Source of the DNA: a virus
Virus record (IMG/VR): IMGVR_UViG_3300029023_000077
Strand: one strand, 5' to 3'
DNA length: 64,000 nt
The notes beneath the pieces are model-generated. The model saw nothing but the letters and a program-made list of their open reading frames with translations. It ran no database searches and was not told the DNA's origin. The translations under genes and the position numbers were made by a program. How positions within the stretch are numbered: position 1 is the first letter of the stretch; each line of letters starts with the position of its first letter. This document shows positions 1 to 64,000 of the stretch, piece by piece.

Positions 1-84
1 TTTATCGCACTAGATAGTGTTTCACCTAAGGTAGCAGGCTGGTACAGAGAATCAGAAATTGTGAGAATATTGTAGGAGCAGGCT

Positions 85-276
85 ATGATTTATGAGGATC
101 TAGATATGAAAGAAGTATTGGAAAAAACAGAAAACAGTATTGCAAAAGCTAAAGCTAACGCAGGGGATTCAGTTATAGGACGTGATGAAAATCTGCATAT
201 ACCATTAGACACTAAGCACCAACAGGCTAAGGCTTTGTTTCGGATGCAGGCTTACTGTGGATTTTTCAGGAAGTAA
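85..276 (+). CDS. hypothetical small protein
   Basis: 63-aa ORF, weak start context. Confidence 0.3.
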   Translation: MIYEDLDMKEVLEKTENSIAKAKANAGDSVIGRDENLHIPLDTKHQQAKALFRMQAYCGFFRK

Positions 277-1027
277 TAATGTGAAGAAAAGAGTAGTAAA
301 TGTTTGTATAATTGCGCTAATGCTGGGGGTTTGTATTTACTTGGCTAAAGACCGAAGTGATATTCCTAGCTCACCTAATCAAGAAGAAGTTGAGGAGGTC
401 TTGGAAACAACTACAGCAGTGGCACAGGTAATTGATTGTAAGCCAGAATTGATTGTAAAAGAATCTGATCAGTTCAAGGCTTATTTTAGTTATGCAAATG
501 ATTCTTTAAGGATATGCGATGAATCGTTTGCAGAGTGTAAGTTGTCAAAGATAGGCACTGTAAAATACGATGGGTATTATGAGGTAGAGTATTTATTCAA
601 CCTTAGTGGATCGATTGAGGGTCTGTATTCTGATACACCATGCGTTGATACAGCAAAGTTAGATATTATTAACCCTTATTTAGTAGATATCGCAGGACAG
701 CAGATGATAGTTGAAGACTCAGCTTATCAGAGTATGCAGGATAAATATTACAAACTCAGTTATAAAACTGACAGTGATATTAAGATATCTAATGAAGTAT
801 TTCAGTATGGTATATATTCTGCTGATATTGAAGGTACTGTCACATATCATGTGAAGACAACAGAACCTTCTAGTGCATTGGGGTTGATAGAACGAACAAA
901 CCGTGTTGATTTGACACCACAAGCAGTTCGTATTCGTCATTCCCAGGCAGCTAACAGTATTTATGGTTACACAATCATCAGATTGCCTAAGGGTTTTAGT
1001 AAGGAGGATTTATGCAGAGACGTTTAA
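257..1027 (+). CDS. membrane-anchored hypothetical protein
   Basis: 256-aa ORF; N-terminal hydrophobic helix VVNVCIIALMLGVCIYLA. Confidence 0.5.
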   Translation: MDFSGSNNVKKRVVNVCIIALMLGVCIYLAKDRSDIPSSPNQEEVEEVLETTTAVAQVIDCKPELIVKESDQFKAYFSYANDSLRICDESFAECKLSKIGTVKYDGYYEVEYLFNLSGSIEGLYSDTPCVDTAKLDIINPYLVDIAGQQMIVEDSAYQSMQDKYYKLSYKTDSDIKISNEVFQYGIYSADIEGTVTYHVKTTEPSSALGLIERTNRVDLTPQAVRIRHSQAANSIYGYTIIRLPKGFSKEDLCRDV

Positions 1028-1566
1028 TGCCTGAAGTTTTGGATTATGCTAATAAGTCAAAGTTATTAGGTGTATTTATTGATGAAGCGTATGAATTAAC
1101 TGGAGATGTTCCATTGACTCAGGAAGAAAAGGAGAAAATTGTAGATGCTTTTCTAACGAATAATGGCGTGGTGCAGTTGCCACTTTCAGTTGTTAAACTG
1201 TTTGTAAAAGTAGAGGCATGTTTAGATAAATGCTTACTATTCTGCTTGCATCCACATGTCAATTACGTTGCACTGTCAAAATCACTTATGAGTATTCTTG
1301 ACAGTGATGTGACTCGTTGCTTCAGTGATGAGGTAGAACAGGCAATGTTGACATCAATTCAGTTATGCCAGACTGGTAGGCTGACAGCAGCATCTGTAAG
1401 AAGGTTTTATGAGATCTTCAGGTCTCGTCGTTCATTTGGTGATTACAACGATTTAATTGCCAAAATGATTGTAGCTGTTTATCTGATAAATGAAGGCGTA
1501 GACCCTATGCCAGCATTAGCAGGTAACTTTGGTTATTTTGATTACGGTGAAAGTATTGAACTGTAA
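1012..1566 (+). CDS. hypothetical protein
   Basis: 184-aa ORF overlapping upstream stop (translational coupling). Confidence 0.5.
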   Translation: MQRRLMPEVLDYANKSKLLGVFIDEAYELTGDVPLTQEEKEKIVDAFLTNNGVVQLPLSVVKLFVKVEACLDKCLLFCLHPHVNYVALSKSLMSILDSDVTRCFSDEVEQAMLTSIQLCQTGRLTAASVRRFYEIFRSRRSFGDYNDLIAKMIVAVYLINEGVDPMPALAGNFGYFDYGESIEL

Positions 1567-1681
1567 TGTATAGGTATCTTAAGGGTAGCGTTGAGAAATT
1601 ATGCTACCCTTTTTAGATATATAAAACACCCAACTAAATAAAACTGAATAAAGCAAATAAGAAAAAGGAGAAAAGAGAATT

Positions 1682-2908
1682 ATGAAGATTAAGGTAGCAG
1701 CAGGTACATTGGAGGAAGCAAAAGAGGTAAAGAGTGCACAGAGTGGTTTAAAGTCATTTTCAAAGGCAGTTGAGCTTGGTCATGACTACAGACTTGTTCT
1801 GAGAGTATCACCAGCATCTATTGCAGCTGGAAAGCCATCACTGCTGTCAGCATCATTCCCTATCAGAAAGCTGGAGAGATTCGTAAAGGGCAGTACATAC
1901 ATTCTGGAAGACTGGGACACTGATGAAATGACAGGTCGCTATATCGACAAGACTCCTATTGCACCATATGAGAATATCAGTAGAGTGGTTCACAAGGCAG
2001 AAGCAGCTCGCGAAAAACTCAAGAAGGAAAGAGAGCTTAATAACGATGCAGTAGATTCTGGTATTGATGTAAACTCACAGGATTTTGTGTCTAAGAGAGC
2101 AATTGAAATCAACAAGATTGATCTTAAATACTTTGGTGACAAGGATACAAAGACCTATGCAACTGTTCATCAGCTGGTTGGACCTATCACAACATATACT
2201 TGTACAGAAATGTATTTGATTCCTTGTGATGCAGGTGTGCCTGATTACAATAAGGCAGAATTAGTTTCATTTGATATTACTTCCGCATCAAGACTGCAGA
2301 AGCTCATCAATGTATTTAAATCTGTTTATCAGCCAGGAGATCAGTTTGTAGAGCTTAGCATTAAGTATGGCTATGGTTGCCAGGATAACAAGGCTGCTGG
2401 TCAGGCTTTATCATTTGATATTGTAAAACCTGAAGATCGTTTAAGTGCTACAACCCCAGAGAAGTGGGCTGAGTTTGCACCAAATCTTGAGCAGATTGCA
2501 ATTTCACCGGAACAGGTTGCATCCAGAAGTATGGCAGCAAGATACAATAATACTGCTAGTGCTCTGATTGCATCATTTAAAGAATATGTATCTAAGGTAC
2601 CTAACATGTTCCATAACCTGGACTTTGAGGATAATACAGTAAAGTATTCAGCACAGGATCTGCTTAATTCAGGTATCGTAGCTGAGAAGACTGTTCAGGA
2701 GAGATTGTTAGCCATTGTTCAGGAGACAGTAGGTGACGCTGCAGTGGCGGAAGCTAAGGAAGCTGAAGATAAGGCAGCAACAGAAGATTTCGATGCCAGC
2801 GCAGTAGCAAAGGCTGGTACAATTGATGAACTTGCAGAAGCAGTTACTAACACAAGTTCAGCAGGAGATTTATCCGCATTAGACTCTGGAGATATCGCAG
2901 ACATCTAA
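1682..2908 (+). CDS. hypothetical protein, probably abundant (acidic C-terminal tail)
   Basis: 408-aa ORF; strong RBS AAAAGGAGAAAAG 8 nt upstream; followed by a hairpin terminator. Confidence 0.6.
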   Translation: MKIKVAAGTLEEAKEVKSAQSGLKSFSKAVELGHDYRLVLRVSPASIAAGKPSLLSASFPIRKLERFVKGSTYILEDWDTDEMTGRYIDKTPIAPYENISRVVHKAEAAREKLKKERELNNDAVDSGIDVNSQDFVSKRAIEINKIDLKYFGDKDTKTYATVHQLVGPITTYTCTEMYLIPCDAGVPDYNKAELVSFDITSASRLQKLINVFKSVYQPGDQFVELSIKYGYGCQDNKAAGQALSFDIVKPEDRLSATTPEKWAEFAPNLEQIAISPEQVASRSMAARYNNTASALIASFKEYVSKVPNMFHNLDFEDNTVKYSAQDLLNSGIVAEKTVQERLLAIVQETVGDAAVAEAKEAEDKAATEDFDASAVAKAGTIDELAEAVTNTSSAGDLSALDSGDIADI

Positions 2909-2922
2909 GTGGATAGTAGAAA

Positions 2923-2956
2923 GGAGCTATCTCGTTTTGAGATAGCTCCTATTATG
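2923..2956 (+). terminator. candidate rho-independent terminator
   Basis: GGAGCTATCTC-GTTTT-GAGATAGCTCC perfect 11-bp stem followed by TATTATGTT. Confidence 0.5.
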
Positions 2957-2970
2957 TTGAGGTTAATTAA

Positions 2971-3894
2971 ATGAAAGTTGAATTAAAGAATGTGCAGAGC
3001 ATAAAGCATGCTCTTTATGAAATACCAGATACAGGTATTATTCAGATTGCTGGTGGTAATTCCAATGGTAAGTCCATCCTATTCAAGGCGATTGGTGCTG
3101 TTGTAAATCAGACTATGGAAAATAATGCCAAGCGCAAGTCTCTTATTCAGAGGCACTGCGATGATGCTGAAATAATAATGCAGCACAAGAACAAAGTTCT
3201 ATATACATACCTGCACCTGGATAGAAATAAGTGTTATGTGGCTTATCAAGAGGAAGGTAGTAAGCCAATTATCCGTACATTCAGGGATAAGGGTATTGAT
3301 AAATTGGTGCGGTCGTTTGGGTTCTACTGTTATGGCAAAAGCTCTGTTTGTTTACAGTTATATGAAACATTCGGTCCAATGCCATTTGTAAACGTGACTG
3401 ATGAAATCAATGGTGAAATTGTTGAATCCGTAACAGAAGATCAGGTGGCTAAGAAGTTCTTAGAGTCCTATAAGAACTTCACATACCCAAAAGCAATTGG
3501 CTACAAGAAAGAGCTCGATAAGAAGATCGACTCACTGATGCAGCTTAAAGCTTCAATTGTTATGTATGATTGGCGGAAATATGAAGAGTTTGGTAATAAG
3601 ATGCGTGAATTTTATCAGGTGCTAAAATTTGCAACTACTGCGCAATTGATACGAGTACACGTCCCGCCGGACATTACGCTCTATGAGGTTGAGCCAATGA
3701 AGTTAAAACATGTGAATGTACTACCATCCGGTGTAGTTTATGATGTGGAACCAGTACGGCTCAGAAAACCTAAAGTTGTATATGAACCTATTAATTGTGT
3801 GCTAACTAAGCCAACACAGTTAGTTTATGAGATGACTAAATTGTATGAAGGTGTCTGCCCGACATGTGGTAGACCATTGATTGATAAGGAGTAG
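2971..3894 (+). CDS. SbcC/Rad50-like ATPase, N-terminal half with zinc hook
   Basis: Walker A GGNSNGKS near N-terminus; C-terminal CPTCGRPL matches the Rad50 CPxCGR zinc-hook. Confidence 0.6.
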   Translation: MKVELKNVQSIKHALYEIPDTGIIQIAGGNSNGKSILFKAIGAVVNQTMENNAKRKSLIQRHCDDAEIIMQHKNKVLYTYLHLDRNKCYVAYQEEGSKPIIRTFRDKGIDKLVRSFGFYCYGKSSVCLQLYETFGPMPFVNVTDEINGEIVESVTEDQVAKKFLESYKNFTYPKAIGYKKELDKKIDSLMQLKASIVMYDWRKYEEFGNKMREFYQVLKFATTAQLIRVHVPPDITLYEVEPMKLKHVNVLPSGVVYDVEPVRLRKPKVVYEPINCVLTKPTQLVYEMTKLYEGVCPTCGRPLIDKE

Positions 3895-3899
3895 AGATT

Positions 3900-4520
3900 A
3901 TGGGGATATGCCCGTTATGCGGTTCAAAATTGAATAGTAAGAATATGTGTACGAATTTTACAGCATGCTCCTATGTGGGCACTAATAGTTTTGATTTGTA
4001 TTCGTTAAAAGATGGGGTTACAGACGAACTTCGGAATAATCTGGTGATTGTTGACCAGACAGTGGCTACAATGGATTTGCCTGCTACACCAGAATTTTTT
4101 ATTTTAGGCGGAGCAGCATTAGTATTTCATGGATTGACAGATCGCCCTACTATGGATATTGACACAGCCAACAGAATAGACGATAATCTACGTGAGGTTA
4201 TTGATGTATTTGTTAGTGATCAGGCAAGTGAGGTTACTCAGCTTGGAAAAGGGTATCAGTGCAGAGCAGTGCCATATATGGAGGAGTTAAGCAACATTAA
4301 GGTGTATCTGCTATCACAGGAAGACCTGATTATAACGAAGGTAATCAGTAATCGGAAAAAGGATATTGGGGATTTGTTGAAAACCAATATCTTGACAAAA
4401 CATAATGTACAGAAGGCGGTAAGTGTCCTTCAGGCAGAGTATCCTGCAGATGCAGCTAAAAGGTATTCTGCTTATATAAAGCATTTGTTAGCTCGAAAGG
4501 AGAACGCAGATTTTGAATAG
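3900..4520 (+). CDS. Pol-beta superfamily nucleotidyltransferase with N-terminal zinc ribbon
   Basis: CPLCGSK...C..C ribbon; ILGGAALVFHGLTDRPTMDIDT = GG-x14-DID NTase motif (AbiEii/Lnu-like). Confidence 0.5.
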   Translation: MGICPLCGSKLNSKNMCTNFTACSYVGTNSFDLYSLKDGVTDELRNNLVIVDQTVATMDLPATPEFFILGGAALVFHGLTDRPTMDIDTANRIDDNLREVIDVFVSDQASEVTQLGKGYQCRAVPYMEELSNIKVYLLSQEDLIITKVISNRKKDIGDLLKTNILTKHNVQKAVSVLQAEYPADAAKRYSAYIKHLLARKENADFE

Positions 4521-4905
4521 TAGGTTGGAATTTCCAGATATGTTGAAAAGGGTGTATGCTTATCGTAAAGAACGGTGTGATGGGGCTTGGAATATTGATA
4601 ATACTGAACAACTCGAAAAACTGTTAGATGATAGTGAACGTGAGTTTTACTTCTTTTTGACATATGCCTACATGTCAAATTTAGATTTAACGGGTATCAT
4701 TACAAATGAAAGTTTACCTATTAGATTGGCGGTTGCTATTTATACCAGCCAAGCTAAGGAGCAAGGGTATGGCTCTATTTGTGAGTACTTGAATCAGTTT
4801 ATAGTAGCAGATGAATCAGTTGTTCAGGCTAAAAAGGTAATCCATGAGATTACTATGGCTAAGCAGCGTGAGAGGATAGAAAATGACAGAAAATTACTGG
4901 ACTAA
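4513..4905 (+). CDS. hypothetical protein
   Basis: 130-aa ORF, overlaps neighbours by a few nt. Confidence 0.45.
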   Translation: MNSRLEFPDMLKRVYAYRKERCDGAWNIDNTEQLEKLLDDSEREFYFFLTYAYMSNLDLTGIITNESLPIRLAVAIYTSQAKEQGYGSICEYLNQFIVADESVVQAKKVIHEITMAKQRERIENDRKLLD

Positions 4906-5971
4906 CCTTTTGTTCGCAGGTGATTTGCACAAGAGGCATAAAGACATATCAACCATCGAAGGGTATGTGAAGTGTACGCATGCGGTACAGGCTCAGTTAG
5001 AACGTGTAATTCAAGATCGGCATGTTGATTACTTTATAAGTCTCGGTGATTGGTATGATAAAGGGTATGCTGCTGACATATCAGCTGCATTATCTGACTG
5101 TGATGCTGATATTCAGATGTCTAAGGTCTTGAATGGTAACTTCTATGGATTGATTGGAAACCATATACGATTGAGTATGGATTCTAATCCGGAGTTGCAC
5201 TTAATTCAACCGCATGCCTATTTGAGAAGCAGGCAGCCTGTTACACGCAAGGATCAAATCATACACACACCTGGAATGTTAAGGATAAATGACGTACAGA
5301 TATCATTCCAGCATTATGATATGGGTTTAAGTAGTGTGGCAGATTACAAGCCTAAGAGAGAATCTTGGGCAAAGTACCACATTGCATTATTCCATACACC
5401 ATTAGTTGTGCCGGGTTATAAGTTAATCGACACACAGTATGGTTACAATATCTCATCCAATAATGATATTGCTTATACATTGGAGAATGTAGATTTGGCA
5501 ATCTGTGGTGATATACATAAACCACTGGGACAATTTGATATTAACAAGCCAAATGGCACAAAGACTGTTATGATTGTGCCGGGCTCACTTACAAATACAG
5601 ACGCAGGTGATGCAAATCGCCATGCGTCTATTTCTATGCCTTTTATTCAGATAGGTCTTAATTCTGAAGTTAAGATTCAGTATATTCCGTTTGACTTGTT
5701 AACTAATACGGTGACGTTTAAAAAGAAGAATATTGAACAAGCACAGGACAAGATGAAAACGTTACGTGGTAAAAGTTTAGAGAATCTGTATAACCCTGAA
5801 GATGTTGTGGCGGCTCTAAGTCACAGAGAAGATACACTCTTATCACTAAATGCGTTTATGGAGTCTAAAGGGTACACTCAAACTGATAAACAGCTTATTC
5901 TGAGTGTAATGCAAAATCCAGAGGATATTTTAAACCTAGTGAAGATATGGCAGGGTGAGAAGATCGTATAG
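4883..5971 (+). CDS. calcineurin-like metallophosphoesterase, SbcD/Mre11-like nuclease
   Basis: Motifs GDLH, LGDWYDKG (GDxxD), IGNHI (GNH) in canonical order. Confidence 0.7.
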   Translation: MTENYWTNLLFAGDLHKRHKDISTIEGYVKCTHAVQAQLERVIQDRHVDYFISLGDWYDKGYAADISAALSDCDADIQMSKVLNGNFYGLIGNHIRLSMDSNPELHLIQPHAYLRSRQPVTRKDQIIHTPGMLRINDVQISFQHYDMGLSSVADYKPKRESWAKYHIALFHTPLVVPGYKLIDTQYGYNISSNNDIAYTLENVDLAICGDIHKPLGQFDINKPNGTKTVMIVPGSLTNTDAGDANRHASISMPFIQIGLNSEVKIQYIPFDLLTNTVTFKKKNIEQAQDKMKTLRGKSLENLYNPEDVVAALSHREDTLLSLNAFMESKGYTQTDKQLILSVMQNPEDILNLVKIWQGEKIV

Positions 5972-5989
5972 TAGGAAGGAGAAATTAAA

Positions 5990-6328
5990 ATGGATATAAA
6001 AGCTGCTGCTGAGAAATACAAGAAGTGTCAGGAAGATTTCATCTCCATGAGGACTAAGGAGGAAGTTATGCTTAACACATTCTTTGAGAGGATACGTTCC
6101 ATAAAGGAACCAATCTTTGAAGGGAAGGTAGCGATACCAGAAAATGCAAATCTCAAAACATTGGTGCCAGAATATTATGTGGAACATCCTAATCAGGAAG
6201 TTTTAGATGCACAAATTGATGCAGTTAATGAGATGCTTGATAAAATTAACGAAATTCTGGTTCTTAAATGTGAGGAGGCAGAAAAATGCTATTCAGAGTA
6301 TCAGGTGCTCGCTTCAGAGAAGCGCTGA
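5990..6328 (+). CDS. hypothetical protein
   Basis: 112-aa ORF with RBS GGAAGGAG. Confidence 0.45.
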   Translation: MDIKAAAEKYKKCQEDFISMRTKEEVMLNTFFERIRSIKEPIFEGKVAIPENANLKTLVPEYYVEHPNQEVLDAQIDAVNEMLDKINEILVLKCEEAEKCYSEYQVLASEKR

Positions 6329-7299
6329 TAGGTGTTGCAGGAGTTGGAACCAAGAAACCTGTGAACCTGACATTTACGCCTGGGTCTTTAAGGATTCAGT
6401 CGAGTAATATCATTATTGTAGAGGAAAACATTGAAGTGCTTGAGCAAGACACGGATTATGAATCTTTTTCTGCGACAATGAATAATACAGTGGATCTAAT
6501 AGATAGTGATGAAGTGCTTAACATTGCAGTAAATGGAGACACTATGACCTTGAGTCAAACGCTTCTGAATTATACAGTTGGTCGGGAATATGCAGAAGCA
6601 ATAGAGTATAAGGAAGTTTCTAATGACTATGAGCAGATTGACAGGAATCAATTAAGCAATATTGTCAAAGATATACGAGCTATAGAGCTTATAACTAAAA
6701 CACTTGGTAAAGATGCATTTGCAGTCTATGTTTATAATGGCAGGTGCTTTATAGATGGACAGTGTATTGCCTATGAAGCTCCGTTAAATCTGCCGAATGC
6801 TGGTGTTACAAATAAGGTCCTTAAGGAACTTGTACGTGTTTGCAGGGGCAATACAAGTGCTTGTGTACAGGATAAAGTTTTATCTGTGAAATCGGCAAAT
6901 AAAAGGATTTTGGTTGCGACAGATGTAGTGGATATGCAGCATGTTAAAGTGCTGCAGTCTATATCTTCAAATATGAAATTACTCACAAGTAATTTTGATA
7001 TTAGTCCGTACACAGGTATATTGGAGACATTCCTAAAGGTGTATAGTGGTTCTTTAGCAAATATCACTATTGGTGAAGATGGCATGTTTGTATTTATGGA
7101 TAATGGTGAAGCTAAAGTTGTTGCGGGTAAACAAGTTGATAGGATTTGTTCTATTCAGCTGTCTATGCAACAGGCTGTGTGTATGAGTCATATCATGGGA
7201 TCTCTAGGTGGAATAGATATTTATGGAGGTAATAATAAAATATGCTTAGTACAGAAGAGCAGCAACAAAAAATTAACTCTTGCAGGGAGCGTTTATTAA
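6286..7299 (+). CDS. hypothetical protein (weak resemblance to sliding-clamp N-termini)
   Basis: 337-aa ORF; MLFRVSGARFREAL... start resembles DnaN/gp45-type clamps, only by eye. Confidence 0.4.
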   Translation: MLFRVSGARFREALIGVAGVGTKKPVNLTFTPGSLRIQSSNIIIVEENIEVLEQDTDYESFSATMNNTVDLIDSDEVLNIAVNGDTMTLSQTLLNYTVGREYAEAIEYKEVSNDYEQIDRNQLSNIVKDIRAIELITKTLGKDAFAVYVYNGRCFIDGQCIAYEAPLNLPNAGVTNKVLKELVRVCRGNTSACVQDKVLSVKSANKRILVATDVVDMQHVKVLQSISSNMKLLTSNFDISPYTGILETFLKVYSGSLANITIGEDGMFVFMDNGEAKVVAGKQVDRICSIQLSMQQAVCMSHIMGSLGGIDIYGGNNKICLVQKSSNKKLTLAGSVY

Positions 7300-7901
7300 G
7301 CGCTATCGTGCAGGCGAGTGAAAGAACTGATATTGGGCGTAATAATGAAAAGAGGGCGCAGAGTCTGGATACTGAGTTGGATAATTATATTAAAGTAAGA
7401 GATACTGTTCGAGAGGTAATTAACCACATCTCCAGCATGTATAAGAATATCCAAAAATATGCTGATGACAGGCGGGAGCTCTCGATGGAGATGTTAAAAC
7501 TGGCTATTGCAAAAGCTGGATATATTGTTCCGGATGCTGCCATTGATAATATTCATTTGGAAGTTGAAGATAAAAAAGCCTGTATTGTAGACAATGAAGG
7601 TATTGATGTGAACCTGAAAGAAGGTTCAGCTTACCGTACAGTCATGAGTGCTTTGATTCGGTACACATTACTCATGGAATTGCCAGATGCTATAAAGATT
7701 ATTTTCTTTGATGAGGCTTTCGGCACATTGAGTGAAGAAACTATTAACCAGATGAGGGAGTACTTTAGTGTATTTCAAAAGGATGTTGCAATTGTAGGTA
7801 TTGAACAGAGAGACTCATTGTTCCAGGGATTGCCAAAAGTGAAATTTATTGCGACTAAAGATGCTGATGGTACAACGACAATCAGACAGGAGACGTTATG
7901 A
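7242..7901 (+). CDS. SbcC/Rad50-like ATPase, C-terminal half
   Basis: IIFFDEAFGTLSEETI = SbcC Walker B/D-loop (cf. LFIDEGFGTLD); preceded by coiled-coil-like region. Confidence 0.6.
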   Translation: MLSTEEQQQKINSCRERLLSAIVQASERTDIGRNNEKRAQSLDTELDNYIKVRDTVREVINHISSMYKNIQKYADDRRELSMEMLKLAIAKAGYIVPDAAIDNIHLEVEDKKACIVDNEGIDVNLKEGSAYRTVMSALIRYTLLMELPDAIKIIFFDEAFGTLSEETINQMREYFSVFQKDVAIVGIEQRDSLFQGLPKVKFIATKDADGTTTIRQETL

Positions 7902-8641
7902 AAAAATTAAAAGATCTACTTAATACTAGGTATGTATATAATAGTTATCTTACAAAGCTGGATCAGGTGCTGCGAGAGATTACTGAAAATGAGAGGGAAT
8001 TAGATTTAGCTGAATGTAATTTTACACCACAGGCAGCTGGTGTAATTCGCCACTATTATGGAAAAATCTATTTTGTTAATTCGGCAGATGCTAGGTTAAA
8101 TCAGTTATTACTTGCAAATAACGGATGCCTGACTGCAAAAATGGAGAATCCACAATTGTTGAAATTTGATTTCAAAAATGTTGAAGAATTTAAACAGTTG
8201 TTGATGAGTCTTGATAAAACAGGTAACTATGTGCTGGCGCCTGGACGTGATATCGCTACTATCGCTACAGCTACAATCATTATCATGATGTACCCTAATT
8301 TGATGTTGGACGTAGATAACCGCATTGGTGAGATATTTAAGTTTGCAAGAAACGAATGGCTGAAGTGCAATGAACATCATGATGCATATTGGCTTGTAGA
8401 TAATACAGGACTTGTTAAATTACCAGTGGACGAAGATGGGTATGTCAAGCTCATTGATAAACGACTTGTAAAAGAGAGTGTTCTTGTGAAGTTATATAAT
8501 GTAATGCCGGTCGACTTTGGAACTAGAGTAATTATAAAGGATGATGAATTCCGTCCGATTTTCCAAAATGCATTAAGGGTGCTGGATACAAAGCATGAGC
8601 CAGAACGTCGTATGTTGGATTTTTTGGAGAGGAGAGGTTAG
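7898..8641 (+). CDS. hypothetical protein
   Basis: 247-aa ORF, start overlaps upstream stop. Confidence 0.5.
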   Translation: MKKLKDLLNTRYVYNSYLTKLDQVLREITENERELDLAECNFTPQAAGVIRHYYGKIYFVNSADARLNQLLLANNGCLTAKMENPQLLKFDFKNVEEFKQLLMSLDKTGNYVLAPGRDIATIATATIIIMMYPNLMLDVDNRIGEIFKFARNEWLKCNEHHDAYWLVDNTGLVKLPVDEDGYVKLIDKRLVKESVLVKLYNVMPVDFGTRVIIKDDEFRPIFQNALRVLDTKHEPERRMLDFLERRG

Positions 8642-8642
8642 A

Positions 8643-10781
8643 ATGAGTGATACAGAAAAGATTCTGGAGGGTATGGATGCTTCCTTGTTGGAAGTAATAA
8701 GGTCTATTGATGCAAGAACAAATAGCTACTCTACAAATGAGCAAGTTGCCTTTGCGTCGGATTTCAGAAAGCCGATGATTTCCTTCTCTAACCCAGGAAC
8801 AGGAAAGACACACAGTATTGTTCATGGTCTTATTGTTGCCCAAACTTACCATGGTATACCAGGAAGGCAGATTAATGCCATGTCGTTTACGGACGCAGCA
8901 ACTGCGGAATTAAGTATTAGATATAAGAAGGCATGTAAAAAGTGTGATATGACTCCTACAGTGCAATTTAATACATTCCATAAGATTTGCTGGAATATTG
9001 TTAGGGAGGCTTATCCTGACATGACTTTGACTGGAACTTTCATACGTGAAGAGGACTTGGAAATGTTACACGGAATTATGGAAGACAATGGTTATGTCGA
9101 AGATGATATGGCTCAGGTTAAAAGAATCTATGAGGCTATAGAGAAGTTAAATCACGCTCTAATATATGACCCGGATAATATCAGGGAATCATACACTTTC
9201 AATCAACTTGACTTGGATATGGATATATTCCAGGAGCTGCGTAAGGGGCTTTTTAGACAGAAACTGTTTGGAAGGAGCATATCAGTTGGTGATATTCCGC
9301 TGTATGCTCTTTTTGCTTTGTGCAAAAAACAGTTCATCGGCTCTAAATATAGGGGTATGTATAAAATCATGGTTGTTGATGAGTTTCAGGATATGACAAA
9401 GCTATATCTCGTTATCTTATCAATGATTAGTGACAATCTGATTGCCATTGGTGACATGAAACAGCAAATTTATGGTTACAATGGTGCGAGCCCCTACATT
9501 GCAGATTTATATAAGAAGATGTACCCGGATGCAAGAGAAGTACCGTTGACACAATCTTTCCGGTGTGGCAATGAGATTGCAGAATATGCGACCCGTATAC
9601 AGGAGCCTAATTATCCAGGTATTGTTCCATTCAAAGGAGTATCTGATGGTGCAGAGGTTATTATTAAGCCTGTATCTGAATTAAGTTTAGATGACATAGT
9701 GAAGAAAATAGCTGAGGATAACGTAAGTGCTTATACTACTGGGAAAAGATGGACTACAATGTTCTTATTTAGAAATAATTATTCCATCACACCTATCGCA
9801 GAGGCGTTGTACAAGGCTGGGGTAAAATTCCGTGTCAAGAATTTTGCCATGATTATGACAATGCCAATCTACAAAGAATTGTGCTATTATGCAGATATTG
9901 CTGAAAATCCTGAAGATATTGAGTGTCTGAAGTATATACCGTTCATCATGCCTCAGTTTGAAAAGTACAAAAAAGAGCCATGGCTCAATCCGGTGTATAA
10001 ATGTGCACAGGAGAAGCATGATAGAGGTGAGCATGTAAACTTCTTTGAACTACCAGTTAAGTATAATGAGGACAGCTTGAAGATCATTTCTGTTCTTAAA
10101 GGTGTAAATTCCCGTATGTTAGAGGGTTGTAAAGCAGACACTGTTTTCTCATTGCTTGAGCCCCTATATGATGAATATGTTATTAAGGGCAAATGGTATA
10201 CACTTCAAAAGCCTGTAGAATATTATACAGGCATGGTGCAGCCTATTGCAGAAAAGAAGACATATTCTGTTTTAAAATCTGAGGAAAGAGCAAAGCTTGC
10301 TTTTACAAATGATGCAATAAAATTGAATATGGGTGTTCGGTGTTATACTATGCACTCTGCTAAGGGTTTGGAGGCAGATGAAGTATTTATCATTGATGCT
10401 GATGATGGTACATTGCCTGCAACTAAGCGTGTAAATAAAATGGTAAGGTCAGGTTGTGCATTCGAAGCGGCAAAGACTGTGAGAGAAGACAGGAACCTAC
10501 TTTATGTCGCAATTACGAGGGCAAAGTCAAAAGTAACGATTACCTACAATGGGCAGATTACGCCATTACTTGGTAGTCCAATGTACAATGAGTTCTCTGA
10601 GTTGGATGAGGTATACACACAGGCACGTCAGGACTATGACGACATGAAATATTTTAAACAAATTACAAATATTCATGAACGCATAGAAAGATTAGATACT
10701 CCCGAGACATATATAAGTGAGGATGCAATTGGAGATTCAGATATTGGCGATAACTTTGGCAAAGGATTGGAGATGATTTAG
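8643..10781 (+). CDS. UvrD/PcrA/Rep-family SF1 DNA helicase
   Basis: Motif I NPGTGKTH, motif II VVDEFQDMT, FRCGNEI, motif V HSAKGLEADEV, motif VI LLYVAITRAKSKV; start ATG 8643 after RBS GGAGAGGAGAGG. Confidence 0.85.
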   Translation: MSDTEKILEGMDASLLEVIRSIDARTNSYSTNEQVAFASDFRKPMISFSNPGTGKTHSIVHGLIVAQTYHGIPGRQINAMSFTDAATAELSIRYKKACKKCDMTPTVQFNTFHKICWNIVREAYPDMTLTGTFIREEDLEMLHGIMEDNGYVEDDMAQVKRIYEAIEKLNHALIYDPDNIRESYTFNQLDLDMDIFQELRKGLFRQKLFGRSISVGDIPLYALFALCKKQFIGSKYRGMYKIMVVDEFQDMTKLYLVILSMISDNLIAIGDMKQQIYGYNGASPYIADLYKKMYPDAREVPLTQSFRCGNEIAEYATRIQEPNYPGIVPFKGVSDGAEVIIKPVSELSLDDIVKKIAEDNVSAYTTGKRWTTMFLFRNNYSITPIAEALYKAGVKFRVKNFAMIMTMPIYKELCYYADIAENPEDIECLKYIPFIMPQFEKYKKEPWLNPVYKCAQEKHDRGEHVNFFELPVKYNEDSLKIISVLKGVNSRMLEGCKADTVFSLLEPLYDEYVIKGKWYTLQKPVEYYTGMVQPIAEKKTYSVLKSEERAKLAFTNDAIKLNMGVRCYTMHSAKGLEADEVFIIDADDGTLPATKRVNKMVRSGCAFEAAKTVREDRNLLYVAITRAKSKVTITYNGQITPLLGSPMYNEFSELDEVYTQARQDYDDMKYFKQITNIHERIERLDTPETYISEDAIGDSDIGDNFGKGLEMI

Positions 10782-10782
10782 T

Positions 10783-11322
10783 TTGAGTGAAATTAGGACT
10801 ATTGCTGAGATAGAAAAAGACAATGAAAAGCTGTCTAAGATGTACGCTCAGAAGGTGGAAAAGAGTGCACGTTACACACATACTGTCATGGAAGATGAAG
10901 GTTGGATAATAGATCCTGAAGTTGCAAAACAGGTTCTAAAATCCATAAAGCCAGAATATTCGCAGATTGAATGTAAACGCTATTATTTTATCAATGATAA
11001 GTATGATGCCGCTATTGTTGGTGTGGACTCAAAGAATATTGGATTATTTACGGCTGATATACCAAAAGAGGTGGCAGTTGCAGTAGACGATCCATACACC
11101 TTAAAGGAAACTTTGAAAACTTTTGAGACAGCGAGCAGCAGTATCAAACGCATCAGGATTATTGGTAATACTGTGCTGATTATTATATTTGCTGCTATCA
11201 CGTCAGCTGTTTTTCTTTTCGTCGGTCGTACCAAAATTGCGCTGTATGCACTGATTGGATCGGCAGTTGCTGGACTGATTGTATCTTTAATAAATGTAGG
11301 AGGTTCTAAAGATGGGGTTTAG
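10783..11322 (+). CDS. hypothetical protein with C-terminal transmembrane helices
   Basis: 179-aa ORF (TTG start); hydrophobic C-terminus VLIIIFAAITSAVFLFV. Confidence 0.45.
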   Translation: MSEIRTIAEIEKDNEKLSKMYAQKVEKSARYTHTVMEDEGWIIDPEVAKQVLKSIKPEYSQIECKRYYFINDKYDAAIVGVDSKNIGLFTADIPKEVAVAVDDPYTLKETLKTFETASSSIKRIRIIGNTVLIIIFAAITSAVFLFVGRTKIALYALIGSAVAGLIVSLINVGGSKDGV

Positions 11323-11899
11323 AGTTTGCAATCTCGTAAACTTTTTACCAGCGTGTGTGAAAGATGGGAAACTTTATTGCGATGGGATGTTAGACAGGCC
11401 TATCCAATTACCAAAGGGTATTCCAGACTTTCCATTGCAGCTGAATCAGGTGAGCAAGCCAGGCATTGCGTGCTATCTTAAAAATGGTGATGGCATGGAA
11501 TTAGTACTTAGGTTCACGAAAGATGGCTGCTTAGTGCAGAATAAATATTTGCGCAGTAGCTTCATACTGGATGACTGGCCAGTTTTGTCATTGTACTCCG
11601 CAAATGTTGTAGCATTCGCTACTCATGCAGACGGTAGTGCCAGACCAGTCAGGCATTTAAAACTGAAACAGGGTGTTGATATCATTTCGTGCAGCGCCAT
11701 GCCGGTGACGGTACTTATGGATGATTATGAAAATTCTTTCTTAAATGCTTGTAACAAGAAAGGTGTGTTGACGGTTGTTTATCTAAGGCGTAAGGATAAC
11801 TATCTTGTTTATAAAGATACTGAAAGACTGTTAGAAGGTGTTCAATATCATGCGTCAGGTATGTGTACAATAGGAGGTTACGGTTATGTCAAAGACTGA
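11312..11899 (+). CDS. hypothetical protein
   Basis: 195-aa ORF. Confidence 0.5.
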   Translation: MGFRVCNLVNFLPACVKDGKLYCDGMLDRPIQLPKGIPDFPLQLNQVSKPGIACYLKNGDGMELVLRFTKDGCLVQNKYLRSSFILDDWPVLSLYSANVVAFATHADGSARPVRHLKLKQGVDIISCSAMPVTVLMDDYENSFLNACNKKGVLTVVYLRRKDNYLVYKDTERLLEGVQYHASGMCTIGGYGYVKD

Positions 11900-12482
11900 A
11901 TGCGTTTTAAAGATAAGTAATCATGCCGAGCCATTCTATACAACATTTGATACAGAGACTGGGTTTATGCGTGAACATTATGAGTGGATTGAATCGGTCT
12001 ATAATGTGATGAATGTTAAGGAGTTTGATTGTAGACCACATTTGCTAAAGAGCAAGGACATTCTCTATGAAGTGATACTAACCATAGTGAATGCTAGGCT
12101 TGTCATGACTTATTACGATGATGAATTGCTTGTAATAACTGATAGTAGTTGGTATTTTTGTAATGAGAATGGGCAAATGATTGGAACGCCACACTATATT
12201 CATAAATCATTAATTAAGGTTCCAGTTACGGATGTTGGGCGGGCGTTAACTTTATGTTATTCGTTTGATATTTTTCACCCAGCATCAAAATTGGCAACAT
12301 TTATTTGGAATGGTTTAACATATGTAATGACACGTCATGGTGCTAAGCTTGTGTCTGATGATATTCTACAGGCAGATGAAACTGTTCATATTACACCAGC
12401 AATGATCCTAGATTCTGGGGTTGATGCTTATGGTGCATATTCCGTTAATGGTGAAATCCATTATATCAAGAAAGAGGGTTAA
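11886..12482 (+). CDS. hypothetical protein
   Basis: 198-aa ORF. Confidence 0.5.
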   Translation: MSKTECVLKISNHAEPFYTTFDTETGFMREHYEWIESVYNVMNVKEFDCRPHLLKSKDILYEVILTIVNARLVMTYYDDELLVITDSSWYFCNENGQMIGTPHYIHKSLIKVPVTDVGRALTLCYSFDIFHPASKLATFIWNGLTYVMTRHGAKLVSDDILQADETVHITPAMILDSGVDAYGAYSVNGEIHYIKKEG

Positions 12483-12485
12483 AAT

Positions 12486-12689
12486 ATGGTTATTAATATT
12501 AGTCAGATTATAAAATTTGCGTTGATTTTAGTTGCACTTTTTGTTGTGGGCTACATCTTTGTTGTAGGCTTTAAGGGGAACTCTGAGGAGCATGGTGTTA
12601 CCTCAGAAAAATCGTCAAAGAAAGAGTCAAAGAAAGCATCAGGTGCATCAACTTCCACTGCTAGCGAGACAACAGAGAAGAAAGGTTAA
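12486..12689 (+). CDS. small membrane protein
   Basis: 67 aa, one TM helix then S/T/K-rich tail. Confidence 0.45.
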   Translation: MVINISQIIKFALILVALFVVGYIFVVGFKGNSEEHGVTSEKSSKKESKKASGASTSTASETTEKKG

Positions 12690-12694
12690 TCAAT

Positions 12695-13066
12695 ATGTTT
12701 GGTGTTAAAACTAAGTCAGACGGTCTGTCTAGGGCAGACATTTCAAGACTAGATGAAATCGACTTAGCATATATGAGAGCCTACACCTTAAAAACAATTG
12801 ACGGTCTGAGGGGGATGCTTGCACCAGCTTGTCTAGATAAAGTAGGCTGGCTGGTGCATAGTTTTAATACTAAGTATTTTGCAGACGATAAATTTCGGCA
12901 TACTGACTGGACAGTGATGAATATATCAGGTAATATATACACTCTGAAGAAGCAAGTGACATTTGATAAAATCCGTATAAATGCTGCAAGTAATTATTCA
13001 GAAAGATGGATCATCAGTAAGAAAAATGGTCTTATTGTAATGGATATTGAAGCATGGAATTCTTAG
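12695..13066 (+). CDS. hypothetical protein
   Basis: 123-aa ORF. Confidence 0.5.
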   Translation: MFGVKTKSDGLSRADISRLDEIDLAYMRAYTLKTIDGLRGMLAPACLDKVGWLVHSFNTKYFADDKFRHTDWTVMNISGNIYTLKKQVTFDKIRINAASNYSERWIISKKNGLIVMDIEAWNS

Positions 13067-13677
13067 ACGACAGGAGTACGATTCTGAATTTAGAGAAGTC
13101 TCTAAATTATACAGATATACGTATAGAAAATACTGGAAATTATTTTAAATGTCATAAATGCCCAGTTGATAGAATTGGAGCTAATTTAATGCTTGATTGT
13201 ATTGAAATTGAGTATGAAGGAGAGCTTGGGCTAATGTATGGTGGATTCCAAGATCTATTCACGTCTGCCGTTGTAGCTGGTCCAATTACACAACTGTGTA
13301 GTAGATTTACAATTGTTGTTAGTTTGCCTGACGATAATTATGACTCGACAGAGTTGCAGAAAAATGCTGAAATTGTACAACATATAAATGAGAGGTGTCT
13401 ATTTAAATTAGACATACGAAGGTTTCGGGAATGTATGTGCTATGAAAATATCAGGAATGTTTTCATACCTAACGCCCCGAAGCCTGTTTTATTTAATAAG
13501 TTGTATTTTGAAGATGTCTATAGGCTCCGGTTTGACTATGAAATACCACTTAAGGAAATAGATGTGATCATTGCACAGAAGGGCTGGAGTGCGACAAGGG
13601 CGTCTAAATGCTTGTATGACAGGCATTGGTTAAGTACGTATGATTGTGGTGTGATTCTAAAACCTGATGTTAGTTAA
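13054..13677 (+). CDS. hypothetical protein
   Basis: 207-aa ORF. Confidence 0.5.
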   Translation: MEFLDDRSTILNLEKSLNYTDIRIENTGNYFKCHKCPVDRIGANLMLDCIEIEYEGELGLMYGGFQDLFTSAVVAGPITQLCSRFTIVVSLPDDNYDSTELQKNAEIVQHINERCLFKLDIRRFRECMCYENIRNVFIPNAPKPVLFNKLYFEDVYRLRFDYEIPLKEIDVIIAQKGWSATRASKCLYDRHWLSTYDCGVILKPDVS

Positions 13678-13699
13678 TGTTATGTAGGAGGCATTATGT

Positions 13700-14197
13700 A
13701 TGGATTTGAAAGCTAAAAGTAGGGAGATTTCGGAAAGTCTTGTAAAGCTCAAAGAAGAACTTCATCAGACAAAAGAAACTATTCAGCAAGAGATGGAAAT
13801 GAACCTGCATGAGTTAAAGGACGCATCCAGTAAAGGTGACCGTTCTGAGAATGCAGCATTTACAGCAGCAACAGAGAAAGCGCAGGATCTTACTATCCAG
13901 CTTGCTAATGTTGAAAAACTGTTAAATGACATTGAGAATATGAAGAAGGAAGAGAAGTACCGAAACATTGGTATGGTTGTTTACTATACAACTGTATTAC
14001 TTTATGTTCCGGCTAAGAATAGGAGATTTGTATTGAAGTTGTACCCTAATGGTGTATCTGATATTGGCAAAGGCATTCTTGCACGTAACTGTGCAGTTGG
14101 TAAAGCTATATGGCAGAAACATAAAGGTGATGAGGTTTTTGTTATTGATAAGTGTACAGGCGAAGACCTGAAATATATTATTGAGGACTTTTATTAA
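13700..14197 (+). CDS. GreA/GreB-like transcript cleavage factor
   Basis: GDRSENAAFTAATE matches GreA tip GDLKENAEYHAARE (catalytic D/E kept); C-terminal SDIGKGILARNCAVGK...GDEVFVIDKCTGED matches the GreA FKBP-like domain. Confidence 0.6.
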   Translation: MDLKAKSREISESLVKLKEELHQTKETIQQEMEMNLHELKDASSKGDRSENAAFTAATEKAQDLTIQLANVEKLLNDIENMKKEEKYRNIGMVVYYTTVLLYVPAKNRRFVLKLYPNGVSDIGKGILARNCAVGKAIWQKHKGDEVFVIDKCTGEDLKYIIEDFY

Positions 14198-14217
14198 GAA
14201 AGAGAGGAATTCTAAAA

Positions 14218-16260
14218 ATGATTGAATGTACGAAAGCGATTGATGGGTTAGTAAGTGCAGCTTTTGGGAAGAATATGGTGACTATCTCTGATTTGAAGAA
14301 GATGATGGACAGATTTGCACTTGATCCTAAGGTATCAGAAGTAGCCAGAGAAGCATTCATTGTCAGTGATGTTGACCTGAACAGACGCATGCTCAAGGAG
14401 TTTGAAAAGAAAGCAGCGGCTAAGCATGAAGAGGTTGTCATTATTTTTGTAGCAAAGAAAGGTCCTGCACCATTCAAAGAAATGGCAGGTGTTAATGCTA
14501 TTTTAGAAAAACCGACACCAGAAGATTTGAGTAAAACAACATTCGGTATTATCGAGAGCATTACACAGAAGAATGGCGTTGTACCTATTACTGGTGTAAC
14601 AGATAGCGCAAAAGATTTTGTGAGACAGGAAGAACCAGTTGATCTTGATGTACTTACAGATGAATTTGGTAACCCACTGGAATTTGACCTTAACCGGGTC
14701 GTTGAGGACGAGAAGCCACAGGAAGATACAGCACCGATTGACGTTCCTGTTCCTACTTTGGAGGAGCAGCCAGTTCAGGAAGAGCCGCCAGTCCAGTTTG
14801 ATAAGCCTGAGGATCTTGTTGACCGTATCAAGATGTGCGATAAAGTTAAGGACATTAATATCTTGACACGTGAGCTGACAGCTACAGCTGTCATTAAGGA
14901 GATGATCAAGTCTTCAGCAGACTACACAGGAATTGAAGAACGTTTGAAAGGGCTTAATGAGAAGATTCAAGCAGTATATCTTGATACAACAATTCCTGAG
15001 CAGGATAAGTTGGATAAGGTTCGTGCTCTACTCTATGATAAAGGTTATTACAGAACAAAGACTAACACTATTATTGAGCAGCGTGTAGAAGAGCTTATCA
15101 AGACTATTACTGACCGGACAAGAGAATGCTTGGATAAGCGATGCCAGGAATTAGAGAGGGCAATCGTTAATTATTCATCAGGAGTAAAAGCTCCTTTGGA
15201 TACTGCCAGGGTGTCTAGCCTGATTGATGATCGTGCAAACATTCTTCTGGAAATTACAGCTTTGCGTGAAGAAGTGCAGAATATCTATCTTAAGGTAAAC
15301 AAGTTTGCAGGTGATGCTACTGCTAATATTCTTGAAGACAGTGTGGTTCGCACAGGAAGCCCATTAATTGATGCTCGTTTAAGGTTAGCTGGAGATACTA
15401 CAGTACCTGAGCAGACAACAGAAATCATTGAGAAGATTTTAGAACTGTCAAGTACTAAGTCTGAGGAGTTTAAGGAAGCAAATAGAAAATTAATCATTCT
15501 TACACAGAAGTTGCAGACTGTTATGAATTTAGACAAAGATTTGATTGACGCCCTTACGCAGGCTGTTGAGCTTCTGCAGAGTAACAATATTGAGGATCGT
15601 ATCGTACAGGAGACACTGCTAAAGAAGTCACTTAGGTTCTTTGTGGCAAAAGAAGGCAGTGGAAGGACTGTTATCCCATACATTTGCTCTAAGTTGAAGT
15701 CCAGGACAAACTGTAATGTGCTTTATGTGGATATCGCAGGTGATTCTAAGCTCGCAGATTATACAGAGAGTTACATGAGTCTGGATGATTGGTTAGGTAA
15801 TCAGTATCAGGAGCAGTTCTGTGCAGTAGTTGGTACAATCTCAAATACGCCAGAGGCAGCACAGCGTTTGCTTGTTGCCTTAACAAAGGCAGCTGACTAC
15901 TATCGTGTAATTAATGTTGTAATGAGTCCTGAACAGAAAGAGATTTTTGACATTCTTGTTCCAGATACGGTATGTGTTAATTATATCGTTGACCCTACAT
16001 CACAGTCACTTGATTTCTTTAAGGGCTATATCAAGGAGACTAAATGTGAAAATGTGGCTCAGCGTGTAATTATTAACAAGTGTATCCCTAGTACGACTAG
16101 TATGATTCTTGAGAAGCTGGATCTTATCATGAATGGAGACGTACATGTCGTTACAGTACCGTATGAGCCTCTGATTACGGAATGTAGTCTGCGTGGTGTT
16201 AAGCCATATGAGTTGCAGGTCGTTACAGAAGCATTCAGAGAGGTGTGCAAAGTATGCTAA
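14218..16260 (+). CDS. large hypothetical protein with acidic, proline-rich linker
   Basis: 680-aa ORF; EEQPVQEEPPVQ low-complexity segment; RBS AAGAAAGAGAGG. Confidence 0.55.
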   Translation: MIECTKAIDGLVSAAFGKNMVTISDLKKMMDRFALDPKVSEVAREAFIVSDVDLNRRMLKEFEKKAAAKHEEVVIIFVAKKGPAPFKEMAGVNAILEKPTPEDLSKTTFGIIESITQKNGVVPITGVTDSAKDFVRQEEPVDLDVLTDEFGNPLEFDLNRVVEDEKPQEDTAPIDVPVPTLEEQPVQEEPPVQFDKPEDLVDRIKMCDKVKDINILTRELTATAVIKEMIKSSADYTGIEERLKGLNEKIQAVYLDTTIPEQDKLDKVRALLYDKGYYRTKTNTIIEQRVEELIKTITDRTRECLDKRCQELERAIVNYSSGVKAPLDTARVSSLIDDRANILLEITALREEVQNIYLKVNKFAGDATANILEDSVVRTGSPLIDARLRLAGDTTVPEQTTEIIEKILELSSTKSEEFKEANRKLIILTQKLQTVMNLDKDLIDALTQAVELLQSNNIEDRIVQETLLKKSLRFFVAKEGSGRTVIPYICSKLKSRTNCNVLYVDIAGDSKLADYTESYMSLDDWLGNQYQEQFCAVVGTISNTPEAAQRLLVALTKAADYYRVINVVMSPEQKEIFDILVPDTVCVNYIVDPTSQSLDFFKGYIKETKCENVAQRVIINKCIPSTTSMILEKLDLIMNGDVHVVTVPYEPLITECSLRGVKPYELQVVTEAFREVCKVC

Positions 16261-17648
16261 ATCTTGATGGTTATTTGGATTGTAATAAAGTCCTAGACAT
16301 CAATAGGTATACGAGTCTTAGATTTGCAGATTCACGTGTATTTAAAACGCCAGAGGCATTGTCTTTATATGAGCAGAATTACATGCTTGCATCGGATATT
16401 AAAAAATTGTGTGAGAAAGAATATGGTCTTGAGCTGTTTGAGCCAAGACCATCTTTTATACCAGATGATATCATAAATCATTACAACGGTTCAGGTTATG
16501 TACCTATAAAGTATGAACCTATGAAGAATATCTTGTTGTTGATGTATCTGCCTGAAGTAAAAACATTAGAAAGTCATTACCCTAATGTGCATATTGAGAC
16601 TAAGCCAACAACCATATATTACTATATGAAATATTATCAGAAGTATTATGGTGTTCACAGATCTCTGCGGGATATTCCAGCTAAGATGTTATTTGATTTT
16701 GTTGTAAAAGAAGCTATTGAGAAAGATGCTGCAGATATTACGATTTCAAATACTGGTAAAGCCACAGTTGTATATTACAATATACGCAAGCGGAAGGTAT
16801 GGTCAAACTATTGCTTTAGCCAAGAAATCATGGGTGACATTATAAAGTTTATCACTATAAGCTCACCATTAGACAGAGGGTCTCGTAAAGCTAAGGCTTT
16901 AGATATCGATTTAAATGAAAATTACCGTGGCAGAGTCATGATAAATCAATCATTTAAAGGCATGACTATTACAATTCGTGTTTTACCAAACGCAGCATTC
17001 TCTACTGATATAACAGAGTTAAATTTGACAAAAGAAGCCGAAGAGTGGATGTTGGATAATATTCTTGATATGGAGAAAGGGCTTCGCTTGATTGTAGGTG
17101 AGACAATGTCCGGGAAAAATACAGATGCTTTGTCCCTGTTACAGCGATTAGTAGAGACAGACAGGTATAAGATAGTGTCCGTAGAGATACCAGTGGAGCA
17201 AGAATTGCCTGGTGTTGAACAAATTAATTGTGATACGCCGGACGATTACTCAAACAACATAAAATCTTTAATCAGAGTGAATCCAGACTTTGTTTACATT
17301 ACAGAGATGCAGGATGCTACTGCATTAGACACTATTAAGATAACTAACACAGGTAAATGTGTTTTATCAACAGTACATGCAAACTCTGTCGGGGATACTA
17401 TCGTGAGGCTGATGGATATGACAGGTTTGCCTCAGGATAGAATTGTACAAACTTTGCATTCTGTAGTGTATCAGGAACTCGTAAGAGATGACTCTAAGGA
17501 TTTTGTATATCCAAGATGCCGGTATGTTCGTTTCACGCCTGAGTTGAAGTACCAGCTTTATGGGAAACCACTAGGTGTGATGTTAAAGATTATTCAGGAT
17601 TATGAGGAGGGGGATGTATGGACATCTATTCAGCATTTGGCACAATAG
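16245..17648 (+). CDS. GspE/PilT/VirB11-family traffic ATPase
   Basis: Walker A GETMSGKNT; Asp/His boxes RVNPDFVYITEMQDATA ... TGKCVLSTVHANSVGDTIVRLMDM as in PilT/VirB11. Confidence 0.65.
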   Translation: MQSMLNLDGYLDCNKVLDINRYTSLRFADSRVFKTPEALSLYEQNYMLASDIKKLCEKEYGLELFEPRPSFIPDDIINHYNGSGYVPIKYEPMKNILLLMYLPEVKTLESHYPNVHIETKPTTIYYYMKYYQKYYGVHRSLRDIPAKMLFDFVVKEAIEKDAADITISNTGKATVVYYNIRKRKVWSNYCFSQEIMGDIIKFITISSPLDRGSRKAKALDIDLNENYRGRVMINQSFKGMTITIRVLPNAAFSTDITELNLTKEAEEWMLDNILDMEKGLRLIVGETMSGKNTDALSLLQRLVETDRYKIVSVEIPVEQELPGVEQINCDTPDDYSNNIKSLIRVNPDFVYITEMQDATALDTIKITNTGKCVLSTVHANSVGDTIVRLMDMTGLPQDRIVQTLHSVVYQELVRDDSKDFVYPRCRYVRFTPELKYQLYGKPLGVMLKIIQDYEEGDVWTSIQHLAQ

Positions 17649-17887
17649 ACAGATCTGTTTTACAGGTTGTTAAGTCATTAATATCATTGGAGCCAGTAAA
17701 AGAGGAAGAGCAAGTAGATATGATCCGTGTTACCGAAAGTCCTCTTGTCCTTACAAAAGACATTATGGTGACAGGAAAAGTTGTGACAGCGCACAACCTG
17801 CACCAGTATAAGAACAATTTCTATAAGTTAAAAGTGACTGAGAATATTGAATGTCTGCTTGATGACTTATTAGAAATTGATGAGTAA
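17618..17887 (+). CDS. hypothetical protein
   Basis: 89-aa ORF. Confidence 0.35.
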   Translation: MDIYSAFGTIDRSVLQVVKSLISLEPVKEEEQVDMIRVTESPLVLTKDIMVTGKVVTAHNLHQYKNNFYKLKVTENIECLLDDLLEIDE

Positions 17888-18497
17888 TGGAGGTTGTATG
17901 TTAGAATTTGTTGCAATTGACTCACATAACCAGGTAGTGAACTTTACTCTTGAAGACTGTCCGGTCTTTCTAAATGAACGTCAGGTGATTTTAGCAAAGA
18001 CCGAAGGGTCTAACTTGATATATGCACACACAATAGTTAGACGTGATAAAACTGAGCGTGTAATGGAAGGAGATAAAGTTTTTATAGATAACCAGTTTGT
18101 AGGTATCGTTATCTATAATCAGGGGTTTTGCTTGCAAAAAAGTGATGGTACTTTAGAAAAATTTAAGAGATCCAGACATATATCAGTAAGAGTTGGTAAT
18201 TACTCTTCGATGCAAGAAGCTGTGCAAAGTTCAAATAGGCAGCCTATTATGTTTCGTTACAAAGAACGGACTTTCTCTATGAAAGCCCTGTTGTGTTATA
18301 ACAATGGTTTCGTAGTTGTCCATACATCAAATGACCACTATAAGAAAGTGTTGGCAAGTGATATCAGCTTAATGACAGGTGTAGGCAAATACTGTTTTGG
18401 CGATTTGACGGATGAAGGTGGCAGAATAGTCCTAAATCACTTACAGCCATGTGTTATGCTCAACAATAAAATCACAGAAATCAGCGAAGTAAATTAG
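17877..18497 (+). CDS. hypothetical protein
   Basis: 206-aa ORF. Confidence 0.45.
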   Translation: MMSNGGCMLEFVAIDSHNQVVNFTLEDCPVFLNERQVILAKTEGSNLIYAHTIVRRDKTERVMEGDKVFIDNQFVGIVIYNQGFCLQKSDGTLEKFKRSRHISVRVGNYSSMQEAVQSSNRQPIMFRYKERTFSMKALLCYNNGFVVVHTSNDHYKKVLASDISLMTGVGKYCFGDLTDEGGRIVLNHLQPCVMLNNKITEISEVN

Positions 18498-18510
18498 GAG
18501 GAAAGAAGAA

Positions 18511-19665
18511 ATGAGAAATGAGATTCGTGGTATTGCGGTCGATAATGGTGGTAGTGAAGTAAGAGTGATGGATGGTATGAATCCTGTATTAGAAGACATG
18601 ATCAAGCTGAAGAATGATTTTGTCTCTATCAAGGAGAAGGATTTCAGGGTAAAAGAGGTTGCTGAACCTGCAAAGCTTTGTAGGGTATTGGAAGCGCCTA
18701 ATCCTGATTTCATGGGAATCTTTGCACAAGGTTTGACAGGTAAAGCATATGAAGGTCAGGTTGTGGCTATTTCCAGCCAGAAAGAAAAGACTGCTGACCC
18801 AAATTATTATAAGCAGTTTATATTTGCAGTGGCACAAGATGCATTGAAAGCTTGGATTCAGTCAGGTGGTTACTCTATGTACTCTAACGGTAACTCTGAA
18901 TCACAGCAGCACCCGGACATTGCTGATTCGTACGATTACTGTATTGTGGCTTGCATCCCTATTCAGGAGTTCAGCGGTGCAAAAGATTGTGCAGGATTGT
19001 TAAAAAATACGTTGCAGGGTCATTATGTTGTAGAGTTTCCATTGTTAGATAAGAAACCTGTGATCTCTTTCAACATTAAAGCTGAGTTTATGGGTGCAGC
19101 ACCTGAAGGTGGTATTGCTGTTAAGGCTCTGAAAGATCAGTTAGAAGAAGATGATATTTCCTTATTGGTTGATATGGGTTGTGTTACAACAGATATTGCA
19201 TTATTTCAAGGTACACATCTCTTAGGTAGGGTGTCATCTGTTAAATTTGCAAGTAGTACATTAGTTGCAAATATTCGTGCTGTATTGGCAGATGAAGGCT
19301 ATTTCGTGTCAGAAGCACAGGCTGAAAATGTACTGATTGCAAAACGTGTTAAGGATGGTCATGAGTCCGTAGATGTTTCTGCCATTGTAGAGGAGCAGAG
19401 CCGTAATTTTGTTCGTAACTACTTACAGAATGAGATAATTGGTATCCTTAATGCAAATCATGTTAATGCAAGACAGGTTCAGAACTTTGTGCCAATAGGT
19501 GCTTCTTTTAATAACCCGGAAAGTAATGCACTTATTTCAGAGATTGTTGCTTGTGCTAATTTACAGAAAGCAAAGCTCTGCATTCTTGCTGACGATTTAC
19601 GTTATGTGAATATCCAGCAGGCTAGTCGTTTTGTCAAGAAGTTTGTTAAGAAAGCAAAGGCGTGA
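18511..19665 (+). CDS. actin-like ATPase (ParM/Alp family)
   Basis: Phosphate-1 GIAVDNGGSEVRV and phosphate-2 LLVDMGCVTTDIALF motifs of actin-fold segregation ATPases. Confidence 0.55.
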   Translation: MRNEIRGIAVDNGGSEVRVMDGMNPVLEDMIKLKNDFVSIKEKDFRVKEVAEPAKLCRVLEAPNPDFMGIFAQGLTGKAYEGQVVAISSQKEKTADPNYYKQFIFAVAQDALKAWIQSGGYSMYSNGNSESQQHPDIADSYDYCIVACIPIQEFSGAKDCAGLLKNTLQGHYVVEFPLLDKKPVISFNIKAEFMGAAPEGGIAVKALKDQLEEDDISLLVDMGCVTTDIALFQGTHLLGRVSSVKFASSTLVANIRAVLADEGYFVSEAQAENVLIAKRVKDGHESVDVSAIVEEQSRNFVRNYLQNEIIGILNANHVNARQVQNFVPIGASFNNPESNALISEIVACANLQKAKLCILADDLRYVNIQQASRFVKKFVKKAKA

Positions 19666-19671
19666 GGTTAA

Positions 19672-20055
19672 GTGCAGGTTTTGATAGATATTCCACGATC
19701 GCTATCAAAGTATATTGAGTATGTACCAGAGGAAGACCTACCTGCTGTAATTTTGCAGGCACTTGAAGACAAGATTAAATCAAATGGTCTTATGCCGCCG
19801 GATACTACTCAAGACAAGTTAGATAGTATTCTGTCTATATTAGGTGATATAAAGAGTGGTGCTCCTGTAGTTGTACAGGAGCATTATTCTTTACCTCAAA
19901 ATACAGAAGTAGTTGAGATACCTGCTGTAGAAGAGAATGTAGTACCACAAAATATTGTAGAGTTCAAACAAACTTCATTCAGCAGTAATAATAATGATGA
20001 TGACGATGAAGATGATGATGATGATGATGATTTGTTTGATGACTTAATAAAATAG
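19672..20055 (+). CDS. small protein with poly-acidic C-terminal tail (possible ParR-like adaptor)
   Basis: GTG start; NNNDDDDEDDDDDDDLFDDLIK tail; lies immediately 3' of the ParM-like gene. Confidence 0.4.
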   Translation: MQVLIDIPRSLSKYIEYVPEEDLPAVILQALEDKIKSNGLMPPDTTQDKLDSILSILGDIKSGAPVVVQEHYSLPQNTEVVEIPAVEENVVPQNIVEFKQTSFSSNNNDDDDEDDDDDDDLFDDLIK

Positions 20056-20068
20056 GAGATTAGTAGTT

Positions 20069-20689
20069 ATGGATATTATACCTCAAATACTGACTGAAGA
20101 TATGGCTAGTGCAATGACAAACTATCATTTGGAGCTACTAACAAAATGTACGACAGATAGGGTTATGGATTTTGTATTGAGATATTTAGAAAGTCCAGAT
20201 GCAGATCCTACCATTAAGCAACGGCTTAGTACTGCTTATGATTATATCATAAAGCGTAATGAATACCTTAACTCTGAAGAGACAAAGCAGAAGAGTGAGC
20301 TTTTACTGAATACTACCTATAACTCAGTGTCAGTTGCATTGACAGTCAAGCAGCTTCGGGATATTCAGGAAGCGATAGACTATATAACGAAAAGCGAATA
20401 CGCAGTCCCTTATATATCGACTGTGGGAAGTTCTGAGCTCGCTGAGTTACGGCAGGAATTGAAAGAATATACTAAAGATAATGGAAACTATCAGCTGAAA
20501 GTGTTGTTGAACAATTTGCAAAAGTATGGCGATCTATTCAGGGATGGTAGAGATTCTCAGAATAAGGGAACAGTTGTGAAGAAAGTTGTTCGTAACATGA
20601 CAACGTATGAAATCATTTCAAGAGGTATTGATTTCATTATTGGCGTAAAAGAAAGTGGCAAAACTTACCAGTCTTGGAGGTTTTTATAA
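20069..20689 (+). CDS. hypothetical protein
   Basis: 206-aa ORF. Confidence 0.5.
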   Translation: MDIIPQILTEDMASAMTNYHLELLTKCTTDRVMDFVLRYLESPDADPTIKQRLSTAYDYIIKRNEYLNSEETKQKSELLLNTTYNSVSVALTVKQLRDIQEAIDYITKSEYAVPYISTVGSSELAELRQELKEYTKDNGNYQLKVLLNNLQKYGDLFRDGRDSQNKGTVVKKVVRNMTTYEIISRGIDFIIGVKESGKTYQSWRFL

Positions 20690-21666
20690 TGAATTTACAT
20701 TTGTTCGATACATCCGAGTATATCTATAGTGGGTCTAGGAATTTGTGGATTCTGCGTGGTGGTATGCAAACTGATTCAGGTTATGTTGATGCATCACTGC
20801 CATGCGGAAGTTTGGCGTATGTCCTAAACACGTTTGAAGAATGGGGTGGAGAGAATGAAGTTCTTGTTCATTGCATAGACAGCCTACCCACCTACAAAAG
20901 AGCTTTACATGAGAAATACTTTTCTGGAGGGTACAAAGGTAACAGATCTACACCAACGCCTGAGATTACTGTTCAGAAAAAGATGGTACCAGAGATGCTT
21001 GAAATGATTGGTGCTAATACTGTGACAGCTCCTGGCTATGAAGCTGATGATATTATTGCATCTATTGTTAAGTATTATCATGATGATTTTGAAAAGATAT
21101 ATATTCATGCTGCTGATAGTGACTTGTTCTACCTTGTTGATGAAAAGGTTGAAATATTGCCGCTAGCAGGTGGGTTCGATTCTTTGCAAAAAAATTATTC
21201 AAACAACAAAAAAATTTCACCAGGCAGACATATATATTTGGAGAATTGGAAAAGTGTTGTAAGAAAAGGAAAAACTTGTCCTAGAAATGTTTTAACACTT
21301 TTTAAAATTTTAGATGGCGAACGTGGCGACAACGTACCCGCTGTATCTTATGAGATGGGCATGAAGATTGTTGACAGTATTCCGCATTCAGAGTACCCCT
21401 TATGTGGAGATAATGAATATCTCAGGGAGAAGATAAAGATTGCTGTAAACAATGATGAAATGGTAATGGCTGTTACTGATTTAATAATGCCAGTTATTCT
21501 GCCATTTAAAGATGTTGAAATTTTTGAATCTGATTTGGATATGACAAAATTCATGAATATGGCAGCTCTTTGTAAATGCAAATATGCACATTCGTGGAAA
21601 TATACAGCCAATGAAGAATGTGAGGCATTTATTAATAAGTATTTGCAAATTTATCTTAATGATTAG
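20689..21666 (+). CDS. FEN-family 5'-3' exonuclease / flap endonuclease
   Basis: GYEADDIIASIV and HAADSDLFYLV match Pol I 5'-nuclease/T5 exonuclease motifs; ATG 20689 with GGAGG 8 nt upstream. Confidence 0.65.
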   Translation: MNLHLFDTSEYIYSGSRNLWILRGGMQTDSGYVDASLPCGSLAYVLNTFEEWGGENEVLVHCIDSLPTYKRALHEKYFSGGYKGNRSTPTPEITVQKKMVPEMLEMIGANTVTAPGYEADDIIASIVKYYHDDFEKIYIHAADSDLFYLVDEKVEILPLAGGFDSLQKNYSNNKKISPGRHIYLENWKSVVRKGKTCPRNVLTLFKILDGERGDNVPAVSYEMGMKIVDSIPHSEYPLCGDNEYLREKIKIAVNNDEMVMAVTDLIMPVILPFKDVEIFESDLDMTKFMNMAALCKCKYAHSWKYTANEECEAFINKYLQIYLND

Positions 21667-21680
21667 GGAGGTGTTAATTT

Positions 21681-22094
21681 ATGAGTCGTATGGATAATCT
21701 GAGAAACCGTTCAAAGCTTTCTCAGGAAATTTATGACAAAAAGGTACAGCGTGCTTATTCCGCTGTAAAAGACTATATGAACAGTGAAACGTCTATGTTG
21801 ACTATTGCAAGGCGTGTTGCTGATACAGATTCAGGCAACTCTGCAGATATTGCTAAGTTTTCGCAGGAGATTGCTACATGTGTTACAGATGCAGTGCTTG
21901 ACCCTGTACAGGAATTTAGAGATGTATGTAATCTGCGTGGTTATACTGAAAAAGAGATTGAAAGTATTGTGCAGAATTATTCAAGACTGTTCCAGCTTGC
22001 TGTTGATGGGACGCTTGAAGAGAAAACTAAGGCAGTTGCAGAATACTTACAATATAACAGACCTTTGTATGAAGACTTGGAATGCTACAAATAG
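21681..22094 (+). CDS. hypothetical protein
   Basis: 137-aa ORF with RBS GGGAGGTG. Confidence 0.5.
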   Translation: MSRMDNLRNRSKLSQEIYDKKVQRAYSAVKDYMNSETSMLTIARRVADTDSGNSADIAKFSQEIATCVTDAVLDPVQEFRDVCNLRGYTEKEIESIVQNYSRLFQLAVDGTLEEKTKAVAEYLQYNRPLYEDLECYK

Positions 22095-22180
22095 CAGTTT
22101 TGTGCAAGAAAAGTAGATTATTTTAAAAATAATTTATGTATTTTGCCATATTAAAGTGTAAAGGAAATGAGGAAAAGGAA

Positions 22181-22726
22181 ATGCAAAAATACGAAATTAT
22201 TCCTGATGCACAACATTTGTTATGTATCTTTGCTAAAGACAGCGCAGTGAATGCCTTTCGGTTTCAAGATTGCATTAGCCTATGCATAGCTTATTCCGAA
22301 TACGTGCAATTTGTAAAGTTCTGTTTGAAAGCAAATTTGCAAGTCCTGCATTTTAAATCTGATGTGTATATGAATGCTTTGACCAAAGAACAGGTATTAA
22401 AGCGGCTATATCTTTTAGATTTGGCAGATGTTGTATTATTCGAGGTATTTCTTAGTTGCCAAGCGCAGAAACCCTGTACAAATATACGTCATTCTTTTGA
22501 TAGTAATGTTTCGTCTATTATTACAATGGATGAGTGCATAGACTTGTTCAATAAGCTTGATGGTAGCTGTAGGGAAAAGGGGTTGAATTTGCTGCAAAAG
22601 GAGACACCTGCAGATTTTGACTATAGTCAATTAGTCGGTAACGCTAAGATAAATTATTACTACGGTCTTACATTGCTTGCACTATCTTTTAAAACAGATT
22701 TAAAAGAGTTTAATATTGGAGGTTAG
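22181..22726 (+). CDS. hypothetical protein
   Basis: ORF from 22136; internal ATG 22181 has RBS GGAAAAGGAA. Confidence 0.45.
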   Translation: MQKYEIIPDAQHLLCIFAKDSAVNAFRFQDCISLCIAYSEYVQFVKFCLKANLQVLHFKSDVYMNALTKEQVLKRLYLLDLADVVLFEVFLSCQAQKPCTNIRHSFDSNVSSIITMDECIDLFNKLDGSCREKGLNLLQKETPADFDYSQLVGNAKINYYYGLTLLALSFKTDLKEFNIGG

Positions 22727-22727
22727 G

Positions 22728-24290
22728 ATGATGAAAATCACATTCAGTAAATCTACGCTGTCGAGCATGAAAAGTGCGTATAAACGTATCTTTGGTTTGA
22801 CAGATAAGGATTTAGCAGATCCTGAGCATAAAAAGATTATGGAATCAGCTCTCGAATCTGTTTGGAAATATTCTGGTAATTTTGAGGGGGAGCCTGATAC
22901 TCTAGCAGATAAGCGTAGAGCACTTACTTCTCCAAGTAAAGGAAACGTTGTGGATTTAGCGGCACATTTCAAGAACATGTACCCAGGCAAATATTCCAAG
23001 CTATCTAATTGGGATATTATCTACACAATATTTGCAAGAATGAACTCGTCAGAGCAAGATGAGACAGACGAGCCGGTTATGAATGAGGTAGAAGAAACTA
23101 CAGCCGAGCAGTCTCAGTTAGCGGAGAACGATTCAGATACAAAAAACACTGAGATAACAGTACAAAATGAAAAGGAGATCAAAACCATGAAAAACATCGA
23201 GAACGAAAGAGCAACAGAACAGCCAAGAATCGATATCAACGCATTACGTAGCGCAGGTGCTCCTGCTGGTGCAAATGTTAAGTCTACCGTAAACATGCAG
23301 CAGGCTGCTAGAGACGAAGTGAATGATACACGTGCTAGTCGTCAGGCAAACACTGATGGTAGCACAGTTACAAGAATTATTCTTAGCTCTAGACCACAGA
23401 AAGAGCGTCTGGAGAATGGCGAGGCTACAAAGGGTCATATCGCAAAGGATTCTATTAAGAAGATCAGAGACAGGTTCGTTGAAAATACAGGCTACAATGA
23501 GGCTGATGGCACATTCAGTAAGCTTGTAGCTGGTCAGGAAGAAAATGCACGCGCTATGCTTGATGCTATTGCAGCTGCAGAGGCTGATCCTGACTATGAA
23601 TTCGATATTAATCCTTCCAAGTCTGTAGGTTCTATCAAGGGTCTTGAAATCAAGAAGCCGGATGGTACAGTTGAACTTCAGAAGAAAGAGGAAACAATTA
23701 ACTTCCTCATCAATCAGACTGCTGGTTACATTAAGGCAGTAACAGCTGGTGCGCTTGCAAGAGTTAAAGTAGCTTCTGCATTCCGTACAAGCAAGAAGAA
23801 GAAAGCTTCTGAGAAGCTTGTAAATATCAGCGAAGTACAGAGCGTAGGCGAAATCGCTATTCTGCAGTTAGACAACAAGAAGCTGCTGCTTGAGGATGAG
23901 AGTGCTCATGCTTACTGGCAGAATATCTTACCTGAAATCGAGGAGCAGTCCGGTTGTAAGTCAGATCTTTCTGTTAAGTGCATTAAGAAGGGTAAGGATG
24001 GTAAGGATGCAACTTACACTTACAGATTACCATTAGTAGCAAGAATGCATAAGCAGGATGTTACTGATGCAGATCTTGATGCTAAGTTCGGTAAGCCAAA
24101 CAGAGTTGGTAGAACTTTTGATATCACAAACAAGGAAGATATGGCTAAGCATGAGGCAGATTTCATTTCCATGATCGCTTTGCTTGCTGAGTCTGGTATT
24201 GCTAACAACGATCTGGCTAAAGCTGTAAGATCTACAGCTTCTGCTAACGAAACAGCAGACAATGAGAAGGTTGCTGCAGACTTCCAGTAA
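22728..24290 (+). CDS. hypothetical protein, charged and low-complexity
   Basis: ORF from TTG 22716; ATG 22728 is 5 nt after GGAGG; followed by a long structured non-coding region. Confidence 0.55.
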   Translation: MMKITFSKSTLSSMKSAYKRIFGLTDKDLADPEHKKIMESALESVWKYSGNFEGEPDTLADKRRALTSPSKGNVVDLAAHFKNMYPGKYSKLSNWDIIYTIFARMNSSEQDETDEPVMNEVEETTAEQSQLAENDSDTKNTEITVQNEKEIKTMKNIENERATEQPRIDINALRSAGAPAGANVKSTVNMQQAARDEVNDTRASRQANTDGSTVTRIILSSRPQKERLENGEATKGHIAKDSIKKIRDRFVENTGYNEADGTFSKLVAGQEENARAMLDAIAAAEADPDYEFDINPSKSVGSIKGLEIKKPDGTVELQKKEETINFLINQTAGYIKAVTAGALARVKVASAFRTSKKKKASEKLVNISEVQSVGEIAILQLDNKKLLLEDESAHAYWQNILPEIEEQSGCKSDLSVKCIKKGKDGKDATYTYRLPLVARMHKQDVTDADLDAKFGKPNRVGRTFDITNKEDMAKHEADFISMIALLAESGIANNDLAKAVRSTASANETADNEKVAADFQ

Positions 24291-24372
24291 AATCAGGGTA
24301 GGGGTGCTTAACCGGCGCCCCACCAGTGTATGTTTTTAGAATTGTGTAAAAGGTAGGATTTTCCTATGGGTG

Positions 24373-24406
24373 CAAGGCACCATATCATACTAGATATGGT
24401 GCCTTG
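24373..24406 (+). terminator. 13-bp perfect hairpin inside the structured intergenic region
   Basis: CAAGGCACCATAT-catactag-ATATGGTGCCTTG followed by TTATAAAG. Confidence 0.45.
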
Positions 24407-24635
24407 TTATAAAGTGGCGTGAGCTGCTATATTGTAAGTTCGCTTGCAATAGCTTATTTACAATATTTATTTCGCTGAAGAAGCAGTCTCACAAAGTACA
24501 AATGTACGCACGCCACCCTGGAGACTGCCATATGCAGATTAAGGTCTGCATAGCACAATAATCACTCAGGGCTTAACTCGCTAAGCCCTACAACAGTAGT
24601 TCGCTGCTGTTGGCATAGAAACTGTTATCCAGATA

Positions 24636-25295
24636 TTGATAAAAGCAAGCACGCATGGTCGTGCTTGCTTGTGGTTTAGGTATATGAAAAATGAATATGT
24701 TTTAGTAAGGGACAATGTGATAGGTTATGGTATTGATGCGGAGTCCCGTGAAGAGGACTGGCTGATTAATAAGTTAGGCATGGAAGAAGAACTTCCATGG
24801 AAATATCGTAAAGAATTGATGGACTTCAGCCCATGGTTTCCTAACAAGCAGATGCTGCATATATCAGGTGTTGGCTGTTTAAAATACTCTAAGCAAACTT
24901 TGGTAAATACAGCAAATAATCAATCAGTAGAAGTTGCCAAGTGTGGTAAGAGTATTTACTACTATTTAATGAGAACTATCGGTATGCAGTTGGCTTATAA
25001 AGATATTAGAGTGACTTTAAGACCATATATAGAATCATTTTTTACGAACATATCAGTCGAATTTAATAGGTTAGTTGATTATGACACGATAATGGTTATG
25101 AATGACACTGACCTAGCTTATGGTACAAGGTATGATTTTGAATCATATTCAATATTCATGAGTGGCTCTATGTTAGGATTAAAGCCATTATTAGCAAAAC
25201 AATGGTACATACTTACTAATAGCTCTAATTGGGAATTTGATATCTGTTACTTAGCATACAGAGTAGGTATTGATGTCAAGGAGGTTATTTTATGA
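24636..25295 (+). CDS. hypothetical protein
   Basis: 219-aa ORF; true start may be ATG 24681. Confidence 0.45.
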   Translation: MIKASTHGRACLWFRYMKNEYVLVRDNVIGYGIDAESREEDWLINKLGMEEELPWKYRKELMDFSPWFPNKQMLHISGVGCLKYSKQTLVNTANNQSVEVAKCGKSIYYYLMRTIGMQLAYKDIRVTLRPYIESFFTNISVEFNRLVDYDTIMVMNDTDLAYGTRYDFESYSIFMSGSMLGLKPLLAKQWYILTNSSNWEFDICYLAYRVGIDVKEVIL

Positions 25296-25516
25296 TTATA
25301 CCAAATTTTAAAGCTGTATCAGATCCTGTTGTCTTAGCTCTAATAGCTGATTTGAATTGTATTGCAAGCAACATAGGTACTAATGGTATTTCAGAGTTTG
25401 ACAAAGGAAAGCTTGCGGCGTATGTAACTGTACTTTCGGCAGACGGGTTGTCAAATGAGTTTATAAAACAAATGTTTATTATGATTAACCCTAAATTAGA
25501 AGAAGTGGAGATATAA
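25292..25516 (+). CDS. hypothetical small protein
   Basis: 74-aa ORF, coupled start. Confidence 0.4.
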   Translation: MIIPNFKAVSDPVVLALIADLNCIASNIGTNGISEFDKGKLAAYVTVLSADGLSNEFIKQMFIMINPKLEEVEI

Positions 25517-25518
25517 AT

Positions 25519-25971
25519 ATGTTAAAGAATAGAATAGAATTAGTTCCAGAGCAAATAAATACAGTAGAAGATCTTATTAAAGTCTTAATGAAGGTTCCAG
25601 CTAAGTATAAGCTCAATGCGAATGAACAGCCTATTCAGATTTGTGTGGATCATGATTATGAGTGTGTCTATATGGGAGCATTTATGGAGATAGTTGATTA
25701 CGTGGATGATGTTGAAAAGGAGTTGGCGAAAACCGGGCAGGCATCTAAGATTAGTGTGCCAGATGAGAAACTGCAGACATTCCAGCAGGAACTGCATGCA
25801 GTTATGGGATATGCAGATGCTAACGAAAATGGAAGTTATGAAACTCAGCTGTATGGTGTATTTAGTAAAAAAGAAATTGCCGAGGAATGTGGTGATGAGC
25901 TCGTAGAGTGTGGTAATATTCATCACTATGAAATTGAGTGTCCCATGCTTGATGAGTTTGGATGGAAGTAG
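25519..25971 (+). CDS. hypothetical acidic protein
   Basis: 150-aa ORF. Confidence 0.5.
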   Translation: MLKNRIELVPEQINTVEDLIKVLMKVPAKYKLNANEQPIQICVDHDYECVYMGAFMEIVDYVDDVEKELAKTGQASKISVPDEKLQTFQQELHAVMGYADANENGSYETQLYGVFSKKEIAEECGDELVECGNIHHYEIECPMLDEFGWK

Positions 25972-25984
25972 AGGTGCTTAAATA

Positions 25985-27157
25985 ATGGTGGGTAAGATTG
26001 ATTCTTTTGATAAGGTAATTGGGCACAAGTCTTTAATTACGTACATACAGCATTGGATCGACACAGACACGACGCCTAATGTTCTGTTGTTTCATGGTAA
26101 TCCAGGTCTTGGTAAATCGTCTATTGCAAAATTGTTGGCGATTGCTCTTACAACAGATGAAAGTACGCGGAAGGATGCTGTAGAGAATGTAATTTACAAT
26201 AATAGGTCTACTGGAAGTATAAAACTATTCAGCATGTCAAAGATTCAGGACAAAGAAGAGGAGATTAAGAAAGTTTCTGGGGAACTACAGATGAACTTTG
26301 TTAATACAAAGCATAAGGTTCTAATTCTGGATGAAGCACATGAGATGTCAAAGGCAGCACAGGATTCTATTCTTGTTGAATTGGAACATCTACCTGAAGG
26401 ACTGCACGTTTTTATTTGTACAACAGAGATTAATGCATTTCGACCGGCTCTAGTTTCTCGTTGTAAGGTGCTTGAATTACATCCGTTATCTGAAAACGAA
26501 GCAAGACAGTTGTTTAACCGTGAAGTAAAAGAAAGGGATCTTACATTTGAGCTTCAGCAGGGGCTGGCTTCAACGCTTATCTGTGGATGGGCGGAAAACC
26601 AGCCACGTAAGATAATTAATCTGTTGGACAATTTTGAGAATCATGCATTAGTAAAGACAAGGGAGTTGGAAGTATTCATTAACACTGTCAACTCATCTTC
26701 AGTTATAGAGCTTGTTAAGTATCTCTATGGATCAATGCCATTAGGTATTGAATACATTCAATCCATCAAGCTGGATAATACTTTTGTGATGATGCTTATT
26801 GAGGTAACAAAGGTTGCAATGGGTGTGCCATCAAACAGACTTAGCCTACCTGATGTACAGTATATACAGGCTTTTATGCAGGATAAAGATATTAATAAAC
26901 TCTTGCAGTTTGTCATTGAGGTATCTGGGCTTAGTACATTATATAAGCGTCGTGTTATCTCTGCCTTTATGAGAGCACATGTAGATTTCAAGAGAGCAGT
27001 CCCAATAAATGAAGTCCATACAAGTGCAGGTGCGGATATACAGGCAGTAGCAGACAATATTGAAGATAAAAGTGCTATGATACAGCGACAGGAAGGTGTA
27101 CAAGGCGTTACACCTGTTGACATGCTATTTGATCAGCTTAGCACAGTGGAGGTGTAA
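25985..27157 (+). CDS. AAA+ clamp-loader subunit (RFC / Pol III gamma-tau / gp44-like)
   Basis: Walker A GNPGLGKSS, Walker B LILDEAHEM, sensor-1 ICTTE, SRC motif ALVSRCKVLEL. Confidence 0.7.
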   Translation: MVGKIDSFDKVIGHKSLITYIQHWIDTDTTPNVLLFHGNPGLGKSSIAKLLAIALTTDESTRKDAVENVIYNNRSTGSIKLFSMSKIQDKEEEIKKVSGELQMNFVNTKHKVLILDEAHEMSKAAQDSILVELEHLPEGLHVFICTTEINAFRPALVSRCKVLELHPLSENEARQLFNREVKERDLTFELQQGLASTLICGWAENQPRKIINLLDNFENHALVKTRELEVFINTVNSSSVIELVKYLYGSMPLGIEYIQSIKLDNTFVMMLIEVTKVAMGVPSNRLSLPDVQYIQAFMQDKDINKLLQFVIEVSGLSTLYKRRVISAFMRAHVDFKRAVPINEVHTSAGADIQAVADNIEDKSAMIQRQEGVQGVTPVDMLFDQLSTVEV

Positions 27158-27161
27158 ATAG

Positions 27162-27524
27162 ATGATATATACAAGCTATTACAAAAATGTTGCAGATGTC
27201 GGTCCTGCCTATACGTTGATACAAGTATCTAACTCAAAACCTAAATGGTTTCCTTGGGGTGTATGGCCTTTGCCAGAAGTGTATCCTGATTTTGAGAATG
27301 TTAAGGCTTTGAAAGATGGGGTAATGTCAGAAGATCGCTTTTCTCAGTTATATAGAGAGAAACTAGCTAAGTTAGATAGAACTGTCATTCTTAACAAGAT
27401 TAATGAGATTGTATCTTTGGGCGATGATAAGGATGCTATGCTGTTATGCTGGGAAAGCTCTGATAAGTTCTGTCATAGACATATATTAGCAGAGTGGTTA
27501 GGTAATAATATTCAGGAATGGTGA
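27162..27524 (+). CDS. hypothetical protein
   Basis: 120-aa ORF. Confidence 0.45.
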   Translation: MIYTSYYKNVADVGPAYTLIQVSNSKPKWFPWGVWPLPEVYPDFENVKALKDGVMSEDRFSQLYREKLAKLDRTVILNKINEIVSLGDDKDAMLLCWESSDKFCHRHILAEWLGNNIQEW

Positions 27525-27739
27525 GGGATTATATGAGTGAAATCACAGATGCATGGGAGAAAGTTAAAAATAAGTATATTGCAAGATACTATGAGCATTA
27601 CACAAAATACTTAGAAAATCCAAATGATTTGGTGAATAAAGGTGCAATGCTTGAGAATTGTTATGTACTTATTCATGTCTTCGGCTGCTCCGAGAGGTAC
27701 ATACTGGAAATCGAAAGGTGTGGATTTCCAAAGGAGTAG
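27518..27739 (+). CDS. hypothetical small protein
   Basis: 73-aa ORF. Confidence 0.4.
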   Translation: MVRDYMSEITDAWEKVKNKYIARYYEHYTKYLENPNDLVNKGAMLENCYVLIHVFGCSERYILEIERCGFPKE

Positions 27740-27787
27740 TTGAAATAGGATAATGACTATTATATAATAAAAGAGAAGGAACTTAAT

Positions 27788-28640
27788 ATGGCAGTAGATA
27801 TTAATGCAATGAGAAAATCTCAGTCCACAGTAGCTATAGATCTGGTTAATGATAAGTTTACGGAGAAGATGTCGAATATACAGCTATTAGACTATATTGC
27901 ATTGGTTCTTGCACGTAATATGGCATCCAATATTGCTTTTAAGGGTGGTTGGGTATTACGTCAGATTATGGAAGGTCATGCTAGGGCAACAAAGGATGTT
28001 GACCTTTCTGCGGAAACTGAAAAAAAGCTATGATGAAGTGAAAGCTGTTTTAAAGGAAATTGGGCAGTTATTACAAGCCAGAGGAATGATTAATGAATTT
28101 GTGATAAAAGAGGAGATAAAGCCAACACAATCCGGAGGTATCACAATGTATAAGGATGGCTCTATTGTTGCTGGTGTGGATGTTGGTCTGCATAACATAC
28201 ATTATGGCGTTCAGCACTATGAGCTTAATTATGGGTTTGACGCTTTTACGATAGAACGTATGTTGTCTGATAAGATATTGGCTATATTAACACGGAAGCA
28301 TTTTCGAAGAACAAAGGATTTGTATGATGTCTATGCCATTTCTCATGTTTTTGACTTCAGTTCGCAAAAGATAGTGGAATTTATGAGAGAACGAGGTGTG
28401 ACTCCTGAATGGGATAATATACCGTTTAGCGCTGTAGTTTTAGAACAATACGAGATTGCTTGGAATAAATTAAGGGTGCAGGCTATATCGACTGATGTTG
28501 AGGTGGAAAAGCCTTCATTCACGGCTGCTATAAGCACGTTTAATGAAATTGCTTATAAAGTAAAAGAAATATGGTTAGGACAGGACAGCTCTGTGTATGA
28601 GTGGAACCATAATAATTGTGGGTGGTCTGTTTCAGAATAG
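27788..28640 (+). pseudogene. AbiEii/DUF1814-like nucleotidyltransferase split at an A7 homopolymer
   Basis: Part 1 27788-28033 carries NIAFKGGWVLRQIMEGHARATKDVDLS (KGG...R.T.D.D NTase motif). Part 2 is the ORF from 27897 to 28640 in the adjacent frame. Deleting one A at 28020-28026 fuses them into one ~284-aa protein. Confidence 0.5.
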
Positions 28641-28648
28641 GAGAAAGT

Positions 28649-29071
28649 ATGAAGTATGATGGATTAGTTGTTGAATCTAGTATTATGTGTGGACAGTGCG
28701 CATTGGCTAGAAATGGCTTGACGACACATAACAGTGAGTCGCTGTGTTTTTGGACTTCCGTAAAAGAATTGGACGGCAAGGATTTTCGTTGTGTCACCTA
28801 CTATTACAAGAAGGATTTCGATACAGAACATTATCTAGCACCGGCTAAAACTAATCCACTCATTTTGATTCCAACGCCAGAACGTGCAATAGTTGAATAC
28901 ATTCAGAATGAAAAGTGGTGTGATGAGGGTACGCTAATTGAAGCATTGAAAAGCTACTTATTCAGGTATGGTAATACTGAGAAGTTGTTTGAGGTTGCAA
29001 GATTCTTTGGGCTATCTGAGGAGCATCTAAGCTATTGGATAACTGAAGCAGAGGAAGATGAGGAAATATAA
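28649..29071 (+). CDS. hypothetical acidic protein
   Basis: ATG 28649 with RBS GGAGAAAG; ORF open from 28616. Confidence 0.45.
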   Translation: MKYDGLVVESSIMCGQCALARNGLTTHNSESLCFWTSVKELDGKDFRCVTYYYKKDFDTEHYLAPAKTNPLILIPTPERAIVEYIQNEKWCDEGTLIEALKSYLFRYGNTEKLFEVARFFGLSEEHLSYWITEAEEDEEI

Positions 29072-29084
29072 ATAAACTGTAGGA

Positions 29085-29121
29085 AGACTGGGTATATTAC
29101 ACCCAGTCTTTTATTATGCTT
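29085..29121 (+). terminator. rho-independent terminator
   Basis: AAGACTGGGT-atattac-ACCCAGTCTT 10-bp stem then TTATTATGCTT. Confidence 0.6.
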
Positions 29122-29192
29122 AAAAATAATGATATGAACTGACATATCTAATTGGGAAGTAATTACAATTCAAGTGAAGAAGGTGAAATTTT

Positions 29193-29477
29193 ATGAAATT
29201 AGATTTAGCTAAATTATTTTCCGGTAACGAAGGTGAGCAGATTGTGGAGTTGACATATTGTCAGGTAAATCAGTTACCTGCTATTAGTGGATATTCCTAT
29301 TGGCTGGCTGTTAAAGGTTGCAATGCTATACAGTATTTTGGTGACGAAAGCGTTGAGGTTGTGGGAGAAACTGAAGAGTGTTTTGAACTGCGTAGTACAA
29401 CACGCAGCATTATTTCTCGTGACGATCGTGGATTCAAGTTAACAAAGGCTGAATTTGAAAATTTAGTAAAGGAGTAG
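29193..29477 (+). CDS. hypothetical protein
   Basis: 94-aa ORF with RBS GAAGGTG. Confidence 0.5.
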   Translation: MKLDLAKLFSGNEGEQIVELTYCQVNQLPAISGYSYWLAVKGCNAIQYFGDESVEVVGETEECFELRSTTRSIISRDDRGFKLTKAEFENLVKE

Positions 29478-29479
29478 TT

Positions 29480-29989
29480 ATGATATTAGGCATTACAGGA
29501 CCTAGACCATCCAAATTAAACTGGGGTTATGATATGAATAGCCCTAATTGGATGGCTTTACGTAGATATTTTATGCATTACTTCATTGAACATAATGTTA
29601 CTGAGGTTATTACAGGCATGGCCTTGGGTGTTGATACTGCAGCAGCATTAGCAGTTCTTGATTTAAAGGACCAAGGTTATGATATTATGTTACATTGTGC
29701 TATTCCGTGTCAGAATCAAGAGTCCAGATGGCTGCCGGAAAGTCAAAGGTTGTATAAGTCAATTCTGGATAGAGCTGATTTAGTCATCATTGTAACTGAT
29801 GCGCCATACTCACCTTGGTTAATGCAGACACGTAATCAGTACATTGTTAATATATCAGATCAAATGCTGGCTATTTGGGATGGTTCGCGTGGTGGTACAG
29901 CTAACTGCATTGATTATGCTCAAAAGATGCGGAAGCCGATTACTGTTGTACAACCTCTATTTGTTTTGGAGACTAATTATGGTTTATGA
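29480..29989 (+). CDS. SLOG-superfamily Rossmann protein (DprA/YpsA/LOG-like)
   Basis: ITGMALGVDTAAA and DGSRGGTANCIDYA resemble the GxD...PGGxGT signatures of DprA/YpsA/LOG proteins. Confidence 0.4.
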   Translation: MILGITGPRPSKLNWGYDMNSPNWMALRRYFMHYFIEHNVTEVITGMALGVDTAAALAVLDLKDQGYDIMLHCAIPCQNQESRWLPESQRLYKSILDRADLVIIVTDAPYSPWLMQTRNQYIVNISDQMLAIWDGSRGGTANCIDYAQKMRKPITVVQPLFVLETNYGL

Positions 29990-30155
29990 AGTGAAGGAAA
30001 GTAAGGAGTCATTGAATGGCATAGGAATGCGAGTTGGTATTTGTTCACATTGTGGGCAGCCAGTAACTTATTGGTTAAACAGATACACATGTCATTTCTG
30101 CCATGCTGAGGTTTTATGGAAGAATGGTGGACAGGATGATGAGAAGAAACAGTAG
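29979..30155 (+). CDS. small zinc-ribbon protein
   Basis: CSHCG ... CHFCH four-Cys/His ribbon; reading frame open from 29844. Confidence 0.35.
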   Translation: MVYEVKESKESLNGIGMRVGICSHCGQPVTYWLNRYTCHFCHAEVLWKNGGQDDEKKQ

Positions 30156-30753
30156 ATCTAGAGTATGTGAAATTAAAGAGGTAACGCAACATAAACTTGC
30201 AGCTTGTCCTAGCTGTAGTAAGATTATTGACCAGCTATCTAGTACAAAAGAATGTACTTATTGCGGTGTCAAGCTCCGTTGGCCCAAGGATAGCACAAAG
30301 GTTATCAGGTGTATTGATCCGTACAGGGGATTATACACGGGAGACATAGTAGTTCATTTTAAACGAGAACTTATGTCAGAAGAAGATCTGAAAGAGGAAC
30401 CTAATTTGTATATGTATGAAATTCTAGGGGAAGTAATGTCAGCAGACAATCTTGAAGAAATGGTCATTTACAGGGCACTTTATGAAGGTAACGCCATTTA
30501 TGCTCGTAAGAAATGTGAGTTCCTTGATAGTGTTGATAAAATTAAATACCCTGAAATCAAACAAATACATAGATTTGAGAAGATGGTACGTTGTATGGCT
30601 TCTGTAAATCAGGTGAGGGTTCATCATGCAGAGCTGTCTACTGCTGACCTTAGCGAGCTTGCCCAGATGCAGAGAGCTTGCAATAAGGCAGGAGATGGCA
30701 AAAGAGGAGAAGGAGGTATTTTATGCCAGATTATAGGAAAGTCCAAGAACTAG
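30103..30753 (+). CDS. zinc-ribbon protein
   Basis: CPSC ... CTYCG ribbon; start uncertain (ATG at 30103, 30124 or 30136). Confidence 0.5.
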   Translation: MLRFYGRMVDRMMRRNSRSRVCEIKEVTQHKLAACPSCSKIIDQLSSTKECTYCGVKLRWPKDSTKVIRCIDPYRGLYTGDIVVHFKRELMSEEDLKEEPNLYMYEILGEVMSADNLEEMVIYRALYEGNAIYARKKCEFLDSVDKIKYPEIKQIHRFEKMVRCMASVNQVRVHHAELSTADLSELAQMQRACNKAGDGKRGEGGILCQIIGKSKN

Positions 30754-31103
30754 AGTCAGCAAGGATACTAACAGAACAGTATTATGCAGATTGTGTTAAA
30801 TATATTGATGTGAAGCCAGGCAGTCCTGGAGTATCAACTTCTCTATACTATGCAAAAGATCATGAAGATGTTGTGCATAATTATATATTTACTACTTATT
30901 TTACAGAAACAACATACTTAACAATTATCATTGATACGACATGGTTAGTTGAAGTAGGCAGAGTATATACAGAAATAGATGGAGTAATGGCTACTACGTG
31001 CTTTGACGGGTCAGTTGGATATTTCAGTGGGTTGAGTGACATTGCTAGAGACATACGTAAACGTCTGTCAAAGGGAGTAAATAGTTATGTTGAAACAGTG
31101 TAA
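30723..31103 (+). CDS. hypothetical protein
   Basis: 126-aa ORF. Confidence 0.45.
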   Translation: MPDYRKVQELESARILTEQYYADCVKYIDVKPGSPGVSTSLYYAKDHEDVVHNYIFTTYFTETTYLTIIIDTTWLVEVGRVYTEIDGVMATTCFDGSVGYFSGLSDIARDIRKRLSKGVNSYVETV

Positions 31104-31275
31104 AGATACGAAGAGTAAGCATAGGAAACGGCTTCATGCTAAGGCTTTGTGTGACTCTAAGAAACAGACTCCTGAGCAGGTTCTTTATGGGTTAATTGTA
31201 AATGTGGACGGTTAGCCAGTCCGTTCAATGCAGAATGTTATTGGTGTTTTCAGAAATTAAAGAGAGGTATATAAA

Positions 31276-31500
31276 ATGAGTAAAGTTAGTGTATTCGTAG
31301 AAGAGCATTTAGTACGTGAATTGACGTTTGATGTACAAGATGAAGATGCAGACGCTAGAATGGTCAAAGCAGAAAAGTTAGCAAGAGAGCAAATTAAAGC
31401 TAGGGAGGTTGTTTTGAACGCTAATGATTTTAGCGGCACACGGTTGCTTATGGTGCGGGACCATCAGTCAGATTTTGAGACGAATTGGTTTAATTTTTAA
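31276..31500 (+). CDS. hypothetical small protein
   Basis: 74-aa ORF. Confidence 0.45.
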   Translation: MSKVSVFVEEHLVRELTFDVQDEDADARMVKAEKLAREQIKAREVVLNANDFSGTRLLMVRDHQSDFETNWFNF

Positions 31501-31525
31501 AGAAAGAGGAAGGAGAAATAATTAG

Positions 31526-32479
31526 ATGTTTTTAATTGTATTAAGTATTTTATTATTCATTGCAGCATTTGTTGGCTTAGGCTTCAAGAGGTTTGATGTA
31601 GAGGTAGATGGGTGTGTAGAAGATGTGATTAAGTGGAAGATCAATTTTAAGCAGGTATTAAGCCTACTTGCTTTTATTTTGATTATTCCAGCTTGTATTG
31701 CGAAGGTACCTGCTAATTCTGTTGGTATCTTATACTCGCCGTTTACAGGCACAAGTGAAATAACTTTATCGGAAGGCTACCATTCAAAGAACCCATTAGA
31801 TACTGTTTACAACATATCGTCTGAGGTGCAGACAATGTCCGTGTCTAATTTGACTACACAGACAAAGGATGCTCAATTTGTTAACTCAACGCTTGACATT
31901 AAGTACCGTGTCGATCAGGATAAAGCATTCTTAGTGTTTAAGCAGTTTAAGACTTTGGATAATATGTCACAGAATCTTATTATCCCTACAACACAGAGAG
32001 TATTGGAACTTATCACTACGAGATATAATGTTATGGACGTCCTTGGTGAGAGTAGAAGTCAGATTTATGCAGAACTTGAGGCAGACTTATCAAAAGAACT
32101 TGCTAAGTACGGTGTAGCATTTTATTCAATCTCTATTTCTGATATGGATGCAGGGTCTGAAATTGAAGCTGCTATTACTGCAGAGGCTGTAGCTAAGAAA
32201 GCTGTAGAAACTGCAGAGCAGGAGTTATTGAAGACAGAGACAGAAGCTAAGAAGAAGGCTGTAGAAGCACAGGCTGCTCAGGATGCTGCTAAGATTGAGG
32301 CTGAGACAAAGATTATTCAGGCACAGGCTGAAAAAGAAGCTAATGAGCTGTTACAGCAGTCTCTTTCACAGCATATTCTTGCTCAGGAATGGATTGCTAA
32401 GTGGAATGGTAAAACACCTACATATTATAGTGGTAGTGCCAATGACTTATTACTTAACATGGGTAATCTTGAGGAGTAG
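31526..32479 (+). CDS. SPFH / band-7 (stomatin-prohibitin-HflKC) membrane protein
   Basis: N-terminal TM helix, then SPFH core and alanine/glutamate-rich coiled-coil tail EAKKKAVEAQAAQDAAKIEAETKIIQAQAEKEA. Confidence 0.65.
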   Translation: MFLIVLSILLFIAAFVGLGFKRFDVEVDGCVEDVIKWKINFKQVLSLLAFILIIPACIAKVPANSVGILYSPFTGTSEITLSEGYHSKNPLDTVYNISSEVQTMSVSNLTTQTKDAQFVNSTLDIKYRVDQDKAFLVFKQFKTLDNMSQNLIIPTTQRVLELITTRYNVMDVLGESRSQIYAELEADLSKELAKYGVAFYSISISDMDAGSEIEAAITAEAVAKKAVETAEQELLKTETEAKKKAVEAQAAQDAAKIEAETKIIQAQAEKEANELLQQSLSQHILAQEWIAKWNGKTPTYYSGSANDLLLNMGNLEE

Positions 32480-32482
32480 CAG

Positions 32483-32593
32483 ATGGAAAAGAAAGAAGTT
32501 CATAAATATTATGCTTGCATTAAAGTTGTACCTGATGCAACATTTAATCTGAGCGATGGTTCTGTTAATACAATCAAAGCTACAATTACGTAA
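32483..32593 (+). CDS. small ORF (36 aa) followed in frame by a second ORF
   Basis: RBS GAGGAG; TAA at 32591-32593 separates it from an in-frame ATG at 32624. Confidence 0.3.
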   Translation: MEKKEVHKYYACIKVVPDATFNLSDGSVNTIKATIT

Positions 32594-32623
32594 AGTAAAA
32601 CAGGTTTTGTGAGAACTGACAGA

Positions 32624-32749
32624 ATGCCTAGCAATATGCAGGTGAAAGTGGGCACAGACATCACAGGAAGTATTACATCAACATCACAGCCTGGAGTCTG
32701 GGATGGCACTTTCAACTTTACAAGCAGTACGGAAAAATTAACAAATTAG
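32624..32749 (+). CDS. small ORF (41 aa), in frame with 32483 ORF
   Basis: MPSNMQVKVGTDITGSITS...; same reading frame as the upstream small ORF. Confidence 0.3.
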   Translation: MPSNMQVKVGTDITGSITSTSQPGVWDGTFNFTSSTEKLTN

Positions 32750-32818
32750 TGCAGAAGGTTAGGTAATTTCAAAATTACCTAACCTTCCCTACGAATTGAT
32801 TAGTTTAAGGAGAATGGG

Positions 32819-33742
32819 ATGAAATTTGAAGATATAGAGCCATATATAGTTTGTAAAGCAGCGCCTCTTCCTGCTGAACTTAATGGGAGAGTGAGTATTG
32901 GGTTTAAGAATGTAGAAATACATTTGGAAGAGTGGCATGTTAGAGATAATATTGTATCAGCAGTAGCAAGGCGTAATATCTTGCAGTCTGGTCTGAATGT
33001 TGTAGGTGTCCATGCACCGTTGAAGCACGATGAACTTGTCAACACATTAATTCCAGAAGTTTGCATTAACTCGGATATTCGTGGAGAAGTATCTAGAACA
33101 TTATCCCTTGCACAAGACTTGGCAGATGTGATGAAGCATAAAGTTTATGTTGTACTTCACTCATTGTCATCGGTAGAGCTGTTGAAGCAGGAAGGCCAAG
33201 TCTGGAATAGTATATCGAATTTCTTTTTGAAAAGCATACATGAATACCCGGATGTCGTATACACTTTTGAGAATATAACGCCAATATGTGAGGTAGGGAC
33301 GTTTGTTTCAGGGTCTTGTTTTGAGAATGTAAGTATGTGTAAAGCTCTAAGAGAGGAGATAGGGCAGTCCTATTTCTTTACAACATTAGATACATGCCAT
33401 GCATTGACGACGACACGGATGTACAATTTGTTGAATGAATATGATAACAATATTATATGCCAGAAGTTTGATACTTTTGCTAATATCAATCGAAAGTACG
33501 TGAATAATATACATTTATCCTATGTAGAACAGCTTGGATTTGCTCCCGGCACACATGGCATATCTCATGATTTAGCAAACCGTGAATCGTGCGATCATTT
33601 TAATGAGTGTATGGAGTACATTACATCATTGTCAGATAATATGCCTCATATCACGTTGGAGGTAAAAGAGCAGGATTATAGTAATCCACAAAGCTCTATT
33701 ATACAACGACAGAATATAGCAGAATATTTTAATAAGGAGTGA
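32819..33742 (+). CDS. xylose-isomerase-like TIM-barrel protein, endonuclease IV (Nfo)-like
   Basis: TFENITP (cf. VIENTAG) and FFTTLDTCHALT (cf. Nfo GVCIDTCHAFAAGY) metal-ligand motifs. Confidence 0.5.
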   Translation: MKFEDIEPYIVCKAAPLPAELNGRVSIGFKNVEIHLEEWHVRDNIVSAVARRNILQSGLNVVGVHAPLKHDELVNTLIPEVCINSDIRGEVSRTLSLAQDLADVMKHKVYVVLHSLSSVELLKQEGQVWNSISNFFLKSIHEYPDVVYTFENITPICEVGTFVSGSCFENVSMCKALREEIGQSYFFTTLDTCHALTTTRMYNLLNEYDNNIICQKFDTFANINRKYVNNIHLSYVEQLGFAPGTHGISHDLANRESCDHFNECMEYITSLSDNMPHITLEVKEQDYSNPQSSIIQRQNIAEYFNKE

Positions 33743-33746
33743 AAGT

Positions 33747-33968
33747 ATGTTCTTAGAAAATATTGACTCTCACACACTATTTATAATTGGGATAGCAATT
33801 GCTGTCTTAGTCATTGCAAAAATGATAGGCAAGGCGGTGAAGTTATGCGTAGCTTTAGTCATTGTGATTATAGTGCTTAGCTTTGCCGGTGTATTTGGGT
33901 CAGATGGGTTATTTAGTTCAAACATACCTGACACATATTATTGTCTTAATACAGGAGGTTATAGATGA
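33747..33968 (+). CDS. small two-TM membrane protein
   Basis: 73 aa with two hydrophobic helices. Confidence 0.45.
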   Translation: MFLENIDSHTLFIIGIAIAVLVIAKMIGKAVKLCVALVIVIIVLSFAGVFGSDGLFSSNIPDTYYCLNTGGYR

Positions 33969-34615
33969 ATCTTTGTGATTTGAAGATTGGTGATGCTATA
34001 ACAGTAAAAGCTTCACATGGTTTGGACTGTATTGAGTTCCAATCTACAATTGCAGGCAGTGTGAATGGTATAGCTGTAATGGATCCAGTTATCAGCTCGT
34101 CAAAGCTGGTAAATTTTGTATCAGATTTTGTTAAGACAGATATCCTGTATGAAGCTAGTAATAGTGCTACTTACATATTTACGAATGTACATATTCTTAA
34201 TGAAAAGGATATGAATGGTAAGTTAATGTCCTTTATCCATTGTAGGGATGAGGGTATGCTCTTAAATAGACGAGAGACTAAACGTTTTGTTGTAAATGAA
34301 GTTTGTGTTTTCTCACCTGGTCCACACAGGGCAGCTGTGAATGCTACGATTAGAGATATCAGCCTGGACGGTGTATGTATTGTAAGCACGCTAGTTGCAT
34401 CAGTTGGAAGTATCGGGAGATTCTCTTTTATTCCAGAGAAAGTAAAGGGATTAGGGAATATTTCAGAGGAGATAGAAATCTGTCGTGTTGTAAATGACCC
34501 AGAGAGTGATCGTGTTATGTGTGGTTGTAAATTTACATCACGTAACAATATGATAAATAAGTACATTGCAGCTTATCAGAGACAACTGCTGAAAGATAAG
34601 GCTAATCCTAGTTAA
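33965..34615 (+). CDS. PilZ-domain protein (putative c-di-GMP receptor)
   Basis: RRETKR (RxxxR) followed ~30 aa later by RDISLDGVCIV (D-x-S-x-x-G). Confidence 0.5.
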   Translation: MNLCDLKIGDAITVKASHGLDCIEFQSTIAGSVNGIAVMDPVISSSKLVNFVSDFVKTDILYEASNSATYIFTNVHILNEKDMNGKLMSFIHCRDEGMLLNRRETKRFVVNEVCVFSPGPHRAAVNATIRDISLDGVCIVSTLVASVGSIGRFSFIPEKVKGLGNISEEIEICRVVNDPESDRVMCGCKFTSRNNMINKYIAAYQRQLLKDKANPS

Positions 34616-34708
34616 ATTGGGTTAGCCTATCTGTTGAAGAATATTATTTTATGTAAAACTTGACGTAAAGTTGTAAGGAACTATATTATATAATGAGGTG
34701 GTGATAAA

Positions 34709-35839
34709 ATGATTGATATTTCAAAAGAAAGAGCTGGCATGACCAAAGAAGTTACTATAAACCTTGAGTCAGTTAGATATAGCTGCGAATTACAGTTACG
34801 CAATAAATTAACATGTATTGTTGGAGATAGTGGTAGAGGAAAAACAGAGTTTACACGACAGCTACAGTATCCATTAACAAGAGTAGCTGTATCTAATGGG
34901 TATCAAGTTGTAAATTTAACAAATGTGTTATTTCAACAGTCATTACAATTTGCACTAAGACACAATAAGAATAATGATAAAGTGTCCAAATTCTTAAATG
35001 AATATTGGAGTAATTTAGATAACGTGCCATATCAAAATTGTATTTTGATAATTGATGATGAAGAATTTATTAAAACAGAAGAATTTGCAGTATATTATAA
35101 TACAGATATATCAAATTACTTTGTTATAATTGATAGATCTGATCTACATCAGTTGTCATACTCACCGTCCTCTATATATAAATTTGTAGCACAAGGAAAA
35201 AATCACTATATAGCAGAATATTATGATTTTAATTGGGACCCAGAGGCATGCATTGATTACATTATAGTAGAAGGAGTTGGTTCTGATTATATCTTTTTCA
35301 AAGAGATGTTCAAGTCTAAATTTGTTGTCTGTAATCCTATGCAATTTTCTGACTTGAATAGTGGTGGTAGATTTAATGTAGTGAAAATGTTAGAGACAAA
35401 CACTAATATATTTCAGGGAAAAACTATTATGCTGCTGGTTGATTATTGTGCATTTGGTAGTAATATTCAAAGTTTGCAGAACTTGTGTTCCAAATTAAAT
35501 ATGAGGTTACTTTTGAATCCAAAATACCTTTCATTTGAGTATATGCTGCTGAAAAGTAATCTAATTAAATGTGATATTGATAATTTATTGTCTAAAGAGC
35601 AAGTTACTTGTAGTAATGTAGAAGAATACTGTACTAGGAAGCTGAGAGAAGTGACTAATGGTACTTATTATGCTTATAGTAAGGCTGGTTCTGATTTTAG
35701 TGTATGCTATTATAAAGATTGTTGTCAAAATCAGAGTAATAGGGGTGACTGCTCACATAGACTGCAGTACATTAATAAATCTAAAATTATGGAACTTCTA
35801 AGGAAAACAGATTTTGAATTTCTTTTAGACTTAAAGTAG
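34709..35839 (+). CDS. P-loop NTPase with Toprim-like C-terminal region (OLD/DUF4435-like?)
   Basis: Walker A GDSGRGKT, Walker B-like CILIIDDEE, later YIIVEGVGSDYIFF (Toprim-type Glu); lies in a markedly AT-rich segment. Confidence 0.45.
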   Translation: MIDISKERAGMTKEVTINLESVRYSCELQLRNKLTCIVGDSGRGKTEFTRQLQYPLTRVAVSNGYQVVNLTNVLFQQSLQFALRHNKNNDKVSKFLNEYWSNLDNVPYQNCILIIDDEEFIKTEEFAVYYNTDISNYFVIIDRSDLHQLSYSPSSIYKFVAQGKNHYIAEYYDFNWDPEACIDYIIVEGVGSDYIFFKEMFKSKFVVCNPMQFSDLNSGGRFNVVKMLETNTNIFQGKTIMLLVDYCAFGSNIQSLQNLCSKLNMRLLLNPKYLSFEYMLLKSNLIKCDIDNLLSKEQVTCSNVEEYCTRKLREVTNGTYYAYSKAGSDFSVCYYKDCCQNQSNRGDCSHRLQYINKSKIMELLRKTDFEFLLDLK

Positions 35840-35846
35840 GAGGTAT

Positions 35847-36314
35847 ATGTGTATGTTGTATATCTATATCGAAGAAGATGATAAGCCATTGCCAAGTGAT
35901 TATATGTCAAGGGTTTCCGACTGCTTTGATGGTATTTATTTGCCTGAATGGTTTAGTGATCCATTTGTCAGAGAAATGATTGAAATTATTGATAACTCTG
36001 TTGTTGAGCAAAACAATACTACAGACAGCATTAATATCTTTAATTCTGTTTTAGGTAACATACCTCCACAGAATTTGTCAACTGGTGTAAAAGCTCTTAT
36101 ACTGTTGTATAAAACAGATCTGAAGATTGATGGTGACAGGCTAGGTGATAATTGTATACCATTATTATTAAGAATTGCAGACAAGAAAGATATAACCATA
36201 TCCCTTGGGCATTTTCCAGCGTTTCCTGATAAGTTTGATGCAATAATTGTCAATAACGGTGTAAAGATTCACTCAGACATGGAGTTCTTTCATTGGAGAA
36301 TAAACCTAGTGTGA
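35847..36314 (+). CDS. hypothetical protein in the AT-rich islet
   Basis: 155-aa ORF with RBS GGAGG; LSTGVKALILLY resembles an ABC signature motif. Confidence 0.45.
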   Translation: MCMLYIYIEEDDKPLPSDYMSRVSDCFDGIYLPEWFSDPFVREMIEIIDNSVVEQNNTTDSINIFNSVLGNIPPQNLSTGVKALILLYKTDLKIDGDRLGDNCIPLLLRIADKKDITISLGHFPAFPDKFDAIIVNNGVKIHSDMEFFHWRINLV

Positions 36315-36329
36315 TATAAATAGATAAAC

Positions 36330-36364
36330 AGCTTAGACTTGAAATAGTCTGGGCTGTTTTTTCA
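36330..36364 (+). terminator. rho-independent terminator
   Basis: AGCTTAGACT-tgaaat-AGTCTGGGCT (two G-U pairs) then GTTTTTTC. Confidence 0.6.
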
Positions 36365-36579
36365 ATTGCCTTAAAATTTTATTATCAGCTTACCATATAT
36401 ATTTGAGGATATATTTTATATATCAGAAAGTGAGGAATTTATTTTATGAGACACAAAATGCGTAAAGGTTTTATCTTAGGTGTAGTTTCAACAGTCGTTA
36501 GTTATTGTTGTTACTGTATGGTAGAGGATTACGTTATGTCAAAGAAAACAACTATTTAAAATCAGAAAGGAGTAATTTT

Positions 36580-37806
36580 ATGTTAAAGAGAATGTGTAAA
36601 GTAGGTTTAGGTGTGGCTGGTGTTGTAGGAGCTTATGGTTTATATAAGCTCACTAAGGATATGAATACAGCTGTAGAGACCTGTGATGTAACAGACAGTC
36701 AAGAAGATAGTAGCGCTACTGCTGAAGATACTGAAGCTAAGATAAAGAGGCTTCGGGTTGAATTAACAGGAATGTTTAAGGAAACAGGTGACTATCAGTT
36801 CGTAAACCACTTAGAGGAAGCTATAAGGGAAGGAAGTACAGTTCTTATTGTTGGCCTGATTAGTTATAGAATTTCCCTTATTAATTGGATGAAAGAGTAT
36901 TACGAAGCATCCGGTAAGAATTTGAATATTGTAGATCCAGTACTTAATGCTAAAGCAGTTAAAGCTTGCAATGAACCTACAGTATATGGGGCATCAAGAG
37001 TATTAGAATCTGATGCAATTGATGTAATATTTAAAATTGATCCCCCTAATGATGTTACAGATATTGAATTGTTACCAACTGTATCAGTACATCTACCAGG
37101 TTATCAGCTGTTTGAAGGTATTGACATTATTGAGGATGGTTACACGAAGCAGTATATCGATAAGGCTGTTGAGCTGGGTAGTCATGTTCTTATTGCTGGT
37201 GAAAATTCGGGATTCAAAGCTCAGTTTATAGACCATCTTGGAAGATATGCAGAGGATAAGTTAGGTTATTTACTCAATTCCTGGGATATTGAAGACATAT
37301 TGCCTTCTTCTGGAGCAAGTAAAAGATTTAGTTTGACTGTTGCAGAGAAGGATATTTCTGAGTTGGAACATAAATTCTATACGCCACATGATTATGATCT
37401 GATTTTAAATGTTTGTAAGGTTGAGGAAATGACGCATCTACAGGTTGTGGCAAGATCATTCAGCTTGGACACATCTATTGAATTGTACAATGCTCTGAAA
37501 CTGGTTGGATATACTTTTGAACAGCCTGTTGAAGGCATCAATTTTCTTGTAAAGATTTTGCAGAAAGAGGCTGAGGTTATTGTTGTTGGTCCAGACAGTA
37601 CTGACAGAAGTATACTCTGTGGTATTCTTAATACAGCAGCTTCTGACCTTTCTGAAATTAAAGTTATTGATTCTAAGTGCGTATCTAAAGAAGATGCGTT
37701 ACAAAAAGGAATTGTTAAAGAATCATGCGTCATACTCAATATTTCAGGATTAGGAGGAGCTAAGCGGATTAGCTATACATTTTGTGAAAGAGAAAAGGAG
37801 AATTAA
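36580..37806 (+). CDS. membrane-anchored hypothetical protein
   Basis: ATG 36580 after RBS GAAAGGAG; N-terminal helix VGLGVAGVVGAYGLY; ORF open from 36505. Confidence 0.5.
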   Translation: MLKRMCKVGLGVAGVVGAYGLYKLTKDMNTAVETCDVTDSQEDSSATAEDTEAKIKRLRVELTGMFKETGDYQFVNHLEEAIREGSTVLIVGLISYRISLINWMKEYYEASGKNLNIVDPVLNAKAVKACNEPTVYGASRVLESDAIDVIFKIDPPNDVTDIELLPTVSVHLPGYQLFEGIDIIEDGYTKQYIDKAVELGSHVLIAGENSGFKAQFIDHLGRYAEDKLGYLLNSWDIEDILPSSGASKRFSLTVAEKDISELEHKFYTPHDYDLILNVCKVEEMTHLQVVARSFSLDTSIELYNALKLVGYTFEQPVEGINFLVKILQKEAEVIVVGPDSTDRSILCGILNTAASDLSEIKVIDSKCVSKEDALQKGIVKESCVILNISGLGGAKRISYTFCEREKEN

Positions 37807-37809
37807 ATA

Positions 37810-38616
37810 ATGAATTACTGGACAGATAAGGAAAGAAGAAGAATAGCTGCGGTTGAATGGAATGAATATATCCATAATAATTATAAGGCTGAAATCAATG
37901 AGTGCATTAAGAAGACTGAGTTATGGGATGAGTTTTGTCCTTTAGAATATTCTGATGTTGTAGGTAGTGAGGTTGAATCTATGAAGGTTCTACAATTAAC
38001 CACAACACAGGCAATCAAACACTGCAGCCAAGAAGGTGAGAGAATAGCAGTATTGAATTTTGCTAGTTTCAAAAATCCTGGTGGTATGTTTTTAAATGGT
38101 TCTGGTGCGCAGGAGGAATCCCTATGCCATGAATCTCTACTGTACCCTGTATTAAAAGCATTCAATGCAAGTTATTATGCGGTTAACCATAATAACCTGA
38201 ATAGGGCTCTGTATAAAGATAAGTTGCTGTATTCTGTGGATATTCCATTCTTTGATATGAAGGCAAAGAAACCAGCAGACAAGGCGGATGTTATCACATG
38301 TGCAGCTCCTAATTGGGGTGCCTACGCAAAGTATCATGAGCCTATTTCTGATAGAGACATTGCTTTAAATCGTGAGATGCTTCGTTCACGGTTTGAGAAG
38401 CTCTACTTTGTTGCAGCAAAACATAATGTTGATACATTGATTCTTGGTGCATGGGGATGTGGTGTTTTCAAACAGAATATACATACTGTTATTGATGTAA
38501 TGCTTGAAGTAATAATGTCATATCAGGCAAATATTAAACATATTGTATTTGCTGTGCCTGATGCGGATAGTTTTAGAATATTTGATAGCAGGGTGAGAAA
38601 AGCAGTAGAAGCATAA
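37810..38616 (+). CDS. microbial-type poly(ADP-ribose) glycohydrolase (DUF2263/TIGR02452 macro domain)
   Basis: VLNFASFKNPGGMFLNGSGAQEESLCHESLLY = PARG GGG-x6-8-QEE signature; LILGAWGCGVFKQN second conserved block. Confidence 0.8.
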   Translation: MNYWTDKERRRIAAVEWNEYIHNNYKAEINECIKKTELWDEFCPLEYSDVVGSEVESMKVLQLTTTQAIKHCSQEGERIAVLNFASFKNPGGMFLNGSGAQEESLCHESLLYPVLKAFNASYYAVNHNNLNRALYKDKLLYSVDIPFFDMKAKKPADKADVITCAAPNWGAYAKYHEPISDRDIALNREMLRSRFEKLYFVAAKHNVDTLILGAWGCGVFKQNIHTVIDVMLEVIMSYQANIKHIVFAVPDADSFRIFDSRVRKAVEA

Positions 38617-38644
38617 AAGAATGTGCAATAGCAGTTTAAAGCTT

Positions 38645-38681
38645 GGGATGGCTAAATTTGAACCATCCCTATTATTTTATT
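38645..38681 (+). terminator. rho-independent terminator
   Basis: GGGATGG-ctaaatttgaa-CCATCCC then TATTATTTTATT. Confidence 0.6.
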
Positions 38682-38697
38682 AAAAGAGGTAGTTAAA

Positions 38698-38976
38698 ATG
38701 ATGGGATTAAAAGAATTTAAAACACCGGCAGTGAAGATCATTACGTCTGAGAATATAACAGATAATTATGCTACATGGATTCATCGTAACAGGATTGGAG
38801 GCAGGTCCGGGCATTGTATTGGGGAATCACTTGAATTGACAGTCAAGAGGCTTCTGTTATTTTGTGATACATTTGCTTCTGCTGGGGACGTGATTGAGGT
38901 AAAGACAAATTTTGATAAGAATTTGTTTTTAGATGCCATTAAAGTTGAGCGCCCTTACATTATTTCTCTTGTTTAA
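38698..38976 (+). CDS. hypothetical protein
   Basis: 92-aa ORF with RBS AGAGG. Confidence 0.5.
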   Translation: MMGLKEFKTPAVKIITSENITDNYATWIHRNRIGGRSGHCIGESLELTVKRLLLFCDTFASAGDVIEVKTNFDKNLFLDAIKVERPYIISLV

Positions 38977-39024
38977 TGAAATAATGCAGTTTCTCTTGAC
39001 ATATATAAATGAAGAAAGGTATAG

Positions 39025-39885
39025 GTGATTTTTGTGAATAAATCTGTAAGAATGGGTTCAATGTTAATTCTTACTTGTTTGCTGTCAGCTTGTGGGAAAA
39101 ATACAGAAACTGACAATACACTTGCTGTAGATACTGTAGTTGAGTCGTCAGAGCCAGAAGATATTGCAGTCAGTTTACCCGAATACTCAGTTCTTGATGA
39201 CCATTATGGTTTTCAGGCTTCTAAGGTTCGTAATGATGGGTCAGCTACATATATTGCTTCAGTAGTTAAAGATGGTACTAATCAGTCATACTCAGTATAC
39301 AATAGTTATTCGCAGGAAGACAATAATTCTGTTGATTATGTCAATATGTCGTTGGTTTTTGTAGGTGGTGACTGTTATTTGTACGAAACACATGGCTCTA
39401 TTGGCTCTACTCCAGACACAGATACAGTCTATAAAGTAGCTGATCCAAATTTCCAGTCATTTGATTTCACAGCATTTGATTTCTATACTACGATAGTTAG
39501 TATGTTAAGCTCTGTATCTTCTTACGAAGACATGGGTGTTACAACTTTTGAAACGGAATCTGGCAGCTATGAAGTAAATAACTATGATTGTACATCCACA
39601 GTGGGTATTGCAGTTGATGGTTTGATAAAGCTCCAAATTGACAAAGATTCTAATTTATTACGAGAAGTATCATTTACTGGCACTGCAATGAATACAGAAT
39701 ATACTCTGTATGAATATCAGGATGACGGCATGTTTTCTGATTTAGGGCAGGTATCAGATACAATCAGCTACACTGAGGCTTTAAGTCTTTTTAAAGATGC
39801 TGTATATAATGCTGAAGTTATTGTAGCAAGCGAGAGTAATGAGGTTCAGAAAGAGTCGTTTAAATATGAAGAGGTGCTTGAATGA
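39025..39885 (+). CDS. lipoprotein
   Basis: Signal peptide with lipobox LSAC-G; GTG start (alternative ATG 39052). Confidence 0.55.
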   Translation: MIFVNKSVRMGSMLILTCLLSACGKNTETDNTLAVDTVVESSEPEDIAVSLPEYSVLDDHYGFQASKVRNDGSATYIASVVKDGTNQSYSVYNSYSQEDNNSVDYVNMSLVFVGGDCYLYETHGSIGSTPDTDTVYKVADPNFQSFDFTAFDFYTTIVSMLSSVSSYEDMGVTTFETESGSYEVNNYDCTSTVGIAVDGLIKLQIDKDSNLLREVSFTGTAMNTEYTLYEYQDDGMFSDLGQVSDTISYTEALSLFKDAVYNAEVIVASESNEVQKESFKYEEVLE

Positions 39886-40736
39886 GGTTGAAGTTATTGT
39901 GTGTTGCAGTCATCCTTATGCTATTGACTGGCTGTTCACGGCAGGACGAGGCTGACGGATCTTTACGAGTAAAAGAATCTACGAGTTACAATAAAGTATA
40001 TTTTAATATCTCGGATGACATCTACTACCCAGTACATATTCCAGATGATTTGAACTATGTGACTGATAATACTAAATATATCTACGCTGATGATAACAAG
40101 CTTAATGTATCTGTCATATCTGGTGCAGATTATTACAAATTTTCGGAGTCTGTCTTAACTAAAAATACGGAGACAGTGCGAAAAAATATAGTTGCCACTA
40201 AAGACTGGGAGACTGCAGATGTTGCAGAGGCAGCTATTTACTTATATAACGATAAAGCTGTCCGTGTGCATGTAGAGGGAAATCCTGGTGCATTTGCAAC
40301 GATATTGGACGGCTTACAATCAGAGTGGTGCGAAAGATCAAAATATACGTCTTTGACAGTTCCTGAGGATTGTGTATTGGATGCACTCCCTACCTATACA
40401 GGCACTACAGAGATTTCTGCTGGTTTAGGTGGGCAGTTACGTAAGGTCTATTCCCTGAATAATGGAGAGGGTAGTCTTAGTGTATCACAGGAGTTCAGGA
40501 AATTTGATGAAGCCATTCAGTTGTACGAACAGCGAATAGCTACAATAGCAGATTCAGACTATGCAGCATGCCAGTATAAGTCAGATAATATCTATTATGC
40601 AGAAGTCAAGGATTATGTTGTTGGCGTCTATAAGGTTAATTTCAACACAGTATTGACCTGTTACGGAGTTGGTGACTCCGCCAAGTTAAATACTGTGTTC
40701 TTTTTATCAAATCAGACAAGTGAGGTGACTAAATAA
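39882..40736 (+). CDS. lipoprotein
   Basis: MRLKLLCVAVILMLLTGCSRQ lipobox. Confidence 0.55.
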   Translation: MRLKLLCVAVILMLLTGCSRQDEADGSLRVKESTSYNKVYFNISDDIYYPVHIPDDLNYVTDNTKYIYADDNKLNVSVISGADYYKFSESVLTKNTETVRKNIVATKDWETADVAEAAIYLYNDKAVRVHVEGNPGAFATILDGLQSEWCERSKYTSLTVPEDCVLDALPTYTGTTEISAGLGGQLRKVYSLNNGEGSLSVSQEFRKFDEAIQLYEQRIATIADSDYAACQYKSDNIYYAEVKDYVVGVYKVNFNTVLTCYGVGDSAKLNTVFFLSNQTSEVTK

Positions 40737-40738
40737 TT

Positions 40739-41338
40739 ATGGGATTCTTTGATAATCTTGGTAAGAGTATTGTAAATAGCGCTAAATCTGAGTTGCAATA
40801 TGAATTGCAGCGTGGTGTTAGGCAGGGTATACAGTCTGCTATATTAAATGGTAAGAAAGCCATGTCAAAGAACTGGAGATGTTCTTGTGGTGCAATGAAT
40901 GACGGGAAGTTCTGTAAGAATTGTGGTAAAGAACGAAATGCTGTTGTTTCTGTGTGTAAGAAATGTGGTTGGAGTTCAGATGATTCTAATGTAAAATTTT
41001 GCCCTAATTGTGGCAATGACCTAGAATCTGGTGCACAGGCAGGCTCTGATGTCAACTTAGGTAATATGTCAGAGTATATGAAAGAAGTACCTGAAGAGCT
41101 TGAAGAAAGAATTACGGCAGCTGAAGAGATGCAGCCAGGTCAGTCAGGGACTGAGTACCTGCGTAATATGTTATCTGTAGCTAAAGATGCGAGGAATTTG
41201 ACATTTGAAAATATGTCTGTCTTGACAAAAGCTATGGCTAATACGACAAAGCAGGCAGGCGGAAGTTCTATGGCTGACAAGATAGATGAGCTATCTGATA
41301 ATTCCAGAGATATTGCAAGAGGTAAATACGATAAGTAG
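40739..41338 (+). CDS. double zinc-ribbon protein
   Basis: CSCG...CKNCG and CKKCG...CPNCG. Confidence 0.5.
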   Translation: MGFFDNLGKSIVNSAKSELQYELQRGVRQGIQSAILNGKKAMSKNWRCSCGAMNDGKFCKNCGKERNAVVSVCKKCGWSSDDSNVKFCPNCGNDLESGAQAGSDVNLGNMSEYMKEVPEELEERITAAEEMQPGQSGTEYLRNMLSVAKDARNLTFENMSVLTKAMANTTKQAGGSSMADKIDELSDNSRDIARGKYDK

Positions 41339-41353
41339 TAAGGAGTGTTCAGT

Positions 41354-41590
41354 ATGACAAGTATTAAAGTAAATTTGGATTCTGTTAATAAGGTAAAGGA
41401 GTTTGTAGAAATTACAGGGAAATTCCCTGAAGATTTAGATTTGGCTCATGGAAAGTACGTAATTGATGCTAAATCCCTGATGGGTATTTTCAGCCTTGAT
41501 TTGTCAAAGCCACTGGACCTGACAATCAACTCAGATGATGAGGATAGAGTTGAAGAGATTTCAGCTGCATTCAGTTCATTTAGGGTGTAA
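41354..41590 (+). CDS. HPr-like fold protein lacking the phosphorylatable histidine
   Basis: GKYVIDAKSLMGIFSLDLSKPLDLTINSDDEDRVEEI parallels HPr [32 protein letters not shown]; no His at the His15-equivalent position. Confidence 0.4.
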   Translation: MTSIKVNLDSVNKVKEFVEITGKFPEDLDLAHGKYVIDAKSLMGIFSLDLSKPLDLTINSDDEDRVEEISAAFSSFRV

Positions 41591-41679
41591 GACTGTCTTA
41601 TTAAGGAGAAAGAAAACTCTTAAAACTCTATACGGAGTTTAACTCTATATCTTCCTCACAATAAGGCAGAGGATCTCAT

Positions 41680-42073
41680 AGGCCTGTAATGGTTTCGACA
41701 GGGTTATGAGGTTAAGTATTGCATCGGTCAGTCACCTATAACCAAAAAACAAAAAAATAGACGCTACAAGACGCCCTATGGCTATTGCTGCTTAATCTCG
41801 TGAGAGGTTGGTTGTTATAGTTCCGTTGCTACCGGGTAATGGGACGATGGTGATAGCTACCTCAACGTTTGCTACTATAAAGTAAATAGCTATGATGCTA
41901 GACTCCCAATCTTAGTATTGATATACAGCCTCGCAAGGAGGCTAGGTGCACAAACAATGGCCATGTAAGGTTTGTTAATTTTACCTGTATATGACTGTAA
42001 CGAAAATTAACTAAGATGTAGATATACTTATTAGTACTTTCTTTGGACACGGGTTCGATTCCCGTCAGGTCCA
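41680..42073 (+). ncRNA. ssrA: tmRNA (SsrA-like transfer-messenger RNA), tag ATRRPMAIAA
   Basis: 5' AGGCCUGUAAUGGUUUCGACAGGG parallels GGGGCUGAUUCUGGAUUCGACGGG. AAAAAAAUAGAC-GCU... parallels E. coli AAAAAAUAGUC-GCA at the resume codon. The tag frame GCU ACA AGA CGC CCU AUG GCU AUU GCU GCU UAA lies at 41763-41795. 3' end is T-arm ACGGG-UUCGAUU-CCCGU plus acceptor CAGGUCC-A pairing with 5' GGCCUG (G3:U). Length ~394 nt. Confidence 0.8.
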
Positions 42074-42161
42074 CTTAGATACTAGGAGAGGCTAAGACTC
42101 TAGTAGTGATGAGACCATCACACTAGTAGCTTTAAGTAAACAAAGCGAAGGAGATTTATTT

Positions 42162-42914
42162 ATGCGAGTAATATCTATGCAAGGTAAAGTAGTCTGGGAC
42201 ATTCTACAGAGAGATAAGGTGTATTATGCTGATAAGGCCTTACTGCGAGAAGACAACTACTATAGTAAGGATATTAAGCGACTTAATGGGGCTATACCTA
42301 TTTGGTGTTATAGTTGGCCAGATTTAAGTTTTCATTCAATGTATAACGGGGAAGTTCTAGATTATTTAAGAATGGAAATGAGTCTAGAACAAAAGAATTG
42401 CTGGGATTCTTTTGTAATGTTTGAGTTAGATATCCCAGATGATTCTTTAATTGGGTACACGCACAATGCAAGTGCATATTCTGTGATAATACCTAGATTA
42501 AGCTTAGATATGGTAAAAGCTGTTTATACAGTAAGGGACGCAAATAATGCTAATCCTTACTGGAAAGTAATAAACCCTATATGGATTAGTGAGACAGATA
42601 AGTGTGACATTATTACTAAGACAGAGTTAAACTGTGAATTGCTTACAGAAATGGAAGAAAGTATATCAGATGTTTTCGTTGAAGACGAAAGTGGAAGGTG
42701 CTTATGGTGTAATAAAGAAAGTACTTATACTGTTGATGGAAAGCATTTCTGTTCCCTGGGTTGTAAATGGGAGCATGAAAGAAGATTTATTAATGTGCTA
42801 AGAAGCAGAGGCATTTCTAGGTGTAGAGCGCTATGTATTCACTCTAGTTTTACAGATGCTGATTTTGCGCATGGAATTGTAAAGGCAGCTAGGAACGTAG
42901 TATCTAATAAGTAA
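42162..42914 (+). CDS. hypothetical protein with C-terminal Cys/His cluster
   Basis: 250-aa ORF; CLWCN...CSLGCKWEH. Confidence 0.5.
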   Translation: MRVISMQGKVVWDILQRDKVYYADKALLREDNYYSKDIKRLNGAIPIWCYSWPDLSFHSMYNGEVLDYLRMEMSLEQKNCWDSFVMFELDIPDDSLIGYTHNASAYSVIIPRLSLDMVKAVYTVRDANNANPYWKVINPIWISETDKCDIITKTELNCELLTEMEESISDVFVEDESGRCLWCNKESTYTVDGKHFCSLGCKWEHERRFINVLRSRGISRCRALCIHSSFTDADFAHGIVKAARNVVSNK

Positions 42915-43131
42915 CTTAGGAATGAAGAACAGTTCTATTGTAGGGGTTCGATTGGATTAAAGTGTATCGTCTGCGTAATTCATTTCATCTCTCACCGCAT
43001 TGCTAGGATATATAGAGAGAGCCATACGATAGCATATCCTAGACCTATTAAAGATCGTCTTGCTGTTGGTGCTTCGTGGTAGCAAGAGTAATTAAGATTG
43101 CTGCGAATTCTTTTCTAATAATATTTATGAG

Positions 43132-43329
43132 GTGAAATTTATGACTTATGAAGAGTTTAAAGAGTCACGTAAGGATGTTAAGTATTCGGATGGTACACAT
43201 AAATGTATTGTATGTGGTAAGATTCCAGCTTATTGGGAAGTAGGAGATGCCAGGTACTATTGCTCGGCATGTGAAGAACATTCTGGATTAAAAGATAACT
43301 ATAAACGTTACTGTAGAAGATTACAGTAA
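43132..43329 (+). CDS. small zinc-finger protein
   Basis: CIVCG ... CSAC. Confidence 0.45.
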   Translation: MKFMTYEEFKESRKDVKYSDGTHKCIVCGKIPAYWEVGDARYYCSACEEHSGLKDNYKRYCRRLQ

Positions 43330-43413
43330 TGTCTTGTTTAATTAGTGGATTTAGACCACTTCCAGTCTTCCTATTAAAATTAAAATTAAAATCATTTAAG
43401 GAGAATTTAAATT

Positions 43414-43716
43414 ATGTCAGATGTAGTTCAGTGGATAGTTGTTTTTGTATTAGCACTATTAATTTACCTTATGTATATACGTGGTTTCATTAAATACATG
43501 AGGTCTAATAAGGTAGTTATAGGTATGTCAGAAAAGCAGGTAAGGCATCTTATTGGTAGACCAGACAAAATCAAGGGTACCGGTAATTCAAAGGTTGTAA
43601 TCTACAGATTTCACTATGCAAACAGGTTATCTGCTGAGACAAGCGTAAAAGTTTGTATTGAGTTTAGGAATAATGAAGTGGCACATGTTTATAGGTCTAT
43701 TGATAAGTGGAATTAA
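43414..43716 (+). CDS. small membrane-anchored protein
   Basis: N-terminal TM helix VVQWIVVFVLALLIYLMYI. Confidence 0.5.
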   Translation: MSDVVQWIVVFVLALLIYLMYIRGFIKYMRSNKVVIGMSEKQVRHLIGRPDKIKGTGNSKVVIYRFHYANRLSAETSVKVCIEFRNNEVAHVYRSIDKWN

Positions 43717-43740
43717 AGTATTTTATGAGGGGGTGTAATT

Positions 43741-43908
43741 ATGTCAAAAGTAAACATGAGTAACTTAATACTATTCTTATGTGCATCATCAAAGATACCT
43801 ACCATTGTATTCGCACATCATACTACAGCGGAGGGTTGCACAAAGCTATGCAAGTTAATTAAGGAGACTTACGATAATGAAGAGAAATATGGTAGCTCCC
43901 ACACATAG
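43741..43908 (+). CDS. small ORF (55 aa) at 5' edge of the ncRNA locus
   Basis: RBS GAGGGGGTG; ends 10 nt before T-arm module A. Confidence 0.3.
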   Translation: MSKVNMSNLILFLCASSKIPTIVFAHHTTAEGCTKLCKLIKETYDNEEKYGSSHT

Positions 43909-43918
43909 TGTAATTATG

Positions 43919-44030
43919 TGGGGTTCGATTCCCTATCGAGGCGTTCAGGTGAAGGGTAGTCCAATCCTGTGGGCGGGTGCGGTTAGAGTGCAGAGGGTGA
44001 GTTTGGGTAACACGCTGTACTGGAACCTGA
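43919..44030 (+). ncRNA. repeat unit A: tRNA-like T-arm/acceptor module plus conserved ~85-nt element
   Basis: TGGGG-TTCGATT-CCCTA T-arm plus TCGAGGC-G, then AGGTGAAGGGTAGTCCAAT...CACGCTGTACTGGAACCTGA. No matching 5' acceptor within 95 nt, so not a canonical tRNA. Confidence 0.35.
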
Positions 44031-44096
44031 TGTATTGAGAGGAGTTCTGTATTTTATGTAACAAAGATAGTTAGTAGAATTGATGGGGGAATTACT

Positions 44097-44216
44097 ATGA
44101 GTAATGATAAAAATAAAAATGTAAATAATGCAAAGAAGCAGGCCTGTGGTAGACATACATTTTTAGCTGATGTATCAAAGAAAGCTACAGAGGCTGCTAA
44201 AAAGAAAAAATATTAA
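44097..44216 (+). CDS. small lysine-rich ORF (39 aa) between the two ncRNA units
   Basis: RBS GGGGGA; MSNDKNKNVNNAKKQACGRH... Confidence 0.3.
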   Translation: MSNDKNKNVNNAKKQACGRHTFLADVSKKATEAAKKKKY

Positions 44217-44234
44217 AATAACAATTGAATAAAT

Positions 44235-44390
44235 AGAATATTAGTTCATTGGCAGAACGACCATATGTGTATGTAGTTGGTTCGATTCCAACATATTCTA
44301 TTAGGTGAAATGGTAGTCCAAATGTCTGTTGGGTGGCTGAGGTTAAAGTGCATGAGGGTGAAATTGGGTAGCACGCTGTACAGGAACCTA
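44235..44390 (+). ncRNA. repeat unit B: 66-nt tRNA-like element plus second copy of the conserved ~90-nt element
   Basis: Acceptor AGAATAT/ATATTCT-A, U8A9, D-arm GTTC-ATTGGCA-GAAC, perfect T-arm GTTGG-TTCGATT-CCAAC, but only 16 nt where anticodon arm and variable loop should be. Then AGGTGAAATGGTAGTCCAAA...CACGCTGTACAGGAACCTA, about 80% identical to unit A. Confidence 0.35.
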
Positions 44391-44475
44391 TTTTAATATA
44401 GCTGGCAGAGCAAAAGAAATAAGAGAGGGTCGGCACTCTCTTAAAGTATTTGGTGGTTAAGCTCTTGCACTTAAT

Positions 44476-44509
44476 CGTGTAGATGATGGGTTCAATTCCC
44501 ACTCCAGCT
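44476..44509 (+). ncRNA. third tRNA-like T-arm/acceptor module
   Basis: ATGGG-TTCAATT-CCCAC then TCCAGCT; possible 5' partner GCTGGCA at 44401 gives a 109-nt span, too long for a standard tRNA. Confidence 0.25.
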
Positions 44510-44588
44510 GTTTCTAATAAAAATATGCAAGGAGATAGAAGAAATTAGACTAGGTTCGTTGTTACATGTTAATTAAAATTAGAAAGGA

Positions 44589-44843
44589 ATGGATAAGATT
44601 ATGGCAAAGAGAATTGAAGATTTAAGAAGTAGTAAGTCATCAGAGCATAAAGGAGGGAGAAAATGTATGATTAAAGTTTTAGGCGATGCAGATGATAATA
44701 TTTTAACTTGTCCATCATGTAAGCGAAATTTGGCTTATAAAGACTCAGATGTAAGAGAGTATCGTGTGGATATACAATCTTGGGAAAGAGGTATTACATG
44801 TCCAGTTTGCAAAAGTATGATACAAGTTCCACAGATATTTTGA
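44589..44843 (+). CDS. small zinc-ribbon protein
   Basis: CPSCKRN ... CPVCKS. Confidence 0.5.
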   Translation: MDKIMAKRIEDLRSSKSSEHKGGRKCMIKVLGDADDNILTCPSCKRNLAYKDSDVREYRVDIQSWERGITCPVCKSMIQVPQIF

Positions 44844-44967
44844 GTAGTTAGATGCACATGGCATTTATGATGAGGATTAAGTTATAAATAATATTTATGT
44901 ACTCTCGAAGTCTTCTAAATGAAGCATTCCGAGAGTACATATATTTTATGAATGGAGGTTTTTTATT

Positions 44968-45189
44968 ATGGCAATAGATATTAAAGAAGCAAGAAAGAAT
45001 TCGTTAGACATGACATTTAGCGAGTTCTTGAGTAACTGTACTGCATGTGGCGGTAATTGGGGTGCCATGTTATTAACTGGTATTAAGAGAGTATTTCCAG
45101 ATAACTATGAGGAAGTAGAGAAGAAATACAATTCTATGGATTTTTCTCATGGTGGTGTTTATCCATTTATGTTTTATGCGAGTGGTTAA
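44968..45189 (+). CDS. hypothetical protein, MAIDIKEARK N-terminal family
   Basis: RBS GGAGGTTTTTTATT-ATG; shared N-terminal motif. Confidence 0.5.
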   Translation: MAIDIKEARKNSLDMTFSEFLSNCTACGGNWGAMLLTGIKRVFPDNYEEVEKKYNSMDFSHGGVYPFMFYASG

Positions 45190-45260
45190 CTGCACATGGT
45201 ATCTATAGTGAAGACAAGAGTTAAGTTTAAAAATAATATTTTATGGATGGAGGTTTTATT

Positions 45261-45641
45261 ATGCTAGATATTAATAAGATGAGAGAAAAACAGGCTTCTG
45301 TTAAAGAAGGTTTAGAATACGATAAGGTTCATGATTTCGACGATTTACAGATGGAAGAAATTAGATTAGGGCTCACTGATGGGCTAGATGTATCTGTCTA
45401 TGCTAAACATGAGTTTGATAGTGAGCAAATGTCAAAAATTAGATTAGGACTTCTCAATGGATTGGATGTATCTGTCTATGCTAAGCCTGAGCTCTCTTGG
45501 AAGCAGATGGAAGAAATTAGATTAGGACTCGCTGATGGACTGGATGTATCTGTTTACGCTAAGCCTGAGCTCTCTTGGAAGCAGATGGAAGAAATTAGAT
45601 TAGGGTTTACCACGTTAACTAAAATTAGAAATATTTTATGA
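45261..45641 (+). CDS. hypothetical protein with 26-aa tandem repeats, MLDINKMREK N-terminus
   Basis: ATG 45261 after GGAGGTTTTATT; 3.5 tandem 78-nt repeats LGLxDGLDVSVYAKPELSWKQMEEIR. Confidence 0.5.
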   Translation: MLDINKMREKQASVKEGLEYDKVHDFDDLQMEEIRLGLTDGLDVSVYAKHEFDSEQMSKIRLGLLNGLDVSVYAKPELSWKQMEEIRLGLADGLDVSVYAKPELSWKQMEEIRLGFTTLTKIRNIL

Positions 45642-45657
45642 AAGAAGGATTTTTATT

Positions 45658-46647
45658 ATGGCAGTAGATATTAAAGAAATGAGAGATAATGGTAAAGGAT
45701 TTACTAGACTGGTTACTTTCCAGTCTAGTAATGTTACGAACGCTATTCTTAAATACGATATAGTCGAAACCCTAGACTCCGTCGAAAACTCTATGCCACA
45801 TGGTGTCAGAAACTGGGAGAAAGATAAATCCTACATAAAAATGAGTGATGGCAGTATCATGACGTTTACTGATAATGAGTCTGATAGAGACAAGATTTAC
45901 TTATTAGCTAAGGATAGGAACAAGATGAAGGTATGGCCTTTCTATGCATATGAGAAACATAGATATTGTGGTGATTTGTATAACATGAGTGTACGTACCG
46001 TGTATAGATTAGCTTCTCATTTTATGGGATATATGGAGTATGAAGGCAGAGATATTATTGAGCTAGTTGTGCCAGAAGAGTATATTTTAGAGTCTCGTGA
46101 AAATGATAATTACCTTGAATGTTTACTGCCATGCATAAAGAAGGAATGGGTTGTTAGCATACTTAGATTTGATGATTATGTAGCAGAGCCTGTGCATGGA
46201 GAGAATGCATTAAGGTACAAGAATGAAGTATACAGGACGGATACCTATCGAATGTGTTATGGGGATGACATAATTCTTAATGGACATGGTTATGGCGATA
46301 ATGTTGAATACTGCATGAGTCCAAGTCTATTAGGCAGAGTAGATGATGTATCAATTCAGAGAGATTACGTTCAGCGCAATATATGGAATCTCTATAAGAA
46401 ATACTTATACATTATAAGACATGGATTAAACATTAATGATATTGTTAGTGTTGATCTTAGGGCTGCAACGGCAGAGATGCCTGATAAGTTAAACTTGGCT
46501 ACAGTACATTCATTTGCATCCTGTTTAGACAAACTGCGTCAGTATACAGGTGTAGATGTTTTAGATAACTCAACACCTTATAGTTTACGTGTTAAGAGTG
46601 TTTCATCAGAATATTGTGAACAGCTTGATAATGACGATGAAAGTTAG
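45658..46647 (+). CDS. hypothetical protein, MAVDIKEMRD N-terminal family
   Basis: 329-aa ORF; acidic C-terminus. Confidence 0.55.
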   Translation: MAVDIKEMRDNGKGFTRLVTFQSSNVTNAILKYDIVETLDSVENSMPHGVRNWEKDKSYIKMSDGSIMTFTDNESDRDKIYLLAKDRNKMKVWPFYAYEKHRYCGDLYNMSVRTVYRLASHFMGYMEYEGRDIIELVVPEEYILESRENDNYLECLLPCIKKEWVVSILRFDDYVAEPVHGENALRYKNEVYRTDTYRMCYGDDIILNGHGYGDNVEYCMSPSLLGRVDDVSIQRDYVQRNIWNLYKKYLYIIRHGLNINDIVSVDLRAATAEMPDKLNLATVHSFASCLDKLRQYTGVDVLDNSTPYSLRVKSVSSEYCEQLDNDDES

Positions 46648-46715
46648 ATGTATGTTAATAAAATTGAGGCGAGGATTTAAAATCCATACAGTAATATCAC
46701 AGGAGTGAAATTGTT

Positions 46716-47021
46716 ATGAGAAAAAGAATAAAGGAAGTCATTAGACTTATTGTTGGATCGGCACTCATTGGTATGAGTGCCGTTATCATTTTAGGTGGAG
46801 CTATTTTGGTGCTATGTAAAGGGTCATATCCTGAATCTATGGTATTTTGGTTATTCACAATATTTTATCTAACCTTTGCCTTGTTTCTTGGCACTTCGTT
46901 AATTTACGCATGTAATAAAGAGATGTGGAACCAGGTCTATGACTCAGGTGGATTACTACAAAAGTTGTTATCAAATTTACGAATTTTCTATGAGTTTGTA
47001 ATGTTTATGACAGTCCTATAG
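46716..47021 (+). CDS. membrane protein
   Basis: 101 aa with three hydrophobic helices. Confidence 0.5.
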   Translation: MRKRIKEVIRLIVGSALIGMSAVIILGGAILVLCKGSYPESMVFWLFTIFYLTFALFLGTSLIYACNKEMWNQVYDSGGLLQKLLSNLRIFYEFVMFMTVL

Positions 47022-47235
47022 ATTAGGAGGAAAGGTAAATGCAAGAAGATATTAGTTTGGCTTTAAATTGTATTCAGTAGTCTTGGTATTAGCCTACATA
47101 TTATGTTCTATATTTATTATTTGTGCTACCTTTACAATTATTGCTGAAGAATGTGGTTGGAGTTTAGATAATTCAGTTTGTCAAATGATAATAGCAATAG
47201 ATAATTGGTTTAAATAGGAATTTGAGGTGAAAATA

Positions 47236-47559
47236 ATGCAGGATGAATTTACAAGTGCAGTCTTAAGGACAATTGCATTTCATGAGCAAGAGATAAAAAG
47301 GTTAAGAGGGATGCTTAACAATAGTACTAGCTATGCAGCTAAGTTGTCAAATAAGCTAGCCGAGATGCATGTAACACAAACAGAGTTGGCGAAGAGTTGT
47401 GGCGTTTCTCAAAAGATAATATCTCGTTATTGTAATGGTGATGTAACTCCTGATGAAGTTATGCAGCAGAAGATTAACGCTGCTCTTGGTTGGGGTAAAA
47501 CAATTGAGGATGCTCTAAAGGGAGGTCCAGCTGATCCTAACGAAGCAACATTCTTTTAG
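47236..47559 (+). CDS. XRE-family helix-turn-helix transcriptional regulator
   Basis: VTQTELAKSCGVSQKIISRYCNGDVTP = HTH_3 pattern; ATG 47236. Confidence 0.6.
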   Translation: MQDEFTSAVLRTIAFHEQEIKRLRGMLNNSTSYAAKLSNKLAEMHVTQTELAKSCGVSQKIISRYCNGDVTPDEVMQQKINAALGWGKTIEDALKGGPADPNEATFF

Positions 47560-47570
47560 AGAGGTAGTAA

Positions 47571-47750
47571 AATGAAAATCTTAGTCAGGTTAAGAAAATC
47601 TTTTGTAGCTATTATAGGTTATATGTTAGTATTTATTGCTATACCGAGCCTTGTAAGAGTTTTGACAGACATTGAAGTATTATCTATCTTGACCGGTATA
47701 GCAATTACCATTCTAGCTACAGTTTTCTTTTTCTTTACTGGAAGATGAGG
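47571..47750 (+). CDS. small membrane peptide (58 aa)
   Basis: Two hydrophobic helices; RBS GAGAGG. Confidence 0.35.
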
Positions 47751-47760
47751 GGGAATAAAT

Positions 47761-48441
47761 ATGTCAACTGATATAAAAGTAACAAGAACTATTTGTGATA
47801 ATCAGAGGAAAAGTGATTTTATTACTATTGGACATTTAATAAATGAGCTTATGCATCAGCAGGACGAAGATACAGATTATGGAGTTGGATTAGGTTATTG
47901 TGAGTATCTTAAGAGTAATGGATGTGACTCCTATCCTGATGCAGTAGTGAAGAAATTATTGGTTAAAGTTGGCTTTTCTAGTGTGGAAGTCTTTAATTTT
48001 ATTAAAGACGACCAGATGTTTCGAGGCATTCCTTGTATTACAGATCCATTACCCGTTAGTCATGCTCATGCACACTGCACATTGCAGTTATACTCTAATG
48101 TAGATTTAAGCTATCTGAAAAGTCAGAATAAGTGTTATGCAGATTATATAGTCCAGATGGTTCAAAAGTATGGAACCTTTATTGTACTTGATAATCTTGT
48201 AAGTCTTAAACCGGGATCTGGCAGAGAATTAGTGCAGCATATTCAAAATACATTACACTATCCGATTGTATTACAGGCAGGGTTCTTGAAATATGGTGAT
48301 TATGTAACTTTTCAGAATACAGGTAATAAATGGGTAATTGAAAAACTTGTAAAGTATTACGAGAGTCTTGGTTTTAAAAATGGTAATAATGAGATGGGCT
48401 ATTATAGTGAAGCAGTGACGATGTTATATGTCCCTAAGTAA
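47761..48441 (+). CDS. hypothetical protein (MSTDIKVTRT N-terminus)
   Basis: 226-aa ORF with RBS GGGGGA. Confidence 0.5.
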   Translation: MSTDIKVTRTICDNQRKSDFITIGHLINELMHQQDEDTDYGVGLGYCEYLKSNGCDSYPDAVVKKLLVKVGFSSVEVFNFIKDDQMFRGIPCITDPLPVSHAHAHCTLQLYSNVDLSYLKSQNKCYADYIVQMVQKYGTFIVLDNLVSLKPGSGRELVQHIQNTLHYPIVLQAGFLKYGDYVTFQNTGNKWVIEKLVKYYESLGFKNGNNEMGYYSEAVTMLYVPK

Positions 48442-48453
48442 GGAGGAATTGAT

Positions 48454-48648
48454 ATGGCTAAAGTTGTGTTAGTTGATAACCTCAATAGAGAAATTATTGA
48501 GGACAAAATCTTAAAGGAGAATGTTACAGAACAAGAAGCTCATAAGCTTGCTGACGCCTATAATCAGAAGCATCCACATGATTCTTGGTTTGCAAGAGTT
48601 GTAGATGATAACTACAAATTGTGGCGTGGTATGGCTGAGTTGATTTGA
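48454..48648 (+). CDS. hypothetical small protein
   Basis: 64-aa ORF with RBS AGGAGG. Confidence 0.5.
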   Translation: MAKVVLVDNLNREIIEDKILKENVTEQEAHKLADAYNQKHPHDSWFARVVDDNYKLWRGMAELI

Positions 48649-48664
48649 ATGGAGGATTTATTTT

Positions 48665-49090
48665 ATGGGAAAACGCTTAAGTACCTGTTCTTACTTGATT
48701 TATAGCTTACTAGGTATAGCAACCGCAATGTGTGGTTTATACTGGGGTTTTAAATATTTGTTCGAGGGGTCTGGTATATTCTCGGTGTATAGTATTTGTT
48801 CTATTCTAAGTTCACTATTCTTCCTAGATTCAAGGATAGACTGTAAGAATGTAGTGGCTGTAATGACATATGAGGAGTTCCTAGATACTTGTACTCTGCA
48901 TAGTGGTAATTGGAGCGAGACTTTGCTTGATGGTGTACGAAAAATGTACCCTGCAAAGTATGAAAATGTTGCTGTCAGGTGTCATGCTATAGTTGCTCAG
49001 CATGGTGATATACAAGGTGTGCAATTCTTATGTAGTTGGTTAAAAGATCAAGGAATTTCTTTTGACCATGAGAAATCAACAGATACGTAA
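48665..49090 (+). CDS. membrane-anchored hypothetical protein
   Basis: N-terminal TM helices. Confidence 0.45.
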   Translation: MGKRLSTCSYLIYSLLGIATAMCGLYWGFKYLFEGSGIFSVYSICSILSSLFFLDSRIDCKNVVAVMTYEEFLDTCTLHSGNWSETLLDGVRKMYPAKYENVAVRCHAIVAQHGDIQGVQFLCSWLKDQGISFDHEKSTDT

Positions 49091-49316
49091 AGTATCATAT
49101 AGTGAAGCTTTAAGTGATGTCACATTATTTATTGTACAGATTTGTGCAATGGTTGTATTCACAATAGTTACATTATATTTTGCTATTATTGTTGCGTGTG
49201 CTGAGGACAATCTAAGTTTTGTTGGTGGATGTATTTTACTAAATAGTGTGATTTATTTTATTGGACGTAAGCCATTAAAAGCGCTATTTAGGTTAATCAA
49301 GTCAGTAATGAAATAA
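49062..49316 (+). CDS. small membrane protein
   Basis: 84 aa, two TM helices. Confidence 0.4.
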   Translation: MTMRNQQIRKVSYSEALSDVTLFIVQICAMVVFTIVTLYFAIIVACAEDNLSFVGGCILLNSVIYFIGRKPLKALFRLIKSVMK

Positions 49317-49329
49317 GTGGGGTGTTATT

Positions 49330-49437
49330 ATGGTTGTTAATGGTCATAAATTACTAGACTATCTAAATCTTTTAGGAGATGTAACACCTGAGCTTACTAT
49401 GCAGACTATGAACGCTTTATCTGTCGTAGAAATATAG
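49330..49437 (+). CDS. small ORF (35 aa), paralogue of the N-terminus of the 49709 ORF
   Basis: NGHKLLDYLNLLGDVTPELTMQTMNALSVVEI vs DGKKLLSLLNLSEEDVTPALVMQALNLLSIVE. Confidence 0.3.
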   Translation: MVVNGHKLLDYLNLLGDVTPELTMQTMNALSVVEI

Positions 49438-49443
49438 AGGAGG

Positions 49444-49707
49444 ATGCATATGGCATTTTATGCAGAATTGCTTAGAAGGCGTTGGTATTGTGTATGCGAA
49501 GAAAACTGGATTCAGTTCTATCGTAAATTTACCTATGACACATGGTATGCTTCTTTAACAGCATCACAGAAAGAGCAAGTTCGTCTTGCTGAGGAGAAAA
49601 GCGCAAGAAGGGACGAGTATGAATTACATACTGCACTGGCAGAACTCTTTGCTATAGATAGTATAGTTGCAAGTATATACAGTAGAACTAATAATTGGAG
49701 GTATTAA
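49444..49707 (+). CDS. hypothetical protein
   Basis: 87-aa ORF with RBS GAGGAGG. Confidence 0.5.
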   Translation: MHMAFYAELLRRRWYCVCEENWIQFYRKFTYDTWYASLTASQKEQVRLAEEKSARRDEYELHTALAELFAIDSIVASIYSRTNNWRY

Positions 49708-49708
49708 T

Positions 49709-50068
49709 TTGGTTATTGATGGTAAGAAACTATTATCTCTACTAAATCTTTCAGAAGAAGATGTAACGCCTGCGCTTGTGATGCAAGCCCTAAATTTATT
49801 ATCTATCGTAGAGAGAAATCAGATTCTGCGAGATTGCATTATAATGGAAGATTTAGTTAAAAATCCAGTCTTATCGTTATCCGACTTGGAATTTGCAAGA
49901 GATACTGAGTATGTTGGTTCACTTAGTAGTGATCCAACAATAAAACAGAAGCTTAAATATGAAAAATCGTATTTAGCTTCTAAAGAGATGAGACGAAATC
50001 TTGGTCCTGGGATAGGCGAACATGGGAAACATTATAAAGGTTGTAAACGTAAAAGAAAGGTAAGGTAA
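49709..50068 (+). CDS. hypothetical protein
   Basis: TTG 49709 after GGAGG; ORF open from 49667. Confidence 0.4.
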   Translation: MVIDGKKLLSLLNLSEEDVTPALVMQALNLLSIVERNQILRDCIIMEDLVKNPVLSLSDLEFARDTEYVGSLSSDPTIKQKLKYEKSYLASKEMRRNLGPGIGEHGKHYKGCKRKRKVR

Positions 50069-50073
50069 TTGTG

Positions 50074-50223
50074 ATGAAAAGATCATGTCCTAATTTTAGT
50101 TGTAGCAAATATGGCAAGACATGTGCCAGTTGTAAGGACACTGGTGCACTTTGTGCACCTACTTGTGATGACTGCAAGAATAAAAAGACTTGCAAGTTAC
50201 CTAAAGATTTAAATAAGGAATAG
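50074..50223 (+). CDS. cysteine-rich small protein (49 aa, 9 Cys)
   Basis: MKRSCPNFSCSKYGKTCASCKDTGALCAPTCDDCKNKKTCKLPKDLNKE. Confidence 0.35.
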   Translation: MKRSCPNFSCSKYGKTCASCKDTGALCAPTCDDCKNKKTCKLPKDLNKE

Positions 50224-50363
50224 GAGAAGTAGGATAAAATGAATTTTGTAGATGTAATTACTTGGTATGAAGTGCTGGCAGAGCACATCAAATAATAAAT
50301 ATTAGTCTTTTTGTCATATATAATTAGAAGGTTATTTATTGTTCAGTTATGGAGGTTTGGAAT

Positions 50364-50672
50364 ATGGAAGATAAATCAATTAACGAGAAGAAAATTGACG
50401 AAACAGTAGCACGCTGTAAGAAGATGCTGGATGCTTCATATTACAAATATGGCGAAGCAAGGAAGAATTATGGAGAGGGTCGACTTGATGCACTTGGATC
50501 ACTGGATAACTGTCTTATTAAATTTAATAAGACAAAGAATACAGAGTATCTACATGATGCTATTAACTACTTGCTACTGCGTATGTTATTTCCATTGCCA
50601 GGTGATCACTATGAACCAACAGATTCAAATGAATCTGCAGGTATAGTGGGTACACCTATTAATATGGAATAG
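50364..50672 (+). CDS. hypothetical protein
   Basis: ATG 50364 is 7 nt after GGAGG. Confidence 0.5.
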   Translation: MEDKSINEKKIDETVARCKKMLDASYYKYGEARKNYGEGRLDALGSLDNCLIKFNKTKNTEYLHDAINYLLLRMLFPLPGDHYEPTDSNESAGIVGTPINME

Positions 50673-50700
50673 GAACATAGAGTTTATTACTCTAAGGAGG

Positions 50701-51465
50701 TTGTTTATGTTAGATATTCAGAGTATGAGAAAAACAGAAAGCAAGCCATTTGACTTATGGTCAGATAAATTGAAGGTTGCTCACTTTGCAGCAGTTGTAA
50801 AAGCAACTGGAGGGTTTTTCAAAGAAACTGATTCAAATACGCTGTTGAGTGGGATCAGCTGGCAATTGTTATCAAAAATGATGGAACCGTATTACGACGA
50901 GAATGTACGTTATAGTGATGTATGTTATGCGCTAGAAAATTCTAAAGGAATGACGATTATGGGTGAATACATTGTCACTGATGTTAAACTCAGATGTAAT
51001 CTGCAGTTTTTTCGTAGATTCTTAAACGGCTTAAGAAACCACGGGGCGTCACGTAAAATTCTAGAAGGTGAACTCTCGTATGAGGATAGTATATACAGTC
51101 TAGATATATCAGCTACAGCTAGGAGCTTCTTGTGCTATCGAGATATTGATTCAATAAGTTATTTACAAAGTATACTTAATGGAGATTCTGAGTTAGATGA
51201 AGTTGGTCAGCTTTGGTTTAATGAATATCGTAATGATATTATAGAGGCCATAGATCGACCAAGATTGGTACTTGGTAAAGGTGCTGAAATTACTAGCGTG
51301 GAGTCTAATTGTCAAAGGACTTTTACGACACGTTTGGATATTTACCAGACAATTATGGAAGTTTGTCGTACTGAGACTAGCTGTGTACATTGTAAATTCT
51401 ATATAGATGGTGCGTGTATCTTTGAGAAGGCGCCTAAAAGTGTTGAAAATACTGGGCAGAAGTAG
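50701..51465 (+). CDS. hypothetical protein, MLDIQSMRKT N-terminal family
   Basis: 254-aa ORF with RBS AAGGAGG. Confidence 0.55.
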   Translation: MFMLDIQSMRKTESKPFDLWSDKLKVAHFAAVVKATGGFFKETDSNTLLSGISWQLLSKMMEPYYDENVRYSDVCYALENSKGMTIMGEYIVTDVKLRCNLQFFRRFLNGLRNHGASRKILEGELSYEDSIYSLDISATARSFLCYRDIDSISYLQSILNGDSELDEVGQLWFNEYRNDIIEAIDRPRLVLGKGAEITSVESNCQRTFTTRLDIYQTIMEVCRTETSCVHCKFYIDGACIFEKAPKSVENTGQK

Positions 51466-51657
51466 TCATAAACATTGGTCGAGATGCTGAGGGGCGTGCA
51501 TGTATGGATGTAATCAGGCACTATATCTAAAGTATTTATCATTTGGATATATTTTCGGATAATCGAGAAAAGTTATGGCGGAATAACTAAATTATTGCAT
51601 AGAATGAGAAGAGTGTAGAAATCTGCACTCTTCTCTGAGTAGAGAGGATTTTATTTT

Positions 51658-52722
51658 ATGAAGAAAGATTCAGGGGCAGAATTTACCATGTTACAAGATA
51701 ATGAGATTAAAGTTTTTGATTTGAAGGAGCTAGAGCATTGTATGCTTACTCTTATAAATCAGAATAAAGAATTAAATCTAACTGTACATAAGTATGACAA
51801 AAATAAGCTTATACTTCAGGACTGCATATACATTAATATCTATGATCTTGATAAAGCAAGGAACAGTTTCCCTATAACAGGTATTCTGGAATTACCATAT
51901 TTCCGTGTCAATGGTGTTACGTGTGGAGAGTCTAAATTTATAGATAGATTTGTTAACCCATTTAATTTAGCTTCCGTTTTAGTAAATAAATGTGATTTCA
52001 ATATGAACACATTTTATGCTACAGTAAAACCCTACAAGGTTATTAGCAAATTTTCCAATTGGTATTGGGAATATCAGCATTATTTTCCAGACACTATTAT
52101 AAAGAGGGTACCGTCTTATAGAGAGAAATGTGGATTTATGGATACAAGCTGGAGCACATTTCATGAGCTCTGCCAACATTTAGATATGAATTATTTTGAA
52201 TTATGCAAGGCTATACATGAAGGTCAAACGTTAGATGATATATGTACGGACAGATTAGGTAAGAAAACATATGGTCATGAAACATGGTATAGCTGGCTTG
52301 AATTTGCAAAGGATTATTCATTTGGGAAATATTACTATGGTATATCTAATGACTACGTAAAGATATTACAGGAGTTTAAAGAATCTACGGAAATATCAGT
52401 AGTAGAAAAGCCTGAAATTAGATTTAATTATGTATTTGAATCTAAAATACCTGACAGTATTGTTGTTACGATAAATATTACAGGTATACATTATCTATCT
52501 CGAGATAAACAGATTGAGAAAATAAAGGAAGCTAAAAGTGTTTTAGACAATCAAGTAATTGAAGCGCTTAAAAAGAATAAGGTATTTCAAAAGCTTAATG
52601 TGCCTGTGAATTGTCTTAAATTAACACGTAAAACTTATACACAGGCAGAAGAGCTTGTTTATTATTTTGGTTGGAAAGAAATATCTAAGGATACAGCACA
52701 AGCAAGAGAAGATCAGGTATGA
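51658..52722 (+). CDS. hypothetical protein
   Basis: 354-aa ORF; RBS AGAGAGGA; hairpin 22 nt upstream. Confidence 0.55.
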   Translation: MKKDSGAEFTMLQDNEIKVFDLKELEHCMLTLINQNKELNLTVHKYDKNKLILQDCIYINIYDLDKARNSFPITGILELPYFRVNGVTCGESKFIDRFVNPFNLASVLVNKCDFNMNTFYATVKPYKVISKFSNWYWEYQHYFPDTIIKRVPSYREKCGFMDTSWSTFHELCQHLDMNYFELCKAIHEGQTLDDICTDRLGKKTYGHETWYSWLEFAKDYSFGKYYYGISNDYVKILQEFKESTEISVVEKPEIRFNYVFESKIPDSIVVTINITGIHYLSRDKQIEKIKEAKSVLDNQVIEALKKNKVFQKLNVPVNCLKLTRKTYTQAEELVYYFGWKEISKDTAQAREDQV

Positions 52723-52740
52723 CCCCTATTGTAAAAGGAA

Positions 52741-53493
52741 GTGATTATATTGAGTAGTTCTAAAGACATCTTGTTAATGGAGTCTACGTTGAAGAAACAT
52801 AAAATAGACCCAACAGATAGTTATGCTTATAAGATGTATGAGTTACGTCAGGCAAAGCACCATTTTAGTTTCAATGAACATGTTGAAGCAATGGTGCTTT
52901 CTTTATTATCTGCAAATCGACCTTGGAAACAAATTGTAGAGAATTTGGATAATCTCAGAGAAATATTTTGCAACTGGGATGCTGAGTTGATTAAGCATAA
53001 AAATCCAGCAACATTAGAATTTGAAATTGGCTCGGTAGGTTGTGGTAATCGTGCAATAAGCCGTCAGATGCAAGGTCTAGCTGCTAATATTGAGTTATTG
53101 CAGAGATTGCAGGAAAGAGTAGAAGACTTAGAGTATCTTGTCGCTGAAGATCCGTATGAAGTTTCAGATTTGCTATCTTCCTACCCATGGAAACTAAATG
53201 GCTTTGCTCAGACGTTAGCTTTGCAGTATTTACGTAATGTTGGTGTAGATACTTGTAAGCCGGATGTACATATCAGACGAATACTGGCTCGTATAGGCTT
53301 CACAAGTTATGAAGATTGCTCTATATCTGAGATTATATCTGTCATGAAACAATTAAGTGCTGAGTTGGGATTGCCTGTAACATTAATCAATGAGATTGTT
53401 TGGTATTATGGAGCATCTGGGTATGTTGAGATGTGCGCTAAGTCACCTAAATGTTCTATTTGCCAGATTATGGATTGTAGGTATAGGAGTTAA
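52741..53493 (+). CDS. HhH-GPD DNA glycosylase, endonuclease III-like with [4Fe-4S] loop
   Basis: HhH segment NVGVDTCKPDVHIRRILARIGF (cf. VDTHVxRVxxRLG); C-terminal CAKSPKCSICQIMDC (C-x5-C-x2-C-x5-C). Confidence 0.55.
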   Translation: MIILSSSKDILLMESTLKKHKIDPTDSYAYKMYELRQAKHHFSFNEHVEAMVLSLLSANRPWKQIVENLDNLREIFCNWDAELIKHKNPATLEFEIGSVGCGNRAISRQMQGLAANIELLQRLQERVEDLEYLVAEDPYEVSDLLSSYPWKLNGFAQTLALQYLRNVGVDTCKPDVHIRRILARIGFTSYEDCSISEIISVMKQLSAELGLPVTLINEIVWYYGASGYVEMCAKSPKCSICQIMDCRYRS

Positions 53494-53507
53494 GTAAGGA
53501 GAATTTT

Positions 53508-53849
53508 ATGAATACATTAACAATTGATGATTTTGGAGACGTTGTAATTACTAAGCCAGAGATTATTGAAAAGCTGCTTGAGTTGTATTCTAAAGCAGGT
53601 GAAGAAAAGAATGTACTGGCAGCGTATAAGATTACAGCAGAACAATTTCATGAGGCATGTAAGCAAGAGTTACTGATTGAAGGTATGACCTTATCAATTG
53701 CATGGAATGCATTGAAGTTTTTAGCTACTGCAGTTTCTGTAGGAGATCTAGGTAATTCTGTCAATCAGGCTATTCGCAGTAGTATTGCTCTTGCAGCTGT
53801 ATATGTAACAAATGTTAGTCCGGAGCAACGGCGTAAATTAGAGAGCTAA
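53508..53849 (+). CDS. hypothetical protein
   Basis: 113-aa ORF with RBS AAGGAG. Confidence 0.5.
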   Translation: MNTLTIDDFGDVVITKPEIIEKLLELYSKAGEEKNVLAAYKITAEQFHEACKQELLIEGMTLSIAWNALKFLATAVSVGDLGNSVNQAIRSSIALAAVYVTNVSPEQRRKLES

Positions 53850-53880
53850 GTTGGCTCTTATTTTATTTATGGAGGTTTAC

Positions 53881-54363
53881 ATGGTAGATATTAGAGAACA
53901 AAGACAATTGGAAAATGATGACATTTGTAGTAAGTTTATAGGCTTACATGTGACTGATGCTATAGCATTTGCATATATGTTAAATACACCTGTATCTTTT
54001 GCAGATAACAAAGGTAATAAGGTTGAAGAGGTTACACCCGATGGCACGCCTATGGTTATCACTAGTGCAAGAAGGGAAGGCATGAAGATCATTGTAGACA
54101 CTGCTGCCAAGGGTACTCAAGCTGCTGATGATGTGTCTAATGGAAGAGTAAAAGAATATTACACCGCTGGTGAGATTGCTAAAGCTCTCTACTTTGTTAA
54201 CCCTTACATATGTGTAGCGGAGATTGAGCCACGACAGATATACTTTGTCAATATGACAAAGCTGTATTTCATTAAGACATTATTGAAAAACTACTATAAC
54301 ATATTAAATGGTATAAAACCAGTAGATTACGCTGAGTTATATGATTGGAAAGAAAATAGATAG
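53881..54363 (+). CDS. hypothetical protein, MVDIREQRQL N-terminal family
   Basis: ATG 53881 after GGAGGTTTAC. Confidence 0.5.
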   Translation: MVDIREQRQLENDDICSKFIGLHVTDAIAFAYMLNTPVSFADNKGNKVEEVTPDGTPMVITSARREGMKIIVDTAAKGTQAADDVSNGRVKEYYTAGEIAKALYFVNPYICVAEIEPRQIYFVNMTKLYFIKTLLKNYYNILNGIKPVDYAELYDWKENR

Positions 54364-54415
54364 GTATAGAAACAAAGAGTTGATATGGCTCTTTTATTTT
54401 TAAGGAGGTTTAATT

Positions 54416-55267
54416 ATGAAGGATATAAGATTAATGCGCTTAACACAGGGTAATGGGTTGATAGGTCATACTGTAGAAGAGGCTGAAAATATGCTTAATC
54501 AGATAGATGATAGTATAAATATCTGTGATGAATCAGGTGTCAGACCATGCCTTCAGGATGATTTAGGCAGACCCTTAGTTATTGTTAAAGTTTTAGTGGC
54601 AACTTCACACAGTATAAATGTGCACACAATACCAAATAATTCGCAAGTTGTGAATTATAGTTCAATGAAAGGTATGACAGTTGAAGACATAGTAAACAAT
54701 TTACAAAGATATGCAGCTAATTCTTACAAAGTTACACTTCAATTACAAAACACAGAATTTGAATTTGATATAAATCATGGTAGATGTACCAGAGATTTAC
54801 ACAATTTCAGCCAGTTAGTTGTAACAGGTTTAAGTGTCAAAGCACCAGATATAAACGCACCTGTAGAAATTCGTTTAGTACCACAGAATGTACCAGATTC
54901 AATGCAGAGTCTATGCATAATTGATGTGGATAAACTACTCAAGGATTCTAATAATGATAAAGATTCTGCCTCACACGACACGAAGGATTATGTCAGTGCT
55001 AGGTCAGATCTTGAGATATTTATAGCTTCTATGTTTTGTGCTAATACCAAGGTGGATCTAGAAGACGTGGGTATATTGACACATACTATTGTAGGGGCTT
55101 TAAAGTATGCTGGAGTAACATCTGTAAATGATAAACTAGCAGTTTTAGTTGGTGGGATGTGTTTGCGTGCTGATTTAGACACTCTAGTAGGAGGACCCTG
55201 CTCATTTGTAAAACGGGCCAAAGCTATTTGTAAATGTATATCTGAATTACCAGAAGAAGATGTTTAA
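54416..55267 (+). CDS. hypothetical protein, MKDIRLMRL family; paralogue of next gene
   Basis: Shares L-G..V.EA..LL.Q...........G..L.I...V.V.T.P.N.Q.VN...MKGM.V.D......YKVT with the next gene. Confidence 0.55.
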   Translation: MKDIRLMRLTQGNGLIGHTVEEAENMLNQIDDSINICDESGVRPCLQDDLGRPLVIVKVLVATSHSINVHTIPNNSQVVNYSSMKGMTVEDIVNNLQRYAANSYKVTLQLQNTEFEFDINHGRCTRDLHNFSQLVVTGLSVKAPDINAPVEIRLVPQNVPDSMQSLCIIDVDKLLKDSNNDKDSASHDTKDYVSARSDLEIFIASMFCANTKVDLEDVGILTHTIVGALKYAGVTSVNDKLAVLVGGMCLRADLDTLVGGPCSFVKRAKAICKCISELPEEDV

Positions 55268-55279
55268 GGAGGGTAATAT

Positions 55280-64000: not shown

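Follow-up and report, generated by a model that had tools for sequence, protein, structure and literature searches.

Two genes on the plus strand, referred to here as ORF1 and ORF2, lie side by side in the window, a 64,000-nucleotide stretch of viral DNA (IMG/VR record IMGVR_UViG_3300029023_000077). The first-pass annotation had described both, as a 376-aa protein and a 155-aa frame bounded by an intergenic region and a terminator, and the frames (34709–35839 and 35847–36314) and both bounds were found. The 93-nt intergenic region upstream of ORF1 carries a promoter-like site and the Shine-Dalgarno sequence GAGGTGG, and an intrinsic terminator closes the unit (Table 1). Terminator-like sites were expected by chance only 0.8 times. 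Promoter-like sites numbered 19 in the region with 17.2 expected, which is no excess, and so the promoter was assigned by position only. ORF2 has the Shine-Dalgarno sequence TAGGAGGT, which shares bases with the stop codon of ORF1 and is positioned 9 nt ahead of the ATG at 35853. Homologues of ORF2, and gene calls in collinear contigs, also begin at the equivalent start. Judged from sequence, the true start of ORF2 is most likely this ATG (MLYIY..., 153 aa) and not 35847, and the first description of the gene is revised to that extent.

Table 1. Features of the ORF1–ORF2 unit (positions are those of the window)
Feature	Position	Strand	Size	Details
Promoter-like site and Shine-Dalgarno sequence 5′ of ORF1	34660–34708	+		10/12 consensus match
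−35 element	34660–34665	+		TTGACG; 16-nt spacer to −10
−10 element	34682–34687	+		TATATT
ORF1 Shine-Dalgarno sequence	34695–34701	+		GAGGTGG
ORF1	34709–35839	+	376 aa	Minimal ABC-type ATPase, Toprim-like domain and Cys-rich C-terminal region
ORF1 residues 1–172	34709–35224	+		Compact ABC-type nucleotide-binding domain
ORF1 residues ~180–285	35246–35563	+		Toprim-like α/β domain
ORF1 residues 286–376	35564–35836	+		Helical region with E305, Cys cluster C333-x4-C338-C339-x8-C348, and K359
ORF2	35853–36314	+	153 aa (155 aa if start is 35847)	DUF4869, ABC-like domain without P-loop
Intrinsic terminator	36326–36366 (stem-loop 36326–36359)	+		14-bp stem, 6-nt loop, T-run; closes unit

With a promoter-like site, a Shine-Dalgarno sequence on the ORF1 stop codon that would couple the genes, and a strong terminator, ORF1 and ORF2 form a single self-contained unit, as originally proposed. 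A conserved third gene was considered and rejected: downstream of the unit the window has a 408-aa gene, to which the 406-aa gene flanking the pair in two other loci (L001 and L045) is unrelated. No fusion of ORF1 and ORF2 relatives was found, except for a 266-aa fragment (P0062) spanning the gene junction, and none of the top 120 DUF4869 matches was a fusion protein.

The unit had been described as an AT-rich islet, and this was borne out by ORF1, whose GC content (0.299, against a gene mean of 0.372, sd 0.022; z = −3.24) is the lowest of the 71 genes in the window. A scan of the 64 kb in 1.7-kb segments placed the global GC minimum at 34900. ORF2 deviated only mildly (0.340, z = −1.4). Synonymous codon usage, proposed at the same time as a check, showed nothing unusual in either gene.

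In ORF1, a P-loop ATPase is followed by a Toprim-like domain whose glutamate E188 is invariant. The two nucleotide-binding motifs noticed at the outset, GDSGRGKT (residues 39–46) and IIDDEE (113–118), are conserved in the family. They correspond to Walker A (G39–T46) and Walker B (I112–D117), which are followed by R143; a signature motif is absent. Among the 77 full-length family members, GxSGxGK[TS] was present in 76–77, D116 and D/E117 in all, and R143 in 76, with zero conserved positions from residue 47 to 115. In the structure model, the two Walker motifs are ~70 residues apart, with two short helices between them. The PADLOC PtuA model matched ORF1 residues 13–122 (E = 2 × 10−5) over profile positions 6–118 of 411. 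Using hhalign, the ORF1 family aligned with an 8-sequence OLD alignment over a β-hairpin and Walker A (E = 7.6 × 10−5, probability 62%), and with P2 Old over the Walker A region only (E = 0.029). Pfam, NCBIfam and PHROGs returned sub-threshold P-loop matches to ORF1 and nothing else. PDB sequence searches gave only Walker A and B matches to AAA+ proteins, faint matches to receiver domains, and a match to DSAD1.

The Toprim domain of OLD proteins has a conserved Glu after β1 and a DxD after β3 (PMC12065111, PMC10568477). The C-terminal domain of ORF1 runs from β1 (184–187) and E188, through G220-K/R221, to β3 (239–243) and D245, and to β4 (266–268) and S275-F-E277. In the model, E188 and D245 thus take the places of the Glu after β1 and the Asp after β3, and the order of secondary structure fits a Toprim fold. 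The stretch IIVEGVGSD (185–193), first likened to the Toprim glutamate region, is conserved in the family; E188 was found in 77 of 77 full-length members, and D245 and E277 in 76 each. The second Asp of the DxD is replaced, position 247 being Ala in 37 members, Cys in 19, Ser in 11 and Asp in 2. The canonical motif is therefore reduced to Dx[A/C/S], and catalysis is not assured.

A Foldseek search, as had been suggested for ORF1, was run with its model against 350,542 PDB chains. OLD (6p74) ranked first and was the sole match with E ≤ 1 × 10−3, which makes it the closest solved architecture by a weak, borderline match (E = 8.7 × 10−4, probability 0.91, 525 columns spanning both domains, TM 0.24). 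GajA (8x5i_B) ranked seventh. The PADLOC AriB model matched one of 34 family C-domains (E = 1 × 10−5), from a member absent from the ten candidates that were rescanned. One member matched JetD (E = 1.3 × 10−3), and one matched Pfam Toprim below threshold (E = 0.087). No consistent Pfam match was found in the C-terminal two-thirds of the protein, in the 77 full-length members or in the 34 C-domains. The C-domain profile did not match OLD proteins significantly by hhalign (E = 0.35–0.48), and an OLD Toprim HMM run against 173 family sequences gave a best E of 0.045. We infer that the domain is a Toprim-like, metal-dependent nuclease with E188, D245, E277 and E305 as invariant residues. In the tail beyond it, C333, C338, C348 and K359 are each present in 77 of 77 members, and C339 in 74. 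The Cys cluster is missing from a short bacterial subfamily of ORF1 relatives, and the region weakly resembles the anti-DSR2 protein DSAD1 at a non-significant E of 0.03.

ORF2 belongs to Pfam DUF4869 (PF16163), scoring 87.0 bits against a gathering cut-off of 28.9 (E = 1.2 × 10−24, profile positions 8–126 of 128), a family with no assigned function and for which no literature was found. Its structure model resembles Rad50, SMC and ABC heads. The stretch LSTGVKALILL, picked out initially as resembling an ABC signature, proved to be a genuine one, being conserved and placed, in the model, at a helix N-terminus on an ABC-like fold as an LSGGQ-type signature should be. The conserved motifs are L77-S78-T-G80-V-K82, G100-D-N-C103 and H122 (155-aa numbering). 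The signature reads LSxGxK across the family and LSGG in distant members. No P-loop or Gly-rich loop was found anywhere in 28 diverse DUF4869 members, and the Walker B position is occupied by an acid in only 20 of these. DUF4869 is a further ABC-like domain; its P-loop and catalytic acid have been lost, and what it keeps are the elements that act across the interface in ABC dimers: an LSGG-type signature and, at the D-loop position, another motif. As far as we could find, neither the ABC-like fold and signature motif of DUF4869 nor its obligate ATPase–Toprim partner has been recorded before.

ORF1-like and DUF4869 genes were adjacent at every locus examined, in phages, Clostridia, Collinsella and plasmids and in both gene orders, and no full-length ORF1 relative among those examined lacked an adjacent DUF4869 gene. 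The partners co-evolve (Mantel r = 0.87, p = 1 × 10−4), and ORF2 was more conserved than ORF1 in 41 of 45 comparisons. The family comprises at least 7,341 DUF4869 clusters at 90% identity and 1,384 ORF1 representatives at 50% identity, and most members are found in bacterial chromosomes and plasmids. A scan of IMG/VR with the ORF1 alignment gave no matches, a GTDB scan gave only 3 loci, and INPHARED phages had no DNA similarity to the region.

The suggestion that the unit was acquired horizontally is supported by its mobility. Related phages carry the pair at differing positions relative to a block of genes 80–98% identical, while the pair itself is 48–51% identical, and at one hotspot the flanks were 92% identical and the cargo differed. 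Bacterial copies, in which overlapping genes are frequent, are isolated cassettes beside an integrase or IS elements; others lie on plasmids. Tandem arrays of diverged pairs also occur. Close relatives of the window phage showed no empty site, the pair being fixed in that lineage.

The annotation had suggested that the unit is of the OLD, PARIS or AbiL type, and this assignment was not supported. No Pfam or PADLOC model of these systems matched the window proteins, and the proposed PADLOC scan (v2, which has no model for ORF1 or ORF2) yielded only the partial PtuA match, to the N-terminal 110 residues. The ATPase motifs are split over two proteins, an arrangement not seen in OLD or PARIS. ORF1 has the N-terminal ABC-family ATPase of the OLD family but lacks the dimerisation insert and the same-chain signature (PMC10568477); in addition, the profile match is confined to the Walker A region and the DxD is incomplete. 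The likeness is closest to class 1 OLD (phage P2 Old; Thermus scotoductus OLD, 6p74), which is similarly a phage-borne, stand-alone cassette outside defence islands (PMC10568477) and has a parallel motif series, hhhhE(G/D) ... GK ... hhhhD. Class 1 OLD proteins, however, are ~520–590 aa long and encoded by a single gene, whereas ORF1 has 376 aa, an obligate second gene (DUF4869), an extra Cys-rich tail, and Dx[A/C/S] in place of DxD.

PARIS is likewise a two-gene ABC and Toprim system, often found on phages and satellites, in which the ATPase restrains the nuclease until triggered (PMC11464382, PMC12409363). There, the complete ATPase (AriA, ~55 kDa) and the nuclease (AriB, DUF4435, ~35 kDa) are separate proteins; in the present pair the nuclease is fused to the ATPase core, and the second protein is an ABC-like domain lacking a P-loop. 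Neither window protein matched the AriA or AriB models, and a PDB profile search missed AriB. Gabija (GajA with the UvrD-like helicase GajB) was rejected, as no helicase adjoins the pair, either in the window or at any of the related loci. Septu was rejected since the partner is DUF4869 and not the HNH protein PtuB, and PtuA was matched over its N-terminal quarter only. PtuA-type proteins of Septu and retrons (AAA_15, 'OLD-ABC') have their own signature motif and long insertions, and ORF1 is not accompanied by a retron RT or ncRNA.

Nucleotide-binding domains of asymmetric ABC heterodimers (TM287/288, EcfA/A′, CFTR NBD1/2) were among the structural neighbours of both ORF1 and ORF2. These heterodimers also have one consensus composite site, made of Walker A and B from one chain and the signature of its partner. 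Each partner in them retains a P-loop, and nucleotide is still bound at both sites. The present pair differs in that ORF2 has no P-loop and ORF1 no signature, and none of the heterodimers named is coupled to a nuclease.

Taking the observed architecture, partition of motifs, obligate adjacency, co-evolution and mobility together, we put at about even the chance that the pair is a horizontally mobile 'ABC ATPase + Toprim nuclease' module of a previously undescribed form, with a predicted complex, composite site, nuclease activity and defence role. By analogy with ABC–Toprim systems whose nuclease is gated by the ATPase (PMC10568477, PMC11464382, PMC12065111), the most likely role of the module is exclusion or defence by means of a nuclease. 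Coupled translation of ORF1 and ORF2 would yield a head-to-tail heterodimer with one composite ATP site, to which ORF1 would supply Walker A and B and ORF2 the signature. In this way ORF2 would restrain the nuclease of ORF1. On a signal from an invading phage or plasmid, ATP binding, ATP hydrolysis or partner association might then change and free the nuclease to act on nucleic acid (DNA or tRNA), so that competitors would be excluded or infection would be abortive. A broader reading is possible but more tentative: DUF4869 and its partner may be a new system for immunity or exclusion, widespread among Firmicutes and Actinomycetota of the gut and the large phages that infect them, an obligate 'half-and-half' ABC heterodimer in which a cis chain (Walker A and B) and a trans chain (signature, D-loop position) would form a single ATP site that gates a fused, divergent Toprim nuclease.

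Pairings of an ABC ATPase with a Toprim domain recur in prokaryotic immunity (OLD, Gabija, PARIS, retron-OLD, Wadjet), and how the ATPase controls the nuclease in such systems is still an open question (PMC10568477). The module, with ~530 residues in total, is the smallest ABC–Toprim version found. As its ABC motifs are divided between two chains, only one ATP site could form, and the module would offer a simple system for studying ATPase-to-nuclease coupling. For DUF4869, a Pfam family whose thousands of members occur in bacteria and phages of the human gut, the analysis supplies a fold, a partner and a function open to testing. The large gut phage lineage of the window, which is very common, also gains a candidate gene for inter-phage exclusion.

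The pair decays from one side only. In L041/L044, a clean 915-bp deletion removed the ORF1-like gene and left DUF4869 intact; in L045a and L057B, DUF4869 was kept beside ORF1-like remnants without the Toprim half. The Toprim-bearing gene was lost or truncated in three loci, and no locus showed the reverse, loss of DUF4869 with the ORF1-like gene kept. Such a pattern agrees with a harmful effector held back by its partner, and would also suit a toxin–antitoxin-like or addiction module, in which ORF1 is a toxic ATP-dependent nuclease and DUF4869 an antitoxin that binds the ATPase head as a pseudo-partner, with no shared catalytic ATP site and no sensing of invaders, and in which loss of the module kills the cell or element. 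Also in keeping with such a module are the apparently tight coupling of translation, with the bacterial genes often overlapping, and the isolation of the cassettes, whose settings are unrelated and close to IS elements or an integrase. So is the lack of defence genes nearby, which counts against a defence role: in PADLOC, ten genes next to bacterial copies had no convincing match indicative of a defence island.

One locus, L057C, provides a natural test of the composite ATP site, with a mixed result. Its ORF1-like P-loop is degenerate, and the partner retains LSSGVK and GDNC with only H122 changed (H to Y). Retention of the DUF4869 signature next to a degenerate P-loop favours the toxin–antitoxin-like reading. 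Pattern scans for P-loop-degenerate variants found no loci, and one was recovered through an exact-sequence index. Strict conservation of the trans-acting ABC elements S78, G80, K82 and GDNC is, however, hard to square with a mere plug. Antitoxins usually evolve faster than toxins, and here DUF4869 is more conserved than the supposed toxin. Overall, we regard this alternative as rather unlikely. Toxin–antitoxin-like and defence roles can coexist.

It is quite unlikely that the pair is an accessory of phage replication, repair or recombination comparable to RecF (ABC ATPase) with RecR (Toprim and Cys4 zinc finger), or to Rad50/Mre11, in which case DNA ends would be bound or processed by the Toprim-like domain. 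In bacteria the pair occurs patchily, as a single copy, with unrelated neighbours and also on plasmids, and the ORF1-like gene suffers the natural deletions and truncations described above. Between phages whose replication genes are 80–98% identical, the pair is only ~50% identical and variable in position. Diverged pairs in tandem are what arms-race genes typically show, and the Cys module is missing from a whole subfamily.

A nuclease-based system also supposes that the C-terminal domain is a nuclease. It could instead be a receiver- or HAD-like regulatory domain that binds metal or phosphoryl groups, the pair then being some other ATP-driven switch. The incomplete DxD and the non-significant OLD Toprim profile match would agree with this, as would an E-D dyad after β1, an Asp after β3 and a Ser/Cys after β4, which approximate the receiver pattern. 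The C-terminal profile also faintly matched PDB receiver domains, but with non-significant E values of 0.46–0.96, and the modelled domain has four strands rather than five. The sole significant structural neighbour is the OLD nuclease, and the sub-threshold family matches are all to Toprim proteins (AriB, JetD, Pfam Toprim). A non-nuclease domain is very unlikely.

Least probable of all is a counter-defence role, in which the pair or DUF4869 alone would mimic or poison host ABC-ATPase immune complexes (Septu, PARIS, Gabija, Lamassu, Wadjet) through dead heterodimers: a P-loop-less ABC head would suit a dominant-negative partner, genes near the pair in the window include counter-defence candidates, among them one for a PARG-like macro-domain protein, and the Cys motif has its slight likeness to DSAD1, but that likeness is non-significant, most family members reside in bacterial chromosomes and plasmids, and DUF4869 always adjoins, and co-evolves with, its own cognate ATPase.

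The ORF1 and ORF2 reading frames proposed in the first-pass annotation were both located, as was the strong terminator said to close the unit. For ORF2, the most likely start is ATG 35853 (MLYIY..., 153 aa), six bases downstream of 35847. The Shine-Dalgarno sequence TAGGAGGT overlaps the ORF1 stop codon, 9 nt upstream of this ATG, and MLYIY is the start of every ORF2 homologue and of the genes called in collinear contigs. A further Shine-Dalgarno sequence, GAGGTGG, lies with a promoter-like site in the intergenic region upstream of ORF1; promoter-like matches in the region were no more numerous than expected by chance, so this site is assigned from its position only. Given this layout of promoter-like site, Shine-Dalgarno sequences and terminator, the pair appears to be transcribed as one unit and translated in a coupled manner. 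The suggestion of an AT-rich islet held for ORF1, which had the lowest GC content of the 71 window genes (0.299, mean 0.372, sd 0.022, z = -3.24) and includes the lowest-GC point of the entire 64 kb, but ORF2 showed only a mild deviation (z = -1.4). Neither gene was unusual in synonymous codon usage. The first-pass observation as a whole was thus confirmed, while its interpretation was supported in part.

Features of the ORF1-ORF2 pair and its surroundings (window positions unless ORF1 residues are indicated; fractions are counts over 77 diverse ORF1 family members)
Feature	Position	Strand	Details
SPFH/Band 7 protein	31526-32479	+	Pfam 3.8e-24; phrog_200 2.6e-56
PilZ-domain protein	33965-34615	+	9e-8
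Promoter-like site	TTGACG 34660-65		TTGACG, 16 nt, TATATT; within 93-nt intergenic region
ORF1	34709-35839	+	376 aa
Walker A	ORF1		GxSGxGK[TS]; 76-77/77
Walker B	ORF1		hhhhD116-[DE]117; 77/77
R143	ORF1 143		76/77
E188	ORF1 188		usually E-D dyad; 77/77
G220-K/R221	ORF1 220-221		72/77
D245	ORF1 245		76/77
S/C275-F-E277	ORF1 275-277		E277 76/77
E305	ORF1 305		76/77
Cys cluster	35705-35752 (ORF1 333-348)		C333-x4-C338-C339-x8-9-C348; C333, C338, C348 77/77; C339 74/77
K359	ORF1 359		77/77
ORF2	35847-36314	+	155 aa as first described
Strong terminator	36326-36359		14-bp stem and T-run, downstream of ORF2
Hydrophobic 37-aa ORF	36428-36541	+	MRHKMRKGFILGVVSTVVSYCCYCMV...
Gene 3' of pair	36580-37806	+	N-terminal hydrophobic segment; no family match
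Microbial-type poly(ADP-ribose) glycohydrolase/macro-domain protein	37810-38616	+	Pfam PARG_cat_microb 1.8e-27
tmRNA	41680-42076	+	full length

Standard libraries yielded only sub-threshold P-loop matches for ORF1. The best library match was a partial one to PADLOC PtuA (2e-5, residues 13-122), and PADLOC v2.0.0 contained no model for either ORF1 or ORF2. A word-index search returned six relatives, and an exhaustive profile search raised this to 1,384 representatives (50% identity), with E<=1e-10 for 636. The P-loop and Walker B-type motifs claimed for ORF1 proved real, being near-invariant in the family. No position between residues 47 and 115 was conserved, which leaves neither a signature motif nor room for an OLD-type dimerisation insert. 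There is little doubt that the N-terminal domain is of ABC type.

The C-terminal domain is likely to be Toprim-like. Its elements follow one another in Toprim-type order: beta1 (184-187), E188, helix, strand, helix, beta3 (239-243) and D245, then helix, beta4 (266-268) and the SFEY helix. With Foldseek, whose alignment was independent of domain orientation, the full-length class 1 OLD nuclease (6p74) was the sole match at E<=1e-3 among 350,542 PDB chains (E 8.7e-4, prob 0.91, 525 aligned columns); GajA of Gabija ranked seventh, with PtuA and retron ATPases below. Class 1 OLD is the nearest solved neighbour of the module. The sequence-level link to Toprim nucleases is thin. Single scans of 34 C-domains of the family gave one match each to PADLOC AriB (1e-5), JetD (1.3e-3) and Pfam Toprim (0.087). 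Profile-profile and HMM comparison with an OLD alignment, made from P2 Old and seven plasmid homologues, matched the N-terminal hairpin and Walker A (E 7.6e-5) and left the Toprim part unmatched (E 0.35; best HMM E 0.045). The motif series run parallel, hhLVEGx(T/S)(E/D) ... GK ... hhhxDxD in OLD and hhxxE(D/G)xxSG ... GK ... hLhhDxxAFG in ORF1, the second Asp of DxD being A, C or S in the ORF1 family. The Toprim glutamate proposed at first reading stands as regards the invariance of E188 and the order of elements, but the DxD is incomplete and OLD profiles fail over this part. The Cys cluster is confined to the subfamily of the window protein and is absent from a short (~325 aa) bacterial subfamily. 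In a profile versus PDB comparison, its motif CYYxDCC...C gave a non-significant resemblance (E 0.03) to the SPbeta anti-DSR2 protein DSAD1/YotI.

ORF2 clearly belongs to Pfam DUF4869 (87 bits, cut-off 28.9); no mention of DUF4869 or PF16163 was found in the literature searched. A saturated profile search gave at least 7,341 clusters at 90% identity, and all hits were single-domain proteins of 145-185 aa. Among 28 diverse members, the motif L77-S78-x-G80-x-K82 (155-aa numbering) had S and K in all 28 and G in 27. It is placed at the N-terminus of a helix (79-89), as in ABC proteins, and distant members carry LSGGVK, the textbook ABC signature. This conservation indicates that the signature-like motif remarked on in ORF2 is genuine. 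G100-D-N102-C103 is conserved at the D-loop position, and H122 follows the next strand in 26/28. A P-loop was absent from all 28 members, and the acid at the Walker B position was not conserved (20/28). Taken together, these features argue that DUF4869 is an ABC-like domain that keeps the trans (dimer-interface) elements and has lost the cis elements for ATP binding and hydrolysis. ORF2 is most probably such a P-loop-less domain with a true signature.

Every full-length ORF1 relative examined was directly adjoined by a DUF4869 gene, in either gene order, and none lacked one among the loci examined. Pairs were found in phage contigs (L001-5, L017-33, L045-48), in bacterial chromosomes beside a tyrosine integrase (L006-9), in other gut Firmicutes contigs (L010-16, L037-44), and on Ruminococcus albus 7 pRUMAL02, an Agathobacter rectalis replicon and a Collinsella aerofaciens replicon; on these last three, the RefSeq names are 'DUF4869 domain-containing protein' and 'hypothetical protein'. 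The identity matrices of the two genes correlate (Mantel r 0.87, p 1e-4, 10 distinct pairs), with ORF2 the more conserved in 41/45 comparisons. Neither ORF1-DUF4869 fusions nor a conserved third gene around the pairs was seen. ORF1 and ORF2 almost certainly form a co-inherited two-gene module. In a Clostridiaceae MAG (L015 2114-3096), the ORF1-like gene is broken into two frames, which points to a frameshift pseudogene or else to misassembly.

In line with the horizontal acquisition proposed earlier, the pair is mobile, as comparison with phage contig L001 shows. A gene block common to both (window 20.6-27.2 kb) shows 80-98% protein identity; the pair lies upstream of it in L001 and 8 kb downstream of it in the window, and is itself only 48-51% identical. 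Phage relatives of L001 hold different cargo at the site of its pair, between flanks that are 92% identical: a truncated L001-ORF1 orthologue (ATPase domain only, 60% identity), then a DUF4869 gene, a second DUF4869 gene and an intact ORF1-like gene from a distant subtype (24% identity). Within the lineage of the window itself, the pair keeps a single fixed site, and the collinear contigs showed no empty one. At locus L057 (104-4806), three diverged ORF1-like/DUF4869 pairs stand in tandem, next to an AAA_14 protein and a HipA-like kinase. In an Agathobacter-like chromosome, a clean 915-bp (305-codon) deletion in some strains coincides almost exactly with the ORF1-like gene and spares DUF4869, a presence/absence polymorphism (L041/L044 versus L042/L043, around 5450-6440). 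The Toprim-bearing gene was thus lost or truncated in three loci, with DUF4869 kept each time. Some of these cases may share an origin, as pairs L057B and L057C appear to be paralogous.

An ABC dimer holds ATP between Walker A from one domain and the signature from its partner. ORF1 has only the Walker A-side elements and ORF2 only the signature-side elements; with the elements so divided, a head-to-tail ORF1:ORF2 heterodimer would form a single composite ATP site, which we put forward tentatively. The P-loop is degenerate in two ORF1-like genes of L057 (DLSATKKT, DDGATKKT), and both of their partners have Tyr in place of H122. The partner of the decayed, ATPase-only gene also has the signature LSSSMK and GDKF for GDNC; that of the full-length gene keeps LSSGVK and GDNC, the His being its sole change. 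The two pairs are probably paralogues, and so roughly one event, and they neither confirm nor refute a composite site.

The architecture, motif partition, obligate adjacency, co-evolution and mobility of the pair are established; beyond them, we infer a mechanism in which ORF2 would restrain the ORF1 nuclease. This is proposed because of the asymmetric decay and by analogy with OLD, Gabija, PARIS and Septu, characterised ABC-Toprim/ABC-nuclease systems in which the ATPase gates the nuclease (PMC10568477, PMC11464382, PMC12065111). An invader cue would alter nucleotide state or partner binding and so release the nuclease; in a phage, the outcome would be exclusion of competitors, as by P2 old.

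The module is best read as a variant of the ABC ATPase and Toprim conflict systems and would work like them. The proposed OLD/PARIS membership did not hold, however: although OLD was the top Foldseek match, no sequence model placed the module in either family. Unlike OLD, ORF1 lacks the dimerisation insert and the second Asp of DxD; unlike OLD, PARIS, Gabija and Septu, its ATPase chain has no signature motif, its partner is DUF4869, and the functions are split at another place. Gabija and Septu membership was likewise ruled out, no sequence model placing the module there. A conflict or exclusion function is slightly favoured; no recognised defence genes neighbour the bacterial copies. Less probable alternatives are an addiction module of TA-like kind, a repair accessory resembling RecF/RecR, a counter-defence decoy, and a switch that is not a nuclease.

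The window belongs to a large phage. All 71 of its large ORFs (1-64000) lie on the + strand, GC skew is positive throughout the profiled stretch (28-43 kb), and a helicase, a clamp loader and a tmRNA are encoded. No DNA match to INPHARED phages was found for the window. Many human-gut metagenomes contain collinear contigs, 126-350 kb in length, so the source phage is probably very large. In collinear contig L017 (2458-6021, window ~27.1-31 kb), a run of genes for DUF488, an AbiEii-family nucleotidyltransferase, a YpsA/DprA-like protein and DUF1653 separates the clamp loader from the pair, which thus sits in an accessory-gene stretch. The PilZ-domain protein directly 5' of the pair may bind c-di-GMP; its gene and the SPFH/Band 7 gene somewhat further upstream are unusual phage cargo. 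Gene calling in the collinear contigs also picks up the 37-aa ORF between the terminator and the next gene (e.g. L018 8482-8595). That next gene most likely starts at ATG 36580 (408 aa) and not at an upstream TTG (433 aa). The PARG-type protein, two genes 3' of the pair, is a candidate reverser of ADP-ribosylation by host defences. For the tmRNA, ARAGORN gave the tag peptide ATRRPMAIAA, and Rfam RF00023 scored 87.3 bits (gathering score 47).

Follow-up and report, generated by a model that had tools for sequence, protein, structure and literature searches.

What does a gene for the removal of ADP-ribose contribute to a giant mobile element? The question is raised by an open reading frame in a 64-kb stretch of viral DNA (64,000 nucleotides, hereafter the window), about a tenth of an element whose size is 600 kb or more. 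A preliminary description of this DNA had read the gene as a bacterial-type poly/mono(ADP-ribose) glycohydrolase (PARG) that might counter defence systems of the DarT type. PARGs hydrolyse poly(ADP-ribose) (PAR) at the C1''-O-2' bond between its riboses. For the thousands of PARG-type genes of bacteria and phages the sole functional lead dates from 2025, when two bacterial PARGs were reported to reverse ADP-ribosylation of the RNA 2'-OH and to guard against a type VI secretion system (T6SS) toxin (PMC11833690). Below we ask whether the gene encodes an active enzyme of this family, how it is transcribed and inherited, and which ADP-ribose linkages it might address. The features discussed are collected in Table 1.

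Table 1. Coordinates of the features in the window
Feature	Position	Strand	Details
Two calcineurin-like phosphoesterases	4883..5971 and 60165..61961
T2SSE/VirB11-type secretion ATPase	16245..17648
DUF488 gene	27162..27524	+	L010/L011 orthologue follows the clamp-loader gene and ends 5 nt before PARG
Variable accessory block, about 10.3 kb	27525..37809	+	separates DUF488 (replication module) from PARG in the window lineage
AbiEii-like nucleotidyltransferase	27897..28640	+	in variable block
YpsA-type SLOG protein	29480..29989	+	in variable block
DUF1653	30103..30753	+	in variable block
SPFH/Band_7	31526..32479	+	in variable block
PilZ	33965..34615	+	in variable block
AAA ATPase, weak PtuA-like match	34709..35839	+	in variable block
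DUF4869	35847..36314	+	in variable block, paired with AAA ATPase
Intrinsic-terminator-like hairpin, strong	36326..36359	+	scan; 14 pairs then U run; -20.4 kcal/mol, z=-6.7
37-aa small Cys-rich hydrophobic ORF	36446..36559	+	MRHKMRKGFILGVVSTVVSYCCYCMVEDYVMSKKTTI; gene calls (L001 8637..8750, offset 27809); in variable block
408-aa lineage-specific ORFan	36580..37806	+	called as 408 aa in all relatives; in variable block
Bacterial-type PARG (DUF2263/TIGR02452)	37810..38616	+	268 aa, ATG start
PARG signature N89-P-G91-G92-M-F94-L-N-G97-S98-G-A100-Q101-E102-E103	38074..38118	+	residues 89-103, NPGGMFLNGSGAQEE; catalytic Glu-Glu
Diphosphate-binding loop G213-A-W-G216-C-G218-V219-F220	38446..38469	+	residues 213-220, GAWGCGVF
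Terminator-like hairpin with U-rich tail, moderate	38645..38681	+	GGGAUGG / CCAUCCC stem
Gene with lipobox-like N-terminus (...LLSAC...)	39025..39885	+	translation; overlaps 39882..40736
Gene with lipobox-like N-terminus (...LLTGC...)	39882..40736	+	translation; overlaps 39025..39885
tmRNA gene, complete	41680..42076	+	ARAGORN tag peptide ATRRPMAIAA; Rfam RF00023 87.3 bits
HipA_C-like kinase domain, weak	58840..60123

Family assignment and predicted active site

Judged by profile searches and predicted fold, the ORF is a genuine member of the bacterial-type PARG family, with a resemblance beyond chance. The preliminary description had assigned it to DUF2263 and had named a search against PF10021 (PARG_cat_microb) as the check; this profile gave 96.9 bits (E=1.8e-27) against a cutoff of 23.5 bits, and the NCBIfam model TIGR02452 gave 175.2 bits (E=1.8e-51; cutoff 50 bits) over residues 25-254 of 268. 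A phmmer comparison with the PDB sequences recovered the PARGs of D. radiodurans (5zdb, E=5e-29) and T. curvata (3sig, E=2e-23), with the QEE triplets of both proteins aligned to that of the window protein. The profile of the canonical PARGs, PF05028, reached 13.6 bits with the 268-aa protein, below its cutoff of 26.3, and PHROGs and PADLOC scans of the protein returned no match. The ATG is preceded by an AAGGAG Shine-Dalgarno sequence 9 nt to its 5' side.

The structure predicted by AlphaFold2 from an alignment with 64 homologues (mean pLDDT 94, pTM 0.91) consists of an alpha/beta macrodomain core preceded by N-terminal helices at residues 3-24 and 26-35. In Foldseek comparisons this model matched the T. 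curvata PARG (3sih/3sig) at TM 0.79-0.82 and the D. radiodurans PARG (5zdb, 5zd*) at TM 0.73-0.77, followed by the canonical PARGs of Tetrahymena and human at about 0.5, with other macrodomains far behind. An N-terminal helical extension is a described trait of bacterial PARGs (PMC8120803). The two profiles, the PDB matches and the predicted fold all agree on the DUF2263 assignment.

In the alignment of the 64 homologues, G91, G92, F94, G97, S98, A100, Q101, E102 and E103 of the signature are invariant, as are G213, G216, G218, V219 and F220 of the diphosphate loop, which is the GAWGCGVF block singled out in the preliminary description. The GGG-x6-8-QEE motif quoted there stands in its QEE and its spacing of seven residues but not in its third glycine, so that the window protein reads G91-G92-M93-x7-Q101-E102-E103. 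Methionine is, however, the majority residue at this column and GGM the consensus of the closest homologues; on this alignment, Met93 is a departure from the textbook motif and not from the family. Loss of the two glutamates had been named as refuting; both are present throughout the 64 sequences, and the protein looks catalytically competent.

The substitution at Met93 is the one feature that might favour a non-catalytic ADP-ribose binder or a gene in decay. Such a reading is scarcely credible, given the invariance of every catalytic and ligand-binding column, the GGM consensus of the subfamily, a dN/dS of 0.16 against an orthologue of 78% identity, and the presence of an identical protein in 35 collection blocks of metagenome assemblies, that is, on dozens of contigs with a conserved neighbourhood. 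The product is almost certainly a macrodomain with an N-terminal helical extension that acts as a bacterial-type PARG, as predicted from the conserved residues and the model.

Transcription unit and immediate neighbours

With respect to its transcription, the gene had been described as a single-gene unit closed by a strong terminator. The first part of this description has to be abandoned: only 3 nt lie between the stop codon of the co-oriented 408-aa ORFan and the PARG ATG, and the first terminator encountered in the upstream direction is the strong hairpin that ends the preceding unit of AAA ATPase and DUF4869 and forms the upstream border of the PARG transcription unit. Just after this hairpin lies the 37-aa ORF, which gene calling recovers in every close relative and which is probably the first cistron. 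Given the 3-nt spacing, the 37-aa ORF upstream, a ribosome-binding site of its own and the flanking terminators, PARG can be placed at the end of a unit of three ORFs with the predicted order terminator, 37-aa ORF, 408-aa ORFan, PARG, terminator, in which the two upstream ORFs appear to be co-transcribed with PARG.

As for the downstream terminator, the hairpin with its U-rich tail is real but its strength is moderate: a 7-bp stem with an 11-nt loop (38645..38669; -11.2 kcal/mol, z=-2.2) is followed by UAUUAUUUUAUU, and the consensus terminator scan did not report it. In the relatives L007 and L009 the corresponding site is occupied by stronger, unrelated hairpins (-18.5 and -21.7 kcal/mol, respectively), and L010 has none there. 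A terminator of moderate strength downstream of PARG is plausible on these predictions.

The partner gene offers few hints. The 408-aa ORFan has a hydrophobic N-terminus in translation and gave no match to Pfam or PADLOC; it has 24 homologues, every one from the same element lineage, and a full phmmer pass retrieved 2 proteins among 1.8 billion representatives. Its AlphaFold2 model is poor (pLDDT 51), and Foldseek found no significant match to it (all E > 0.05, TM about 0.1). With this apparently membrane-anchored ORFan upstream and two lipoprotein-like genes downstream, the immediate neighbourhood of PARG lacks an ADP-ribose theme. A separate observation on the ORFan, a set of three internal P-loop-like repeats, was rejected, since only segments 1 and 2 resembled each other (z=3.2) and the other two comparisons were non-significant.

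Synteny and inheritance

Comparison of syntenic relatives indicates which parts of this arrangement are old. In L007 and L008, with a PARG of 78% identity, the ORFan still precedes PARG, and the AAA and DUF4869 pair is swapped for other genes; in L009 (52%), a PilZ gene and a 97-aa ORF precede it. The most divergent relatives, L010 and L011 (41%), are colinear with window positions 18511..27524, PARG and 39882..40736, sharing the ParA-like, 5'-3' exonuclease, clamp-loader and DUF488 genes at 32-62% identity. There, DUF488 runs straight into PARG across a 5-nt gap, and the homologue of the second lipoprotein-like gene follows, so that this gene stays beside PARG even at such a distance. The accessory block that intervenes in the window lineage is absent in L010 and L011 and partly replaced in L007. 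The PARGs of these elements form a single clade in a neighbor-joining tree, and the members of the 90% cluster of the window PARG sit on contigs of up to 608 kb.

Because its place beside the replication module is kept in divergent syntenic relatives (41-78% identity), PARG appears to be vertically inherited. By its gene order it is neither a stand-alone gene nor loose cargo but part of the syntenic backbone of the element family, and the combined prediction, a backbone gene transcribed within an operon, is very probably correct. The persistence of PARG beside the replication module across deeply diverged giant elements implies that removal of ADP-ribose routinely matters to them. As a side observation, the variable block, with its AbiEii-like, YpsA-type SLOG and weakly PtuA-like products, has the look of a defence or accessory hotspot.

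Predicted chemistry and role

Family membership provides hints as to the bonds that the enzyme might cleave. As generally predicted for the family, the protein would bind one ADP-ribose unit, and the Q101-E102-E103 loop together with the diphosphate loop G213-F220 would hydrolyse O-glycosidic bonds at C1'' to release free ADP-ribose. The candidate target bonds are the ribose-ribose linkage of PAR, the chemically identical linkage to the RNA 2'-OH, and ADP-ribose esterified at the 5'-phosphate ends of RNA or DNA. Two bacterial PARGs, SCO0909 of S. coelicolor and DRB0099 of D. radiodurans, strip off the ADP-ribose that the T6SS toxin RhsP2 attaches to the RNA 2'-OH and also remove ADP-ribose from the 5'-phosphate ends of RNA and DNA; mutation of the catalytic Glu abolishes their activity, and both enzymes protect E. 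coli from RhsP2 (PMC11833690). By analogy, the most likely role of the window PARG would be to erase the toxic ADP-ribose marks that ADP-ribosyltransferase (ART) toxins or defence enzymes leave on the element's nucleic acids or on those of its host, and so it would act as a repair or immunity enzyme in the manner of SCO0909 and DRB0099 against RhsP2. A counter-toxin or counter-defence role is, on this analogy, reasonable; the more specific proposal, repair of nucleic acids attacked by ARTs, is a tentative one whose chances are a little short of even. Taken as a whole, the explanation that combines an active PARG, an operon-borne backbone gene and anti-ART repair is, as a compromise among its parts, on balance probable.

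Conceivably, the gene encodes instead the eraser half of a writer/eraser cycle, in which an ART, PARP-like or otherwise, that is encoded elsewhere on the element or by the host writes a mark that PARG recycles or limits, whether on proteins, such as host transcription or translation factors, or in the form of PAR after DNA damage. Phage T4 offers a precedent for the first variant, as its Alt, ModA and ModB enzymes ADP-ribosylate host transcription or translation factors. The L010/L011 arrangement, in which PARG adjoins a replication and repair module (clamp loader, 5'-3' exonuclease, UvrD), would suit the cycle, as would the fact that the D. radiodurans PARG belongs to a repair operon induced by DNA damage (PMC11833690); the window scanned, moreover, leaves about 90% of the element outside (contigs up to 608 kb). 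Within the 64-kb window, however, we failed to detect any Pfam match to ADP-ribosyltransferase, PARP, DarT, Tpt1 or Sir2 domains among the + strand ORFs of at least 60 aa, and no ADP-ribosyltransferase gene adjoins PARG to make up an ART-macrodomain pair. Nor is an ART a recurrent neighbour of PARG at 80 IMG/VR loci. We consider the cycle unlikely.

The preliminary description had suggested resistance to DarT-type systems, and this now ranks as the least likely of the targets. Removal of ADP-ribose from the thymidine or guanosine bases of element DNA is a proven concept for a phage-encoded macrodomain, the DarG2-like AdfM (PhiKZ gp104), which erases ADP-ribosylation imposed by a defence system and is thus conceptually the same strategy on the part of a mobile element (PMC13309987), and the conservation of PARG beside replication genes would fit. 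AdfM, however, belongs to the DarG/TARG1-like class and acts on thymidine base-linked ADP-ribose in DNA, whereas the window protein is of the PARG-like class and would address another bond; by HMM and fold it is PARG-type, and PADLOC gave no DarG match. ADP-ribose linked to DNA bases is known to be erased by DarG/TARG1-like macrodomains and by NADARs (PMC11833690), and an anti-DarT function is very improbable for this protein.

Two further proposals concern signalling. In the first, PARG would cleave the 1''-2' or 1''-3' ribose-ribose bond of glycocyclic ADPR (gcADPR), the signal of Thoeris/TIR systems, or related ADPR conjugates, and would thereby silence effectors with SLOG or macro domains. 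From established bond chemistry we infer that the linkage is the same as in PAR; homologues fused to an SLOG-type domain (PF10686; e.g., P0011 and P0013) exist, and a YpsA-SLOG ORF is encoded in the window itself. Nevertheless, the PARG-SLOG fusions belong to other lineages, the PARG pocket recognizes a linear ADP-ribose unit, and no paper pairing gcADPR with PARG was found in the searchable literature; the proposal is speculative and highly unlikely to hold. The second is wider in scope: PARG would be a broad eraser of ribose-linked ADP-ribose that guards structured RNAs (tRNA, and the tmRNA of the element itself) against ART toxins and perhaps cleaves gcADPR signals read by SLOG domains, as a core gene of a hitherto undescribed group of giant bacterial extrachromosomal elements or megaphages of at least 0.6 Mb. 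Although highly unlikely, this combination would, if true, define a new enzymatic class of anti-signalling counter-defence.

Family distribution and comparison with known systems

Within its very large family the PARG gene is unremarkable, and the larger novelty is the uncharacterized element that carries it. More than 7,600 proteins score at E < 1e-5 among 8,000 candidates, with relatives in Bacillus phage G (gp114), in Lak megaphages and in an uncultured phage of 642 kb as well as in many giant eukaryotic viruses, including Bodo saltans virus and Tupanvirus, and at least 241 IMG/VR contigs, mostly of 100-280 kb, carry a relative. The PARGs of huge phages and giant viruses are of the same microbial-type family, likewise reside in very large viral or mobile genomes and share 30-49% identity with the window protein, but these genomes are not closely related to the window element, and their neighbourhoods differ without a common partner.

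A survey of gene neighborhoods at 80 IMG/VR loci, which fall into 25 groups at 80% identity, likewise revealed diverse surroundings and no recurrent partner. Even the most frequent cluster of neighbours, which has no Pfam match, is present in just 6 of the 25 groups. PTH2, a CCA-adding enzyme and DUF2828/DUF7788 each occur in 2-3 of the 25 and are at best a weak hint of RNA maintenance. Apart from these neighbours, nine homologues (P0011, P0013, P0014, P0020, P0023, P0026, P0030, P0035 and P0107; 389-399 aa) have the PARG-type domain fused to PF10686, which we take to be an SLOG-family domain. These fusions suggest, on domain architecture, a link between the PARG-type hydrolase family and the sensing of ADPR-derived ligands.

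Among characterized proteins, the closest in kind are the PARGs of T. curvata (3SIG/3SIH), D. radiodurans (DRB0099, 5ZDB) and S. coelicolor (SCO0909), which belong to the same PF10021/TIGR02452 family with a fold similarity of TM about 0.8 and have in common with the window protein the QEE loop, the GxxGxGVF diphosphate loop and the N-terminal helical extension. The identity to these proteins is 27-33%, with GGM in the window protein in place of GGG. The T. curvata enzyme is exo-only and the D. radiodurans enzyme endo-capable, a difference of the ribose cap, whose C-terminal position is Arg in the former and T267 in the latter. The genomic settings differ too: the D. radiodurans gene belongs to a ligase/PNKP repair operon (DRB0098-0100), whereas the window gene closes an operon of ORFans on a giant element of extrachromosomal type. 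Eukaryotic PARG (PF05028) shares the catalytic signature and the macrodomain core, but the window protein is about half its size and lacks its accessory domain. The window PARG offers a concrete protein for tests against substrates of the RNA-ADPr and DNA-ADPr kind and against ART-based defences.

The carrier element

The preliminary description had placed the gene in a mobile-element gene array, and this is borne out in the sense that genes for replication and partition and genes of toxin type, but no housekeeping genes, are strung along one strand of a giant uncharacterized array. All credible ORFs of at least 90 aa in the 64-kb window lie on the + strand, and the GC skew is uniformly positive at a GC content of about 0.37. 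Of the 92 non-nested ORFs on the + strand, about three quarters could not be assigned to a Pfam family. The recognizable remainder includes UvrD, a clamp loader, a 5'-3' exonuclease, a T2SSE-type ATPase, a ParA-like protein, a GreA-like protein and HTH repressors, together with the toxin-type HipA_C-like and AbiEii genes. No capsid, portal, terminase or tail PHROGs and no housekeeping genes were found in the window.

Comparisons with INPHARED phages, PLSDB plasmids, IMG/VR and the GTDB representatives yielded no close match to the element; scans for close relatives of the PARG in IMG/VR and the GTDB representative genomes were equally negative, and megablast of the 16 kb around PARG against INPHARED returned just a 34-nt match, at the 3' end of the tmRNA. 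We describe the carrier as a giant uncharacterized element, of the megaphage or of the plasmid-like extrachromosomal kind. The Inocle giant elements of oral streptococci were considered and set aside: their reported GC content is 24-32% as against about 37% here, and evidence of a relationship was not found.

The tmRNA gene follows PARG on the downstream side at a distance of 3 kb, and its last 34 nt (42042..42075) recur unchanged in an unannotated phage contig from human faeces (MT837964.1); the shared stretch could be an att-like site. Further downstream, a 132-aa ORF (45243..45641) without a Pfam match contains three tandem copies of a motif of ~33 aa (EEIRLGLxDGLDVSVYAKPELSWKQM).

Follow-up and report, generated by a model that had tools for sequence, protein, structure and literature searches.

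The 64-kb stretch of DNA analysed here (64,000 nucleotides, hereafter the window) carries, on a mobile element, a real and full-length one-piece tmRNA gene that specifies a basic tag peptide, ATRRPMAIAA. The reading that we consider probable is that this gene supplies an active tmRNA, which depends on host factors, adds (A)ATRRPMAIAA on stalled ribosomes and frees these ribosomes. ARAGORN reported a tmRNA at 41680-42074 on the plus strand, with the tag ATRRPMAIAA*, as the sole RNA gene of the window. Infernal matched the Rfam family RF00023 at 41680-42076 over the full model (positions 1-374) with 87.3 bits and an E-value of 1.6e-32, the curated gathering score of the family being 47 bits, and the Rfam scan of the 64-kb window gave no family besides tmRNA above any threshold. 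The preliminary description of this DNA, made by a model from the letters alone, had proposed a one-piece tmRNA with this tag and resume site and had named these two detectors as a check. Both of them recognise the locus, and direct translation of 41763-41798 gives the same peptide. The coordinates given in that description, 41680-42073, proved exact, position 42073 being the discriminator base, and the length of the RNA is 394 nt. A tmRNA gene identical or 99% identical to that of the window, with the same tag and the same A at position 1, is present in 10 further metagenome contigs from different samples; therefore, an assembly artefact is ruled out. The features of the locus are listed below by their positions in the window.

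41680..42073, plus strand: tmRNA (ssrA) gene from A1 to A73; ARAGORN, RF00023 (87.3 bits) and 10 other contigs.
41680..41686, plus strand: 5' strand of the acceptor stem, AGGCCUG, with A1 mismatched with C72 and with the alanine identity pair G3:U70; read from the sequence.
41687..41698, plus strand: D-loop analogue UAAUGGUUUCGA of the tRNA-like domain; no difference from a Roseburia MAG tmRNA (L024) over tmRNA nt 2-24.
41699..41725, plus strand: 5' strand of helix 2 (tmRNA nt 20-46); RNAalifold, cofold and pair counts on seven sequences.
41726..41736, plus strand: hairpin GGU-CAGUC-ACC at the position of PK1; invariant in seven sequences, with mismatches in the Rfam alignment.
41744..41762, plus strand: A-rich linker and frame-setting sequence, ending in AAUAGAC; A41759 is equivalent to A86 of E. 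coli.
41763..41795, plus strand: tag frame GCU ACA AGA CGC CCU AUG GCU AUU GCU GCU UAA, encoding ATRRPMAIAA*; ARAGORN and translation.
41793..41810, plus strand: helix 5 hairpin of 7 bp with the loop GUGA and the UAA stop in its 5' strand; 100% paired in seven sequences.
41815..42014, plus strand: variable region in place of PK2-PK4, with covarying hairpins; 41-70% identity to relatives.
42015..42045, plus strand: 3' strand of helix 2 (tmRNA nt 336-366); RNAalifold, cofold and pair counts.
42049..42065, plus strand: T arm ACGGG-UUCGAUU-CCCGU; Rfam alignment and pair counts on seven sequences.
42066..42072, plus strand: 3' strand of the acceptor stem, CAGGUCC; read from the sequence.
41345..41590, plus strand: upstream neighbour, an 81-aa HPr-like protein (Pfam PF00381, E 5.7e-6), not smpB.
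42162..42914, plus strand: downstream neighbour, a co-oriented ORF for a 250-aa protein, used as the metagenome tracer of the element.

Six of the seven positions of the acceptor stem are paired, and both G3:U70 and the discriminator A73 are present. The CCA end is not encoded, A73 being followed by CUU. The resume context of the window tmRNA is AAAAAAAUAGAC|GCU, and that of E. coli is AAAAAAUAGUC|GCA. In E. coli, the reading frame is set by the A at position -4 relative to the resume codon, and the A-run there may vary in length (PMC2481249). In the window this A is 41759, part of a conserved U-A at five and four bases before the resume codon, and the A-run of natural variants comprises 7, 8 or 11 residues.

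The T arm and the D-loop analogue (UAAUGGUUUCGAC) are identical to those of Roseburia tmRNAs. Besides the 5' match at nt 2-24, about 20 Roseburia tmRNAs agree with that of the window at every position of nt 363-396. The 29-nt 3' end was found in 23 species-representative genomes, among them R. inulinivorans DSM 16841, and almost all of these belong to Roseburia or other Lachnospiraceae. The middle part of about 330 nt showed no similarity to any other compared tmRNA besides its own diverged relatives. The chromosomal tmRNA of Roseburia (e.g., R. inulinivorans DSM 16841, L035) resembles that of the window in being one-piece, in G3:U70, A73 and the lack of an encoded CCA, in the frame-setting motif before GCU and in a tag ending with a hydrophobic residue and AA. 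The two differ, however, in the tag itself (AEDNLAYAA, net charge -2, versus ATRRPMAIAA, +2), in length (about 340 versus 394 nt), in the first acceptor pair (G1:C72 versus A1 x C72) and in the Rfam score (133 bits for chromosomal copies versus 87 for the window). The simplest reading of this pattern is that the tRNA-like domain would have been kept in the host form because it must work with the RNase P, AlaRS, SmpB and EF-Tu of the host. Judged solely by the ends of the tmRNA, a member of the Lachnospiraceae, for instance Roseburia, is the probable host, and the match of the tRNA-like domain thus provides a host lead for a giant gut element.

The 3' ends of ssrA genes are common sites of integration. 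This fact, together with the identity of the 3'-terminal 34 nt to Roseburia ssrA, is what would be expected if the gene were a host chromosomal ssrA, located either on a bacterial chromosome or at a prophage junction or attachment site. We regard this explanation as hardly credible, as the gene is full length and not a 3' fragment, its RNA body and tag are unlike those of any Roseburia tmRNA, and its surroundings differ from those of a chromosomal copy. The chromosomal locus L018 has the order rnr-smpB-ssrA, whereas the window tmRNA adjoins neither rnr-smpB nor an integrase gene and lies within about 84 kb (the window with 10 kb on each side) of strictly co-oriented, mostly ORFan genes of uniform GC content (about 0.37) and uniform skew. 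Within the window itself, every ORF of any size is on the plus strand, GC ranges from 0.32 to 0.40, and the skew is steadily positive. Such a typical chromosomal context, with RNase R, SmpB and then ssrA (tag ADDNLAYAA), is seen in MT837964.1, a GenBank entry that is mislabelled as 'Bacteriophage sp.'.

The location of the tmRNA inside a co-oriented gene array, with no smpB, RNase R or integrase gene nearby, had been noted in the preliminary description for smpB and integrase and holds for the extended region. Neither smpB nor RNase R was found in the 84 kb, about a quarter or less of the element, by Pfam and by tblastn with the Roseburia-type SmpB. The element therefore carries its own ssrA. 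Pfam and PHROGs profiles were applied to nearly all plus-strand ORFs of at least 80 aa in the window (the larger ones against both collections) and to the 10-kb extensions. They identified replication genes, namely a family A DNA polymerase (PolA), RNase H, a primase-like protein, a UvrD helicase, a clamp loader and a 5'-3' exonuclease, as well as a type II/IV secretion ATPase that adjoins an actin-like (FtsA/ParM-like) protein. A PARG-like hydrolase, PilZ, Band 7, HipA-like kinases and an HPr-like protein are also encoded in the 84 kb. The flanking genes had been called phage-type. This label was not supported, as the same profiles revealed no terminase, capsid, portal or tail gene in the 84 kb, and megaplasmids carry tmRNAs too (PMC10832533). 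In the same region, no Rep, relaxase or integrase was found with these profiles.

The element is at least 350 kb in size. The window shares 20.7 kb of 100% identical sequence with the contig ERZ27239532 k119_29866 (350,828 bp), and its proteins occur on contigs of up to 423 kb; the cluster index extends this to 560-630 kb. The exact 250-aa downstream protein is present on many metagenome contigs. The element is widespread in assemblies that, judged by their sample names alone, seem to come from human-gut cohorts. INPHARED and PLSDB contained no close match for the tmRNA, the surrounding 20 kb, the helicase, the secretion-type ATPase, the clamp loader or PolA, and both the downstream gene and three family-specific tmRNA patterns were absent from IMG/VR; this giant element is thus missing from these phage and plasmid reference sets. 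Megaplasmids have formerly been mistaken for huge phages (PMC12934698). A 'Hodor' megaplasmid was considered as an identity for the element and rejected, since these megaplasmids have 44-47% GC and sortases. The self-encoded replisome and the unidirectional, ORFan-rich coding point towards a huge phage, but the element may also be a megaplasmid. The earlier remark that tmRNA genes are typical of very large phages agrees with what is documented for huge phages (PMC7162821). Arguably, the carrier element is more unusual than its tmRNA gene.

Four diverged relatives of the window tmRNA (L172-L175) were obtained from a metagenome scan with a degenerate back-translation of the tag, a search by which relatives with other tags would be missed. 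Two of them lie on contigs of 186 and 189 kb, and their GC content is 0.34. The flanks directly upstream of the tmRNA are homologous, but little similarity is left between the neighbouring proteins: it could be detected only for a 65-aa protein (59% identity) and for one of 376 aa (28%). The tag peptide of all four relatives is ATRRPMAIAA, encoded with a single synonymous change (CGC to CGU); its conservation is partly by construction, because the search pattern demanded the peptide. The most conserved segments are the tag frame (97% identity to the window) and the T arm, which together with the 3' strand of the acceptor stem reaches 92-96%. The 5' tRNA-like part follows with 93%, the PK1 region with 78%, helix 5 with 58-68% and the PK2-PK4 region with 41-70%. 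Among close variants, mismatches amount to about 1.0% in the tmRNA and 1.95% in its flanks, a difference that is not significant, the five SNPs and one indel in 397 nt being too few for such a comparison.

The pairing was assessed with a hand-written structure comprising the acceptor stem, the T arm, helix 2, the hairpin of the PK1 region, helix 5 and four hairpins of the PK2 region. On seven sequences, from which part of this structure had itself been derived, its 57 pairs were 99% paired, compared with 37-45% when the partners were slid by one to three columns. Three pairs show compensatory changes on both sides. All 18 counted pairs of helix 2 (nt 20-24, 34-40 and 41-46) are paired in the seven sequences, and in the window lineage the middle part of this helix has moved to another register through five substitutions, the long helix being kept. 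Helix 5 is retained in both lineages with a different loop in each. Because of the compensatory changes and the register shift of helix 2, it is concluded that the RNA is under continued structural selection.

The same observations bear on the question of whether a host-captured ssrA is drifting to a pseudogene in the window lineage. Such a decaying copy would fit the A1 mismatch, the weak PK1, the Rfam score of 87 bits against 133 in chromosomal copies, and the lower stability of helix 2 (-15.4 kcal/mol in the window versus -18.7 in the relatives). It would also fit the situation in related elements. Their contigs, which reach 256 kb, encode homologues with 44-84% identity to the 250-aa downstream protein, but only scattered tRNA genes and not a tmRNA were seen near these; the tmRNA gene therefore does not belong to the core of the wider group. 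However, the changes in helix 2 are coordinated and restore pairing in a new register, and compensatory pairs are present. Moreover, at least 15 contigs, which stem from different samples, have an undamaged tag frame and the complete set of identity elements, and the tag peptide is unchanged despite the deep divergence of the carriers. Decay is, in our judgement, very unlikely.

The four pseudoknots expected for a tmRNA could not be demonstrated. At the position of PK1, only the conserved 3-bp GGU/ACC hairpin was found, where the Rfam alignment shows mismatches. Visual examination of the aligned relatives suggested a candidate second stem of PK1, but L173 and L175 are the only sequences in which it pairs; in L174, its 5' strand carries a U-to-G change. 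In the PK2-PK4 region, the model aligns nested stems and some hairpins covary; crossing stems could not be demonstrated there. Stem enumeration was too noisy for pseudoknot calls in the AU-rich window tmRNA, and folding of the single sequence did not recover the tmRNA fold (z = -2.5). The pseudoknots of E. coli tmRNA can be replaced by other structures (PMC2481249). Therefore, the failure to demonstrate them here is no strong argument against function.

A mismatch at the top of the acceptor stem, at A41680, had been suspected from the first reading and is genuine, as A1 stands opposite C72 in all 11 sequences of the window type, i.e., the window and its 10 close variants. In the whole structure counted on seven sequences, unpaired cells are confined to this 1:72 pair. 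Three relatives (L172, L173 and L175) have G1:C72, and L174 has G1 opposite A72. Since the former three keep the normal pair, A1 is a derived state of the window lineage. The comparison set comprised 58 one-piece tmRNAs, of which 22 share the Roseburia-type 3' end, 35 come from IMG/VR contigs and one is that of the window. G1:C72 is present in 57 of them, the window being the sole exception; this pair is a near-universal feature of tmRNAs and not a strictly defining one. G3:U70 is the main determinant for AlaRS, and the 1:72 pair affects EF-Tu binding. The A1 x C72 combination weakens the top acceptor pair and could impair charging or EF-Tu binding.

A rival explanation is an attenuated or decoy tmRNA, which would mainly bind and titrate host SmpB, or be poorly delivered owing to the mismatch, and in this way damp or modulate the trans-translation of the host instead of adding to rescue capacity. 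The unique mismatch among the 58 tmRNAs, the G1 x A72 of the relative L174 and the host-identical tRNA-like domain, which is the part bound by SmpB, are in line with this explanation. A precedent also exists in a phage with a molecule consisting of the tRNA-like domain only, and inhibition of tmRNA by such molecules has been described (PMC4131195). However, the mRNA-like part of the window tmRNA (the frame-setting sequence, 10 codons, the stop and helix 5) is intact and the most conserved, and it would be superfluous for a pure decoy. The pair at 1:72 is, moreover, the normal G1:C72 in three of the four relatives. A decoy function is therefore considered unlikely.

An active tmRNA supplied by the element would operate as follows. 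No sigma-70-type promoter or plus-strand terminator adjoins the tmRNA gene, a point against this reading. Most likely, the RNA would be transcribed together with the rightward gene array. Its processing would be carried out by host RNase P, 3' trimming enzymes and the CCA-adding enzyme, and host AlaRS would charge it with alanine by means of G3:U70 and A73. It would then be bound by SmpB and EF-Tu of the host, since its tRNA-like ends are almost identical to those of the host tmRNA. After entry into a stalled ribosome, translation would resume at GCU (41763), the conserved A41759 defining this start. With (A)ATRRPMAIAA added, the stalled protein would leave the ribosome at UAA. A ClpXP-type degron should still be provided by the C-terminal AIAA, and the basic TRRPM would stand in for the acidic EDNL of the host tag. 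The net effect would be an additional capacity for ribosome rescue, provided by the element while it is carried or replicating.

tmRNAs with the Roseburia-type 3' end have the tags AEDNLAYAA, AEDNLAFAA, AEDNLAIAA, AEENLAYAA or AKENSVDYAFAA, with a net charge of -1 or -2, compared with +2 in the window. The tag had been described earlier as unlike the acidic or neutral tags of characterised tmRNAs. It is indeed unusual, but it is not unprecedented: among 55 tmRNA tags surveyed in IMG/VR, where many of the contigs probably carry host genes at prophage ends, the majority are acidic or neutral and four have a net charge of +2 or more. A basic tag is thus uncommon, and basic tags may be commoner on mobile elements. 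Two other explanations of the peptide were rejected. It is not a frameshifted host tag, as the other frames read LQDALWLLLL and YKTPYGYCCL and no simple indel leads to AEDNLAYAA; nor is T-R-R a Tat signal, such signals being N-terminal. The ending AIAA is natural, as it occurs in AEDNLAIAA of a tmRNA with the Roseburia-type 3' end (L023), and ClpX recognises the C-terminal Ala-Ala-COO- of the tag (PMC7652416). By this analogy, the AIAA degron is probably intact, and it is the upstream part that differs. The earlier idea that the tag is tuned to a particular host protease adaptor is speculative.

A further-reaching reading is that ATRRPMAIAA is a tag specific to mobile elements, kept by selection across giant gut elements, which alters the fate of rescued proteins and in this way reprograms the trans-translation of the host instead of only boosting it. 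The positive charges beside AIAA could slow or redirect recognition by host ClpXP, or a factor encoded by the element could read the tag, and the loosened 1:72 pair could tune charging or delivery. Basic tags are also present in two further mobile-element tmRNAs with Roseburia-type ends, which hints at a wider pattern. We consider this reading rather unlikely. If it is true that the tag alters the choice or speed of the protease, this would be a new way in which mobile elements manipulate the protein quality control of the host.

tmRNAs are documented on Bxz1-like mycobacteriophages, Bacillus phage G and metagenomic huge phages (PMC4131195; PMC7162821; PMC12484599). As in the window, these genes lie on large mobile genomes, away from the chromosomal context, and their tags diverge from host tags, that of phage G being AKLNITNNELQVA. 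The family described here differs from them in its conserved basic tag, in the mismatched 1:72 pair and in a carrier that is not a demonstrated phage and in whose 84 kb analysed neither a tRNA array nor smpB was found. The megaplasmid pMP7017 of Bifidobacterium breve encodes a tmRNA of 397 nt with the tag ANTVSSSRFTLAA, for which translational support has been proposed (PMC10832533). This tag also contains Arg, is not acidic and ends in AA, and it too belongs to a large extrachromosomal element. However, the host of pMP7017 belongs to another phylum and has another GC content, and pMP7017 is a demonstrated conjugative plasmid with a highly transcribed tmRNA, whereas the window tmRNA is known from its sequence alone. 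The two further mobile-element tmRNAs come from IMG/VR (loci L013 and L011/L014) and share the same 3' end of 30-35 nt. Like that of the window, their bodies do not resemble the host tmRNA, and their tags, AKIINLFRGSRSVAMAA (+3) and GNIFSKMANKVKSLFTFNCVAFA (+3, its frame read from the Rfam alignment), are basic and lack acidic residues. Neither in body nor in tag, however, are they related to the window tmRNA, and they have G1:C72. Moreover, L011 and L014 are located inside an array of about 20 tRNAs.

The occurrence of tmRNAs on phages and megaplasmids is therefore already known, and that of the window is a standard one-piece molecule. What is new is a conserved family with a basic tag, the combination of host-identical ends with an unrelated body, and the loosened 1:72 pair. 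We know of no phage- or plasmid-borne tmRNA with a demonstrated function. In this respect, the family represents a natural experiment, in which host-identical ends are joined to an unrelated body and a tag of opposite charge is conserved across deeply diverged carriers.

The window is carried by a giant unclassified element, phage or megaplasmid. In a comparison of metagenome contigs, a 350,828-bp contig was found to be identical to the window over part of its length, identical window proteins were present on contigs of up to 423 kb, and near-identical ones, belonging to the same 90% cluster, were located on contigs that reach about 630 kb according to the cluster index. The genes of the element, as judged from window positions 1-64000 and two further loci (L050 and L051), lie on a single strand throughout and are in their majority ORFans. 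The element codes for its own PolA, a primase-like protein, a helicase and a clamp loader, and no match to it was obtained in INPHARED, PLSDB or IMG/VR. The following genes were also noted on this element:

Window 16245-19665: type II/IV secretion-family ATPase (PF00437, E 5.6e-36), together with an actin-like protein
Within window 16245-19665: actin-like protein of 384 aa (weak FtsA/ParM matches; PHROG 'partition protein')
Window 37810-38616, 3 kb upstream of the tmRNA: gene for a PARG (poly-ADP-ribose glycohydrolase-like) of microbial type
L051 19497-20048: faint NADAR-DarT1-type match, farther downstream

The secretion-family ATPase is encoded upstream of the actin-like protein, with two small ORFs between them, and a relative (L042) contains an ORF that is weakly Flp-pilin-like. 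These genes might serve the element as a module for segregation or as one resembling a pilus. The PARG-type gene and the faint NADAR-DarT1-type match may have to do with the reversal of ADP-ribosylation, for instance as counter-defence.

The Roseburia-type 3' end, that is the last ~30 nt which the window tmRNA has in common with chromosomal Roseburia/Lachnospiraceae tmRNAs, occurs together with a basic tag in two other tmRNAs on IMG/VR viral contigs. An OLE RNA match was also detected on one of these contigs:

L013 537-866: tmRNA with Roseburia-type 3' end and basic tag
L011 4160-4600, and the same tmRNA at L014 12142-12582: Roseburia-type 3' end and basic tag
L014 5520-5719, minus strand: partial match to OLE RNA (RF01071), 109 bits against a threshold of 50

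Both tags carry a charge of +3 and zero acidic residues, and the tmRNA bodies are unrelated. Among tmRNAs with this 3' end, a basic tag characterized all three mobile-element copies, the window included, versus none of the 22 from species-representative genomes, a comparison of small numbers in which the sequences are non-independent and the sample is non-random. The OLE RNA match spans model positions 284-595 of 616 and is situated beside the tmRNA and a tRNA array with about 20 members on L014 (3300033463_000201), a 51.5-kb viral contig. Since OLE RNA is known from the chromosomes of anaerobic Firmicutes, it would be unusual for a viral contig to carry a copy.

A GenBank record deposited under the title 'UNVERIFIED: Bacteriophage sp.' (MT837964.1) is in reality a bacterial locus with a Roseburia-type tmRNA:

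MT837964.1 594-3744: rnr (RNase R) - smpB - ssrA, with a GGDEF/GAF protein encoded after them

The tag of this tmRNA is ADDNLAYAA, and ARAGORN missed the gene despite its Rfam score of 132.6 bits.

Within the family of the window tmRNA, the A-run preceding the frame-setting UAGAC (window 41750-41757) comprises 7, 8 or 11 A among copies that are otherwise 99-100% identical. This polymorphism is consistent with mutagenesis in E. coli, in which variable A-run length was tolerated (PMC2481249). In L174, a diverged relative with the same tag peptide, A72 (at about 8090) faces G1, which is a second, independent mismatch at acceptor pair 1:72 in the family, although it occurs in one contig only and is possibly an assembly error.

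A tandem repeat is present in one gene of the window:

Window 45351-45604: 78-bp tandem repeat, 3.3 copies, 82% matches, inside the ORF at 45243-45641

The repeat is translated into a 26-aa repeated unit (…EEIRLGL.DGLDVSVYAKPELSWKQM…) of the ORF product, a 132-aa protein without known function, and in comparison with the window this region is rearranged in two variants (L002 and L003).

Follow-up and report, generated by a model that had tools for sequence, protein, structure and literature searches.

A block of 295 bases (44230-44524, + strand) in the 64-kb stretch of viral DNA analysed here, referred to below as the window, encodes two tRNA-like RNAs that do not decode and, between them, an 89-nt structured RNA (tRNA-like B, element B and tRNA-like C, delimited by alignments of nine distinct variants). 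Its non-coding nature, anatomy, conservation and structure-preserving substitutions are directly observed, and they concern a locus that tRNA finders miss entirely and across which gene callers annotate spurious ORFs. The explanation to which we give an even chance is that this is a co-transcribed cluster of non-coding RNAs, in which the non-decoding tRNA mimics serve as RNase Z and RNase P signals that release the 89-nt RNA; the locus would then be a small operon of non-coding RNAs, carried by a huge mobile element or phage that inhabits the human gut and has not been cultivated. In huge phages and other giant mobile elements of the gut, tRNA-related genes are numerous and little is understood of what they do. 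At the present locus tRNA-shaped RNAs which are under clear selection, and yet do not decode, stand around an even more constrained RNA that belongs to no known family.

A motif scan of the window found the T-arm sequence GGTTCRATTCC four times, compared to zero occurrences expected by chance in 64 kb, with all matches on the + strand and confined to 2.5 kb. Three of them, at 43922, 44279 and 44489, mark units A, B and C, in keeping with a preliminary description of this DNA that had placed three + strand T-arm motifs within 3-8 nt of these positions. The fourth (42052) lies inside a tmRNA gene (41680-42076, +; 41680-42074 according to ARAGORN; Rfam RF00023, 87.3 bits), the sole canonical tRNA-related gene of the window, which is located 2.2 kb upstream and outside the block. 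None of the three modules encodes CCA, each has UU directly after its discriminator, and a 7-nt anticodon loop is absent from every one of them; mimics B and C are thus unable to decode codons. The same description held that no complete canonical tRNA is present, and ARAGORN indeed calls no tRNA gene in 43740-44590 in its default, intron or relaxed (-ps) modes, making calls at the locus only in low-stringency or mitochondrial modes. A canonical tRNA identity was rejected for B and C, which have the stacked acceptor and T arms but not the 5-bp stem with 7-nt anticodon loop, and which standard finders do not call. They resemble canonical tRNAs and phage tRNA pseudogenes in their acceptor stem, D arm, T arm and conserved tertiary nucleotides, but differ from such pseudogenes in being conserved rather than decaying. 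A scan of the block for promoters and terminators shows no clear candidate, its only entries being, on the + strand, the hairpin of B's T arm and, on the - strand, the reverse complement of the D-loop hairpin of C. Neither the element nor the block as a whole has a remarkable minimum free energy (MFE) z-score, such scores being uninformative for RNAs this rich in AU.

tRNA-like B (44235-44300, +), delimited by the Rfam tRNA covariance model, its MFE fold and the alignment, is the only module that exceeds the Rfam tRNA threshold (RF00005, 44.2 bits compared to a gathering score of 29, with the anticodon-arm region shortened); ARAGORN calls it in metazoan-mitochondrial mode only. The acceptor stem (44235-41/44293-99), U8 and A9, a D arm (44244-58) with A14, G18, G19 and A21, and a T arm (44276-92) are all present as had been proposed, followed by discriminator A44300 and then UU. 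The space for an anticodon arm, put at just 16 nt in the preliminary description, is exactly that (44260-44275, between G26 and the T stem), and a mini hairpin of 4 bp and 4 nt (44262-73) takes the arm's place. The cloverleaf is the MFE fold, and in nine of nine variants all seven acceptor pairs and all five T-stem pairs are formed. Approximately 13 of the 66 positions vary across four lineages, and the changes in L061 include a compensatory U-A to C-G replacement in the D stem; further changes in L061 leave wobble pairs in the D stem, the mini hairpin and the T stem.

tRNA-like C (44399-44511, +), which was read from the sequence and from ARAGORN run on an edited sequence, had been noted for its T-arm motif, whereas its complete tRNA-like fold, containing a D-loop insertion, went unrecognised. 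The fold comprises a 7-bp acceptor (44399-405/44504-10), a D stem (44408-11/44461-64) around a 49-nt loop whose insertion carries an 8-bp hairpin (44420-27/44436-43), a 5-bp anticodon-like stem (44466-70/44477-81) with the 6-nt loop UUAAUC, a T arm (44486-44502) and discriminator U, followed by UU. Only when the D-loop insertion is deleted does ARAGORN report this unit, as 'tRNA-??? (aa)' with a 2-base anticodon. The z-score of the fold is -2.1, and variation lies in the hairpin loop or in stems preserved by wobble pairing, with two mismatch columns; there is an A-C mismatch in the acceptor of L018 and L019, and the closing pair of the T stem is A-C or A-U. For the two units that flank the element, the earlier proposal of non-canonical tRNA-like modules is therefore sustained by Rfam, ARAGORN and structure-preserving variation. 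A 15-nt fragment of the T arm of C matches RF00023 at 11.8 bits; we rejected the block as a tmRNA, which would combine a tRNA-like domain with a tag-peptide reading frame and pseudoknots, this fragment being the only such match and the true tmRNA gene lying upstream.

Element B (44302-44390, +), defined by an RNAalifold consensus and by a covariance model, R1, begins 1 nt past the discriminator of B and ends 8 nt before unit C. It is closed by the 5-bp helix P1 (44302-06/44386-90), within which a conserved 5' bulge or loop containing GAAAUGGUAGUCCAAAUG precedes the inner helices P2-P4, with a GAGG loop at the end. In the consensus P3 and P4 are kept via wobble changes, and many G-U pairs of the element fit the + strand only; the inner fold is not unique, as P2 competes with an alternative 5-bp/7-nt hairpin. 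R1 scores the element at 114-119 bits in every lineage and detects no further copies, beyond the paralog described below, in the window or related loci, and complementarity of the conserved bulge to the window is nowhere above chance. A search against Rfam, suggested in the preliminary description, matched no family: for the 89-nt element none of the Rfam 15 families, riboswitches, ribozymes, T-box, GOLLD and ROOL among them, reached gathering threshold over the whole window, and nothing credible appeared at E<=10 in 43000-45200, containing both copies, or in 43860-44045, containing copy A.

Several known identities were also tried for the element and rejected. RNase P RNA (CR-I to CR-V, P4) gives no Rfam match and the likeness of element B to E. 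coli rnpB is at chance; element A has an 18-nt rnpB match, reached by none of 200 shuffles, which is missing in B and is not colinear with the other motif. Likeness to 16S, 23S, 5S and tmRNA is at chance level or not colinear. The second pentamer of a T-loop pentamer arrangement (double T-loop, T-box-like) is not conserved in A or in orthologs, and a CUGANGA motif resembling the hammerhead is likewise not kept in A and has no Rfam match.

Element A (43946-44029, +; R1 74.6 bits, E=1e-19) is a paralog of element B. The reported pair of ~90-nt repeats, about 80% identical and some 360 nt apart, was recovered as family D6, with 43947-44028 and 44303-44389 showing 81.6% identity over 87 nt, rising to 89% in the last 36 nt. 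P1 of element A is CAGGU/ACCUG (43946-50/44025-29), so that pairing is kept between the copies through a U-A to C-G double change (one compensatory pair), and in both copies P1 begins 1-2 nt after the discriminator. Indels between A and B break the reading frame, and the frames differ over the 5' halves. Because of these frame-shifting indels, of compensating 1-nt indels inside the block of L061, and of the covariation of P1 between paralogs, the 89-nt element is supported as a structured RNA that is neither spacer nor protein-coding; the view that it is a structured RNA rather than spacer, already taken in the preliminary description, is further supported by its conservation across lineages.

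The unit preceding element A is a relic (43919-43945, +), recognised by its motif match. It consists of the T-arm-like hairpin UGGGG-UUCGAUU-CCCUA (43919-35), the 7-mer UCGAGGC, a single G and then UU. A 5' acceptor strand that would pair convincingly is lacking, and its upstream sequence is shared with a 55-aa ORF. No Rfam tRNA model matches unit A, its MFE fold is not a cloverleaf, and the mascRNA model matches it only weakly (14.7 bits, E=1.5, gathering 42.5). Without a convincing acceptor stem, the logic of punctuation is not obviously working at copy A. Copy A is present only in the window's own lineage (L016-L025, L063, L065), unit A and element A both being absent from L050/L051, L054-L059 and L061; of the A/B similarity that was expected to extend to homologous phages, only B extends. 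On the favoured explanation unit A and element A represent a lineage-specific partial duplication of B plus element, of which the tRNA part has decayed to a T-arm relic and the element has retained its fold.

Two small ORFs were said to be interleaved with these modules, and both exist. The first, of 55 aa (43741-43908, +), has a strong ribosome-binding site (GAGGGGG), overlaps with its 3' end the would-be 5' half of unit A, and is conserved in L054 at its N-terminus only. The second, of 39 aa and lysine-rich (44097-44216, +), lies between element A and unit B, with TATTTTATG (44050-58) and a ribosome-binding site, GGGGGA, ahead of it. The coding status of this second ORF is doubtful: a frameshift leaves 22 codons in L050, and in several close relatives (L018, L020, L021, L023 and L025) a 1-nt deletion in an A run changes where it ends.

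It is highly improbable that the region as a whole is protein-coding, or that it contains attP-type copies of host tRNA 3' ends. ORFs are mechanically present (53 aa at 43877-44038, 39 aa at 44277-44396 and 101 aa on the minus strand at 44197-44502), and that of 53 aa is annotated by gene callers in relatives; however the frames of A and B differ over their 5' halves, the L061 indels noted above fall within the block, and the 'GIEP' signature of the minus-strand ORF is the T arm read in reverse. T arm and acceptor fragments are typical of phage attachment sites, but B and C each include a 5' acceptor strand and there is no integrase among the neighbouring ORFs scanned. A distinctly improbable role for the 89-nt element is that of a cis-acting leader, or riboswitch-like aptamer, controlling downstream expression. 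A compact P1-closed domain with near-invariant loops and bulges would suit such a role, and copy A lies ~70 nt upstream of the lysine-rich 39-aa ORF; but that ORF is not conserved, the conserved copy B precedes tRNA-like C and not a gene start, no alternative structure acting as terminator or antiterminator or sequestering a ribosome-binding site was found, and no Rfam riboswitch matches at E<=10.

Relatives of the locus were collected by protein-homolog searches on neighbouring genes, and provide four shallow lineages (L060, L069 and L072 stop short of the locus). The arrangement B-element-C is found in all four, and block identity with L050, L054 and L061 is 94.5-96.6%, compared to 81-94% for the flanking genes and 85.8% for the tmRNA. 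Homology to the other lineages starts and stops sharply at the block edges, 44230 and 44524, and the block is intact although its upstream neighbourhood has been rearranged between lineages. Element B, with only 4 variable positions in 89 nt across the four lineages, is the most conserved stretch of the region, and the mimics on either side vary 3-4 times more. Across the nine variants 98% of cells pair, with one compensatory D-stem pair, 10 columns in which one-sided changes keep pairing and 3 columns with mismatches; with only four shallow lineages covariation is thin, and a shuffle control reached the observed value in 50 of 500 runs.

These patterns bear on whether the modules are simply neutral relics that now serve no function, left by the decay of a phage tRNA array or by recent duplication of a spacer. 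None of the three modules is canonical, the degeneration of unit A is clear, copy A is lineage-specific and the family is confined to one clade, all of which would fit decay. We nevertheless consider it improbable, as neither the tmRNA nor any flanking gene is as conserved as the block, substitutions lean towards preserving pairs (11 columns versus 3), and conservation has sharp edges amid a rearranged neighbourhood. Beyond these relatives, pattern scans of IMG/VR gave only chance matches in coding DNA for the element and nothing for units B and C, a scan of GTDB genomes gave 24 matches, all chance, and JGI metagenomes contained the same lineage three times, besides one chance match; blastn of the 1.7-kb region had no match among INPHARED phages. 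The element is a new RNA family with a narrow distribution.

Under the processing explanation favoured above, the conserved core would yield three RNAs arranged head to tail (B, the 89-nt RNA and C), transcription presumably reaching the block by read-through from upstream genes. Host RNase Z would cut just past the discriminator of each mimic and RNase P at the 5' end of each mimic, and the 89-nt RNA would be freed with defined ends ~1 nt upstream of P1 and ~8 nt downstream of it. The spacing fits cleavage directed by the mimics, with P1 lying 1-2 nt past the discriminator, unit C 8 nt past P1, no CCA and UU in its place. In Bacillus subtilis, UU after the discriminator is reportedly the context in which RNase Z acts on substrates without CCA. 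Both RNase P and RNase Z require little beyond the acceptor/T-arm stack. The 89-nt RNA, being the most constrained part, is the probable effector, which would work by binding protein or by base pairing, perhaps in trans, and the mimics would serve mainly as punctuation and perhaps for stability. We propose more tentatively, and at less than even probability, that a bacterial virus or mobile element here uses dedicated mimics as RNase P/RNase Z punctuation to make a new class of ~90-nt effector RNA, and that its nearly invariant GAAAUGGUAGUCCAAAUG bulge would be the part contacted by a protein, of host or phage, or by an RNA target.

If processing proceeds in this way, phages would exploit host tRNA maturation to make effector RNAs that are not tRNAs, and the locus would add a new structured RNA family for study. 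On the more tentative proposal, it would parallel among prokaryotes what herpesviruses do with tRNA-miRNA fusions (TMERs). In the TMERs of murine gammaherpesvirus 68 and in MALAT1/mascRNA, a non-decoding mimic is fused to another RNA whose ends are set by RNase P and RNase Z cuts, which is the mechanism proposed here. Those systems differ in that they are eukaryotic, their RNA polymerase III promoters lie within the tRNA-like portion, and their partners are pre-miRNAs or a lncRNA. The likeness is one of analogy only, the mascRNA match of unit A being far below threshold.

The mimics may also have a role of their own, as suggested by the maintenance of the D arm of B, including its compensatory change, beyond the needs of RNase P and RNase Z. 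Taken further, the mimics themselves would be the effectors, as L-shaped, anticodon-less decoys or sponges for tRNA-binding factors (such as EF-Tu, the CCA-adding enzyme, modification enzymes or the toxins with which host defences target tRNAs), with the 89-nt RNA as an accessory or second sponge. B keeps the full elbow (A14, G18, G19, A21 and GTTCGA), both mimics are kept in all lineages, and elsewhere in the window there are functions related to tRNA or resembling toxins, namely, besides the tmRNA, two AbiEii/DUF6036-type nucleotidyltransferases and a HipA_C-like protein. We regard this as unlikely, since the mimics vary several-fold more than the element, have no anticodon loops with which to decoy anticodon nucleases, and have no adjacent partner gene, the nucleotidyltransferase genes being 16-40 kb from the locus.

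Bacterial and phage Y RNAs carry tRNA-like T and D arms, occur in tandem on one precursor, and can be cut by RNase P and receive CCA; those of YrlA type have a Ro60/TROVE gene no more than ~4 kb away on their own strand and bind Ro through the motif GNCGAAN0-1G, and in Yrn1 of D. radiodurans a 5-bp stem carries an 'anticodon' loop of 6 nt (PMC4201824). The locus resembles YrlA, YrlB and Yrn1 in its tandem T/D-arm mimicry, in the 5-bp stem and 6-nt loop of unit C, and in the 5' strand of the element, where GGUGAA(N)G is one base off the Ro-binding motif, and it might accordingly be read as a YrlA/YrlB-type cluster of tandem small RNAs binding Ro60/Rsr. This is very improbable, given that there is no Rfam Y-RNA-type match at E<=10 and that the motif match is short and imperfect (GGUGAA(N0-2)G with U for C). 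The modules have the normal tRNA order and open acceptor ends, unlike the permuted T-acceptor-D order of YrlA. No TROVE/Ro60 domain was found among ~45 ORFs of the window, itself part of a 350-440 kb genome, that were scanned (including the neighbours at 42162-46647 and other ORFs of at least 150 aa), and none on the same strand within 4 kb.

The stable RNAs C and D of phage T4 (species 1 and 2) are phage-encoded, lie among the tRNA genes of the T4 cluster, are co-transcribed with tRNAs and matured by host tRNA processing, and have partial tRNA-like features. The RNAs of the present locus are likewise small and encoded by a phage or mobile element, but are not known to be related in sequence to RNAs C and D. 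The neighbours of the T4 RNAs are real decoding tRNAs, whereas no module decodes here, and the 89-nt element differs from RNAs C and D in having its own closing helix and no T arm.

The locus is a real, selected, non-coding cluster of tRNA mimics and a small RNA, and represents a new RNA family. A motif scan of the window recovered GGTTCRATTCC at four sites in 64 kb compared to zero expected, all on the plus strand and within 2.5 kb; one lies in the tmRNA (42052) and three outside it (43922, 44279 and 44489), in keeping with the repeated plus-strand T-arm motif reported in the preliminary description. ARAGORN returned no tRNA in the interval flagged there, nor did it with intron or relaxed settings, which agrees with the earlier view that the interval contains no canonical tRNA.

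Unit B (44235–44300, plus strand) has a 7-bp acceptor stem, U8 and A9, a 4-bp D stem, a 5-bp T stem and discriminator A, with A14, G18, G19 and A21 in the D loop and UUCGAUU as T loop, and minimum-free-energy folding gives precisely that cloverleaf. It scores 44.2 bits against the Rfam tRNA model (gathering threshold 29), in an alignment that skips the anticodon arm; just 16 nt run from G26 to the T stem, as originally noted, and these form merely a 4-bp/4-nt hairpin (CAUA-UGUG-UAUG). Unit C (44399–44511, plus strand) is also tRNA-shaped, a feature that had been overlooked. A 7-bp acceptor is followed by a GAGC/GCUC D stem that closes off a 49-nt loop with an internal 8-bp hairpin; the anticodon-like stem is 5 bp long, its loop is 6 nt (UUAAUC), and a 4-nt variable region leads into the T arm. 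ARAGORN reports 'tRNA-??? (aa)' for this unit solely after in silico removal of the D-loop insertion. Units B and C cannot decode. The relic unit A (43919–43945, plus strand) is a T-arm-like hairpin plus 7-mer and nothing more; a 55-aa ORF overlaps its would-be 5' half, and it gave no match to the tRNA model and only a sub-threshold match to mascRNA.

Neighbouring-gene searches identified a set of near-identical genomes (L016–L025) and three more diverged lineages (L050/L051, L054–L059 and L061). Similarity between copies A and B had been expected to extend to homologous phages, which it does not: unit A and its element are restricted to the window's own lineage, whereas unit B, its element and unit C are present as a single intact block in all relatives found. 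Homology across lineages starts ~5 nt 5' of the B acceptor and stops ~13 nt 3' of the C discriminator, and the sequence upstream is rearranged: the small ORFs there differ, and a TAAATAG-flanked indel is present. The block is 94.5–96.6% identical, compared to 81–94% for flanking genes and 85.8% for the tmRNA, and its least variable part is the element (4 of 89 nt variable, versus ~13 in the 66-nt unit B). Lineages without copy A carry a ~50-nt sequence (GTATTGGATGTATAGTACACTC.TAAGTTATT.AGG.GATATAGGTAAGT; L054 6596–6648), present twice in L050 (1000–1048 and 1303–1350), with one copy at the place of the 55-aa ORF/unit A region and the other directly upstream of unit B, where a 73-aa membrane-like ORF ends; the TAAATAG-flanked indel is located in this region.

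The two elements (copy A, 43946–44029; copy B, 44302–44390; both plus strand) are 81.6% identical over 87 nt, close to the ~80% first estimated, and 89% identical in the last 36 nt. Three indels place their 5' halves in different reading frames, and the similarity is therefore not at the protein level. The consensus predicted by RNAalifold from copy A and five B variants is rod-like, with a 5-bp closing helix (P1). A P1 pair that is U-A in B has become C-G in A, and L050 retains pairing (U-G) despite an A-to-G change in this helix. P3 and P4 are maintained via several one-sided wobble changes, one pair becoming G-A in A, and the large 5' bulge (GAAAUGGUAGUCCAAAUG) is nearly invariant. In the interior, P2 (UCUGU/ACAGG) and a 5-bp/7-nt hairpin (UCCAA...UUGGG) are competing alternatives, predicted energies preferring P2 in B and the hairpin in A. 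The many G-U pairs of the predicted fold are sensible on the plus strand only.

When nine distinct variants are compared with the proposed structure of 77 pairs, 98% of cells are standard pairs. There is a compensatory U-A to C-G change in the unit B D stem of L061, ten further columns show one-sided change with pairing kept, and three contain mismatches. Since the variants are little diverged and 50 of 500 shuffled runs reach the observed value, covariation supports this structure but falls short of proof. The proposal that the element is a structured RNA is favoured by the double change in P1 and by similarity outside the protein level.

The element has no match among Rfam 15 families at E<=10, and we found no copies of element or block in IMG/VR, GTDB species genomes or INPHARED phages; the JGI metagenome collection yielded matches from the window's own lineage only, and a covariance model detected no additional copies in the window or related loci. 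The family thus seems restricted to a single clade, and this narrows the available evidence as well as how far the finding reaches. Compared with 16S, 23S, 5S and rnpB of E. coli and with the phage tmRNA, the element scored at shuffle level, save for one 18-nt stretch of copy A that is not colinear and that copy B, the conserved one, lacks. Likenesses to strands of RNase P RNA, 16S rRNA, SRP or Y RNA rest on 8–18-nt matches, and candidate T-loop and hammerhead motifs are not conserved among A, B and orthologs. A Y-RNA reading of the locus (PMC4201824) is attractive on paper, but no TROVE gene lies close by, the modules are not in permuted order and no covariance-model match was obtained; on these points it fails.

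RNase P and RNase Z both recognise the acceptor/T-arm stack, and the latter works on precursors lacking CCA. CCA is encoded in none of the modules, and UU follows every discriminator. The element is closely bracketed: both copies of P1 start 1–2 nt past a discriminator, and unit C starts 8 nt past P1. No convincing promoter or terminator was found inside the block. The simplest reading of units B and C, non-decoding yet both conserved, is as processing signals in a read-through transcript spanning mimics and element, where cleavage would free the element and the mimics themselves. Processing by tRNA-maturation enzymes is the most probable mechanism, and we give it an even chance. Parallels exist with MALAT1/mascRNA, herpesvirus TMERs, T4 stable RNAs C and D and the tRNA punctuation of mitochondria, and they concern mechanism rather than shared family. 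That unit B has kept its D arm allows the mimics a possible role of their own, such as that of decoys or sponges.

Mechanically called ORFs overlapping the RNA block (43877–44038 and 44277–44396, plus; 44197–44502, minus) are likely annotation artefacts. The motif 'GIEP', which marks a T arm read in reverse, appears twice in the 101-aa minus-strand ORF; the 53-aa ORF among them is annotated by metagenome gene callers.

The tmRNA gene (41680–42076, plus strand; counterparts at L054 4832–5224 and L019 9152–9547) lies 2 kb upstream of the mimic block, and the 85.8% is its identity to L054. Its unusual tag, ATRRPMAIAA*, varies by lineage (ATRRSMACAA, ATRRPMTMAA), and an HPr-like 81-aa ORF (41345–41590) lies directly upstream.

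We treat the window as part of a huge uncultivated phage or other giant mobile element. It has 37% GC, every ORF of at least 150 aa is on the plus strand (1–64000), and GC skew is positive (0.17–0.33) in all 2-kb bins. Exact copies of its genes occur in human gut metagenome contigs of 88–440 kb (related contigs reach 440 kb, and lineage P0005 631 kb), and known phages and plasmids give only distant protein matches. The genes include a helicase, clamp loader and 5'-3' exonuclease; toxin-/defence-like and plasmid-like genes occur in this otherwise huge-phage-like window, namely two AbiEii/DUF6036-type nucleotidyltransferases (3900–4520 and 27897–28640), a HipA_C-like gene (58840–60123), a PARG-like gene (37810–38616) and a T2SS/T4SS-type ATPase (16245–17648). 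In one close relative (L024 13721–14149, minus) a Y1 transposase of the IS200/IS605 type has inserted ~3 kb downstream of the RNA block; it is the sole minus-strand gene seen among these loci. Within the ORF at 45243–45641, three 78-nt tandem repeats (45348–45604, 74–81% identical) encode a repeated 26-aa unit (…LGL.DGLDVSVYAKPELSWKQMEEIR…), and copy number and size differ among relatives (100, 126, 230, 282 and 432 aa). Finally, TATTTTATG occurs at 15 sites in the window compared to 2.4 expected, 13 on the plus strand (e.g. 43719, 44050, 44942, 45237, 45632, 48659, 51652 and 61969). Its sites are intergenic directly upstream of ORF starts or overlap them, and it may therefore be part of a promoter or translation-start signal of the phage or mobile element; one copy is found between element A and a 39-aa ORF.
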